Shown here in pieces: positions 1-64,000 of a DNA stretch of 64,000 nucleotides. The translations under genes were made by a program, and so were the position numbers. The DNA comes from Bugula neritina (taxonomy: Eukaryota > Animalia > Bryozoa): the NCBI GenBank assembly GCA_964035545.1, contig OZ037765.1, positions 10,364,698 through 10,428,697 on the forward strand, in the 5' to 3' direction. Below the pieces are notes generated by a model. That model saw only the letters and a list, made by a program, of their open reading frames with translations. It had not been told where the DNA came from and searched no databases. Every line of letters starts with the position of its first letter. The stretch's first letter is position 1.

Positions 1-2578
1 TGTTCTGTCCACAGTATCAAAAGCTTTTGTCAGATCAATGAAGGCCATGTACAGGTTCTGGTGCTGTTTTCTACACTTCTCCTAAAATCTGCCTTGCAGC
101 AAAGATCATTTCCACTGTGCCTCTACCTGGTCGGAAGCCGCACTGAGACTCGGGAAGAATGTTTTCTGTTATGTATGAAAGTCTTGTACATAGAACCCTA
201 GCTAAGATCTTACCAGCTATCGATAGGAGAAATATGCCTCTGTAGTTACCACAGAGTGTCTTATCACCTTTTTTGAAAATAGTCACCATCAGTGCGTCAC
301 GTAGATTGTCTGGTATACTCTCAGTTGTTCAGATACGCAAGAGAAGCTTGTGCAGTCTCCTGCTGAGTTCAGAGCCTCCATGTTTGAAAACCTCGGCAGG
401 TATTCCATCAGCACCAGCAGCTTTCTCACATTTCATCGCTTTTATTGCAGATTTCAATTTTAGAAAAATGACTCTTTTGACATCTGGTCATGGTACTGCA
501 GCTGAAAGAGCTTCTGCAGAGTTGTATTGTCAACCGTAGAGGTCTGGTTCAGGAGGCACGAAAAATGTTCTTTCCAACATTGCTTGATATCATCCTTATC
601 CTTGTAAAGTACACCATCCTTGTCCTTGACTGGAGCTAATCCTAGATATGTTGGTTCATACAGCTTCCTGGTTTCTGCAAAAAAACTCTCTGGTCTGGTT
701 TTGATCTGTTAAGTTCTGCAATTCCATTGCTTTTTCGGTTCACCAGTCATTCTGCATCTTCCGGATACGCCTCTGCACATTTGCTCTCACTGCATGGTAT
801 GCCTGCTTCTTATCTTTATTCCTGAAGTCATCTTGCCATGCTGAAAATTGTACTTGCTTCTGAGCCAGGAGTTGTTCAATTACATGATCATTTTCATCGA
901 ACCAGTCCTGGTGGAGTCTCTTTGAGTTACTTAGCACAGCTTTACAAGTCTCGGTGATACAGCTCTTCAGACAGCTCCAATTAATGTCAACATTTGGGTC
1001 CTTGGGGAGGTCTTTCAGTTTTTCGGTAATCTTGGTCTCAGGGTTTTGTCTCACTGCCGGTTGTTGCAGGAGTCTGACATTGAACTGTGGTCGTGGTGTG
1101 TGTTTCACTCGGCGGTATGTGGGCTGAATTGAGAAGCTCAACAAAGCTTTTACAAGTCTGTGGTCTGTCCAGCAGCTGTCTGATGAATCGATAGCCTTCG
1201 TAATCTTCGCATCAGCCAAGTCTCTGCATCTAGTGATTATGTAGTCTATTAGGTGCCAGTGACCAGAACGTGGGTGTCTCCAGGAAGTTTTACGCCTATT
1301 CTTCTGTCTGAACATGGTGTTTGTGATTACAAGTCCAAGTTCTGCACATTTGCTGAGAAGCATCAGACCATTTGCATTCACATTACAAATACCGTCCTTG
1401 CAGATAACCCCTTTCCAAGTCTCACTGTCAGTACCAACTCTTGTGTTGAAGTCTCCCAGTAGAACAACCTTGTCAGCAATCGGGATCTGTGACACTGCGT
1501 GATCAAAAGCTGAGTAGAATAGCTCCTTGTCAGCCTGTTCAGCCAAAAGCGTTGGGGCATATGCGCTGACCAGGGTAGCTTTCCTGTTATTTCCCATGTT
1601 TATCTGCAGAGTCACCAGTCGATCAGAGATTCCAACAGGAAAATGATCCATGTGCTTTACTAGTTCATTCTTGACAGCAAAACCAACTTCATATAGCCTG
1701 TGGTCATCTGCCTCCTTTCCTTTCCAATAAGATGTATAGCCGTCACCCACCTCAGCCAACTGACCCTCATCTGCGAGTCTAGTCTCTTGAAGTGCAGCGA
1801 TATCAATGTTCAGTCTTCTGAGTTCACGCGCCACAAATGCAGTACGCCTCTCAGGTCTGTCACTGCTTTTATTGTCCATAAGTGTTCGAACGTTCCATGT
1901 TGCCAATGTCATATGCTGTTTTCTACCGCATGAAGGTGAACCATCTGGATGCGGTATTCAAGCCAGGTTGAGGTTGAACAGACTATGTCTGGGACACATT
2001 TTCTAGTCCCTTCCTGGGATTAAGGTGAGCAGGGCGATCCCTAAAAAGGGCTGCTCAATCATGAAAGCCACTATCGAACATCTCTCCTCCAATCCAAGAG
2101 ATGAGCGACTGATAAGCTTTTATCGCCTATGTGCTAGTTGGGAGCTGAGAACTTCCAGGCTTCACTACCCTGTCCCCGTCGCCACCTTCTAATCGCCATA
2201 GGGCTTTGTAAGTGTTTGCAGTCAGAATGCTGTGCATGGATTAAAGTAGTTCTCATAATGCACTACAGAGAGCCACTGGCTTGGCTTGTCATACCCTGAT
2301 CCAATGGCAAGGATACCTCGACAAATGGAAATATAATAAGTTGCAATAGACAGCTGTTGGTCTGTAAGAGATTCATCCGCCCTTACCAGCTGATGGTATT
2401 GCTGTCGGGATTCCATAGGCCCGAGATGTTTCCTGGTGGATATTGTTTTTAGTTCCCCCAAGTTCTCTAGAAGAGAAGTTGTCGGTTTAGTCGCCGACGG
2501 CTCGACCCAGGCAGCAGGTAGTACTGGATTACATGGTTACCAAGAGCAGGTTGGTGATCAACCTGATCTGACCTGACC
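1..2578 (-). mobile_element. RTE-clade (BovB-like) non-LTR retrotransposon, degenerate; 5' UTR, APE endonuclease and start of RT; continues past the left window edge
   Basis: ORF 740-1912 has APE motifs TWNVRTL, IAALQETR, SAYAPT, LLGDFN, HLIDYI and WTDH. ORF 71-289 has RT N-terminal motifs NYRGIFLLS and ESQCGFRPGRGT. A premature TGA at 740 and frameshifts follow. About 660 nt of higher-GC 5' UTR lies upstream of the ATG at 1912. Confidence 0.93.
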
Positions 2579-3883
2579 ATATGTACTACGTTACTGTTAG
2601 TAACCATATAAATGTGTAAGCGCATGGGTGGCATACAGGTATGTAAATCAATGAGGTGATGTGAGTGGTAAATAGGTTGTATACCATAACAGCTATATGT
2701 GATAAACCCTATTCAACTCTGCTATATAACACTTGGAGATAGTTTAAATAGAGTAAATACTATATAGCCAAAGTAATTAGTGTACAATTTTTTGCTATAA
2801 TATATAGGGTACCCTGTCTAAAGAACCTTTAAATTAAGTGAGTGGTTGGAATAAAAGTATTATTCTAGATAATTCTGCAATATATGTATAGTAATGGTAA
2901 GACTCTAACCATTAGACACAGTTCTTTATTCTGTGTACTGCAAGACAAAAAACTTAGGCTTGCCATTTCTGCTAGCTTTGCTGATTTAAAAGAAGAAAGC
3001 ATCATATTTACATTACAATAGTATGTCAAAAATATGGTGACTATAATTTATTATGATGTTACTAAATTTACTGGATGTATATAATAAATCTAACGCAATT
3101 AAATACAAAATATCTACAGTTGTATGCTAGTATATTTCAATCATACAATTTATAACTTTTAGAAAATGCATTTTTTATTTTTGGTTCACAGTGTATAACA
3201 TGTGTATAAATATACTAATTTGTATCCTCAAAGAAAAATAAAAAAATATTGACACAAGATATGACATAATTTATATTATGATTGTAGCCCTATAAAGATT
3301 TTCCTAGCCGCAAAATAATAATCATAAAATATGGGACGCATACAATTTGCAATTTTTTAAGCAAGTATAAGGCATGAAATGATTGACAAATAGAGTGAAG
3401 AAAAATATCCATGGTAGAAAAAATTTATATTACAATATGTGCATAGCTATATCATTTATGAAGTTATAAATACTTTATGTGGGTATTTGTCAAAATAAAT
3501 GATGCATGGGGTTTAGTGTAATGTGCCGTAAGAGCTATATTTATAGTATTTCGTAGTACCAAAAGTGATTGCAGCTGTAGTTAGTGAAAGTCATTACTAG
3601 TGGTAGTAATAGTAGTAGTAATATATAATTATATACATTATGGTACAACTTAGAATTACCCGCTGAATTGTATTGTGTGATTTGATGTGGTGTAGTGGTA
3701 TTAAATAGGTAAACTGTTGTTATAAGATTTCCGAAAGCTTCAACTAGTAACATCATCTTGATCTAAAAAATAGTTAGAAAAATGGCTGAATAGTGCCAAC
3801 TACTAAAAACACAACTATTCAGGCATGTATTAAATTTTAGATAAGAAATGACATATATCATTACCCACTAGATTAACTGACAT

Positions 3884-4092
3884 AAAAACTCATGCAAGTT
3901 TAAAGTCACCATCCTTGTGATAAAACCCCTGATGGAAGGGCTTTTTGTTAAATTGGGCTAAGGACTTATTCAGATGAGGTACAGGGGCAATTGTGACTGG
4001 ATGCTCTTACTAACATCACCAATGGCCTTTGTCAGGGTTCAGACCCATGACTTACTATGCAAATGCTCTAACCCCTAGACCACGGCTGCTCC
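3884..4092 (-). mobile_element. tRNA-derived SINE, family A
   Basis: Head GGAGCAGCCGTGGTCTAGGGGTTAGAGC with A/B-box-like elements; similar to the copies at 9057, 7545/8036 and 21535. Flanked by direct repeat ATTAACTGACAT (3872-3883, 4100-4111). Confidence 0.85.
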
Positions 4093-4254
4093 CTACTATA
4101 TTAACTGACATGACAGTTTTTAATTGCCTTGCAGTATATTATATTATGAACATGTAACTATCTGTTATAAATTCTAAGTACATTGATTTTAGTTCTTCAT
4201 AAACGTCAACTTACCAGCATGAGCCACTAAAACTCTAGATTTCTGGTGAGTGAT

Positions 4255-6839
4255 TTACCAGGCAGCAGCTTGACTTGCTACTGATATCAACACAGCGGCA
4301 CATGACACTCCAACAATGGCACCGATATACTTGTCTACGGCAGGTGGCGCACAGTTGCTGCCAGTGGTTGAAGCCTCGGATAAACATTTGGTTTTGTTCT
4401 CGTGCACAACTGCCAAAAGATTGTGATTCAATTTCATACAATATTTTTTTTGAGGAAGTGTGTGTGTTTGTGTAGGAACTTTGATGTAAAATAAATACCC
4501 TCTCCTACCGAGAATTGAACCTTAAAATTTGCAAGCTATCGTGCTAACCATTACACTATGGGGGGCTACTGGGGAATTCCAACACCACATTTAAAGTTTT
4601 TTACTTATATAGTACAATAAAATAAGATAATGTAATTCTATACAATATAAATTATAAGTAGTATCACTGAACCAGCTCTGTTATGTACAATTTTTGCTTG
4701 TTTACCTTGACAACCGCAGAGTAGAGACATCTTGTGTATCATATCATCCACCTTTGGGTTTTTTTGTCCACAGCTAATTGGGCCTGCAAAGTGCATGTGT
4801 CCAAAGTCTGCACAAGTTAGGTTTCTAGGCACATTTATTGCTACCAGGCAAAGGCTTCCATAGTAGTTATGGTATGCTTCAGCGCATTTTTTACTGCATT
4901 CTTCACTCATGTAGCATTTCTCCCACGTGTCCCACTCTGTTGTTCACCATTAGAAAATTTTAAATTAGAAATATCTATTTGAAACAGGGATATTTTGTTG
5001 CAGTCGACACATATTATTATTCTGCATTCGATTCAGAAAGTTGAAATTTTTTTTATCAGTCATAATTTTAGATTATAATCTTATGACTCATGTAGCTGGG
5101 AATTTAAAATTGCTCAATACATGTTAATGATAATACATAATATCATAATATATGAGAATCATATTCAACTCTTTGTGCTTAATAATTACTATGTGTTTCT
5201 ACTTTACAAGTTTAGTCATTGGTAGAACTTATGACTATAAATCATATATATATGAGTTCACGTATTGTGTTATGGGTTATGGAAAGCTGAAGTAAACCTT
5301 TTTTCATACGTGAAGACTTAAATGCATTTTTAATTTATTATTAGCTGAACAACATAGTAAAGATTCAAGTTAACTTTATGTAGGTGTTTTTAGCCAGGTT
5401 ATGTAGTTAAATTTAAACACTTTTGACAAACTTGATAACAGCATACTGCTTAAATCATGTAATGTTTGCTAAATAAATACATCAACTTTTTTTTTAATAA
5501 ATGCCACCAGGAAGATAAGTAAAATTTCATTCAAAACAAAAATTGGTTTGCAAGCTTTGGCAATAGTATTTAGCAAATTTTTGTTTTTAAACATTGAGTA
5601 GTTTAGCAGCTGTTGATGTATAGAACTTTTCTTCTCTATTCCATACAGCAGATACTATGCAATAGTCAACAGTTACATACCGTCGAGCTCGGCACTGTAT
5701 TTTCTGCAGTCAGAGTAAAATAGCTCGTTTATCTTGAAAGGTCCGCATTGTTCATAGCTGGCCAATGACGGATGAGGAATACATATTTTTTCAGGAGATG
5801 GCTGAACCTGTTACACAAAGCTATTTTATTACAATACTAATGCTATTTCACTGATGCAGAAAATATAATAGTCAAATGCTTGTGTGTGAGTACTATGGGG
5901 GCTTTGGCAGATATATGACATTTTAGAGATATCAGTAAACTGTACTAGGAAAACTTGTGAATTTCTATGACACTTGAGTTGGGTTGTGAGCTTCCAGTAG
6001 AATATGATGACTGATAAACTTATGGTGGAACTATAGTGAGCTGAAATTTGGCTGTACATTAACCAAATATATCATTACACAAAGATGGTTGTGGTATTTC
6101 AACATTTTCTTTAATCGCGGTGATCATGTAGATTGTAGATGAAGGTTTGCACCTAGATGATAGTATGCTTACCGATTTTAGGCAATCAAGACATGTGTTT
6201 GAAATTTTCGCTGCAAGGCCATTGTCTGCTTCTAAAAAAAATACAATTTAAATCCGACATAATATTGATATAGTTCATCAGCAATACTGCTTTAGTCTAG
6301 TTCAAATTTAAATTTTATTTCTTATTCAATTATATAACTCATTCTTTCACGAAAAGGGTGCGAGATTTTTGTCTAATATTGGCCATGAAATCACAATGCT
6401 GTATTACACTTGAAATTACCGCAGTTAAAAATGTTCAAACTAAAATATAATAGACTCTTTAACAAACACATGGCGCAATGATAGTGACTAAAATATATAA
6501 CATATTATAACTACAGTTGTGGTTATAAAAGAAACCCTTTTTTTTCAAAAAAATAATGGAGTCAGTGCGCCACAACATTACCACATAAGAATTTCTGCAC
6601 TAGAAATACATGCTTTTTCACACCAGCTCTTGAAGTCTGATTTATAGCTGGAGAATTACTCTAAATGTAGCAGTTCAAGCATTAAAGTTTGGATAGACCA
6701 CAGGCCTAACACTTGTTAATACTTTATGTTATATTGCTGTTGCTAGCTTAAATTTCAATACGTATATAGAATAGAATGTTTACTTACGAATATAAGAGCA
6801 GCAGCAGCTTAGTAGAATAAAAAACTTATAAAAAGCCAT
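4255..6839 (-). CDS. Uncharacterised Cys-rich secreted/membrane protein, ~230 aa, 5 coding exons (6839-6788, 6231-6173, 5807-5681, 4936-4706, 4478-4255)
   Basis: All introns are GT-AG with compatible phases (1,0,1,1). N-terminus MAFYKFFILLSCCCSYIQA looks like a signal peptide, the ectodomain is Cys-rich, and the C-terminus is hydrophobic (YIGAIVGVSCAAVLISVASQAAAW). The frame continues past the TAA into a sixth exon, 3762-3740. Confidence 0.75.
4497..4588 (-). repeat. Degenerate tRNA-like repeat, family B
   Basis: Reverse complement gtgttggaattccccagtagccccccatagtgtaatggttagcac...gcttgcaa...ggttcaattctc resembles 25024-25113. Confidence 0.55.
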
Positions 6840-7544
6840 AATATGTATATCTTAAAGAAAAAACTAAATTTTAGTAAAATTTCTAGCTATACATGCACTT
6901 TACAATCATAAATGGTCATACTGAGTTTGATGAATTATTTTCAATTGATTTATTGAGGAAACTATCATCAACACAAATATGGATTGTTTTATTGGCTAAA
7001 TTATGGGGAGGGACATAAAATAAGCACATGATAGGCTAACAGGCGTGAGAACATAAATCATAACTCGATATACGCAGCTGCATCACTACTACTGAATAAT
7101 ATAATTTATTGCGCAATCAAATAATATTGCTCGAAATGCCCTCCAAATTTTTTATTAATTACAGCTAATAGGCTACTGTAGAGGCTATATCAGTAATATT
7201 TTATAGCTATATGGTATATATACACATATTTTTTGCATTTGTGTCTAATGTTTACTTATATTAATGTCATATTAGGTTCCCATATGATCTTTTGCGTCTT
7301 TTCTGTTTATATACTTATCATATTTGAAGCGTTTCTAGGCTTATATTATATGCATATAATAGATAGACTAAATGCTTAGATTGTATATAAATTGGTAATA
7401 TATGGCGCTAATTCTAAGGAATGTTAATATATTCAACTTATTATAAATATAAGAGCTGATAAGAGTTGTTCATACTTCAACATTTATTTGCAGTTTCTTG
7501 CAGTATTTAACATATATTTTTTATAAAAGCCTCCAAATACGCAG

Positions 7545-8036
7545 CCAAGTCCATAGTCATCATTCCTGTGAGAAAACCCCCGATGGAAGGGGTTTTTTTT
7601 AAATCGGGCTAAGGACTCATTCAGATGGAGCACGGGAGCAATTATATGACTAGATGTTCTTCCTAACACCACTAATGGCCTTTGTCAAGCTTGAACCCAT
7701 GACTTAGGTGTAGTATTTGTGTTACAATCACCCATTTGCACAACTCGTTGTTGTTATTATTGTTTACTATAACTTGTTTGTAACACCACGATATTGCAAC
7801 AGGAAGTAACATTCCTTCATATTGTTTCATAATAATGTATGATTGTACACCCCCTATATATAAATGGTTTAGTTTATAGAATAAAACAGTTTATGTTATA
7901 ACAGTACTGCTGTGTGTTGTGTCTACTGTAATAGAACCACGTGCATTGTATATAACGGAAATAATATATACAAAATACATATATAAAATTCGGGCTTACT
8001 AGGCGGCCGCTTTAACCCCTAGACCAAGACTGCTCC
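7545..8036 (-). mobile_element. SINE family A copy split by a ~290-bp insertion
   Basis: SINE body at 7545-7705 and head at ~8006-8036 (reverse complement GGAGCAGTCTTGGTCTAGGGGTTAAAGC) are separated by unrelated sequence. Confidence 0.8.
7709..7957 (+). mobile_element. Possible solo LTR inserted in the SINE
   Basis: Begins TGTAGTA, contains TATATAAA then AATAAA, ends ...TATATAACG. No clean TSD and no terminal CA. Confidence 0.4.
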
Positions 8037-9056
8037 TTATATATAAATGTTATACACATAAAATTAATATCATGTAATAAATAATATCTGCCAATAAGTA
8101 GTTTTTCATGCTGTAAACTATGAAATACAGGCTAATGAATTGAAAAGAATCACCAAAATATAAAGACTTTCATTATCTGAATAAGTTGCTTCTCAATTGG
8201 CCCTTTAGACAGATAAGCCAGTTTCAGAAATGTTTGTAATTTTCTAAACTAATGGCACATATATTCACCTTTACAAGCAAATTTTAATTAGACTGCAAAA
8301 TAGATCAGCCTATTGTTGGCCTTCAACATCCACTTTCAAAATGACAAGACTAGTTCAACCGCTCGACTGCTGCACTATAGAAATCTAAATAATGTTCTAG
8401 AGAGAAGATAACTCTCATTTTAACCGGTATAATTGTCATAATCATCGATGGGATTTATATAAACCAAATGAAACACAACATATTGGCAGTTCAACTGGAG
8501 TTGTTTGTTTTATACTACAAATATAGGAAGACAACTCCACCAACTTTTGTTTTGTATATATCAATTTTTCTGCTTTGGTAACAGAAAAAAGGTAATACTG
8601 CATCCATCAGTTAGTTGACCATGTTCTGACATTGACAAAACGAATTTTTGAAATCTTAGTTATGCCTTTATATGTGATAGTTTTTTAATATCTTTTCCTT
8701 CTAATTAATATTATATTATATTGTGTGCTAATATTTTATTGATTAATAGTATTAAAATTATGTAAGTCTTCAATTCATCATGTTGTAGGCATTGTATATG
8801 TGTTGTAGTTTTGACTTTTTTCAAAGAGAACTTATTAAAAGTGAGAGCTCAATTAAAATAGATTTTTCTAATTTTATGCAATCAATCATTGGTGAGACCT
8901 TGTTAAACACTAATACATATATTGTTAAACTAACATATACACACTGTTTTATTTTTTTTTGGTTCTAATAGAATAGAACCCCTCTATTTGAAGCTTTCTC
9001 AAAATCTTCACAATAAATTCCCCATTCGTACTAGTCACTACTCTAGTTATCTTAAA

Positions 9057-9259
9057 GCAGCCGTGGTCTACTGGTTAGAGTGTTTGCTTTGTGAACACTA
9101 AGTCATGGGTTCAACCCCTACAAAGGCCATTGGTGATGTTAGGAAGAGCATCCAGTCATAATTGCTCTTGTGCCTCATCTAGACAAGCCCTTCTAGCCCC
9201 TTCTTATAACAATTAAGTCCCTTTTTATCAGGCATAGGGACTATAAACTTGCGTGCGTT
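9057..9259 (+). mobile_element. SINE family A copy with 18-bp target-site duplication
   Basis: TACTCTAGTTATCTTAAA occurs at 9039-9056 and 9260-9277; A box TGGTCTACTGG and B box GGTTCAACCC. Confidence 0.9.
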
Positions 9260-9311
9260 TACTCTAGTTATCTTAAATATTTTTGGATTGATACAAATAA
9301 AGCTGTTTATC

Positions 9312-9548
9312 TAACTGGATGAACTGAAAACACAGGCTGAGCGAAAACTATTAAAAAAAGCTAGCCTTTAGTGACTATTGCAGCTTAGGAAAAGTACTCT
9401 AATTTTTATGAAAGACACTTGTACTTATAACTAGCTAGTTAATATAATATAGGACTGTAATACTTGATTCTGTTTAATCCAATCAACTATCTATATCTTA
9501 TCACTATGTGGTATGAATATAAATAGCAGTAAGCAAACTGTGGCATAC
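9312..9548 (+). promoter_or_regulatory. Putative proximal promoter of CYP gene A (TATA box at 9518-9525)
   Basis: TATAAATA lies upstream of a likely non-coding exon (donor CAG|gtatgt at ~9702; acceptor at ~10083). The block is duplicated at 15972-16210. Confidence 0.55.
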
Positions 9549-10100
9549 TGATTATAGCATTTGAAAGCCCACTTTCTCGCATCCATCTCTCTTAATCAAA
9601 AGTTTGTCCTATTCGGTGACTCTAATGATTGCAAGTATCTTTAAATTTGCTCATTGATTGCACCCTAGCTGAATTTTGACGTTGCAAGCAGTGTAGAACC
9701 AGGTATGTATTAAATGTAATATTTAACTGCAAGCTTACCAATTAACACGCATGGTGCTTTAAATCTTTTTCCCTTGATGAAATTTTACATTTCCTCACCA
9801 GTATAGTGCTTAGGCTTTTAGTAGGACTATGATATATATATTTTGTGCCCTAGTAATTTCTTTTTCTGTCACACTTATATAAATCTTTGTTAGATGTAAA
9901 ATACTTCTACATCAAATTTGCATCATTGCCAATAGCTCATTGATAGCATTATTAAAGTTTCAGTTTTTCATACATTGGTTAGTACTACCAGCATAAGCAA
10001 ATTAGCAAAATTGTTTTAGCAACTGGTGGGTAAATGAAATAATTTAACAACTTACTATCATTTTTATTATAATCTTTAAGCAGCATTCATCACAGCAGAG

Positions 10101-13100
10101 ATGCCTGTGACCGATGTCCTTTGGGAAGATGCTACAACTGGACTGCTCACTGTAACACTAGGTCTCATTACTTGTTTGTATCTCTTCTGGCCAAAGATTT
10201 TGGAGAAAAGAAAATATCCACCAGGACCAATTCCTTTACCTTTTATTGGAAACAGTTATGCTGAATTTGCCTCTTCAAAAGCTCAATATAAATATGGTAA
10301 GACAAACTCAATTATATTATGTCCAAAAAGTTTTAAATGAATAACTATGGCTAATTTTAACAGCATATTTCTATATGCCATGGGTCTAGGCTTTAGTTGA
10401 TGTCATTTTATCATCATATGGTGATATGCTCCAATATTGGTAATGAGGAAAGTGAACAGCTATAGTAGTAAAAAGTTAGTTCAATTTCAAATGCTACTCC
10501 AACCTTCGTTCCTAAGCAAAAGAATAAATTGTGCTTGTAGAAAACTGGAAGACCAAATATGGCAACGTAGTTTCATATGTAATGCTGGGAAGATGGACAG
10601 TTGATTTATATGGCTATGATACCATTTACGAGGCGTTTGTAACCAATTCTCAAAGTTTTTCTGAAAGAGTTGACATAACTGGAATACGAAAGAAGCCATC
10701 AGGTATTGATCTATAGATTATTCTTTATTATGCGTTTCTATGTAATTCACAAGCACTGTACGTATATAAATATAATATAGTATACTTACTGTATAGTGTT
10801 TAGTGTACTTAAACTAACGATTCAGTCTTATATTATATACACAAGGATTAATGGTGCTCTTAATTTTTTTACTATCAGCTGCATTTTTAAAGAAACTGTT
10901 ACACATATATAATCACTGCGTTCAACAATAAAATGAGCATTTAACGTGAGTCACATTAGATGGATTTTCCATATGTGGATTCAAATGCAGTGAAATTCAC
11001 TATTGACCCAATGACTAATACTTCTTTATGCATGGCTACAAATGCAGCTGCAACTGTTATAGGTTTAATAAAAGGTGACAATTGGAAAGAGTTGAGAAGA
11101 CAAGCATTAATTGTTCTCAAAGATCACGGGATGGGAAAAACAAGTATTGAAAGCAAAATTTTAGAAGAGACAGGTGTGTATTAAAGTATTAATTGTATTA
11201 GTTAAATTTTATAATTATGCATTTAGAAATTGAAGTTCGATAACTGATCTCCGAATAATCTAAAATCTTAATTTTAAATTTGAGGCAAGAAGTAGAAAAT
11301 TTTAGTGTGTAGCTTTTTCTAAATTTTATTTTTCCTTGTAAAAGTTGATTCAAAATAATTTTAATACTGAAACATAACCTGCACCAGGATATAAGTTTTA
11401 TTTAAATATATCATTATTAATTTTTCTAAAAATGTTAGCAAAGCAATGGTGGCCCCTATTTGGTTAGCTGACATATTATGTTGTTCTAGGCTGATGGGTC
11501 ATCCATGCAGCAGCTAGAGTAACATAATTTCTCCTATCTTACAGAGAATGCAATGATCTGTAGGCAGCATAAAATTATTTTGAAAACAATACATTCCTAT
11601 GCTTAGAATGAAAAGTTCACTTGCAAAATCAAAGCATGTGAACGGAGTAAAACAATGTACTTAGTAGGCCTATTTATACTGGTGTATTAGATTATTAACA
11701 GCTGATTTTCAATTACCAACTTTCATTGTAGAGTATCTTCTTCCAGAACTTTCAAACCTGCAGGGAGTACAGGATAATCAGGCTTTCAAAATGGCAATGA
11801 GTGGTGCAGTTTCAAATGTTATAAACCAGATTGTGTTTGGCCATAGACTTGACTATAATAATCCCAATTTAGAGGGAATTCAGCAACACGAAACATACTT
11901 TTCAACAACTGCTAAATCAAACGTTCTGCCTTTGTATAAAGTAAGTTATGACCCTGAATTTGCTGTTTGTAGAAACACATCTTACACCGGCATGTATAGA
12001 TAATGGTAGATGGTTTTGTTGTGATTAGAATGTTTTTTCACAGAGTTTTTCGAATAAAGTCATTTGAAGAAGTTTGTAGTAAGCATCACAAGCTGTGATG
12101 TTTTTACTGCTTAAAATAAGTGAGATAGCTTTTGTAATAAATCCTTTTTACATTTCAAACTTCAGTACTCAAAAAAATTTTTTAGTATTGGCCATGGGAC
12201 CCTCTAAATCTGAAACAATTCAGAAAGTATTTTGAAACAGCTCAAACTTTCTTCAAATCAGAAATTGAGCAGCACAAGAAATCTTTAGATGTCAATGAAC
12301 CAAGAGATTATATTGATTCTTTCCTTGCTGAAGGAATCAAAACTGGAAATCCCACTTTTCTCAATGAGGGCAAGTTTTACGTACAACTCCTTATAATTAT
12401 TACTTATTTATATGTAGAAGTATTATTCAGTCATCATTAAGGAGTTGTATTGGGTAACTAAAAACTTTCTGAATTTGATGGAAATTGTATTTTTACTTAT
12501 TGAAACAAACATTTTATTAATATATATTCATATTCTTATGCATTAATAGGCATAAACACAATGCATTAACTGTCTATTATTATATTATATAGTATTACCA
12601 ATATGTGGGTCAAGTGCAAAAATGTTCAAACATTCCACTAAAAATATATAATTTTGTGGCACTGTATATAAGGAACGATATATAATTGAACAGCCATTGG
12701 AAATGCTAAAAAAGGTGATCTTTCTCGCTTGCTTATATTCACTACTTTATAAAGAGTGCATAGATTGGTACCTATTTTGCACTACAGCTAGAAGTAAACA
12801 GTGAGCTTACTAAATGTAGCGCTACGCATGTTTCACCATTTTAGAAAAATATGACAACAATTAGCTGTTTTTTGGAATTAGCCTAATTTTGCTAACAACT
12901 GTTTTCTTAAATATAGAAGACCTTTTAACATCAATCAACCAGCTGTATGTGGCTGGACACGATACAAGCAGCACTACTTTGACATGGGCTCTCTTGTTTC
13001 TAATCAACTATCCTAAGTGTCAGCAGAGAATGTATGAAGAAATCCAAAAGACTATTGGTGAGACAAGGTTTCATTTTTACATTTATAGATTTGTGTAGTG

Positions 13101-14503
13101 GTAAAATTATATTTGATTTATAACAAGCGTAAATAATGCAAACAGTTGCGACCTGTTCATATACAACATATTCAGCAATAATTACAATTATAGACTATAG
13201 TTCCTCATAAATTAGTATTTATCATGTGCCAAAAAATAAAAGCAACAAACTAAAAATTGAAGAGGATCAAAAATTAAAGCTCTATAAGGTTCAACTAGAC
13301 TTTATGTGAATTTTCAAGTTCAAAGGTTACGCTTAAGCTTAAAGGCTCCCTGACACACTTCATTTATGTAGCATTAAAATATTCATATATATCTTAACTA
13401 TCATCTTTAGACTTTCAAAAGGTTTCATGCTCAAACAATCTTGTGTTATAATCAGTTTTGTGCAAACTTGTCTTGAATTAACTTGAGATTTCTGATGCTT
13501 GCTGACGTTCAGTCAACTCTGAACTTCGTGGTATTATAAAACTGTTAGCAATTATTACTGACTTTCATTGCATACTATCCTTAGCTGCTGCAACACACAT
13601 ACAAACCATTCAACTGGCTTGAAAGCTCAAACTCTTTCTAACACTCCCTAAATTCAAACCACTGACCTTATGTTTACTAGCCATGCTTGCAGTGCTTTAA
13701 CCCCTAGAGGAAAGCTGCTCCCAAATTGAAAAAGCTGTACATCCTTAAAATATTAGGGGTTTTTCTCACTTTGAAAAAATCTCTTAGTGGCTAAAATGTA
13801 TGAACTGTTTTTAAGCAATAAGTCTTCCTCAAGAAGTAGAATTAGTAATGAAAATAGTACGCTTAGCATGTTGACACTTTCTTGTAGGTAGTCGATCAGT
13901 GAGTTGGAAGGATAGAGAAGAGATGCACTATACTCAAGGGTTTATACATGAAGTGTTGAGATGTGGTGGAATCGCTGGGATGACATTGCCACACAAGTGT
14001 ACAGCTGACACTGTGATTGGTGGACATCTTATTCCAGAGGGTAGGGTGTTAGCTGTATCTTAATCTATGCAACAACATTGTATGTCTTATATGCTGAATT
14101 TTGCAGCTAGCTTATTCTGTATAAACATAAAAATAACATTATCATTGATCAAAAGACCTTGCACTTTAATGTTATAGGTTCAGTGGTATTTGGAAACCTC
14201 TACAGCACATTCTATGACGAAAGTGTCTTTCCAGATTCCTATTCCTTTAAACCGGAGAGATATTTAAATGAAGAAGGAAAGTTTGTTAAACCAACTGGAA
14301 AACAGATGTTACCATTTAGTATTGGTAAAAGGGGGTGTTTAGGGGAGGGTTTAGCTCGTACCGAAATATTTATGTTCCTTGTAAGCATTGTGCAGCACTT
14401 CCAGGCTAAGAGTGTGGGAGACAATAAGGCAGCTGAAGAAGGTGTTGATATATTCACACATTCGCCTAAACCTTTTAAGTTTGTACTTGAAAGTAGAGAA
14501 TAA
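10101..14503 (+). CDS. Cytochrome P450, CYP2-clan (copy A), ~493 aa; exons 10101-10296, 10541-10702, 11063-11173, 11732-11940, 12186-12369, 12917-13057, 13888-14040, 14178-14503
   Basis: N-terminal TM anchor, PPGPIPLPFIGN hinge, C-helix WKELRR, I-helix AGHDTSS, K-helix EVLR, PERY and heme motif FSIGKRGCLGE. All phases are consistent; intron 5 has a GC donor. Confidence 0.95.
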
Positions 14504-14813
14504 AAATCACAGCTATACCATACGCCCCAGATATACTGTGGTATAAAATTAAATATCATAAATGCATAACAAAATGTTAAATATCCATATAGTGGGAGGT
14601 TATCTGAGTTGTCATTCACTGCTGTGCCTGATTACTGCTTATAAGCTTAATTTAGACCATTTATGTTCTGTTCAATAATAAGAATTATTGTGATTTTAAT
14701 ACAATTTTTGCTTTGCGATAGTTTGGTAAAGTCTTATATTACTTATATAATAAACGTGAACCTATATTAAGACCGATATTTTAGTGACTTCAAAGAGAAC
14801 AACTGCACAAGCA

Positions 14814-15242
<429 letters not shown>

Positions 15243-15971
15243 CGTTATATACTCAGTAAAAAAGCAGTTGCTTTACCTCTTACATAAAATCCAAACCAAA
15301 AATAGAATTAGCGAAAGCTTGACAAGATCAGAACTTTTGCACATGATTGAATACATTTTTGGTCTGAATATAAATGGATGTAATTATTTGCATAAAGTTC
15401 GACAAAACTGAAGAAAACTTGTGAGGCCATCTCAAGACGGACATGAATATGAAACTAATGGAAGGCTGGTATTCCAAGGTCTCTTATTTACAATACCATC
15501 TTTTATTTCACAGACAGACAGCTTGTTATGTTGTAAAATTGAACAAATAGTTCACTTGAAACTTATGCCGCTTTGAAAAATATCTACTGTAGCTTAGCTT
15601 GCATCAACTACAACACTATCTCTCTTGGCGATGACTGGCAGTCAGGTTCTTAGTAGCAGAGCTTTGACTAATCCAGCATCACAGACACGCTTCAACCATT
15701 TTATTTGACTAATAATTCAGAGACAATGTTGATATGTGGACAGGCTCTAGGAATTTAATGTGATGTTCATATGAAATTCATACATAATAACTAATATATA
15801 TTAATATATTATAGTACACGTGCTGGATAATATATAATAGTATATATACAAGCAAAAAATTATGCCTTTATGCTGAAGCATATGGAGCATGTAAACTCAG
15901 TAAAATATGCTATAGAGAAATAACCGCTGACATAGTATAGAAATTAGGATTAAATGTGCAACAGACTGTTA

Positions 15972-16210
15972 CTAACTGAATGAATTGAAAAATGCAGTTT
16001 CAGCTAAAAGTTCTATACGGGTTAGCCTTTAGTGACCATTACAGCTGAAGAAAGTGCCTTAATTTATATGAAACACACTTGTACTTATAACTAGCTAGTT
16101 GATATAATATAGGACTGTAATATTTGATTCTATTCTATCCAATCAACTATTATTATCTTATCACTGTGTTGTATGGATATAAATAGCCTTGTAAGCCAGC
16201 TGTGGCATAC
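15972..16210 (+). promoter_or_regulatory. Duplicated CYP promoter block; 5' remnant of the third CYP copy
   Basis: Colinear with 9312-9548 (offset ~6660), including acacttgtacttataactagctagtt and TATAAATA at 16178-16185. Confidence 0.8.
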
Positions 16211-16217
16211 CCTATAC

Positions 16218-16545
16218 CAAGGCTGTCCAACAGGTGGCCCCAGGGCCGGATGTGGCCCCCAGCTTACATTTATGTGGCCCTCAAAGGCATAAAACTAAAA
16301 TTATTTTTCACAGGTATACACACGATTTAGAGTGAAAAACTACATTTTAAATGTCTTATTTATACCCATATTACAAAACTTGCAGTATCTATTGGTACTT
16401 TATTGTGTAATGCTTTATGAGAATTTGCAATAGATGAGTTGAAAATACTGATGCTGTGCCCCCCCCCCCCCCCAGTTCAATCTAAAGTTTCCAATGTGAC
16501 CTTCACCATGAAATATTCAGTAACCACTCTGGAAAGGTTGGCCTA
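16218..16545. mobile_element. hAT-like non-autonomous element, degenerate
   Basis: Left end caaggctgtccaac...ggccccagggccggatgtggcccc is typical of hAT MITE termini and matches the 21172 element. The right end is poorly preserved. Confidence 0.55.
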
Positions 16546-16979
16546 AACATTCAACTGGTGTTATAAATTATTATTCTTTATTAATGAAAGGGAGATGTTA
16601 TTAATGAAAGGGAGATGTCATAATATAATAGCTGTTTATGTTATAAGCTCCTCCCACTTGTATCTATCTATATAAATACAGTGTTTTATATAATTCATTC
16701 AACCTAATAAACTAGTAAATGGTTCACATCTTTATAAACTCCTACAAATTATCACAATTAATGACCACTATATATAAATAAGTCACAACAAAACAAACAA
16801 TTACTACAATGATCTAAATATATTAAGTAAGTAGAACAAAATATTCAAAAAATGTTCAATAATAAAGGATGACACAATGAGCGACACAATGATGCCTTAA
16901 TTGAACGTTTACTGAGTTTACAGATTGACAGTACAATATGTAAATCTTTCATGCAACTGTTTACTATATAAATTTCAAT

Positions 16980-19900
16980 ATGTTCTCGTTTATACTAATT
17001 TCTCTAATTCTCCTGCTGGCATTCACTCTCATGGCAGCCAAATTGTATCAGTAAGTAATATTTCTTCAATGAATATAATAATATTTATGGCAATTTTCTG
17101 TTATCTTCATCATTTGACACTTTTATGCGTATAATGTTTTTGCTTTGATTTGTTGAAATTTTGCTGCCTTTAAATTATGAAATATTTACATTTAATGTGG
17201 TGATTATTTGTTACAGCAAGTGGGAGGTAATTTTTTATGATTGCGTGGTACTTAGAGTCATTTTCAAAGAGTGTTTCTGTTTAAAATATAGAGCTGTGAG
17301 CAGCCAAGGTGGGAGTCAGAGGTAAGAAGAAGTTTCATAAATGCAGACATATTTCCTGTAAATCCAATAATATTGAGATGTTGGTAGTTTAATTATTAAA
17401 TTGGATGTTTAGGACATTGATCTTCATATTAAGTGTTATAATATTGTAGTACAGGCTAATGAAACATCAACTGTTCTTAAATATTATAATGTGTGCTTAT
17501 TGAATGTTTGGTAGCAGCAAAGACAAACAGGAGAAAGGCTTAAAGAAGGCAGAGGTTCTTTCAACTTATGCCCCTTTACACGCATGTGATATCCTACCAA
17601 ACAATGTAGGAAAACCAAGTGAAAATCATGGGCATAGAGAATTGGGTTCCTGTAAGACTACTCAAGCCAATACACAAATATGTGATAAGAATGCCAAAAC
17701 TAAGCGCTGGACATGGAATGACTGCGGGTGTAACGGTGCCTGCTGGCATGGGAAGTCAGCTGCCAATGTAACAGCATCTTCTCTCTCATTGGCCACAGAT
17801 CAGCTGATACAAGAAACTAACAGAAGTCAACCAAGAAGAGCAGCTCCTCTCTCCAATTCTCCAGCTACAGAGCCAATACAGTTGGAGGATTTCCTGAAAA
17901 AGTTCCAAGGAACTGGAACGCGGCCAAAAACTCATAAACTTTACCTTCGGCCAGAAATTATTATGCGTAAGTTCAAATAATTACTCACTTATTCTGTGTC
18001 GGTTTATTTTTAATTTATTAGATAGTCTAAACTGTAAATCTAGGATGTCGTTTTTATACTATCTTTAACACAAAATCTTGTCTCCAAATAGAAACATTTG
18101 CATTGCAATGTTACAGCAAACACTGATACTGAGCTGTACAAAACTCTCAAACCCACCACAAAACTATCCAGAAGTCAAATGAAAGGTTTGAACAAGAAGA
18201 GAAAACAATCCCCTCGAAATAGAATAAGCACATCAGCACCTCAAAATGCTGCACCCAGACAAGTGCTTCAGAAGCAAATGCAAAAGACATTCACTTCCGA
18301 TGATGGAATTGAATGGAAATCATTGCCACTTTTCTCCAAAGAATATATGAATAGAGAAATCACTGATTGTGAAGGTACAACATCCATTCCTTTTGTTAGA
18401 ACAGTACATACATTTTGTAAAGTAAGATTAACACTTTTGCTTTTATTGCAACAAAAATTTTCAAATTAACTTGCTGTTATTTCAATAGATGAGTTGAAGA
18501 AGGATATAGCGTCTCTCAAATGGGATATTAAGGAGTTGGGAGTCAAAAAGACAGAAGCTGATGATATTATCAAAAATTCTGTTGAACAAATCAGTGACAT
18601 ACCCCTAAAAGCGCAAGAGGCCAATCAAAGAGCATTCACTAAACCTCAAATTTTACCTGGTAGGATAATATTTCAATATTTATTATCTTACAATAAAATG
18701 AAAGCTAATAAAGTAATATTTTATACTCAACTACATTTTGTTTCTTTTACATATTTGTAGAGAAAGCAACAAACTTCAGCTGCTAGTGAATATCTTGCAA
18801 AACTTTTTACTTTTCAATATACTGTGTCACTTAGTCAAATATCAAATTGTTAATTCTTAAATGATTTGTACTTTGTTGCTTGAATAATTCAGCAGTCAAA
18901 TGAAAACATAGCCTTTGTGAAAGAATGAGTTCTAAGCACACTAATAACTTGTAATCAGTCACATTAATCAATATATATATAACCAAATCTTGTGTAATTG
19001 TGCCTTTTTATATAAAAAGTATAAGTGGAAACAACATTATTTCAATAGATGGAATACGAAACCAGTGTGTACCACAGTCTGGTGAACAAAAGGAAAAAGA
19101 GGTTAATGGAGAAAATAAACCTGTGAAACAGGATCTTAAACCAACTCAAGAAATTGATGATGGAAAACCCCCAACACTTTCTAACTTGTCTGGTAAATAT
19201 TAAAACTAGGAAATATCTACAAATTAGAAGCAAAATTTAAATCACTCAAGCTAGTTATCATTTGAGATAAATGTAATTTTAAAAGCTTTCAATTGTTTAG
19301 ATATGATATATAGGTAAATTATATATTAATTAAATCAATCAAAAATTTTGATTTGCATGTGTACATTTTTTTAACCCATATCAACTATTTTTATCCACAA
19401 AATTGGCAATACTAACTAATATTGTAAATCTATAATGGAAAGACAATTTTTTCTCATTACAAATAGCCAACGAATAACAAATATTATATTAGTCTTAAAC
19501 CATTATGTAGTGTTAAGCTGCAACACATTTGATATATTTTATAGAAGCTGGTGGAGACTCCATCAACCCCCCTCTCAATGCTCTCAGCCAATCAGTGAAG
19601 GAGACACGGCTCCCAGCTTGCGCCAAAACGTCTAGTGAAGTTCAGAATGGTAAGTATTCTTAAGTCAGCCAAATGGTTGTTGTAAGTGGCTATTATTATG
19701 TATGTTGAAGAGCACACCACAAATAAAACCAAAACAATCTTTACAAACCACACATCTAGTGTTTTAGAATGTCAAACAAATAGAAAAATTTCTTAAGACA
19801 GTGAGAAGTTGGTTTCTAATAAACAGGTTATAGTGAATTATAAAAAGATTAGTGAGGATCAGGATATCAAAACTTTAAAGAAAATCACTGTTATTTACTA

Positions 19901-20102
19901 TAGCATTGTGAAGCAGCCAATAGAATATAAGTAATAAAAATGAATGTAAATATTGCTATAATACATCAATCAGTATATAATATCAAAAGAAACACTATGA
20001 TATTTTGCAGAGCTTAGAGTAGTTCAAGAACCAGCTACACAGCAGAATCGAAGAAATAGAATCTTGAAGTTTTTCTGTTGCTGTGTTCAAGACAATGAAT
20101 GA
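16980..20102 (+). CDS. Orphan protein, ~440 aa; exons 16980-17050, 17292-17321, 17515-17966, 18117-18374, 18489-18659, 19049-19192, 19545-19649, 20011-20102
   Basis: Seven consecutive GT-AG introns have matching phases and no stop. N-terminus is hydrophobic (MFSFILISLILLLAFTLMAAKLY), the body is largely low-complexity/disordered with a short coiled-coil-like stretch, and the C-terminus is RRNRILKFFCCCVQDNE. No family recognised. Confidence 0.72.
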
Positions 20103-21171
20103 GGTTAGAGCTCAATATAAATACATTTTCTCAAAAACTTCAAAGCTGTTAATGTATTCATATATTTAGATTGTTATCTTTTATATCAGACTCTCACAAT
20201 AGCTATTAGTCATTTGTTCTGTTCATTTTCGCTTGTCTTCTCATTTCACATACTCAATGTATTCACTTTACACTATGTTTCTGTTTATTATCTAGACCTT
20301 CTACATGAACCATTCAACACTACAGCATATACTATCTGATGTGTAGATGGATTACTCAGTCAAGAAATGCTCATATAATTCCTATTCTCTGGATTTTTTT
20401 TTATTGAAATCCGCTTTGTCTCTCAAGTGCTCAGAGACCAGAGCATGCAAATTTACATGCCTTGTTGCTTACTTTATTGAACTTCATGTAACCTGCTCTA
20501 GTTGTTTGAATTTTTTTCTAAAAGAAACTATAAATTATTTTGCTGTTTTATTCGCTTAATCATTCATTCACTTAGTTAATATTGGTCATTATTTAGTAGA
20601 TATATATTAGTATAATATAAGGGAATGAATAATTACAGAGTATGATTATATGAGTTACTATAAAAACAATTTGAAATAACTCAAATGTCTACCTTGTGAG
20701 TTTTTCAGTTCAAAAAATCCTATCAAATAAAATTTATAAAACTTAATAAACTGGCACATAATTATTTATAATTATACTGCATTTGCTATACAAGCTGTTA
20801 TAAGAGTGCATAATTAAAAAACAATTCACTACAAATAAAAAATCTTAAACAATTATTACACAAACATAGGACATGCCTAATTGCAACACATGCATTCCCC
20901 TGTCTCTTTAAACAATCGAGTCAAACAGATCATAGTATCACAACCACACAACTCCTGCCCACATCACATCCTACATTCTTTACAAATTGTTTTTATCTAG
21001 AGCTGTCTACTCTCTGCATACTGTTGGTATAAATTGTTGGCTGGGTAATCATATTGGAAGCCATTTTACTAGAAAGAGTATAAATTAATTTGTAAATATA
21101 AGACATCATTATTTCTAATAAACACAATATAATTAACCTGAAGTTTTAGTTAAGTATAGCTACTATCTAAA

Positions 21172-21254
21172 GCAGGGCTGTCCAACAGGCAGCCACAGGG
21201 CCATGAAAAGATGCCATCTCAGTGGCCCTCACTCGGAAAAGGTTGATACCCCTG
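21172..21254. mobile_element. Miniature hAT-like MITE
   Basis: Imperfect TIRs CAGGGCTGTCCAAC ... GTTGATACCCCTG with GGCCC-like subterminal motifs. Confidence 0.65.
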
Positions 21255-21534
21255 ACCTAAGTCATTAGAAAGGCACATGAGTTCAAGGACTACAGCTTAT
21301 ACATATCATTGCATGGTTATTCAGCTAAATACTAAACAAGTGTCAAAGTGTCTGAAGTGTCCTTCACCTTCCAGTTCATCCTGAAGCAAGCTCAGACATT
21401 CTGTCATACTTTGGCTTCTTGGCTTGATGAGTTGCCTTTCTTGGCAGCCTAAAACATAATAAACCACGCACTCAAAACTCATGATATGTGAATGTCCAGC
21501 TATTTGCTACAAATTTTTTTAACTAAAGAGAAGA

Positions 21535-21740
21535 GGAGCAGCCATGGTCTAGGGGTTGGAGCACTGATAGGAAATACAAAGTCGGTGGTTCAAGCCTCAG
21601 TAAAGGTCATTGGTGATACTAGAAAGGGCATTCAGCTTCTTCAACATAATAGAAAATAAGTCTTTAGCTAGCTCAAACGAACTCGACTCCATTAGGGGTT
21701 CTCACCGGGATGGTGAGTATATAAATTCGAGTGGTGATTT
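21535..21740 (+). mobile_element. SINE family A copy (diverged)
   Basis: GGAGCAGCCATGGTCTAGGGGTTGGAGC...GGTTCAAGCC...AAAGGTCATTGGTGAT...GGGCATTCAG. Confidence 0.8.
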
Positions 21741-22149
21741 GACTAGATAAAAGGAGTAGTTACTTTTCAAACAGCTATAACTTCATAATAATTATAAAAA
21801 GGCTGTGATAAAATATTCCTGCAATATGCAAACACTGGTGCTGCGGTTTTGAAAGGCTTTAGCCATAACAAAAGTTCAAACACATTTCACAAAATTAACC
21901 CAAAAATTAAATGGAATTTTGCCAGTTGCATTTTGAATGATTTTTGAAATCGAAGTACAATAACTTACCATTCTCTGCTCACCACTGATTATTAAACTAG
22001 CCGGAAAATTTGCCAAGAGAAACTTGCGCTCCCTTCACCATGTAATGCTGCAGTAAATGATGTTATTTACTCACTTTAAGGCTAAAGTGTTTCCAACATT
22101 TGATTATAAATATCGCAAGATATTCTCCTGTGTATTTGAGCCTCAGTAG

Positions 22150-23950
22150 CTCGTAGAATCTTTCCAAATTTATATGTAAATGAATATAGTTATATCTATA
22201 TTATGTAGTCCCAGAAAGCTTTGTCACTGCATGGGTGCACCATTTGCTTCTGCTGAAAATGCATGATGTATATGGACACACTTCATTTATCCAGTTCCAC
22301 CACTAATTACCGTGTGTCACATTTCCACAGCATGCTAAAAACACTCTTGCTGCTGCTATTGTCTTGATACATCTACCTTATGCATCTCGTCTACTTTGGA
22401 AAATGGTTTATGCAGTTCTACTTCAATTTACACAGCGCTATATCCTGTTTAATTTATGTTCTAGCGGTTTTCCCGATATTCCACACCTTTATACTAGTTT
22501 TTTTTCACCTTTATTCATTTTAGACACTTGTAGATTGTTGTCAACATATGATATGCACTACAACTACAGATTGTTGTCAACAGATGGTGTACACACTACA
22601 CTATACCTGTATATTAATATCAACAAACTGTATACATAGTTGTGAGAATGTGTCTGTGTTATCTTTCAACACCTTGTCTTGTAGCTGAAGTTATGCCCCC
22701 CTACACTGCCACTGTCACTTACTCGTCTCTTAATTTGTATTCACGTGGAATGAATCCACGGGGTTTTGTGCGAAGTGCTGACAATAGTTCTGCACTGCCT
22801 CGTAAAAGTAATGTATACACTTTCATGGCAAGTGCAGTGCCATTGTTTTACTCTTATTTGTTAGTTTGAATTTTGTTCGTTTTTTAGTCGATGTGCTTCA
22901 TTGATTTTAATTCTAGAGTTATAAGTTTCATAGCAGATTCACAATGTTTCTATGGATAGTGCAGTTTGCAGCAACTAAGCAAAGGTTTTCCAAAATATAA
23001 AGCAATTGATATGTGATAATGTCACATTTTCTGACCTAAACTAGATCAATTACTGGAGCTAGATTGACTTATTCACTTTTAAAACTGTAACTATACTGAT
23101 CACCTAAAGAAACTGAAGCTGTAGGTACACAGTGATTTGCATGTTTCTAAACATACTCACAAGTTTGTTGTATATAACTTTTATCTATTTCTTACCTACT
23201 TTCCTGAGCTTTTTAAACCTTCATTATAGAGAGTGGAAGCATAACACGTCAAATCTGCTTGCAATTGTTTGCCCTCTTCAAATTTATCTGTTATTTTAAC
23301 TGCAAACATGTAGACTCAGCTCCCCCCCTCCCTCAACTGCAATGCTTGAGATTGACGGGGGTTGCTAGGTCAACTTCCTGTTATATTTTTCAGTTCACCT
23401 TGACCCTAATCTCAGACAAGTTTGAATCTGTTGTGTTTATTTGCATGTTCGCACTGCTGATCCCTTTTAGCTGCAGCTCACACTAGATTGCATGAACGGC
23501 TCATATTATCATTTGTAGAGTATTATCATCATCATAGCCATTGCACTCCTGGTTCCGATGCCTTGGGTGGAGGGGCGCCTCCCTACTCACCCGGCAATAT
23601 AATTCCCCCATCTCCTTTTAACTCTGATAGGGCTAACCACTCTTTACAAAATTATCACAAGCCATCAATGACTAGTTCACATGTACCTCAGCACATTGGT
23701 AAGGTTTCAGTCCAAGAATCCCCATCTAAGCGTCAGTTTTGTGATCTTCTACTGCCATTTATTTTAAGTTGGGTGCGTGCATTTTTGGTGACTGCTCATA
23801 AAGAAATAAGTAGATATAATTTTGCTGAGATGACAGCTGCTCTGTTCTTGCTCTTTCCGGTGGTGTGGGTCATTTTGAAAGTGGTTTAAATTACGTGTTG
23901 AGTTGAGTGTGTTTATGGAGATATTATTCATGAAAAATTTTGTATATTTC
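22150..23950 (-). mobile_element. Possible highly decayed retroelement
   Basis: Higher GC, intronless, strongly A-skewed on the minus strand, with broken frames. No diagnostic motif is securely readable. Confidence 0.3.
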
Positions 23951-24093
23951 TTCTAAAACTCAGTGTAGATTAGCCTGTTCATTTTTAACGCTCACTGTCT
24001 TTGTTTTACACAATACATGAAATTATTGGATGTTTTTAGTGAAGCCCCTGCCATCCTTTAAAATGACCAATCAGATGACCGGGTCAGTTTATC

Positions 24094-25533
24094 AGTTTTT
24101 CTGAAAGAGTTGACATATCGGAAGTAAGAAAAAATCATCAGGTATTGGCTTATAGATTAATCTTTATATTGAGTATTATAAAATTTACAAGCACTGCATG
24201 TATATAGAGTACATTGTAGGCTTACTGTATAGACATATAGTGTTTGGTATATTAGAACTGACAAGTTGTATATATATTTAAAATAGTTTTCGGTGTTCTT
24301 TAGCGTTTTGCTGTCAACTGCAGTTTAAAGAAACTGTTATACATCTACACTGTAGCCAACAGTAAAATGAGCAATTATTTTGGAGCCACATTGGACAGAT
24401 TTTCCGCATATGAATCCAAATCCGACAAAATTCGCTGCTTTAGACATAAACATAAACAAAATAAAAAAGCTTAACTGCTAAAAAGTAAAAATGTGAACTT
24501 GAAACTCAAAAAGTGTGCTCAATAAGTGATTATCAGCTAATTAGATCAGATTCAGCATTTTGATTAAAGGAATCCACCTGAAATTTGCACCCAACATGCA
24601 GCTCATCTTTGGTTCTCTGCATACAGTCAGTGTGAGCCCACCCTTAATATTTTTTACGCATGACTACAGAAAACAGCTGCTACTGTTATAGGTTTGGTAA
24701 ATGGTGACAATTGGAAGGAATTGAGAAGACAAGCATTAATTGTTCTCAAAGATCACGGGATGGGAAAAACAAGTATTGAAAGCAAAATTTTAGAAGAGAC
24801 AGGTGTGTATTGAAGTATTAATTGTATTAGTTAAATTTTATAATTATGTGTTTAGAAATTGAAGTTCGATAACTGATCTCCGAATAATCTAAAATATTAA
24901 TTCTATGTTTGAGGCAAAAAGTAAAAAAAATTGTGTGTAGCCAGTAGCTCTTATTTCAAAAGGCATCTTTCCTTGTTATATTCAATTACGAAATTATATT
25001 CTAATAACTAAACATTACTGCAGTGTTGAGTTTACCTAGTGGCCCCTGTGGTGTAATAGTAATGCACCTGCTTGCAAGCCGGAGATCTCGGTTCGAATCC
25101 CAGAGGGGGGGGCCCAAAAGTTTCATAATGAAATTACATCAAAATATAACTATTTGAATATAATATCATTGATTTTTCTAAAAATGTTTGCATATAGTAA
25201 TGATTGTTCAGCAGTTCAACCCTTTTGGTCTATAGCAGACATATAATTATGTTGTTCTAGAATCTAGCCTCTAGTCTACTAGGTCATGCTGCAGCAGAAT
25301 TACATAGTTGCGCCTATCTCACTGAAAATTCAATCATAACAGACAGAAATTATTTTGAAGACCATTGTTAGTAAAAATTTATGTCAATTTATTGAAGTAT
25401 TCTTAGCTGATTTTTAGTAGAGGTCTTTCATAGTAGAGTACCCGTGGAAGAAAATAAGGCCGCTGAAGAAGGCGTTAATATATTCACAAATTCATCGAAA
25501 CCTTTCAAGTCTATACTTGAAAGAAGAAAATAA
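24094..25533 (+). pseudogene. CYP2-clan pseudogene remnant (copy C)
   Basis: Contains the 3' end of exon 2 plus intron 2 (~24094-24690), an intact exon 3 (24692-24802) and intron 3. The exon-4 acceptor (~25430-25440) then joins directly to the last ~90 nt of exon 8 (ENKAAEEGVNIFTNSSKPFKSILERRK*). Confidence 0.88.
25024..25113 (+). repeat. tRNA-like (Ala-TGC-like anticodon loop) repeat/SINE head, family B
   Basis: GGCCCCTGTGGTGTAATAGT (A box), CTTGCAA loop and GGTTCGAATCC (B box); stems are imperfect. Absent from the homologous intron of CYP copy A. Confidence 0.65.
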
Positions 25534-27033
25534 TTGCAGCCTATCAAGCTTTATAAAACACTTGGATTATTTAATAGATGGGTTTCAAAAATATATTATC
25601 AAGTACAATTGATAACTTCATTAGAAAATTAAGAGAAAACTAGTGAGGTCCCCTCAAGTTGAACTTGCCTATGAAACTAATGCTCTACTTCGTGGCATAT
25701 AATCTATGTTTTATAGTCTATATCTTTCACATACACATTATAGAATATTACATATCCACATCATGCTCAAAGGTAAATAGTAGGCTTCAGCTGATTATTT
25801 GGCTCCAAGGTATAAAACCTGCATAGACCAAGTGTAAAATGAACTACAAACAAATATAACACTGATATCACGGCCTTGAACTTTGAACAGGCTGAATTTA
25901 GAACTTTTACCATGCAGTCATAAACGTTACCCTGAACGGATATCACAGATAAACAGCATTGCATGGCAATATAATAACTGAGCGTGCAGTGAAAGTTGTT
26001 GCTAAAAAAATTTTTCTACAGTGAACCTATTAGTTGCTCAGAATATCCTGGTATGCAAAACTGATTATATAATTGCTATTTAAATGATATAATATAAGTT
26101 AACCATTAAGATCTAGAGATTTAACACTTCAACATAATATTGTAAAAGGTCAAGCTCATCTTCCCAAAAATATTTAAACTGGTGATATATATTGGCCAAT
26201 CAAACTAAACTATTTCCCACTATTTGTATTATACATCAGTTTTAGTCATTTTCTGTTAGTTATACTCAACGCCTTTTATGCGTCAAGAAAACATGTTGAC
26301 ATATGGTATATTCAACAGGGGTGAGAAATCTTTTAACCAAGTCAGTTTCTATATATAGTACTTATTTTTTAAAAATTGCTATTCCTGATTTTAAGCCAGT
26401 ACTATATTACTAATATACTAGTTCACTATTGTATAGGGATTTATTTGCATATACTGTTGTATATACTAGTCATACATTCACTCACTACATTGCATAGCCC
26501 GGACTAAATGTTGACACAAAGCATTTATAAAGAAGATAACAATGTAGCCGGCAAAGAAGTGGAGCATTTTTTCTAGCCAGACCTATATAATGACCTTTCA
26601 TAGATATGGAAGCAAGTCATTGGTGCGCATCTAATCTGTCCTCGTGATATCTAGTCATATCGGACTGACGAGGAAGATTATATTATTTCAACTGTAATCT
26701 CGCTCATTGACAAGTTGTAGCTGTAACTAAGGCTACTAAATGTTGCGTGAAAAGTGAGGCTAATGACAACCCACCCTTTACCTCTTTGATATAGCCTAAG
26801 TAGTTTATTCAAGCTAGACCTCATTGAACTGCCTAGTCTTCATTGTATACAGCTAGTACGATAGTCTAGTTGATATAAATAGTTGCAAGGAGTTAGTCTA
26901 CACTTTTTATTGTGGTCAGCTGTATTCGTTACTCAAGTAACTCTCATGTGATTTAGTAGTCCCTGAGCTGTAGAAATCAAATACAATCGAACTACTTACA
27001 GTCTCACTGTACCACTTGTAGTAGGATTTGAAT

Positions 27034-30000
27034 ATGGCAGTCTTAGAAGATATGTGGGAAAATACTGGAACCACTGCATTAACTGTTGTATTGGGCTTGA
27101 TTACTTGTTTGTATCTCTTCTGGCCAAAGATATTGGAGAAAAGAAAATATCCACCCGGACCAATTCCTTTACCTTTTATTGGAAACAGTTATGCTAGATT
27201 CAGCAGTGCTAGATCCCGGTACAAATATGGTAAGTTTAGCTATTAATCTTAATCACCGCTTTAACATTGAAAGAAAATATGTGTACTTTGCAGATTAAAG
27301 AAACAGTTCTTTCTAAAAAAAGACGTGTGTAGTTTGGGTGGTTTTTGAAAAGCTGAAATAGATTGTAGCATTTCTTATGCGCATACTTGCAGCTTGTAAG
27401 GGTGCTTTCCTGTGAAATCATATAAATACAACATTATTTTCCTTCTAATAGGAAGGGGCTATTGAAGGTATAATAAATGATAATAAAAGTATGAGGATGT
27501 GGAAAGTTAATGTAGAGCATAAGCAAGATCTGTGCTAAACATATAAAATGTAGAGTTAAGCAGGCTACAACTATAGTTTATATTTATCTTCTATAATTTT
27601 CATTCATTGTTTACATTTAGGGTAATGAAAAGTGTCCTTATACTGCATTTCTATTGTGCCATATTGAAAAATGTGAGAAAAAGCATTTTTTGCAAAAATT
27701 CCACAATAGCTGTATAGTATATAAAGTGGATAATATTGTAGTGCATTGACATTAATCAATGTATCGTGTAACTTTAATTACCGATTGAATACTATTAAAA
27801 GTTGTCTTCCACAGTTGAACGCCTTAAGATTCACTTATTTCAAAAATGTACAATTAAATAAAATATTACATCATATACTTGATAATTGAGTGGGAACACA
27901 TTTTGAAGATTCGACATTAAAGATTTCATCAACACAACTTTGTGAAGACAACTCTCAGCTTAGACCACTATTTATAGTTTACTTCCGATCTAAAACTCTG
28001 CTTGATGGAGTTGTCATCCTACAACATTATAAGCAGTTTAAGGACAATGTAACATTCATGGGGTATGAAAATTCACGTGAAAATAATAGCAATTAGCAAT
28101 TATTTTTAGCTTGTATTAATTTTTTGTCAGCTTTAATTGTTCTGAGAAAATCCTATTTTAGATTCGAATTCTTAGAAATCTCTAGAACTTACCTTAATTA
28201 TTGGGATAGGAATCGTAGAGTTATCCCCTTACCTCGAACACCTGTTGTGATATTGCTATGGAGTACCAAAAGATATACATGGAATGCTTTGCTTACTTCA
28301 GCAACATGATATATAGTTGCACGTTTGTACTGAAAATGTCAAATACTAGCAATATCCACAACACAAAACTGAAAAATAGAAATAAAAAATTGCTGTCATT
28401 TCAGCAGCCACCTAATATCTTTGGTATTTCCAATGCTGACTCACCACTATCTATTACTCATGCCAAAGTTATGCCATTTAGATGCAATAACAAGGGGGAG
28501 GGGGATAGTAATTGCTTACTTTCTTTAATCTTCTTAATCAATTTTGTATGGGGGTTGCTGTGAAATACTTCTAACTAGAACATAACTTATCTTGCTATAT
28601 TTCTCATTTACAACAGTGGATTTTCTCAATTTCTTTACCTTCATTATGCAGTCTGATGAAAATTACTTCAGATTAAGAAGATGACTCCATGGTAAGAGCT
28701 TGGCACAATATTACAGGTTATATATGTATTATTTGTAGATAACTGGAAATCAAAATATGGAAATATAGTTTCATATGTGATGTTTGGACAGTGGACAGTA
28801 GAGCTGTTTGGTTATGATACTATCTATGAAGCCTTTGTTACCAATTGGGAGAATTTCTCATCCAGAAGTACCGTCCTCGCCAGAAAACCAGCAGGTAAAT
28901 CGTTTTATTTTTAATAGTAAAATTACTTTTGTTTGTCGAAAATGCAAGTTATGTCAGAAGTCCTGCTGTATTTTTTGGAAAAGCTAAGAATGTGTTTTTA
29001 TATATTATAATGTTTATAACATTGTTAAAGGATGTGGGTGTGGCACAGTTGCTATTATATTGGCATCACCAAGAACCTTGTTGGCCTTCAGTCCGTGATA
29101 GAGGGCCAGATGTGCCCCGCCTAAAACATTACTTTAATGATTAAACCATGTCTGCTCCTTTGTAGTAACGAACTGTTGTACTGAGTATAATATAATAGTT
29201 TGGCAGAGGAAAATGTAGAGCTCACAACCTCTACAATTGTTATATATTTTGCACACAGGCTTGATATTTGGAGATAATTGGAAAGAACTGAGAAGACAAG
29301 CCTTAATAACCCTCAAGGATCATGGGATGGGAAAATCAGGAATTGAGGACAAAATTGTGGAAGAAACTGGTATGTTTTACACTATAGCCAATAGATAATA
29401 CTGACATAATTCGTGGATGATTATGCATGTTTCACTAATTAAAATTCATCTCTTTTAGAATATTTGCTTCAAAGACTTTCGAGTCTGCAGGGAGTGCAAG
29501 ACAGTCAGGCTTTTAAACTCATAATGAGTGGTGCGGTTTCAAATGTTATAAACCAAACTATCTTTGGCCGTAGACTTGATTATGATAATCCAAACTTAGA
29601 GGGAATTCAACAGTTTGAAGGATTCATTACAGCTGCTGCTAGATCGATGGTCTTACCTTTTTATCAGGTAAGTATATAGAACATGATACATGGCTTGCAG
29701 TATTGTAGTTTATAAACTGTTTTGCCAATTGTCTTACAACTTAACTAACAAATCTTCAAAGCCTTATTGACTATGGGTAACCCGCAGAAGCAATTCAACT
29801 AATTGAGAACCAAGCTTTTGCTGCTCCTATCACTATTTTTACTAACTTTACTATAAGTAATTTACCCCAAAAATTGTGCTCTTTATATAGTATTGGCCAT
29901 GGGACCCTCTAAATCTGAAGCAACTCAGTAAGTATTTTGAAACAGCTCAAACTTTCTTCAAATCAGAAATTGAGCAGCACAAGAAATCTTTAGATATCAA

Positions 30001-33000
30001 TGAACCAAGAGATTATATTGACTCTTTCCTTGCTGAAGGAATCAAAACTGGAAATTCTGTCTTTCAAAATGAGGGTAAGTTTTAGCCATCAAGCTAATTT
30101 TTGTGTACATGTTGTGATAACACAACAAAAAATGTAATAGCATATGTTATTGTACAAAGTTTGAGATGTTTACCCTGCAGAATGCCTTATACACTATGTT
30201 CCCATTGCTTTTTATTATACGAATGGATTTTTCATTTGTTTGTGAACAGGCCAGTTTAATGAAATTACAATCACAAGTTAAAGTAAACCACAACTGTACA
30301 GATCCATTCGAAGCAATAGGAACACAGTGATAGTAAGGGCAAATTGCAAGATGAACTTCTTAAAATTATTTTTTATTAGAACAGAGTCATAAATTTACAG
30401 CTGAGAGTAGATCTGTGCACAGTTAGCTGTGTACCTAATACGTGTCCTATGTATGTTTTCAGGAGACCTTCAGAGTTCTATCAGTCAACTGTATTTGGCT
30501 GGACACGATACCAGCAGCACTACTTTGACATGGGCTTTCTTGTTTCTAGTCAACTATCCTAAATCTCAAGATATTATATATGAAGAAATCCAAAAGACTG
30601 TTGGTGAGTTGAAGCACACATGTATTTTAATAACTTATAGCAAGACAATATAATACTTTAACTGTTGAGTGAAAAAGCAAATTAAATGATTATAATGGAG
30701 ATATGTGTTATGGTCGACTAACATGATTATTACGTTTAAAGGATTGCTCTATCTTGTCTAATAAATGGCCATTTAGGTCAAACACACACAATATTGTGTT
30801 TTTCTAAGCATGCATTGACAAAAAGCATTTGACCAAAGGTAGAAAAAGTTAGTTGAAGTTGAGGGTGTAGATTGGTAACAGCCAAAACGCCGATTTTGAA
30901 ATGAGCTGGGAACTGTGACGTAACAGCGCCAGCATTCCTGCTGGTCACGTGACTATACAAATGAATTACTATAGAAATATGACTGTGAGATGTGATCTTT
31001 CAGCTCGTAATTTGTATATTTATAGAAGTGCAAATGTGAATTCTCTTAATCTATAGCTTTTTGACATTTTAAATAACATGTATGTAATAACATTAGGCTA
31101 TATTTTGCTTGTAACCATTAGAAAAAAGCATTGCAAAAGCATGCATTCTTTAGGATGAATGCCTGCAATCGATCTAAACTAGGTCAGATTGTGCAATATT
31201 ACGGGCGCACCAAAGTTGACCTATATAGCGCACTGTAACTGCTTGAGCGTTATTGGTTGATATTGTGCTCAGCAACCTTGAATACTAGCGTTATAGTTAG
31301 CACGTGCAGCATAGTTACTGGCGTTCACACGTCACGTATTAGGCTATTCTTTTTCATGGCTGAAAATTTTACCGCCCTCAAAATTGGAATTTTGAAAAGC
31401 TGTTTTCTAGGCACATATCCCTTTGCAAAGTCACAATTGTTTGCATACACATTAAATTATAGTTCATAATTATAATGTGATTGTAATAAACTAAGATTGA
31501 GCAATCCTTTAAGCCTCACAAGAGCTATTTTTAAATTACTTGAAAGATAATTTATTAATTGCTAGTCATTCTGCTAAGCTGTCTTGGTTTCATTTTTATG
31601 TAACACTGAGTTTTTCATTATTTTTAAACTTTGACGGATGGCAGGATTTTTCATAGTAGTATTGCATTTGCAATACTCCTACTGCAGGTATATAATATAT
31701 AAATCTATATTCTGATATTTAAGAAAAATGTAAACTTGTATATTAAAAACCAATGCAGGTAGTCGATCAGTGAGTTGGAAAGATAGAGAAGAAATGCACT
31801 ATACTCAAGGGTTTATACATGAAGTGTTGAGATGTGGTGGAATCGCTGGAAATACTTTGCCACACAAGTGTACAGCTGACACTGTGATTGGTGGACATCT
31901 TATTCCAGAGGGTAGGGTGTTAGCTGTATCTTGATCTATGCAACAACATTGTATGTCTTATAGGATGAGCAGGCGGTTATATGACCAATTTGTTATCTTG
32001 GCAGCAATGCACACTTGCTGCCGACATGCTGTCTTCTCACAGAATCCCCTGTCTAGTTTAATTAATATTTGTTGTGCAGTTTTGTTTCCTATGTTTTAAG
32101 ATACATTTTTACAGTCCCTAAAATTTTATCCTGCAGTATAAAGTTTGAACATTAGTTAGAAAGTTGACATTATTTAATATTTAGTTTCTAATGATGTAAA
32201 AATGCTATGTAATATAAGACGTTTAAATATTTAAAATTGTCTTTAAACCATGTTATAAATTTTGTTTAAAATTTACCGGATTTCTCTCTAAATTTTTTAC
32301 AAATTACACATTGCATGGATTTTATCAAGATGGCAATTTTGTAAATGGTAAAATGAATTTAAACTCTTCCAGGTTAATTTTTCCATTTTGAAAATTAGGC
32401 CAGGGTAGTTTTTTCGTAAACATAAACACTTAGTGAATACATGAGAAAATAAGATTAAAATGCCAAGCAAGCAAGAAAACACTAATAAAGCTTCACGTTA
32501 TTTCAAAGTTTGGCTATTACTGCTACTTTCATCTATATCAGTAAAATAATATCACAATGAAATAATATATCCAATTCAAATTTATACCACATACTTTAAA
32601 AACATCTGCCATTATACTCAGTGGTCAAAGACTAATGTATAACAGATAACTCATGGTGACACAACTCTAACTTATGAGGAGAATCTAATTATCACCATCA
32701 AAGTTAAGACCATGGTGGATATTTTTATTGGAGTACAGTGTTTGAATATTGTTTTTAAATAATAGTTGATATATGTTAGAAACTATTATCAAATAATTTT
32801 GTTATGCTGTAGGTTCAATAGTGCTTGGTAACCTCTACAGTACATTCCATGATGAAAGTGTGTTTCCAGATTCCTATTCCTTTAAACCAGAAAGATATTT
32901 AAATGAAGAAGGAAAGTTTGTTAAACCAACAGGAAAACAGATGTTACCATTTAGCATTGGTAAAAGAGGGTGTTTAGGGGAGGGTTTAGCTCGTACCGAA

Positions 33001-33138
33001 ATATTTATGTTCCTTGTAAGCATTGTGCAGCACTTCCAGGCTAAGAGTGTGGGAGACAATAAGGCAGCTGAAGAAGGTGTTGATATATTCACACATTCGC
33101 CTAAACCTTTCAAGTTTACACTTGAAAGTAGAGAATAA
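27034..33138 (+). CDS. Cytochrome P450, CYP2-clan (copy B), ~491 aa; exons 27034-27229, 28739-28894, 29259-29369, 29459-29667, 29891-30074, 30463-30603, 31759-31911, 32813-33138
   Basis: Same exon structure and motifs as copy A (AGHDTSS, EVLR, PERY, FSIGKRGCLGE). All introns are GT-AG; TATAAATA at ~26874. Confidence 0.95.
30740..31508. mobile_element. Kolobok-like non-autonomous DNA transposon in CYP B intron 6
   Basis: TTAA on both sides (30736-30739, 31509-31512); TIR AGGATTGCTC(T/A)ATCTT. Confidence 0.8.
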
Positions 33139-34395
33139 AGAGTAAAATAATAGCTGGCATATGTTTTCTTTACATCATAGAGTTCATCTTCTAAATACTA
33201 TAAATTCAACAAATAATTCTTGGAACTTCTGGAGTTCTCAGGATTTGTGATATTCTGATGACTAGTTTCACAGAGTTATTGATCAAACAATACTCTAAAA
33301 TAATATTGATTCTAAATTCAAAAAAGCTTTAATTTCAAATGCATGCTTATATATGTGTATATTATAATACAGTGTCTGAAATTCCCAGACTTTTCTCTTT
33401 TATATTTATTCCTCAAGTACCCACCAACCTCCCTTCATGAAGATAAGTATAATATAAAATGCAATAAAATGAAATAAGCCAAAATGTGGTGACCCATCAA
33501 CAAAAGAAAAATATAAAACCAACTTATATTATGCTCCCTCACATGGCAACCAAAATTATGCAATTAAAAGTATTGCATCACATGAGGAGATTTTGACTAA
33601 TATTACAATTGACCACCATCCTGTAGCAGTTTTATCGGTCTGCCAAGGACCCAGCAAGCTTATTTAGATGACTGAACTTAACTGATGTCTTAATGGGACA
33701 GGTGAAAGTTGGTATTAATGTAGCTTATTCTAGTTCACCAACTTTACATATCACTAACACTTCAACTCATAAACCAACACCGTGAAGTCTGTAATAAGAG
33801 AAAAATTAGGGTAAGCATTATAATTTTAATACAGTATGATTGAGTAATATGTTTAATGTGAAATATAATATAATATGTAATATAATGTATATAATATAAT
33901 ATAATATGTATATATTATGAAACATAGCAAAGACAAAATGTATTAAAGGCTATTAACTCAGCATATAACATAATTACAGTTAATTACAAAACAAATTACA
34001 AGAGATTACAAAACAATTAATAGAAAAAGATAAAAGAGTATAGCGAAACTCATATTCTTCTTTAACTTGCCTTAGACTGGCTTCTGAATAGTGAATAAAG
34101 TGTAATAATACAGTTATTTCAAACTTATGCATGAATATCATGCGAGCACATCATATTTTAATGGCTAAAAACACTTTACTGACCAGGATTCAGTTTTCTT
34201 GACCAAGCAGGACCACAGTGGGATAATACAGAATAATGTGCACTGTTCCCATTGGCCACCCGAACTACCCCAAATTGGCCCCAACAGGTTCCCAGCTTGT
34301 ACAAACAAACTGCAATTGCCTTGAATAACTGTAGGAATGCTAATGGGGAAAATGTAAACATGAGCTGTAAAGTAACTACGAAACTGTTAGAACCC

Positions 34396-36215
34396 AGCAA
34401 ATTATTGTGTGGGATTGGCTATCACATCTCTGCATATCACTTATTCAATATATCACCATAAATATTTCTATCTAGCACATGTAGTGTAATCATCTTTCAA
34501 TTAAATATAATTATAATTATATAGTAATGTAAATTTTTATGTTAGTTACTTTTTAACTCAAAATAATTTAAGCCACAACTGCAAAGCCGTGTAGAGCTTT
34601 ACTAAAATTTCTACATAAATTTTATGACAGACATCACAATTGGAGTTCTTATTGGTCATTTACGCATTCGACTCAGTATGGAGGTGTGCTGAAGTTATCC
34701 ACTCTTACATTTAGTGAAATATATTTAGTAAAGCAGTATGCTTGTGTTAATGTAAATTGCATTCATTTGTTTTAGTCATATCATACAGGCTTTACTAGCA
34801 ATTGTGTGAACACTAGGCCTAGGGCCACACGGTGCGTATTTTCGCATGCGAACATTGAAATCACAAGTAGCAAAGGTGTCCACTGTACGTGTTGAGAAAA
34901 CATTCGCACTTGTCGCTCAGCATTCTCAACGCAAGTGCGAATAGTCTCTGTCGTCGTCACCTAATTGGCTGGTAGTTATTCAGCGAGCCCAATTTCTTTA
35001 TTTTAGTGCTACATTCCGGTAAGTTGCGTTTTATTAAAAGCGAGTGCGATTTAAAAATGAAAGCTTTATTTATCACGCTTCACTGACGCTACAGTGGACA
35101 CCTTTGCTACTTGTGGTTTCAATTTTCGCCTGCGAAAATACGCACCGTGTGGCCCTAGGCTTAGTGGTCAGTGAGTGCGGTAGTTCGGAAAGACTCAAGG
35201 GGTTTGGAGTTCGGACAACACTGCATTCAATAACTCCAAATTTTAGGCTGCAGCTAAAGATTTTCTACTTATACCCCGCGGGAGTGTGTTTGGCCAAAGG
35301 TCAAGTTTGATTTTCACCTAAAGCAAAAGACAACTCCAAATTTTACCTTTTGTTAGTACATGGTATAATTATTTTTTCTTAGCTTGAGTTATAACTTATA
35401 ACGTATGCCTTAGGGCCTGTAATGGTATCAAAGTAAAAAAAAGGTCGGCTTCTCAGATACTATAGTTACCATGTATTATCCATGCAAATATTGTACTTTT
35501 TGTATAACATGAGTAATTTACCAGACCATATAAATTATAGTATATTGACAACAATTTTAAGTATTTGCTCTTATTGCTTACTAGTAGGCAGATATGTCTA
35601 GCAGCATGCAGTTATCATAAATCCTTAGTTAGCATTTCTGTGCAAAAAATATTGCATCATACAAGGAAATTTTAACTAGTATTACAATTAACCACCATAC
35701 AGCAAATTATTGTGTGGGTAATTGGCTATGACACATCTACATATTTCTGAATATCACTTATTCAGTATGAGTATCACCATAAATATTTCTATAGTTTGCA
35801 CATTTACACAATTAAATAAATATAATTATGGAAATATGTAAAATACTATGTTGGTTGAATCGCAACTGCAGAGCTATAGAAGACCTGTAAAAGCTATATT
35901 ATATAAAAATTTTCATAACAGACTTTATAATCAACAAATTTGACTCAATTTAAAGGTGTTTTTACACAACTTAGCAGATTAACTTATGTTGTGCTGAAGT
36001 TATCCACTCTTACATTTAGGTAAATATATTGATTAAAGCAGAATGCTTGTCGAATGTGTGAACACCCGTTGACAAAATGCAACAGCGTCGCCATTTTATT
36101 TTTGCTGTTACGGCGTACGGTACGCTAAGTGTGAATAGGGGGTTAATTGGTAAATCATATCATCTGTTTTAGTCATAGCATACAGATTTTACTAACAATT
36201 GTGTGAATACTAAGC
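34396..36215 (+). repeat. Diverged local duplication (34396-34815 vs ~35701-36213)
   Basis: Colinear shared blocks agcaaattattgtgtggg, tatcaccataaatatttcta, gtgctgaagttatccactcttacatttag and caattgtgtgaa. Confidence 0.8.
34816..35161. mobile_element. MITE with ~70-bp terminal inverted repeats
   Basis: GCCTAGGGCCACACGGTGCGTATTTTCGCA...AGCAAAGGTGTCCACTGTA at the left end and its reverse complement at the right end; flanked by TA. Confidence 0.9.
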
Positions 36216-36631
36216 TACCGTATATATGAGTTTTTTTGAATTTTCAAGAATAGGTAAATTTAAAATATCAATTGAGAGGTAGCATAGTTTATAATATATT
36301 TAGGAGTAAATTCAATTTCATGAAACAAATATAAGTATAATTGTACATGCAATTTAAGTCATAATATATTACTGAGCTAAGTGGTTGAGTCATATGCAGA
36401 GCTTACATACACAGTATAGCAATAGTATCAACATATAAGTTGAAATAAATAGCCGTATATGCAAAGTGCACTAGTAAAATATATTATCATATAGCAGTAC
36501 ACAGAAAAATATAATACCATAATGTAAGGTTTAGACACTGTATGTAGTCAGTTATATATTATGCACGCTATCCATTATAGGTGATGCATCTTTAATACGA
36601 AAAACATAGTACCATACACTATACATGTTCA

Positions 36632-37345
36632 AGAAGCGAAAGTAATGAATATGTTAGAACTGATGAGAAGAAGAAGGCTGCAGTGGTTTGGACATTTATG
36701 CAGAATAGAGAAAGAGGATGATATTAGAAGAGTGCATGAGATGAAAGTTACAGGAAAGAGAAACCCGGGAACGCCCAAAGCATAGATGGCAGGCTACAAT
36801 CAGGACGCTCAGGACCTAGGTGTTGTAGTTTTATGCACTACTAAAGTAGGGGATTATTGTACACACGAGTTACTGCTGCATGCTTCACTATGAGGTTATG
36901 AGAAGAACCGAAATAGTTGACGTTTGTAAAAGAACTGTATTGAAAATCTACTCAGGTACAAAATAAAGTCATCAATAGTCACAAAAGAGTATAGATATAT
37001 AGAACAGTTACACAATATTATCCGAGTCTATCTGACAGTTATCCTTCGACTGAGGCTGTTTATATCCAAGAGGTTGGTCCTGATTGGCCAGTGGAAGGTT
37101 CCGGTAGTAACACCGCCGGGAGTGACGCAGTGCCGCATCACTAACGGAGTTGTAGTCTCTTGGAACTTTTATGCCTCATGTCCTGCTCTGCTGCAAGTGC
37201 TTAGGTAAGGGGTACTGGGGGGGGGGGGGGGGGTATACTTCCCACAGCCATTACACAGGGTTATAGGTGGAGGAGCCTGATTGGGCTAGGCTTTCAGCAG
37301 CCACCCGCTACCCAAACAGGACAAAGCGGAGATAGGCGAGAAAAA
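36632..37345 (+). mobile_element. 5'-truncated RTE-type LINE fragment with 18-bp TSD, interrupted by a solo LTR
   Basis: TSD ATACACTATACATGTTCA at 36614-36631 and 37346-37363. Encodes RRRRLQWFGH...RRVHEMKVTGKR and ...AQD/RWRSLI, typical of an RTE C-terminus. Confidence 0.85.
36821..37255 (-). mobile_element. Solo LTR (TGTAATGG...CTACAACA)
   Basis: TG...CA ends; CCAAT followed by TATAAA on the minus strand; near-TSD tagg/cagg. RTE sequence resumes on both sides. Confidence 0.7.
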
Positions 37346-38525
37346 ATACACTATACATGTTCACACATGGATGTGCATGAGAGCTCAGTCTCCTACTCTC
37401 CATGAAATCAAGGAACCTAGCTGTTTAAAAACACCCACAAAAATACTAAAACCTGAGACATAAAAATAATTTAATTTTATTTGGTAAATTTCAATGGGCT
37501 TTTGTAAATGACCATAGAAAAGTATATTTGTGAATAGCAAGATTTTATATATAGAAGTATTTTTATTACTTTTATACAACATTCAAGCATAATATCTTTA
37601 TGTAAAATGGTGATTAGATTAATGTGACTCTGACTATAAATATATTATACTATGACTGTATTACTATGATGAGTTACTCTAACTCTATTATTGTGACAAT
37701 CTTTGAGGTACTAAACTTTGTAACTTGAAGTTGTGTTTTCCAGTAAGTAGCTAGCTCACGGATAATCAACTGCCTTTTACTTCGCCCCCAACACTGATTG
37801 GAAAGACACTAGATACCAGACAAAACTTTTTAAGCATAATATTGTGTAAATGCTTAGTGCATGACACTCTATATTTTAAAAACTTTTTTATTGTTGACTT
37901 TTAATTTTAATAACCATTAAAATAGCATAATATATATTTAATGACCAATTAAGTACAAAGCAGCAAGTGAACTTAAATACTAAAACTGTACTACTACTAC
38001 TGAAATCTGAATACAAAATTATGAGTTACAAAAGTGGTCTTTTCAGAACACTTATTTAAAAACCTACTAAAAATTAAATAAAGAGCATAAAATGAGATGC
38101 ATAAGTAGCTATTAATGAGTAAGTCAACAACATTCTACAGTTTACATAGGCACTCTTTGGTAAATTTGATGGCACTAACACTACTATGTGATGATAATGT
38201 CAGGCAGCCAAAAAATAAATGAGAATATAGTTAAAACCAAAATTTTGTTTTAAAATTCAAAACTATACACATGATAAAACTTTTACAAATCTAACAAAGT
38301 TGTAAAAGCCAAAATAGGTTTAAATTATACTTATCATAAAGTTACATGCAATAGTTGCCTACCAACTAAAATGTACATAAAAATTATGCATATTAGCAAG
38401 AAAAAAAGCTATGTACAATAAAAATATTACGTATTCACAAACGCTGTATCCAGATTGTTAAGTACAAGTTTATACATGAGTTCAAAAAGTAAAATGCATA
38501 TACAATCGACAGAGTACTGTGTGCT

Positions 38526-41500
38526 TTACATAAAAGGTGAGTTTGAAGGGGCGCCCATGTACCCAGGTGGCTGGTGCGCCATCGCAACAGGTTGCTGGAT
38601 AGATTGCATTCTAGCGCCCATTGGGTGGCCAGGAGGGGCCGGACCAGGAGGATAATCAACTGGAGGTAGGGCGTATGATGGCATACCAGCCGGAGGTGGT
38701 GTGGCACTCGGGTGCTGATAGCCTGGAGGTACTGCATAGCCACTCGGTCTCATAGCTGCATGTGAGGGGTGGCCCGGGTGACCTGGATACCCTGGTGCCG
38801 ACATCATGACATGCTGACTCCTCATGTGCATACGAGAATCCATTGCACCTGAAGTTCACACAGACACATTCATGCATAGGCAGCTCAATATGATAGTCCA
38901 GAATATGCATAACAGCTACAATTATAATCAGTAGCTGAGAAAACACGCCAAACTGTAAAGAAAACTGCTACTGGTACCACCAAAACCTTGTCGCTCTAAT
39001 GCTCATCAAAAAATTTCTAAGTATGCTGGCATCAGTGAGTTGGGCAATGTATATTGAGTTTGCCAGAGACTAGCTAAACGAGCTGATCTACATATAGCAT
39101 AGCAGATTGCTGTCCTGCTAATACACTGGTGATATGGTATGATAGTAGGTGGGTAGCTAACATATCGTTGTAAACATTAGATGATGCAGTGAAAGGCAAG
39201 CAGCTAGCAGTATAAGTGACAGGCATACCTGGATGAACACCAGGTGTAGGTGCTGGATTATAGCCCATGCTCATACTAGACTGATGAGACGACATCATAT
39301 AAGAAGGGGCAGCACCTCTGGGTATACTTTCGGACATGTGCATGCCAGTCATTGGTCCAGCAGCAACAGAAGGCATCATATGAGAAGCACCTAGCAATGC
39401 ACATTAACATATAGTAACCCTAGCAACCGTCTAATGCACAGCAGCGCAAGCACAGTAACAGTAGCCTATACTTGACAACACCAGACAAGCACACATGAGC
39501 ATAAGCTACAAACCTGGTGGAGGCACATGCCTGCCGTACATAGACCCTGGCGGTCGGTGAGGCACGGGGCCAGACATCATCATACTGTGGCCTCCTTCGC
39601 TTGGCAAATAGCCAGGATTGGCAGGAGGGAATCTTTCAGCTGCTAGGAAATCATAGTTGGGTTTGGCTGGTAATACTGGATCATGAGAAGGAGGTATGGA
39701 GGGCTGTGTTACAGGCAGGTAAGATATGGTGCTACTTCCTTTGTTCTGTATGCTAACGGCGGGTGCTGTGGGTGCAGGCCCAGGCGGTGCAGCTGCTGGC
39801 GGGGCTGGAGCAGGCTGCGGAGGTTTGTACATAGGATCCGGCTGGGGCCCCGGGGGTGGCATCCCACTACTAAAATTGTTCATTGATACGTCAACATGTT
39901 GCTGCATGTGAGGAGGCACTCCAGAGCCCTGGTAGCTCTGATCAGCCGTAACATTCTGAATGTTGAGCTGCCCAATAGACATGTGTGCGTTCACGAATGT
40001 GTTGTTTACACTATGGTGTGATGAGTGCGGGGGTGGGTGCTGGCCGCCTGCCGTCGAGGATGGTGGTGGGCCATTCCTAGGCTGCTCTGAACTATTAGGG
40101 TCCGGGTGAGGGGCTGCCCTATGCAGTTCTCCATAAGGACCGTTTTGTGCTATTTTTTGTGACATTTGCTCCATTCCCTTGGCTATGTTGGCTAGAGATG
40201 CGGACGTGATGTTAGATAAGCCACCGTCCCTGCTGTCGATATTCGACTGAGATGAGGGCATGTTGGCATACATGGGCTGCTGTAAGTCAGCATTACCAGG
40301 CATGGCAGCGGCAGAGGAGTTGGGCTGATGAGCCGCGTTCAACTGTTTTTCTATGGCTCGTTCCTGGTTCTCTGGTTGCATATACATGTGTCTCTGAGAC
40401 GGAGGTACAGTCATACTCTCTGCACTCTGCCCCCTCCTCAAGGAGCTGTTGTAGCTAGGAGGTCCCCCCATGGCTGGAGTTCCCTGAAACACCAACTTTC
40501 AGGCTTAGTTATAAAAAACACGTATCATATCACAAGACACTTGAGATCTACCAGGAAATACATAATGTCGACATAGTCTCATTATTCAACAGCTAGATTT
40601 AAAGTCAAGTGTTTTACATAAATTTCACAATTCAAACTTATAGCAATCATTGGATATATTAAGCATACTTACTTGGTATGGAGTAGGTTGACCAGCTTGC
40701 ATCATCCTATAAGGAGGACCTGAAGTTTTAGGAGGTAAGAGGTTAGGCATACTATGCTGTCGGGAGACGGAATGCTGCATAGCACCTTTTACTGGACCAG
40801 ATACCCCGACATCCTCTGGTTTAACAGCCTGTGGGTTGGTTGGATTTGGTGTGTGTGGTTGAGAGGCCAGAGGAGATGGAGGTATGGCGGGCTTCTCCAT
40901 CTTAATAGGTGGGTGATCAAGAGGTGGTGTCTGTGCGGGCGAGGCAGCGGCGCTAGACTTTCTTTTTCTGCCAGCCTTTTTAGGAACAGCGGAAACTGGC
41001 TGTGAAGGAGCATTAGTAGGTGGCACAGGGTAAGGGGGCGGTGGCTTCGACTCCATCATACAAGGATGCATGTGCGGTGGCATGGATGGCATCCCAGGAC
41101 TGTACATTGGCATTGGTGCGGCTGAAGGCGGAGGTTGCTGGTTCATACCGTAGCCACCGGGATTGTACTGAGGTGCCTGGCTGCAGGGTGGTAAGTACGG
41201 TGGCTGCTGATCCTGGGCCATGTTGATATGACTGAAGTCTGATTCTCCCATACCTCCATCAGCAAACAGCATTTGCTGAATTCGCTTCAAGCTGGCTAGG
41301 CTGTTCTCTCTATGCTGCCTCTGACTCGGGGTGAGTCTCTCGTCTGGCACAGACTGGTGTGAGATGTTCGGAGTCATTGAGTTCTTCATATCATGGCCCA
41401 TGTACATTGCTCCCCGGCCGTAGGCTTGCCGAGGTAAATGCTGGTTGCTGTAGGGTGATTTCATATCATTCCACATTAGAGGTGCTGAGCTGCTTGGGGG

Positions 41501-43719
41501 GGCGTGGTGGGCTCTCGGATGACGGTGAGGATTGCTGACTTTTGGCGGCATCATTGGATCTCTTGACTGGGAGGTAGGCAACATAGGCTTAGTATGGTTA
41601 ACCTGCACCACAAAATAACACATGACCACTTGTGTGAAGGTAATTTACCTAACATTAAAAATACCCAATCAATAAAACATTTCATTCTAAAATAGACTGT
41701 AAGTCAACAACCAATAATAACTGCAGCAGAACAACAGAGGGAATAGTTGAGGCTCAACAAAAAATAGCAGTACTGGAACGCTGTACTGTACTGCTGCATA
41801 AAGTCAAAGCTGTGCAACAGTTTAATTCTTACCACATGAGTACCTTGGTTTAAGATGGAGTAGGGTTGAAATAACACATTCCAATGTGGACTAAAAGACC
41901 CTGTGTACACAATATAACATGCTAAATTATTCAGTTTAGTCATGAGTTTCCACTGGCTACTGTGATAACAGAAACAGTGTGATAAAATATAAATACCTGT
42001 AAGAACTGTTTAGTCTCAGGATCATCGAGATGAAAGTGAAATATTGAGGGGTGGGCTCTAGATGCCACCGAATCTACGGCTCTATTGGCCATTTGAGAAG
42101 AAAATATATACAGTTGGTTCTGTGTCTGAGAATAAGTCAGTGATACTGATTTTTTTGCCTCTCCTAGAAACAGAGCAAGGTTTCCATTTATATATATAAA
42201 AAAAAGGAAACCATTAAAATAAAAATATCTTAGAATCTTGTTGTTTCAAATAGCAGCATAACCAAGAGCTCTCATGTTCTAAATTCAAACAACATGCAGT
42301 TACATAATTCCAAAATATTCACAAATCTGCCATAATCAAGTCCTGCAAAAGGCCAGAAATTACATTCCATATAACTGGTGTACATATATCACAGTACATA
42401 TCAGTGTTTCACCCACAACAAGCAAAATATATTTCAACTGCAAAATGAATCAATCATATGTATGAGGTGAGGTAACGTGATAGGTCTTCCCCCACACCCT
42501 TCCGCTACAACCTTGCAGTGAATATATGGACAAAAACAGGCAAGTTATGCATTTTGACAACTACCATCCAGCTTACTTCACTAAACTCAAAACATGTTAT
42601 GGAACACTGGAGTAGTTGACGGTAAGAGTAGTGGTGATAGAAATGGTCACAGTCACAGTAGTAGTACCAGTAGCACTAAAAGTATTAGTAGTCACAGTAG
42701 TGATAGAAGCAATAGTATTAAAGCAGTAGCAGTAATTACAATAATGATATAGACAGTAGCAATAGTCACAGTAGTATTAGTATTAGTACAAATACTAGTA
42801 GTCCTACCTACTTCTACTAGTACTACTGCTACTTCTACTAGTAATACTGCTACTTCTACTAGTACTACTGCTGCTACTACTACTACTTCTACTAGTACTA
42901 CTGCTGGTTCTACTAGTACTGCTGCTGCTACTACTACTACTAGTAGTAGCAGCAGTGGTCACAGCCTTAATAGTAATAGAAGTAGTCACAGCAGTGATAG
43001 TAGTAGTGATTATATTAATGGAAGTACTAAAACTAGTCGCTAATGAAGAGCTATATATATTATGCATTTACTTCATGCATCAGAGCGTCACATTTCTCCC
43101 TTCTCCATCTCTCTTACCACTGTCACATTCAGCTCAATCTCATGATAAATTGATAATAAATTACCATAAATTATTAAAATATTCTGTACTTACTGAACTC
43201 ACCATTGATTTGAGCCGAGCTATTTTTTCCTAAAAATAAAAGAGTTTGATATTATTATTATTCCGAAATAGTAATACTAATGGGATTACTACCACACCCC
43301 AAAGACCAGGTCAGTTCTCGGAACATGCATCTGATGATATTGATAAATAATTATCAATAAAAATTCATAATTTATAAAAGAGATACAAATAAATATAAAT
43401 TATTAAACTATATAAAGGTAATAATTTCCACCAGGGCTGTGTCAATACTTTAATTTTCATTACCAAATAAATATGGGGGAAAGAAACAACCGCAGAAATT
43501 ATAGCAAGCAGCCATTTCATCACCTGTGTATGGCTCTTCACTGAGAACTTTTAACAGCTCCGGGTTTTCTGACTTGATGAGCTCCGATTGGTCAGCAGTT
43601 GGGGTGGGCGGGGCCTCGCTTGTAGCTGGCGTCTGCGCAGATCTGTTGCCTTCCATTTCCCAAGCTTCGGCAGCGAGCAAATCTTTGTTGGTTATGACTG
43701 CGGGCTCAGGGGGCTGCGT
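38526..43719 (-). CDS. BCL9: BCL9/Legless homologue moiety; exons 43719-43524, 42163-41997, 41602-40673, 40483-39514, 39390-39229, 38848-38526
   Basis: HD1 (Pygopus-binding) LYIFSSQMANRAVDSVASRAHPSIFHFH and HD2 (beta-catenin-binding) PDERLTPSQRQHRENSLASLKRIQQMLF. The rest is P/M/G/Q-rich and disordered. All phases are compatible. Confidence 0.9.
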
Positions 43720-46700
43720 CTACAAGGTACACAGTCTAGTCTTGAGGTAACAAGCACCAGTTGTGGGGAGGAATTGCTTATTAGCAAGAATTAATATTAT
43801 AAACTTTGGGCTAATCTGCAATTTATGTTTTTAATCCACCAACTAATGTGTGGCCAAGATATTCTCAGCTTTTAGAATAGTAGAGTATTACTATACAACA
43901 GAGAGTAACTGTATAACGCAGTGTAGCTGTATGTATAACAGAGTGGAGATGTATAACACAGTGTAGCTGTATAACACAGTGTAGCTGCATAACATAGTGT
44001 AGCTGTATAACAGAGTGTAGCTGTATAACACAGTGTAGCTGTATAACACAGTGTAACTGTATAACACAGTGTAGCTGCATAACATAGTGTAGCTGTATAA
44101 CACAGTGTAGCTGCATGACACAGTGTAGCTGTATAACACAATGTAACTGTATCACTGCACCTCTAGCAATGGTTTAATAGCTGGGTAGAGTTGATTGCTG
44201 AGATAGGCATGCAGATCTTGTTCCTGGTCATCAGTTGACTGACTGAAGTTTCCAATAACTTCTTCCCAAGTAGAGCAGCTAGTAGCCAGACACTGCCAGT
44301 CACCACTACCTTTAGACTGTCCACTTTTCTGTCGGTAAAGTCTCAAATCTGTAATCACAAACGGACTCACTCAACAATACAATCAGATAACTCATCACCA
44401 TCATAATATGTGTATGTACACTATAGTATGAGTATGTGCACCATAGTATGAGTACGTACACTACAGTAAGAGTATGTACACTACAGTATGAGTATGTACA
44501 CTACAGTAAGAGTATGTACACTACAGTAAGAGTATGTACACTGTAGTATGTGTATGTACATCATAGTAGGAGTATGTACATCATAGTATGAGTATGTACA
44601 CTATAGTATGTGTATGTGCATCACCTGTAACAAAACTTGACTGGTAAATGCTTTTTTCCATACTATAGAAATTAAAGTGTATTAGCTACTAGTTGCCAGT
44701 GAAACTATGGATCCCAACAGTACAACTAACACAACTAAAACTATCACTGATACTGCTGATATTACTACTTATGTCACTGATATTACTACTAGTAATACTA
44801 CAAATAATACTGCTACTACAAACAATAATACCAGCCTACTGGGGTCACTGTTTCACAACTACTATTTTCATTATTACTAGTACTACTAGTACTACAGCAG
44901 ACACTACGATTACTAACAGTTTTGGCAGTAACATTTGCTAGAACAGTAGTGAGAAGAGTTGAAGTGGTATTACCACCAACAGCATAGTTTCTGCAGCTGC
45001 AACTATATGATGCACAACGTCATTGGCAAGTCTTATAGTACATATGCCTTCTTGTAATGTGAATGCAGTAGTACTCATTGTAAACTTATCTTGTCTATCG
45101 CAGAAGTGACTTCCTCAAAGATTGATCAAGGTATTACATTGCATAAAAAGTAAATTGTAAAGCAGCTTTTTTTAACTAAGTATAAAATTGCATCAAAATA
45201 ATAACAAGTCAATTTGCTATAGGAACCTAATGTCAGCCTGTATTAGAAGAAGAATTAAGGCTAGAATTTCACAACTTTCACTATTGCATACTTTACAAGA
45301 TTGGGTGTTATTTGATGACCTTAAACATTGGCCTTGGGGAGAATATCAACAATATTTACAATTCCAAAAATAATGACAATAATTTCTTCTATAGCTTTGT
45401 TGCTTGTGGGACCAATTGCTAATATAACATTTAAATAAAGTTTGTGGGTTTATGTTAACGCAGTCTTTACGTTGATTGAACATAAACTTGTGGAAAATTT
45501 CCCCTCTGATATGTTTTATATCTATGTATGTATTTGGTATAGCATAGAGTTCTAGCTATTGCCTGTCTACATTTCAGAATACTTTGCTGGATTGCATAAT
45601 CTTGAATACCTAATATTACACCACAAGCTGCCTGTTATTACAGCTACACATTATAACTGTTTCAAAACAATTCAGGTTCTAACTGGTAAGTCTTGCAGAA
45701 GAATAATATAGTAATCAGTTTCAAATAAACAGGAAAAAAAGAAAAAAAATTCATTTTCCATTGCAACTACAACTGTAAAAAAAACTTCCGATTGACAGCT
45801 CCTTCAGTTCTTGGCGTGAGGAGTTGAATAAAAAGTAGAAAACTTACCACCAGATACAGTGTATTACTGCCATGTGTGGCTCAGTCTCACAAATTGAGCA
45901 GAAGTAAAGAGAAATGGTAGTTATTACAAGAGTTTATTCCTCAGCTGTCATCATCGAGCTAGGTTAAAAATGCTATTTGTCATATTAGCAATCGAAAACA
46001 TCACACTTGGCAAGTGTAAGTGGTTAGAATGAATGAGTGAACTACCCAGCCGAAGAAGTGTGCTAGCTATGACGGGTGTAAAGGCTATAGGTTAAAATTC
46101 TCAGTGCCGTAATGATGAGGCAAAGTGGTTAGAAGCTGTCACGATAGCTAACCTCATTAATCACAGCCTAGTTAGTCTTATTGATAGAATATGAAGTAGA
46201 AAATATTACAGCTAGTGTAAATAATTTGGTTGTCTTTTTATGTTAATCACAATCAATTAGCCATTAAATTTATAGCAGCACGAGCTTATATTTATATTAA
46301 CCAAACAAGCATGCATAAAGTTGCTTCTATTAAACTAAATTTCTTCAAAAGATCTTCCAAAACTATCGGAGTTGTTTACTAGTTTTAAAGGTTTCTACAC
46401 TTTTTAAAGAATTTCCAAACTAATGAAATTATTTATCTGAAAAGGAAGTACCTATATAAAACAACTCTTCAAGCTTGCTTTTTAAAACCAGGTGAAGTAT
46501 TAAAGAAATTACAATAGTCTAAGCTCTTTCATCGGTTTTATAAAGCATTTTTAAAATTCCCATGAAAACAACTTGCTTGCCATATTGTTTATATCCACTA
46601 TTGCCACTATGCCTTAGGTGTTGTCAAACTTATTATTTGCTGCTTCTTACATTTGAACATAAAACTGATTCACAGAGACTAAAAATGCACTTTTTTAGCC

Positions 46701-49700
46701 AGCTATATCAACGATCCATAAGAATATTTTGCAAAATATTCAATAACTTAGATTTAGGACTTCTGCATGATATAGAATTACCACTCAGGTGGTAGGCTAG
46801 GAACGCACAACTGTCTAACTGTCCAGCTTTCTGCTGAACAGTTAGACAGTCTCAAACTCACTGTATACAAAGCTAAAAGGTAAAGTAATTAAGCAAACCT
46901 CAAAACAATCCATCAAGAATATAGTCATTACAAGTGACAAGTTATGTGGGCTACGTATTTATGAGGAAAACAGAGGTTCACCAGGTCAAGTTAAAACAAC
47001 AAAGTTTTGAGTTGACATAAGTTCATGAGACGCAATGAGAGGGGAGGGCATGATTTCAGAAATAATTCATTTCCTTTATTGTTTGACTTTTATATGATTG
47101 GAAAGTTCATTTTAATATAATTGAATTCTAGAAAAATAACAAATTAAACCTATTTTTGAGAGGCCAATAGGCAACCAGTAGCAATAACTCCAACTATAGT
47201 AGGGTAACTTAAAAAGACTTTCCTTAGTGAATTAGCATTTTTAGTAGATAACCCTGCTATGAAAATGTTCTTGCTATCCCAAAAATTTAAAAGAGGTCAC
47301 TTATATTTAAATGCTAAAACTTAGTGTAACAGGGGAGGGGGCTTGATAAGTTCCACACATCACTTATTAATTTTCTTCTAGTCCCTTTTTATACATCTCA
47401 TTGACTTTCACTATCTACCAACTTTAGTTTGCTCTGTGGTACTTAAATTTGAAATTGCTTCCTTTTCTAGTACTTATAAATGGTTAGATAATAGTTTATT
47501 TTAAGAGAAATATACAGAAATAAGTACACCCAGCTAAAAGTTTATTATTCTCAACTATCTACAAACCTGCTGGTATAATTGCTCAAAGCTGCACTGTTGT
47601 ACTAACTTGGCAAAAATAAATAAAACTTGTGTAATTGTTCAACCAACTAAGCATAAATATAATAAAATAATCTTCATTATAAAATTTAAATTACTAAAGA
47701 AAAGTTTTAATTAATACAAGGTTTGGGCAAGTTAAATCAAAACATTTTAATTTCTCGGCATCAAATTTAGTTTATACCTGACAGTCAGAGCATAGCATAA
47801 AATCAGTTGTAGATGCACCACCTTAAAGAATCAAACCAACTTGGAATGATAACCCAGTTCAAGTCAAATTCACGAATTTGAGATTGGTTACACTCTATCT
47901 TAGAATGTTTAGCTAAACTCTGGGAGATGGGAGATGGCAATATATATAGTTATAAAATTTAAACTTTTAAATTTGAGCATAAAAAGATAAAATTTAGAAA
48001 GATTAGGTTAAAATTTAAAAGATGATTGTACATTTTTATAAGCTTAAATTTCAGGGCTGTAGCTAACCACAATAAACAGTAAACACTATTTATTATAATG
48101 GCATACTTTAATAAATGCAAATATATATACTAAATAAGTATTTAACAAGGAACTAAAATTGCCATTGTTCTCTTTCACTACAACTTTTTTTATATTGTGT
48201 TAGTAGAGGAGAAACTAATAAATAGGCTAGTCAGCTAGAAATGGCTGTAGAAAAACATTCACCTACATTAAGAAAAACGTGTATTCAAGTTGTTGATTTT
48301 AAATGACATGGGAAGTTGAAATGTAGAGGTAAGACAACTCTATTGCTTCAAATTTAAAATAGCTTCTAAGTGAGTGGTAATCATAATGATGAACAAAGTA
48401 AATACTCATATATTCTCAGACAAGTCATGCAGATTATCTGTGGTAGCAGACAGAACCGGAATATTCTATTGCAGTACATATTCACTGACTTTCCACGAAT
48501 CGATCCCAGATCGATCTCGCTGAGATCGTTCCATCAAAGATCGATATGAGAAGTAGGAAAATGTCTGCTTGCTAAAATGTTGTCTGCTAATAAAAGTGAT
48601 AACTTATTGTTGATTGCTAAGCAAAGTATTTAATAATTACGAGAGCCACTTTTTCAGATGCCAAAACTTTGACTTTCAGTACAATGATTAAGAAAACTCA
48701 ATTATAGAAAATTATAGACGGTAGAAGGTACGAAAAATGGGAGCATTTAAATTGAATTTAAGTGACTAGTAAATCTTACTTTCATTAGTTATTTGCTGCG
48801 TGATTTCAAGCCTAACAATCCCGCAAGTTTATGAATATTCTTCAAGACAGCTATTAATTTTATATAAGCTGTGAAGCTAAAAAATTAAGAGTAATTATCT
48901 TAAATTGGCCAAATTACTTTACTCTAAAAGCTTTGCTGCGTATAGTTTATAGCTGGTGTTAATTTCTAGACTGCAACAATTTTGTTCTCTAATTGCAGTA
49001 GCTTTAATCACTCAGATGAGTGAACTAATTATCTTTAAAAAATTTATTCACTCAAGAGGAGGCAACTACGCAAGATCGATCTGACATTGTTATGGAAAAC
49101 CTATCGATCTGAGCACAATTCTTAGATTGATCTCGGTGAGATCTATCCATGAAAAGCCAGTGATCGAATATGGCTTAGCTGTCCAATTAACAATACAAAC
49201 ACACTTTATTGCACTCTAATGTACCACATCTTGTTATTTTTAGCTGTTTACGTTGGGTGAAAAAGTGCTAAAATGTCCAGCTGAAATTCTATAGAGCAAT
49301 TTCCCTTAGTGTATCTATATGGCTGCTTGCAAGTTGACTTTACAACAACCAATTACTTATATTTATTAATAGTTCAGCAGTGCAGCACAAACCAATTTTA
49401 ATGATTTTAAGAACTCTAATTTTAAAGAATGACCTGTTTCCAAGCTGCAAAATGCAGAACGACAGTTTTTTCAAAGGAATTGATTTCGATTTTTCTTGAT
49501 GCAACTGTTTCCAAACATCAATAAAAAATCCATTCTTGGCAAAGTAGTGATACGCACAACTTGTAGTAACTATTTGTTATTTCACTTATATATTTACTGT
49601 TGTGCATATAATATGTCTGTTTACATAAACAGGCAAGCATGTTAATTATTGGTTATTCTTATTTTCAGACCCCACTGGTGCAATCTGGTTGAATCAAAAT

Positions 49701-52700
49701 ACATTTATAAATAAACAATAATCAACAACTTGTGCAGGTGCTTTGCTATTAGCATAAACTTAGCAATGAATTGCTATATTTCTAGTTTCATAAATAGTTA
49801 GTATTTCTTATTTATTTCCTAAATTTCTATTTAGACCAACCAATATTTAAATCTTGTGAAAGTTTGTGATTGCTTTGCTACTGCTTGTTGAACAATAAAC
49901 TTGAGCTAAAGATTAACCCAGAATGAGTATAACTAAGACTACAATTAGAAATACACTATTCCTGAAAAGATAAATGACTACATTGACATAACTTTCTTAT
50001 TTTTCAAATTGTACTAGTCTAATAAGAAACATTTCTACTTACCATCAAAGTACCAGTATGTTCTATTTTCTGAGTCTTGTCCAACATTTATAATTGTCTA
50101 AAATAAAACAGATTTACAGCTGTAACTATGCGTGGTGAGATACAGTCAAGAGACTCATATACTACAGGTCTCAGGTACCAAATCATCTTATAGTGTAGTG
50201 TAGTATAGCGATAGCAATACTTTATAGGATATAGAATCTAGAGTCCAGACTAATGCTTCTTTTGTGAAAAGTAACCCCATCTATTCCCCAAAACTAACTC
50301 AAATTGTTGCACGATATATAAAAATAGATTGGACAACTTCAAATTATGAAAGACAAGGTTTGCATGAATGAATTATTGACTTTTACGTAATTATCCCCCA
50401 GCCAAATAATTACAAATATGCACATATAATATTACTAGGACTCCTAGTAGTATTATATGACATATAATATTACTAGGACTCCTAGTAATATTATATGACA
50501 TAATATTACTAGGACTGCATTAGGAGAACAGACATGGAATATATAATTTTATAACTGGTTAGAGTTGAACCTACAGGATCCAGTTGGCTGTCTCCACCAA
50601 ACTCCTCATTCAGCATCTCATCTATGTCATTCTTCTTCTCTTTTGTTTGGTCAGCCAACCATTTTAGTATTCTTAGCTAAATGAGAAATAATCCCATTAC
50701 AGGTTGCATAACCACCATAAGGTCAACTAATGCACCCAAATGCGAATATCTTAATTTCAATGAAGATGTGTACACAAAAGATTAAAATTTAGGGGTGTAA
50801 AAACATTTTAGTGCAATGAAAGATGATTCCCACACTTTAGATAAAGAAAATATACTTAAATCAACATTACAATTACATTATGCTATGGCCTAAAGCCAAA
50901 CACAGCACAACTATGGTAGATTTGGTGGGGGACGGATCATTATTCCGAAGGCCCATTGCTCCGAAGGTTCATTAGTCCAAAAATATTTGCCCAGTACAAG
51001 TTGTTATGCAAATTACATCATAATATATTATTACGATAGAAGTAAAATAGCTTTTAAAATTGATGCTATTGCACAGCTTTTTTTATAATTAGACTCTACT
51101 ACGAATGTTAATTTATAAATAAAGCTTTCTTCGCCATCTTTGCATGCATATATATACTGAGCTTAATGCAATTTGGAATTTATGCTCTACCGCAATGCAA
51201 AAAACAAAAGCTCTAAAGTAGAAATAAAGCATTAGCAAATAATTGTTCAAGTAAGAACATTATACGTTTCTTTTTTGACCAATTACAATACAATACATAT
51301 AGGCTTACAAAACAAAAGCAATAAGAGTTTTATATTTTAATAAACAATCACATTAGGAGCGATGGACCTTCGGACTAATGGGTCTCCGGAATATTGACTA
51401 GTCACCGATTTAGTGACACTCCAGATGTGGCTGGCAAGTTATGATGATAGCAGTCTGCTTGAGATAGTCTCGTCAGCAGAGCAAGAGAATCTCCAGATAT
51501 TAAATGTGATGTTAATAAACTATCTCATTAAACAACTGGCAGGTCAGCAGCTTCATTCATACATTTTTATACAAGAACGTTTAGACTGGAGGAAAAACTC
51601 ATCTATTAAAGTAGCATGTTGCCTAAAGATAAAATGTTACTAACAAGGTCAAGGTAAAAAGTGCCATAAGGAATTATTTCTAAAAATAGATTTTAGTACC
51701 CTATCAGGCCCGGTGACTGAGATGAAATCTTGTTTGACAAGTTGAGAGATTTCTGATTTGTTTTCTTCTGTGTAAGATCTTAAATGCTTTTCACAGTTAT
51801 CAATCCTACAACATATAAAATGCCCAAGTAGCTGCATAAAAACTATAGTAGTGACTAGATTGGATAGGGAAATTGAACTTGCATATGTTTTTATTACAAC
51901 ATGACATGCAAAAAGATATAGCCCCATGGATTATAAAATTCTAATTTCCAATTGCTTTCAACAGCAGCTTTGTGCAACCTTGAAAAGTTGACCATCATTA
52001 TATTTTTAAAATAAATTTATGTCCCATAGATTGGTCACGAGAATTTTTACAAACTGCAAATTGATGTTCAAATATTGTGCTTCTGAAACTGCACACAGCG
52101 TTTTTGCTCTCATTCAATAAGTTAAAAGTATAAAATACAAACCAAATAGATATCAAAAACTATTGATTGAGCCATGTAGCGAATCACTTAATGTTATTAC
52201 ACTTACCTAATTTCAGTATTATTTTTGATGTGGCGCAAAAGACGGCTCACAATGTCTTGGAAGAGCTTTGACTTCCCATCACATATGCAAATTTCAAAAC
52301 TCTAAAACAACCAAAATAACTGAAATAAAACTCTTCTGGTTATATGCAATACACAAACAACATCAAGAATAGCATATAAGTCACTTCCAATGAATAATGT
52401 ATTAACAGATGTCTTGTAGCTTTTGAGTTCCAACATGCAGTAGGGAAATGCAGATACAGAGTCTTCAAATGTTCACAGGGAAAACACTAAGACATGGAGC
52501 AGTTCAAATACCCTTATTTCAACGTTGGGAAACTTCATCAAGGCCCGTTTGTTGTTAACAAAATGTGCCACATAAGGCAGCTCATGCATGTGTCTCACAT
52601 CTTCCATCTAAAATAAATAAATGAATATAGAAATAAATAAAATATACATACTCATTTATTTATTTATACATTATATATCAAAAGACATATACAACGGGTA

Positions 52701-52777
52701 AAATCAATTTGAATTATTCTTTTCAAAACACGGGCATGGTACATGTAACATAATACTCATATTTTAAAACTTACCAT
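38526..52777 (-). CDS. Predicted single fused ORF, DDT-WHIM-WSD::BCL9, ~1130 aa, 13 coding exons
   Basis: Phase-0 donor GAG|gtgcag at 44161 matches phase-0 acceptor ccttgtag|ACG at 43719, giving ...IKPLLE|TQPPEP... and one uninterrupted 3393-nt frame. Confidence 0.65.
42600..43040. repeat. (AGT/ACT)n-rich low-complexity intronic tract
   Basis: Degenerate trinucleotide repeats that switch strand polarity at ~42800 and ~42940. Confidence 0.85.
43908..44151. repeat. Minisatellite, 18-bp unit (gtgtagctgtataacaca), ~13 copies
   Basis: Directly visible; source of the repetitive ORFs at 43865-44155. Confidence 0.95.
44161..52777 (-). CDS. CECR2/RSF1-like DDT-WHIM1-WSD (ISWI-interacting) module, ~215 aa; exons 52777-52775, 52607-52512, 52301-52207, 51805-51700, 50676-50575, 50097-50043, 44348-44161
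   Basis: DDT-like ELPYVAHFVNNKRALMKFPNVEIRSFE...LFQDIVSRLL; WHIM1-like DFISVTGPDRLRILKWLAD; WSD-like VGQDSENRTYWYFDDLRLY; WHIM3-like WQCLATSCSTWEEVIGNF...EQDLHAYL. Phases are all compatible and no bromodomain follows. Confidence 0.85.
44408..44621. repeat. Minisatellite, 20-bp unit (agtatgtacactacagtaag), ~10 copies
   Basis: Directly visible. Confidence 0.95.
48483..49162. mobile_element. CACTA/CMC-like non-autonomous element
   Basis: Termini CACTG...CAGTG; TIR CACTG(A/G)CTTT(C/T)CA(C/T)G; multiple subterminal GATCGATCT repeats; near-TSD att/atc. Confidence 0.65.
50423..50516. repeat. Tandem array (2.5 copies) of a 38-bp palindromic unit
   Basis: catataatattactagga-c-tcctagtaatattatatg: 18-bp arms with a 1-nt loop. 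Confidence 0.9.
50928..51406. mobile_element. MULE-like MITE
   Basis: GG...CC ends; imperfect ~55-bp TIRs built of TCCGAAGG-CATT repeats; 9-bp near-TSD gatttggtg/gatttagtg. Confidence 0.7.
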
Positions 52778-53469
52778 GTGAATATTCAATAACTTTTTGG
52801 TTTGCTAGAAGTTATTACCATTCAAACATATCAGAGAGCTAGCCATCATGCGTCATTCCACGCAGGATTGCCTTGTAACTAAAACTATATAGAATTAGTA
52901 TATCTTATGAGAATGTCACCAACACCAGAAACTAGATAGTCGTTGCTACTTTTTTATTCAGTGGTATTTCATCTTCATTCCATTTTGAAATTAGAGTTAT
53001 CTGCTCATATGCTATTGCTATGAGGCATATGCAAAAGAGTTATCCCAAATTTTTCCAGCAGATATTTGTAGCAACAAAAACAAAGTATTTTAAACACCAA
53101 CTAAAAACCTATGCTAAGCAAAAATCAACATCCTTGCATCTAACAAATTGCAATGCCCTTGCAATTTAATTACTGCAAGCAGCAATATCATCATAAAGAA
53201 CTATTATTAAATACTTCAAGTCAACATTATGATTTATATTAAAGTGAAAAAATTTCGCCTTCAAGTTTAACTTCAACAGAGGTCCGATTCCTCTCTAGCA
53301 GCAATTCAACTGGCAGAGGTGAGTGCCTATGTATACCTGCTACCAGATTAATTTAACCAGTCAGCATTTATTGATTGTTATTGTATTAGTTTCTTTACTA
53401 CATAGTACATTTATCTGATATATCTAACTGTATACAAGCAACTGTAAATATTTTAATTTACAATATTTA

Positions 53470-54195
53470 CTTATCAAATTCAATATAATTAAAATGATAA
53501 TTATCATTATGATATTTAATATTAATATAAGATCATAATGATAATGCTAATAATAATATAAATATCATTTAATTTTAATAAAATTATTCTTAATTATAAT
53601 TGCAATCATTAATCATTATGATTATCAGTATCAACAAGAAAATCAACATCAACATGGCTATGGTGATTGATATTAATGAAATGATGTTTATATTATCAAT
53701 ATGATTGAATATGAATAATGAACTTGAAATGAAGTGAATATCAATATGAATATGACAATATGAATATTGAATATCAGAATATGAATTTCAATACTAATTC
53801 AGTCTAATGCAATACTAATACTTATACTAATAGTAATACTAATACTTATACTAATACTAATAGTCAATAATATTATTATTAATATAAAAATAAATATCAT
53901 CTGCATCAAATTCAATATGAATATGAGAATACTATTATTATAACTATAACTATAAGTATTACTATTAGTAGTATTACAGTATTACTCACTATTACTGTAT
54001 TAGTATTAGTATTACTATTAGTATAACTATAGCCTATAACGATAAGTATAAGATTAAGTATAACTATAAGTATAAGTATAAGACTAAGTATTACTATTAC
54101 CGTATTAGCATTACTATTACTATACTATAGTAATACTATTAGTATTAGTATTACTATTACTATTACTATTAGTATTACTATTAGTATTACTACCA
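53470..54195. repeat. Extremely AT-rich low-complexity tract (TAT/TAC/ATATGA-type repeats)
   Basis: Directly visible; lies in a 5' UTR intron of the minus-strand gene. Confidence 0.85.
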
Positions 54196-54282
54196 GTAAA
54201 GATAATCATCAATGCGGGGAAAGTTGCGACTTTCACAATCTAAAAAATTAATTAGAGTTTCGAAATTCTAATGTATGTTTAC

Positions 54283-54870
54283 CTGTCCTGTCCGGTTCAG
54301 TTTTCAAGGCTCAATTAATATTAAATCTATCCTATTAGTATTAGGTTTAACTTCAGTTTTAACTAATAACAAAATTGGAAACCACTGGTCAACTCGGCCT
54401 TGAAAGTCACGTGACCACTAATTGAATCTGTTCTTTTAATGAAATGAGCTATGATTGGATAACTCAATGCTTTGTCCAATCATTACCATTTAATATGAAC
54501 GAATCAAGTGGTGATTTAATCATATAGAGTTATCTACCTTAGTTTCATTCTCGCAACTCAAAGAAAAATTGCGTATTTCCAAAAGATCAATAGCAAAATT
54601 AGAGGAGATAACTCTTAGTTGCTAAAAAGTTTCGTAAAGCCGCAACCGATGGAGGTGTTTTCTGCAATGACTGATTTGCACTCCGACCATTGAATTATAA
54701 CTTTTAGTTCAGTGACTCCGACAATTAATTGTTGAAAAGGTTGTTGAGAAAAATTATTTTAAATTAATTTTGTAATTATTTTATTTATTACACACATTTT
54801 TATTGTTAACTTTCATCTCAATACTTGATAAACGCAGATACCCTTTATTCAACTCACTAGCAACCAAAAG
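54283..54870. promoter_or_regulatory. Putative bidirectional promoter shared by the DDT-BCL9 gene (-) and LRRC72 (+)
   Basis: Minus-strand donor CAG|gtaaac at 54283 and plus-strand ATG at 54871. Between them lie palindromic GTCACGTGAC (54406-54415), two opposed CCAAT boxes (54454, 54476) and RFX-like half sites (GTTGCTA ~54618, TAGCAAC ~54858). Confidence 0.6.
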
Positions 54871-57800
54871 ATGGCTGACGGTCACAATATTAATTGGAGG
54901 GAAATTTGCGATAAGGTAAAAAATCATTTTATTTTGAGGTATTGCGTATGCTTATAAACATGAACATAAAATTGATTGTTAGCTAATTATATTTATGTAA
55001 GCCAGTAAGTCAAATTGCAATGAACACCAAGATAAGCAAGTTTTTGATATTTCATTATTTGGATTCATATTCATATTGATATTCATATTCATATTGGTCA
55101 TTGGATTGGATTTGGTGTTGTTATGCAGTTATACTTATTATTATACTTATACTTATTGCAATTGATTAAATTAATGTGTTATTTGATTTGAAATATAATT
55201 TATTAATATAAAATAAGAAATATTTAAATATTTACTCAACTTTTACCCATTGGCGGCCCTCAAAGTCATTGGCGGCCATTGGGTACCAGCAGTATGATTA
55301 GGATTATTATGAAATGTATTGCACATCATGATCATCATTATGACTAATTTCAATGTGAATATGATATAATTGTTTTGATGCTCATTTTGAGGGTGTTTGT
55401 TGTCAAGTTTTCCGCATGCCTCAAAGTATGCAAAATTCAAAGCACTAAAACTTACAGCATCTGACAGCAATGATGACTACTTATGATTCTATATGTTTAG
55501 CCAATGAAAAAGTGTATATTTTATTGATAGATCATTGGATAGTTATTCATAAGTCATAAGATACTTATAATTGTATAGTAAAAAAGTGCATGTGAATGTA
55601 ATTATCTTCTTTTTTACCACTAGCTCAATTACAGCTCATTATTTAGTAACAAATTTATCTACATGAATACTACTCTTGTATTTTTTAATAATATATATTT
55701 ATTTTTAGGATATAAAAAAGCAAAAAAGTAATAAAAATGTTAAACGAGACCTTGATGTGATAGAAATATGTCTTAACGAAAGGTGGGTTCAACTTTACAT
55801 AACATTTAAACAGTTTAAAAACTTATAAGGTGCTTAAAGCTAGTTCCATGCAGTAGTTGTCTATATACAAATATCAAATTTCTTACATTATTCATAACAC
55901 ATCTTGTGCACATGCACATCTTTACGAATATAAAAAACTATATTTAGGTATATTACATATGGTTATTTTATTATCTAATTATGACTTTTGTTAGAGCACC
56001 ACAAAACTATAAAAGATTAGATCAGTTGCCTATCATACTGACATTCTGTGCAGTACACATGTTATATACATTCAAATATTATGGCGAGCTCACCAGATAT
56101 AGCTTCTTTATTCGGTTACTTGAGTCCAATTCTCATTAAGGTCGATTTTTCAATAATAATGTAGCGTAGTATACTACTAGCATATTATTGTTTTTTTCGG
56201 TTTGTACAACAGATGTCAGTTGTAAATTTGTCAAAAGCTTAGGTATCTATAGGCATTTGAGCTAGATCTAGAAAGTTACAGTTTATATGCAATATTCCAC
56301 ATATCTGATGTGTATGTACAATAATATATTTTGTAGAAAATTGGAGAGTGTATGCAACTTCAAGCAGTACCCGAATCTCAAGTATCTGTGGCTTTCAAAT
56401 AACAGAGTGGGTTTTCAAAGCATAATTTTATGATGAAAATATAAAATAAAAGTTTTATTTTTACTTAGAATATTTTATTTGAAAACCTAGAAAATATTTT
56501 TACTATGGTTATTCCGATAATAAGAGCTATTCATTAGTTTTAACATAAAATATACTAAGTAAGCATGATGCTTCTAGTTTATATTTTTATTAAATATTTT
56601 TACTGATATTATAAAACTGTAAGTAACTTGAAGTTTTATGTGTTTACCGCTAAAATTACCAAAAATTCTTGTATAAGCTAGTTTGTTTTCCTCTGATATA
56701 TGTTTTTTTATATAAATTCTAATAATATGTTTTTGACTTACAGCTGAGGCATATTGATTGCTTGGGTTTTAATTTTCGAATAACAGAGCTGCACTTACAG
56801 TATAATTTTCTCAAAGATATAACTGGAGCTTTGAGTCACCTTACACAGATAGAGGTGCTCATGCTTCAAGGCAATCAACTCACAAATCTGGAGAAGGTTA
56901 TTAAAGAATTCAGACGAATGCAGAACTTACAAATTCTCAGTAAGTTCAATTTAGTATATATTAGCATTCACTGCATGTATATGTGTATAATCATAACGGT
57001 TATGATAAAAATAATAAACATTAATCATGAAAAATTCCAGCTGTATTTACTACTACTGATAAGAACAGAACTTTAAAAAAATTGTTTGCTACACACACTT
57101 CCTAATAATTAATCGTTCGAAAAAGCTTTACCATCGCTAGATTAGTAATTAAGTATACTTGAACGTACAAGAAATTGGCTCAAATGAGTTATACTGTGCT
57201 TTAATGAAAAAATAAGTGTTTTTAAACATATGTACTTAAATGTACTAGAGCAGCAAATAATTACATATATGATTTTTAATATCTACCCTAAGATTGTACA
57301 AATATTTTATTATGCTGTTATACATACTCAACATACAGTTATAGCCTAAATGTATTGTATAAGTTGAAAATATTTATTGAATTTTAGACATGTTTGACAA
57401 CCCTTTAGCTCAAGAGAAAGATTACAGACATTATACAATCTACCATATTCCAAGTGTCGCAATATTGGATAGAAAAGGTAACGTACTGCCATTCTAAGAA
57501 CCCTAAAACCATATTCGCTTAACATATTATAATAAAGGTGGTAGTCAGATAAGTTGCTAAGGAACATGTACACTTGTATGTACAAACACACTCTACAACG
57601 AAGGTTTCGAGTCATACCACACTATTCTTTATCTATTTTTCAGATTATTCTATTACTTCTAATTTTCATTTTACGTCTTATAAAAGCAACTGCTTCAAGT
57701 TGTTATATAGGGTTAATATCTCCTTATGTAGTTTTTCTCTCAGGATATTTATTCTGCAATCACACTCTACCTCTGTTGTTATCTTATTGCCTTGTCCTAA

Positions 57801-59130
57801 TTTGCATCTTTTTTAAAAATTGTTTCTTCAAATTTTGTCAGCTTGCACAAATGAAATCTTCCACCTGGTTTACAGTTTTATCTCAAATCTCTTGATTTTT
57901 ATCTACTCTATAATTCCACCCATGTTGGCATGTTGGTTTACTTTTTTCACCAAATACTCCTCGTAGTGCATTTTTCTGCTTCTTGAATTTTATATCTGCT
58001 TTCTTTCTGGTGCGAGAATCTAGAAAAAATTTGATGCTATTCACAAGAGCCTTTTTCAAGATGCGTTACATTTGAGATCGTTGAGAAAAGCTGAAGATTG
58101 GATCCTGGCAACAGCCATGCGTCACTGGAATATTTGTTGTTCTTCCACGAGTTTGCTGCCATTGTGCACCTGTTCTGTGCTGTACTCACAAAATGTCTGG
58201 GTTGTGTTTCTTACCGATAATGACAGTCTAGTCTATACTGTTGTTGATTTCTTCTTGTCGGTATTTAATACAGAAGTTCAAAGTAAAGAACGAAGTGTTG
58301 CCAAAAAAGTTTATGACCAGAAAAATGAAATGGTCTGTGAGACGATAGCGTTTTTAAGGAGGTCCCAAGGTCCACCCGATCTGTACTACAGAAGGAATCA
58401 TGATCTGAAATTGACCACAGCGGTTTCACCTACTCAGCTTTTTCAAATGCAAAGGTCTAGTTTCAACTATATTACCTTTAGTAATTCATGTTAATTAATT
58501 TATACTGCTTATGCTTTATGAGGTATGAATTTTGTGTAGTAGTGATATATGCACTAAACATTTGCAAGTGATAGATGTTGGAGTGTTTTGTGACAAACAT
58601 ACTGCTATACATTATCACTGTTTTTGATGTTGAATGCCGTTGGTCAAAATTATGTATTAGAAAGCAAGCATATTTCTTCAAAAATGCTTTTTAAGTTCCT
58701 TTGAATATGCAATGTTTTACAAGCAAAAGGTTTCATATATATCAAAAAAACACTGTTTTTTTAATCCGTCTTTCATCACACGTTTATTTTTATGACAAAC
58801 AGCAGCTTTAATGTTTTTCTGTAAAAATACCTTTTTAAGTAATTACATTAATATCCGACTCCAAAATGAGTACATTCAGAAACAGGAGAAAACAACTCTT
58901 TTTTTATCAGCAAAATTACAGTGAAGCTTTGGAAATTTTACTACCTGGAAATATACTTTTATAGGCCAACTACAGTGGAGCTTGAAACAGCATTCAATAG
59001 TCGTGTTCAAACCAAAGCTCTGTGGACATACAATTACCTTGATTGGTCACAGATACCTTCACCTCATGAGAGACGGATTAACAGAGAGTTGCAAGTTGAA
59101 CCAGAAGTGTTGTCTGTTGCTTTCAAGTAG
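54871..59130 (+). CDS. LRRC72: Leucine-rich repeat-containing protein 72-like, ~273 aa; exons 54871-54915, 55709-55782, 56337-56406, 56744-56939, 57388-57477, 58274-58454, 58965-59130
   Basis: KRDLDVIEICL, LRRs (LKYLWLSNNRL, ITELHLQYNFL, IEVLMLQGNQL), LRRcap NPLAQEKDYRHYTIYHIPSVAILD, then ETIAF and LDWSQIPSPHERR. This matches my recollection of LRRC72 throughout; phases are consistent. Confidence 0.88.
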
Positions 59131-60135
59131 CAGATTTAAACAAAATGTCCGTCATAAAACATTTCTCTTCTTATAGCAATACAGTCTAGAGTTTATTCCA
59201 TGTTTTAGAAGAAAATAATGTAGATAATACTCATAAGCATATTATATATTTTAGTATTGTTATTGGCTTGTCTTTAGAAGCATTACTGTTGGATGATTTA
59301 ATAACAGTTACTTTATTTTTAGATTTGTATTTTATACAGGACTTTGGCTACACCCATTACTTACTATAATTGTGGGTAGAAAAATTATTATGAGGACATA
59401 TTGAAAATATTTAACAAAAGCTAGTGGGATTTTTCTAAAAGTACTTACTATTTTTATGAATATTTAGTAGTAAAAATTAACTTGCAGTTTCTCTACCAGG
59501 CTTGGGTTGAGTAAGTAAATACAGTGCTAGCAGCAAAAACTTGGAAAAAACAGTGTTGTAAAACCAAATTGCTTATCAGAGTTACAAATAGATTACAATT
59601 ATGATCTAATAATGATAGTGATAACAAAAAAGATAGCAAATGATGCTCGTCAGAGAATATAATGTTTTGAAATATTTTTCTCAGATTGATTGCCAAAAAT
59701 AGATTAAATGCTAAAAAATGCAAATTAAACAGAAATTGCAAAAAAAACATAATATAAGTATGTTATAATCTCATAATACTCAAAACCTTTGGCTACTAAA
59801 ATACATTTAATTAAAATGGTATATGATGTATTCATAAATCCATAGAACGAGTATAGTCAGGATCTCAATATTTATATGCTCAAATTGAAAACAAACAAAC
59901 TTTTATTTTGATTAGAAATGCTCATGCAGTGGTCAAACCCTTTGTAACAAAAATATAGCAAAAGCATGGATAAATTAAAAACACTATAAACTACTAAATC
60001 CATAGAACATGTTGAATATCAAATAATGCAAACTATAAAAGATTGAAAGAGTACTGATGTGAATCGGATTACTACATCTACTGCTACAGGCATGTAGTTC
60101 TGTCATTATGTACATATTGCACTGGCGGAGTGAGA

Positions 60136-62443
60136 CTAGGAATCTGCAGGCTTCCCATTGTTATTTGCAGACAGTAGGTGAATCTGCTCATGGCTTGAAT
60201 TATCCTTCTGAAAATACAACATAATTATTTCAAAACAAAAGTGATATACAGCAATTTAAAGATACAACTTTTAAAATTACTAAGTGAAAAAATTCCTAAG
60301 AAATCAACTGAAATCTTGAGCAGTGCAAAATGTTCAACCAGCAAAGATAACAAGTTACAAGTATGAACTCATCAGTTTATTCCTATTAGGTACACTAGTT
60401 AGTTGACTCTTGCAATAAATTCCTTAAAAACATCACAGTTTGCTAACTCCATCCGGCTTTTAAAGGTTTAAAACCGGCAAAGTTAATATTTTGGAATTTT
60501 ATTATATGCCCAGTGCAAACTATTCAACTTTATACTTCTGTTATGCTAGATAGCAGTGAAACTATATATAATTACAAAGCACATAATTAGCACAAATATG
60601 CTTAATGATCAAAGAAAATATGCAATAGTTTCTTGTAAATGTAGAACTGATAAAGGAAATTCAGACAAACAATTGTTTGGCAGTAATTTTCATATATGCA
60701 CTTCATCTCAGAATGTGAATTAAAACACAATTGAAATCTCTCAATTGACCAAAACATGTCAGCCATTACAACTCTAATAAAATTATACATTAACTTAAAC
60801 TTAATTAAATCAGCTCAAAATTATTTTAAAAACAAATATTTATCAACACTATGGAATCTTGGATGTTCCACATGCTTTAATGCGGAGATATTCTGTTATT
60901 GAAAATTTCATTTAAATGAGTTGCAATATAAACACTTCGTATTTTTTACAAAAGCAATACTATATAGCTTCAGCTAATTAAATAGATAATATAAAAGAAA
61001 ATGTAATTAAATGATTTAAAATTTTAACTTCATACCTCAACACCAGAACTCTGCACTGTTCCAGGTTCAATGTCAGTATTGCTAGCTTCACCATGAGAAG
61101 AGACATTACCCGACTCATTTGCTCTTCTTTCTCTTCTTTCTCTTCTTTTCTTCCTTCTAAAATATAGATATAATTTATAATATTTTTAACTATATAAAGT
61201 CTTCAATAGATGCAACAACTTTGATGTACTCTGGTGGTTAAATTACCAACATTTAACTCAGGAGTTGTCTTATATATTTACACTAACTTTTGTGGACAAC
61301 TGTTGCATATGTTGCATTGATGCTAACATCAATACCTTCATTAAAATGATAAAATTGGCAGTCATATTAAAGTTGGTAGCCATTTGAATTTATCTTTGCT
61401 GCTTCAAGCACAAGGTAACAACTAAAAATGTGTTACTTCAAACATTTTATTAAGCTAACTTTTATCATAAATTGATCGCAAAATCGGAAGGAAGCATTGA
61501 AAGTACCTGACTACAGGTGCCATCAATTTTTCTACCAGCATACATCAGCCCTTTTATTTACCAAATTATAAGTTATTTATTATATTATACAAGCATGACT
61601 ATATCTTGAAGGTAGGTGCAGAACTGGAGGAATTGAGAAAAGCCTGTGTTCTAGGTGATAAATTTAGCAAAAAGTTGTGTTCTCACAGGATATTCAACTC
61701 ACTTAATAACTAACAATCATATAGCTAAAATTAAGGAACTTAAGCAAATAACGTGTCTCTATTGAATCTAGATGAAAATGTTATCTAAGGTTGTGCAGGT
61801 ACCTTCTCCTAGCATGTGTGACTCAAGCGACTATTAATACAGTAGCGTACTCAGACTGCCAGCTGCATTAACAAGCAGGTAAAAAATAAATATTCAAGTG
61901 CATCAGTGGTCAGTAATAAATGTGATTATATATATTTCTGTGACTTTATACTCAGCTATGCATGACAACAGAGTATATCTCTGTATACAAAAGATACCTA
62001 CATTAGCAGTAAAAACATTTTTCATTTGGTTTGGATTTTCTAAATATTTTATTAGCGTTATGGGATGATCACATTATTTTCTAGCAGAGGACTTCCCCCA
62101 ACATTTGCTAGAATCATACCCACTTCAAAATATAGTTGCTTTTTAACTTGCTAATTATTGAAAAGGAACAGAATATTGTGCACATTAGCTCAAAGAAATC
62201 TGGAAATTTACAGTGAAAAATCAGCCATGACCATCAAAACGAGTACAAAACTACTTTTTGCTGTGTTTCTAAACTTTTAGCCCAAGTCTAAACTCTAAAG
62301 GTAGGTTTCTGGGAGAGGGAGTAGTTTTAGCCTAATAGACATAATTTATACTTACATGAAGCAAATTAGAAGTACCACAAGAGTTATGACCACAGCAGTA
62401 CAGACTACACCAATAGCGGCATACAGAGAGGCTCCTCGAGTTA
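60136..62443 (-). CDS. 3' part of a type-I single-pass membrane protein gene (exons 62443-62356, 61156-61036, 60207-60136); upstream exons unresolved (candidate 63227-63123 and beyond the window)
   Basis: TM segment LYAAIGVVCTAVVITLVVLLICFI is followed by the basic stop-transfer RKKRRERRERR and a short tail ending GKPADS*. Introns are GT-AG with matching phases. Confidence 0.75.
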
Positions 62444-64000
62444 CTAAAATACATCATACAATTTTCAGTTAACTTTTTAAGAATTGTATATTCAAGTTAC
62501 AAGAAAATGCACTTATAAATAACAAAAATACATCTATAATCAAGACCTACAAGACTGTAACAATATAGCCCTGCCATTGTCTCACCTTAATGCTACACTA
62601 CCAACATAACATCAAATTGCACTGAACTAAAGTCTTGGTTATACAGAGTGTATTTGGAAGATAGAAACTAGAGAAATTAGAAAGTGTTGAGGTAAAGCAT
62701 GAATTCAAGTTGAGATAGCTAATATTATGGGCATTTCAACTAATTAGACATTTTTATGAACATTTATTTGTGTTTTAATTTTCACTTAGTTAATGGTTAT
62801 TTCAAACTAAAACACAGCATGTTGATCAACAAAAGGCATTAATACTTGCCATATAAATGCCATAAAAGTTCAACAGACTTCTCTATTATAATTGTTAATT
62901 ACTGTCAATGTGTTGCAGTTTCATTACAATTTTCCTTTTACCAAGGGCATGTATGAAATACTTGACATTTGACGGAACAGTTGAAGAACTTATTTATATA
63001 GAAATACAGTACTGAAAAATATCATTGACTTCTAATCTGATAGTTCACTGTAGCTCTAGAGTCTAGAGTCTAGTAGTTCCAACTTCAAACACCTCTGATC
63101 AGTGAATTGTAGATATGCATACCTATCTAAAGCTAATGCTATTTTTATTGCCTTCACTTCTTTTACTTGTTGATACTGTTGCATCATCTTATCCTCATTA
63201 CCACTAGTTCTACTACTTTCATGTTGCTAAATATAGGCTCATTGAAAAATAATTTGTTAGAAGTGGTGATCAAGACAAACAGTGCCCCCCCCCTCTATTC
63301 ACAGAACTTTTTTTAGCACACACCATTACTCATTGGTAGGTTCTTTAGAAATATTTAACTAAATTCTCTCACGTTACTTACTACTCATTAATTACTGGAG
63401 CAGAAGTAAGTGTATAAGTATTCTAGTTTATTTGATAAATTAGCTGATGATGCAGCAATGCACTTGGGTGAATTAGCTTATTGGCTACACTGTTTGTGTC
63501 TACATATTATTCTGTCCTTCCACATTTTACAACGTGGGCTAGCTTAGAAATTAGCCTATGATTTTCATAATTAGCCTGTTGTGAAACTGTTTATTATTGA
63601 AAGTTAGCATCACCATCTTATTGTATTTCATGTCTCTTTTACTTGACAAATGCCCAAAATCCTTTCCAAATGCATATTAAATTAAAGAATCCCTGACATA
63701 CTCCATCTATGCAGCATTGAAACATCATATATGTCTTTGCTATTATATGCTGACTGTTTGAAGATTGTGTGCTCAAACAATTTTGTTTCATAATAAATTT
63801 GGTGCAAATATGTCTTGAATTAATTTGGCACTTCTGGCATTTAGGAGCAGTAGTGGAGAAATTGAGATAGCCTCCAACGTTTAATTTTATTATTAAATTC
63901 TGATTGAAATTAGCATAACGTCTTATGCTACATTTCTAATTTAGAACACAGGGTTTTCTCAATATCTCTCTTACTGCACCTACCTCACTTCTGGCTGCTT

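Follow-up and report, generated by a model that had tools for sequence, protein, structure and literature searches.

A putative CECR2-derived, ISWI-binding module in the BCL9/Legless orthologue of Bugula neritina

Introduction

On the minus strand of the 64,000-nucleotide stretch of Bugula neritina DNA analysed here (the window), a DDT-WHIM1-WSD module is encoded 5' of the HD1 and HD2 elements of BCL9 in one open reading frame. In published models Legless is largely unstructured and HD1 is N-terminal (PMC9285942). The locus raises the question whether both halves belong to one gene, where the module comes from and what it may do. Taken as a whole, the observations are probably best explained by a BCL9 orthologue with a CECR2-derived, putative ISWI-binding module that is old in protostomes. 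No description of a BCL9 with a DDT/WHIM module was found in the literature searched, which did not include the WHIM paper of Aravind and Iyer (2012); to this extent the claim of the sequence-only reading that the architecture is undescribed holds.

Gene model

The BCL9 gene comprises 14 exons separated by GT-AG introns, which together form a single stop-free reading frame of 1139 amino acids from the ATG at 52777 to the TAA at 38526:

52775..52777 (-), exon 1, coding part consisting of the ATG only, followed by a GTAAGT donor; same start in GenBank KAF6025130
52512..52607 (-), exon 2, first DDT helices; paralogue counterpart likewise 96 nt, phase 0
52207..52301 (-), exon 3, remaining DDT; nemertean counterpart also 95 nt
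51700..51805 (-), exon 4, helices before WHIM1; 106 nt, as are its paralogue and nemertean counterparts
50575..50676 (-), exon 5, WHIM1 helix; from gene model, orthologue alignment, paralogue and nemertean
50043..50097 (-), exon 6, WHIM2 (GQD...YWYFD motif); 55 nt, the same length as in the paralogue and the nemertean
44161..44348 (-), exon 7, WSD/WHIM3 (strand, W-C-C strand, two helices)
43720..44160 (-), intron 7, the junction intron; 441 bp, phase 0, weak GTGCAG donor
43524..43719 (-), exon 8, linker; open 21 codons ahead of its first Met
43203..43229 (-), exon 9, 27-nt micro-exon, phase 1 to 1; present in GenBank KAF6025129
41997..42163 (-), exon 10, carries HD1 (about 42122-42027), the Pygopus-PHD-binding element
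40673..41602 (-), exon 11, carries HD2 (41335-41255), the beta-catenin-binding helix
39514..40483 (-), exon 12, Pro/Gln/Ser-rich; C-terminal blocks kept in paralogue and chelicerate BCL9
39229..39390 (-), exon 13, low complexity; from gene model and GenBank model
38526..38848 (-), exon 14, last coding exon, to TAA; GenBank model agrees for the first five residues only

This frame bears out the sequence-only reading, which had proposed one gene in which a DDT-WHIM-WSD module runs in frame into BCL9 and had noted the 21 open codons of exon 8. Its single frame stands, while its six BCL9-side exons and about 1130 amino acids have to be corrected to seven exons and 1139 residues, since the micro-exon at 43229-43203 was missed. 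In the paralogue this exon has a 33-nt counterpart, and in the nemertean one of 78 nt.

Identity and fold of the N-terminal module

In the exon-by-exon Pfam search no single Bugula exon matched DDT, WHIM1 or WSD. The Pfam and database searches were run per exon, and the spliced, joined model was used in the local analysis only. Among the 12 aligned orthologous rows nine matched PF02791 (DDT; best E 8.6e-6) and eight matched WHIM1 weakly; the Bugula row by itself stayed below the DDT cut-off, which the sequence P0008 passed. Across the family the DDT and WHIM1 scores lie mostly under the cut-off, indicating that the surface of the module has diverged, and WSD, which was recognised by fold and motif instead of by Pfam score, was barely matched. 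The orthologue alignment shows little or no variation at the motif residues.

The AlphaFold model of the module (pLDDT 79.6) aligned with yeast Ioc3 of ISW1a (PDB 2y9z chain B) over 202 of 216 residues (Z 9.8, rmsd 4.5), spanning residues 6-216. Ioc3 was the sole structural match to the whole module, from which it differs by large insertions of its own, an identity of 12% and the lack of a Wnt-adaptor region. CH-domain matches reached Z scores slightly above that of Ioc3 but covered the N-terminal half only and were not accepted as homology. Atlas structure neighbours were DDT/WHIM1/WSD clusters (TM 0.73-0.81); an RSF1-like cluster among the Atlas feature matches (0.88) is a lead only. In the PDB neither Foldseek with the module model nor a profile-based sequence search returned a significant match, and a scan of the JGI metagenomes with exon 7 confirmed nothing. 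The sequences P0003 and P0006 were rejected as repeat-protein false matches.

The predicted identity of the first ~215 residues as DDT-WHIM1-WSD rests on the orthologues and on the structure. The protein shares the ISWI-partner logic of DDT-WHIM-WSD with RSF1, BAZ1A/B, BAZ2 and BPTF but lacks PHD, bromo, WAC and MBD domains.

The BCL9 half

HD2 was detected by the exon-wise Pfam search (PF11502, 44.6 bits versus a cut-off of 25, E 1.3e-11) and also matches PDB 2gl7/3sl9. Upstream of it a local HD1 profile recognises HD1 with 49 bits; the matches of HD1 in the PDB are weak (E 0.013-0.046), all four being HD1 chains of Legless/BCL9. In the Bugula paralogue on contig C2 HD1 was not detected. A homologue search with exon 11 returned the Bugula ORF alone.

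HD3, the ChiLS-binding helix, is said to occur in all BCL9 orthologues (PMC5352222), unlike which neither Bugula paralogue has a detected HD3 after HD2. HD3 needs an invariant Trp and an F/Y doublet, and there is no Trp after residue 389; an arthropod HD3 profile gave no match, but this profile is insensitive as chiton and nemertean BCL9 also score poorly. The assignment as a BCL9 orthologue, made from the sequence, draws on HD1, on HD2 and on the introns held in common, with HD3 as an accessory element. As in BCL9, BCL9L and Legless of vertebrates and Drosophila, HD1 is followed by HD2 and a long disordered Pro/Gln/Ser-rich C-terminus; the difference from these proteins is the folded N-terminal module of 215 amino acids.

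Predicted link to ISWI

ISWI SLIDE exons were found in the Bugula genome. The partners of SLIDE in plants, humans and fungi include DDT-domain proteins, a Fusarium DDT domain alone failed to bind it, and in characterised families the combination of DDT, WHIM1 and WSD constitutes the ISWI-binding unit (PMC11950633). By analogy it is quite likely that the Bugula module binds ISWI, and ISWI recruitment would be its likeliest function. The module would contact the HAND-SANT-SLIDE region as Ioc3, CECR2 and ACF1 do, making BCL9 an ISWI accessory subunit, while HD1 would hold Pygopus, a putative histone reader as proposed in the sequence-only reading, and HD2 would capture beta-catenin. With all three partners in place a nucleosome-sliding motor would be tethered at TCF enhancers. 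Flies have Wnt signalling but no module in BCL9, so that some lineages can do without it.

The gene and its architecture could also be real and old with ISWI binding lost, the module then binding DNA or nucleosomes or providing the scaffold for a different partner. Weak Pfam scores, an identity of 22-31% to the CECR2-like module of the same genome, weak matches to KIAA2026-type helical domains and at least two losses of the module in arthropods would agree with this reading. It seems unlikely, however, given that the three motifs are kept together across phyla at 29-47% identity, that the whole Ioc3-like fold is retained and that this combination is the ISWI-binding unit wherever families have been characterised. 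ISWI binding therefore remains the preferred reading of the module.

A single spliced gene

The module and BCL9 very probably form a single spliced gene, as judged from the junction between exons 7 and 8. The 441-bp phase-0 intron at 44160-43720, described before as mostly minisatellite, was recovered as such: a length-variable 18-bp minisatellite (43897-44152) fills about 58% of it, and the intron measures 963 bp in the GenBank Bugula assembly. The GenBank model, the paralogue and the nemertean gene all have the junction at this site and in this phase. Furthermore, uninterrupted transcript-like contigs of other animals (SRR15101703, SRR3984610) join module and HD1 with no introns.

A long form may be made while shorter forms prevail, namely a BCL9 that starts internally at Met 22 of exon 8 and lacks the module, a product of read-through at the weak donor that consists of the module only, or both. 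Read-through of intron 7 meets a stop after two codons, and this stop and the weak donor are found in three assemblies; in Centruroides there is an annotated isoform without the module as well as a transcript contig in which a 15-nt insert with a stop precedes the WSD exon. Such a predominance of short forms, which would be compatible with the long one, is nevertheless improbable: intron 7 is short and consists mostly of length-variable repeats, and the junction donor is a consensus site in the nemertean and in the paralogue (GTAAGT).

The public Bugula annotation gives two loci (EB796_016560 and EB796_016559), so that two adjacent genes, or a misassembly at the minisatellites, might be considered. 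However, the AUGUSTUS annotation, which was built with transcriptome hints (PMC7576161), itself independently places a splice between exons 7 and 8 and ends through a 1-nt deletion only: the GenBank assembly has C4 where exon 8 of the window has a C5 run (43713-43709), a difference that shifts the frame and accounts for the split. An independent Illumina contig lacks this deletion and is in frame across exon 8. With the same order in three assemblies, the paralogue and other phyla, two genes or a misassembly are very improbable.

Origin and distribution of the module

The sequence-only reading had suggested a CECR2-like module, and the CECR2-like gene is indeed its closest other relative in the genome: it is the only other locus matched by the module profile, which did not match the other DDT/WSD loci. 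Two intron sites are identical between both genes, a third is two codons off, and the intron sites on both sides of exon 3 are shared. As in CECR2/Dikar, a subunit of the CERF complex, the DDT-WHIM1-WSD unit is compact and N-terminal, whereas HD1 and HD2 stand in place of the bromodomain. The Bugula gene was not assigned to CECR2 itself, as Pfam found no bromodomain in any scanned exon.

The further suggestion that BCL9 replaced the reader half of CECR2 finds no support, as a separate, intact CECR2-like gene with a bromodomain lies in the same genome (G000:C2, about 4.599-4.606 Mb), which implies that the module derived from a duplicate. The chance that CECR2 lost its reader half in a recent fusion specific to bryozoans is practically negligible, the CECR2-like affinity of the module notwithstanding, because architecture and introns are common to nemertean, mollusc and arthropods, unless the nemertean introns arose independently, and because the CECR2-like gene is intact.

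The paralogue on contig C2 is colinear with the BCL9 gene and has the same intron phases and junction intron. In the nemertean BCL9 gene introns match at eight successive sites from exon 3 through exon 10, the junction included. Module and HD1 occur in one chain in a chiton, the nemertean, chelicerates and odonates (damselflies); the module is missing from every retrieved neopteran insect BCL9 and from a millipede, amounting to at least two losses in arthropods. As the conservation sought by the earlier reading thus extends over nemertean, mollusc, chelicerates and palaeopteran insects, the architecture is old and no bryozoan fusion.

Within this sampling of bryozoan, nemertean, mollusc and arthropod sequences, a CECR2-derived module was very likely ancestral in protostome BCL9. 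From the shared introns we infer that the join was made once, before the lophotrochozoan/arthropod split; on the best reading of the sequences, losses of the module in neopteran insects and in the millipede followed. The module is not known from human BCL9 and appears to be absent from vertebrates, which probably lost it too. The module tree has little resolution and did not place P0008, a divergent sequence with the module, HD1 and a remnant-like HD2; its make-up would fit a non-bilaterian origin without showing one.

Implications for Wnt signalling

BCL9/Legless is seen as an unstructured adaptor, a view which rests on flies and humans. Automatic annotation shows the BCL9 domain alone, which may be due to the module's Pfam scores being mostly under the cut-off. 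In flies NURF/ISWI is reportedly tied to Armadillo output.

More tentatively, BCL9 of early animals might have been a CECR2-like ISWI subunit, with an ancestral Wnt enhanceosome that had its own nucleosome-sliding complex of ISWI, BCL9, Pygopus and beta-catenin; this complex would still work in most invertebrate phyla, and BCL9 would have been truncated independently in flies and vertebrates. If ancestral BCL9 has an ISWI-binding module, the fly and human lineages would be the exceptions, Wnt target activation in most invertebrates would be wired directly to a remodeller, and BCL9 would represent a new class of ISWI subunit. A direct test is possible in tractable animals such as the spider Parasteatoda, ticks and damselflies, and the finding raises the question of what took over the link after the module was lost.

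Structure of the Bugula BCL9 gene and support for the exon 7/exon 8 junction

The gene comprises 14 exons with GT-AG introns, extending from 52777 to 38526 (-), and encodes a single stop-free ORF of 1139 aa in which the DDT-WHIM1-WSD module (exons 2-7) precedes HD1 (exon 10) and HD2 (exon 11). The 441-bp phase-0 intron proposed by the sequence-only reading to join both parts was found at 44160-43720 (-), exon 8 is open for 21 codons ahead of its first Met as had been claimed, and the minisatellite described between the halves accounts for ~58% of this intron. The exons assigned to the BCL9 side were likewise present, but a 27-nt micro-exon (43229-43203) had been overlooked. Database searches were conducted with single exons, the joined model being kept out of them. 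HD2 scored above the Pfam BCL9 cut-off and the PDB matches of HD1 and HD2 were BCL9/Legless chains only. Proteins of Bugula neritina gave close matches to the window. Minisatellites occur on both sides of exon 7 (18-bp, 43897-44152; 20-bp, 44403-44617).

Four lines of sequence evidence (the GenBank model, a paralogue on contig C2 of the same genome, a nemertean gene and intron-free contigs) indicate that the junction is real. The AUGUSTUS model KAF6025130 in GenBank, for which transcriptome hints were used (PMC7576161), is identical to our model in exons 1-7, enters exon 8 at the same splice site and ends eight residues later. The C run at 43713-43709 consists of five C in the window versus four in the GenBank assembly, and an Illumina contig of another sample shows T and four C at this site with the reading frame kept; the public annotation of two genes (KAF6025130 and KAF6025129) is therefore attributed to a one-base indel. 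Intron 7 measures 441 bp in the window versus 963 bp in the GenBank assembly.

Contig C2 carries a second HD2, ahead of which lie copies of exons 2-9 in the same order:

G000:C2:11363525-11389200, +, second BCL9 paralogue with full DDT-WHIM-WSD and HD2 (loci L009-L012)

Its phases are those of the window gene, the lengths of exons 2-8 are equal or nearly so, the junction donor is the consensus GTAAGT, and introns 6 and 7 are long (7.7 and 8.0 kb). Since the two modules share 41% identity, the join of module and BCL9 is older than an old duplication.

For the nemertean Tubulanus, the BCL9 gene in RefSeq has module exons of 95, 106, 99, 55 and 191 nt, which correspond to exons of 95, 106, 102, 55 and 188 nt in the window, with identical phases. 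Its phase-0 intron lies seven codons past the same proline and is followed by a micro-exon and by an HD1 exon with the same end residue. Furthermore, contigs from two sequencing runs (SRR15101703 and SRR3984610) contain module and HD1 free of introns, the scorpion contig carrying a 15-nt insert with a stop ahead of the WSD exon. RNA-type runs of several studies contained 16-24% of the words of 38500-44400, which fits expressed exons and is uninformative on splicing.

Neighbouring features

Features predicted around the BCL9 gene
740-1912, -, LINE-type endonuclease ORF of 390 aa (Pfam Exo_endo_phos)
4521-7700, -, Cys-rich, hydrophobic exon-like ORFs, perhaps from a gene for a membrane protein
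10080-14500 and 27025-33140, +, tandem pair of near-identical cytochrome P450 genes (the last exon of the first is hit by Pfam p450)
from 54871, +, leucine-rich-repeat gene (annotated as LRR_9 in GenBank)

The reverse-transcriptase part of the LINE-type ORF would extend off the window start, and ORFs of another gene (~17500-23900) lie between the P450 genes. The leucine-rich-repeat gene is arranged head to head with the BCL9 gene, whose ATG is ~2.1 kb away.

Identity and origin of the module

Pfam detected DDT and WHIM1 across the module family, mostly with weak scores. The AlphaFold model of the module is helical in its N-terminal half and further comprises a sheet of four strands plus two closing helices. 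Among 48,161 solved chains, Ioc3 of yeast ISW1a alone matched it over its whole length (Z 9.8 and rmsd 4.5 over 202 aligned residues), a match that by its Z score alone would be of middling strength; Atlas structure neighbours at TM 0.73-0.81 were DDT/WHIM1/WSD clusters. Residues 1-120 of model med0c817b1687, the DDT-WHIM1 half, also align to calponin-homology domains (Hec1/Ndc80, augmin; Z 8-11).

In the genome, matches of the module profile were confined to the two BCL9 loci and a single further gene. This gene combines DDT-WHIM-WSD with a charged coil and a bromodomain and is therefore regarded as CECR2-like:

G000:C2:4599300-4605600, -, compact CECR2-like gene (loci L035-L036)

The search did not recover its first DDT exon. 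Two exact intron sites are common to this gene and the BCL9 module, while a third is two codons off. Because of these common sites and the lack of any other profile match, the module most likely originated from a CECR2-like duplicate. The proposal that BCL9 had replaced the reader half of a CECR2-like gene is supported for the CECR2-like nature of the module but not for the replacement: CECR2 was not consumed and persists as a separate gene with bromodomain.

Distribution and losses

Exon 7 as sole query retrieved chelicerate BCL9 proteins, and broader searches brought more. Local profiles detected module, HD1 and HD2 together in one protein of a chiton, a nemertean, horseshoe crabs, spiders, scorpions, a tick and two damselflies. 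Module and HD1 were found in a sea spider, the WSD part in a mayfly model, and a fragment of the module by itself in a centipede. One further animal contig contains the three in order. The retrieved protein P0008, with module and HD1, is divergent and its HD2-like stretch lies below the score threshold.

The module was absent from all retrieved neopteran BCL9 (orthopteroids, bugs, beetles, hymenopterans, flies, a butterfly) and from millipede BCL9. In sawfly and millipede no module exon was detected in 10 kb of upstream DNA, out to the neighbouring genes, while the same scan recovered six module exons in the nemertean control, indicating that these absences are real losses. Vertebrate BCL9 is not known to carry the module, and published descriptions agree (PMC9285942). 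The searches returned no deuterostome and no identified non-bilaterian sequence.

HD3, the ChiLS-binding helix, is stated to be universal among orthologues (PMC5352222). It is present in arthropod and vertebrate BCL9, whereas it was detected in neither Bugula paralogue; the window gene has no HD3-like helix after HD2 (exon 40673-41602, -) and no Trp past residue 389. HD1 was not detected in the C2 paralogue. Given the small profiles, both absences are leads.

No DDT or WHIM module in BCL9 was found in the literature searched, which agrees with the earlier claim of an undescribed architecture but, with few subscription papers covered, is not proof. What appears to be undescribed is the joining of these known parts, its age and the loss of the module in neopteran insects.

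Proposed function

In plants, humans and fungi, the ISWI SLIDE domain serves as a binding site for DDT-domain proteins (PMC11950633), and the Bugula genome includes ISWI SLIDE exons. Judged from family behaviour and fold, the module is likely to bind ISWI; the main alternative is that it is conserved but serves another partner. HD1 binds the PHD finger of Pygopus and HD2 binds beta-catenin (PMC4571689). If the lack of HD1 is right, the C2 protein would connect the module to beta-catenin without Pygopus. With ISWI as the partner, the simplest reading is that Bugula BCL9 would act as Wnt adaptor and ISWI accessory subunit at once, keeping the remodeller at TCF enhancers. The module-bearing BCL9 is a real variant and probably the ancestral one.
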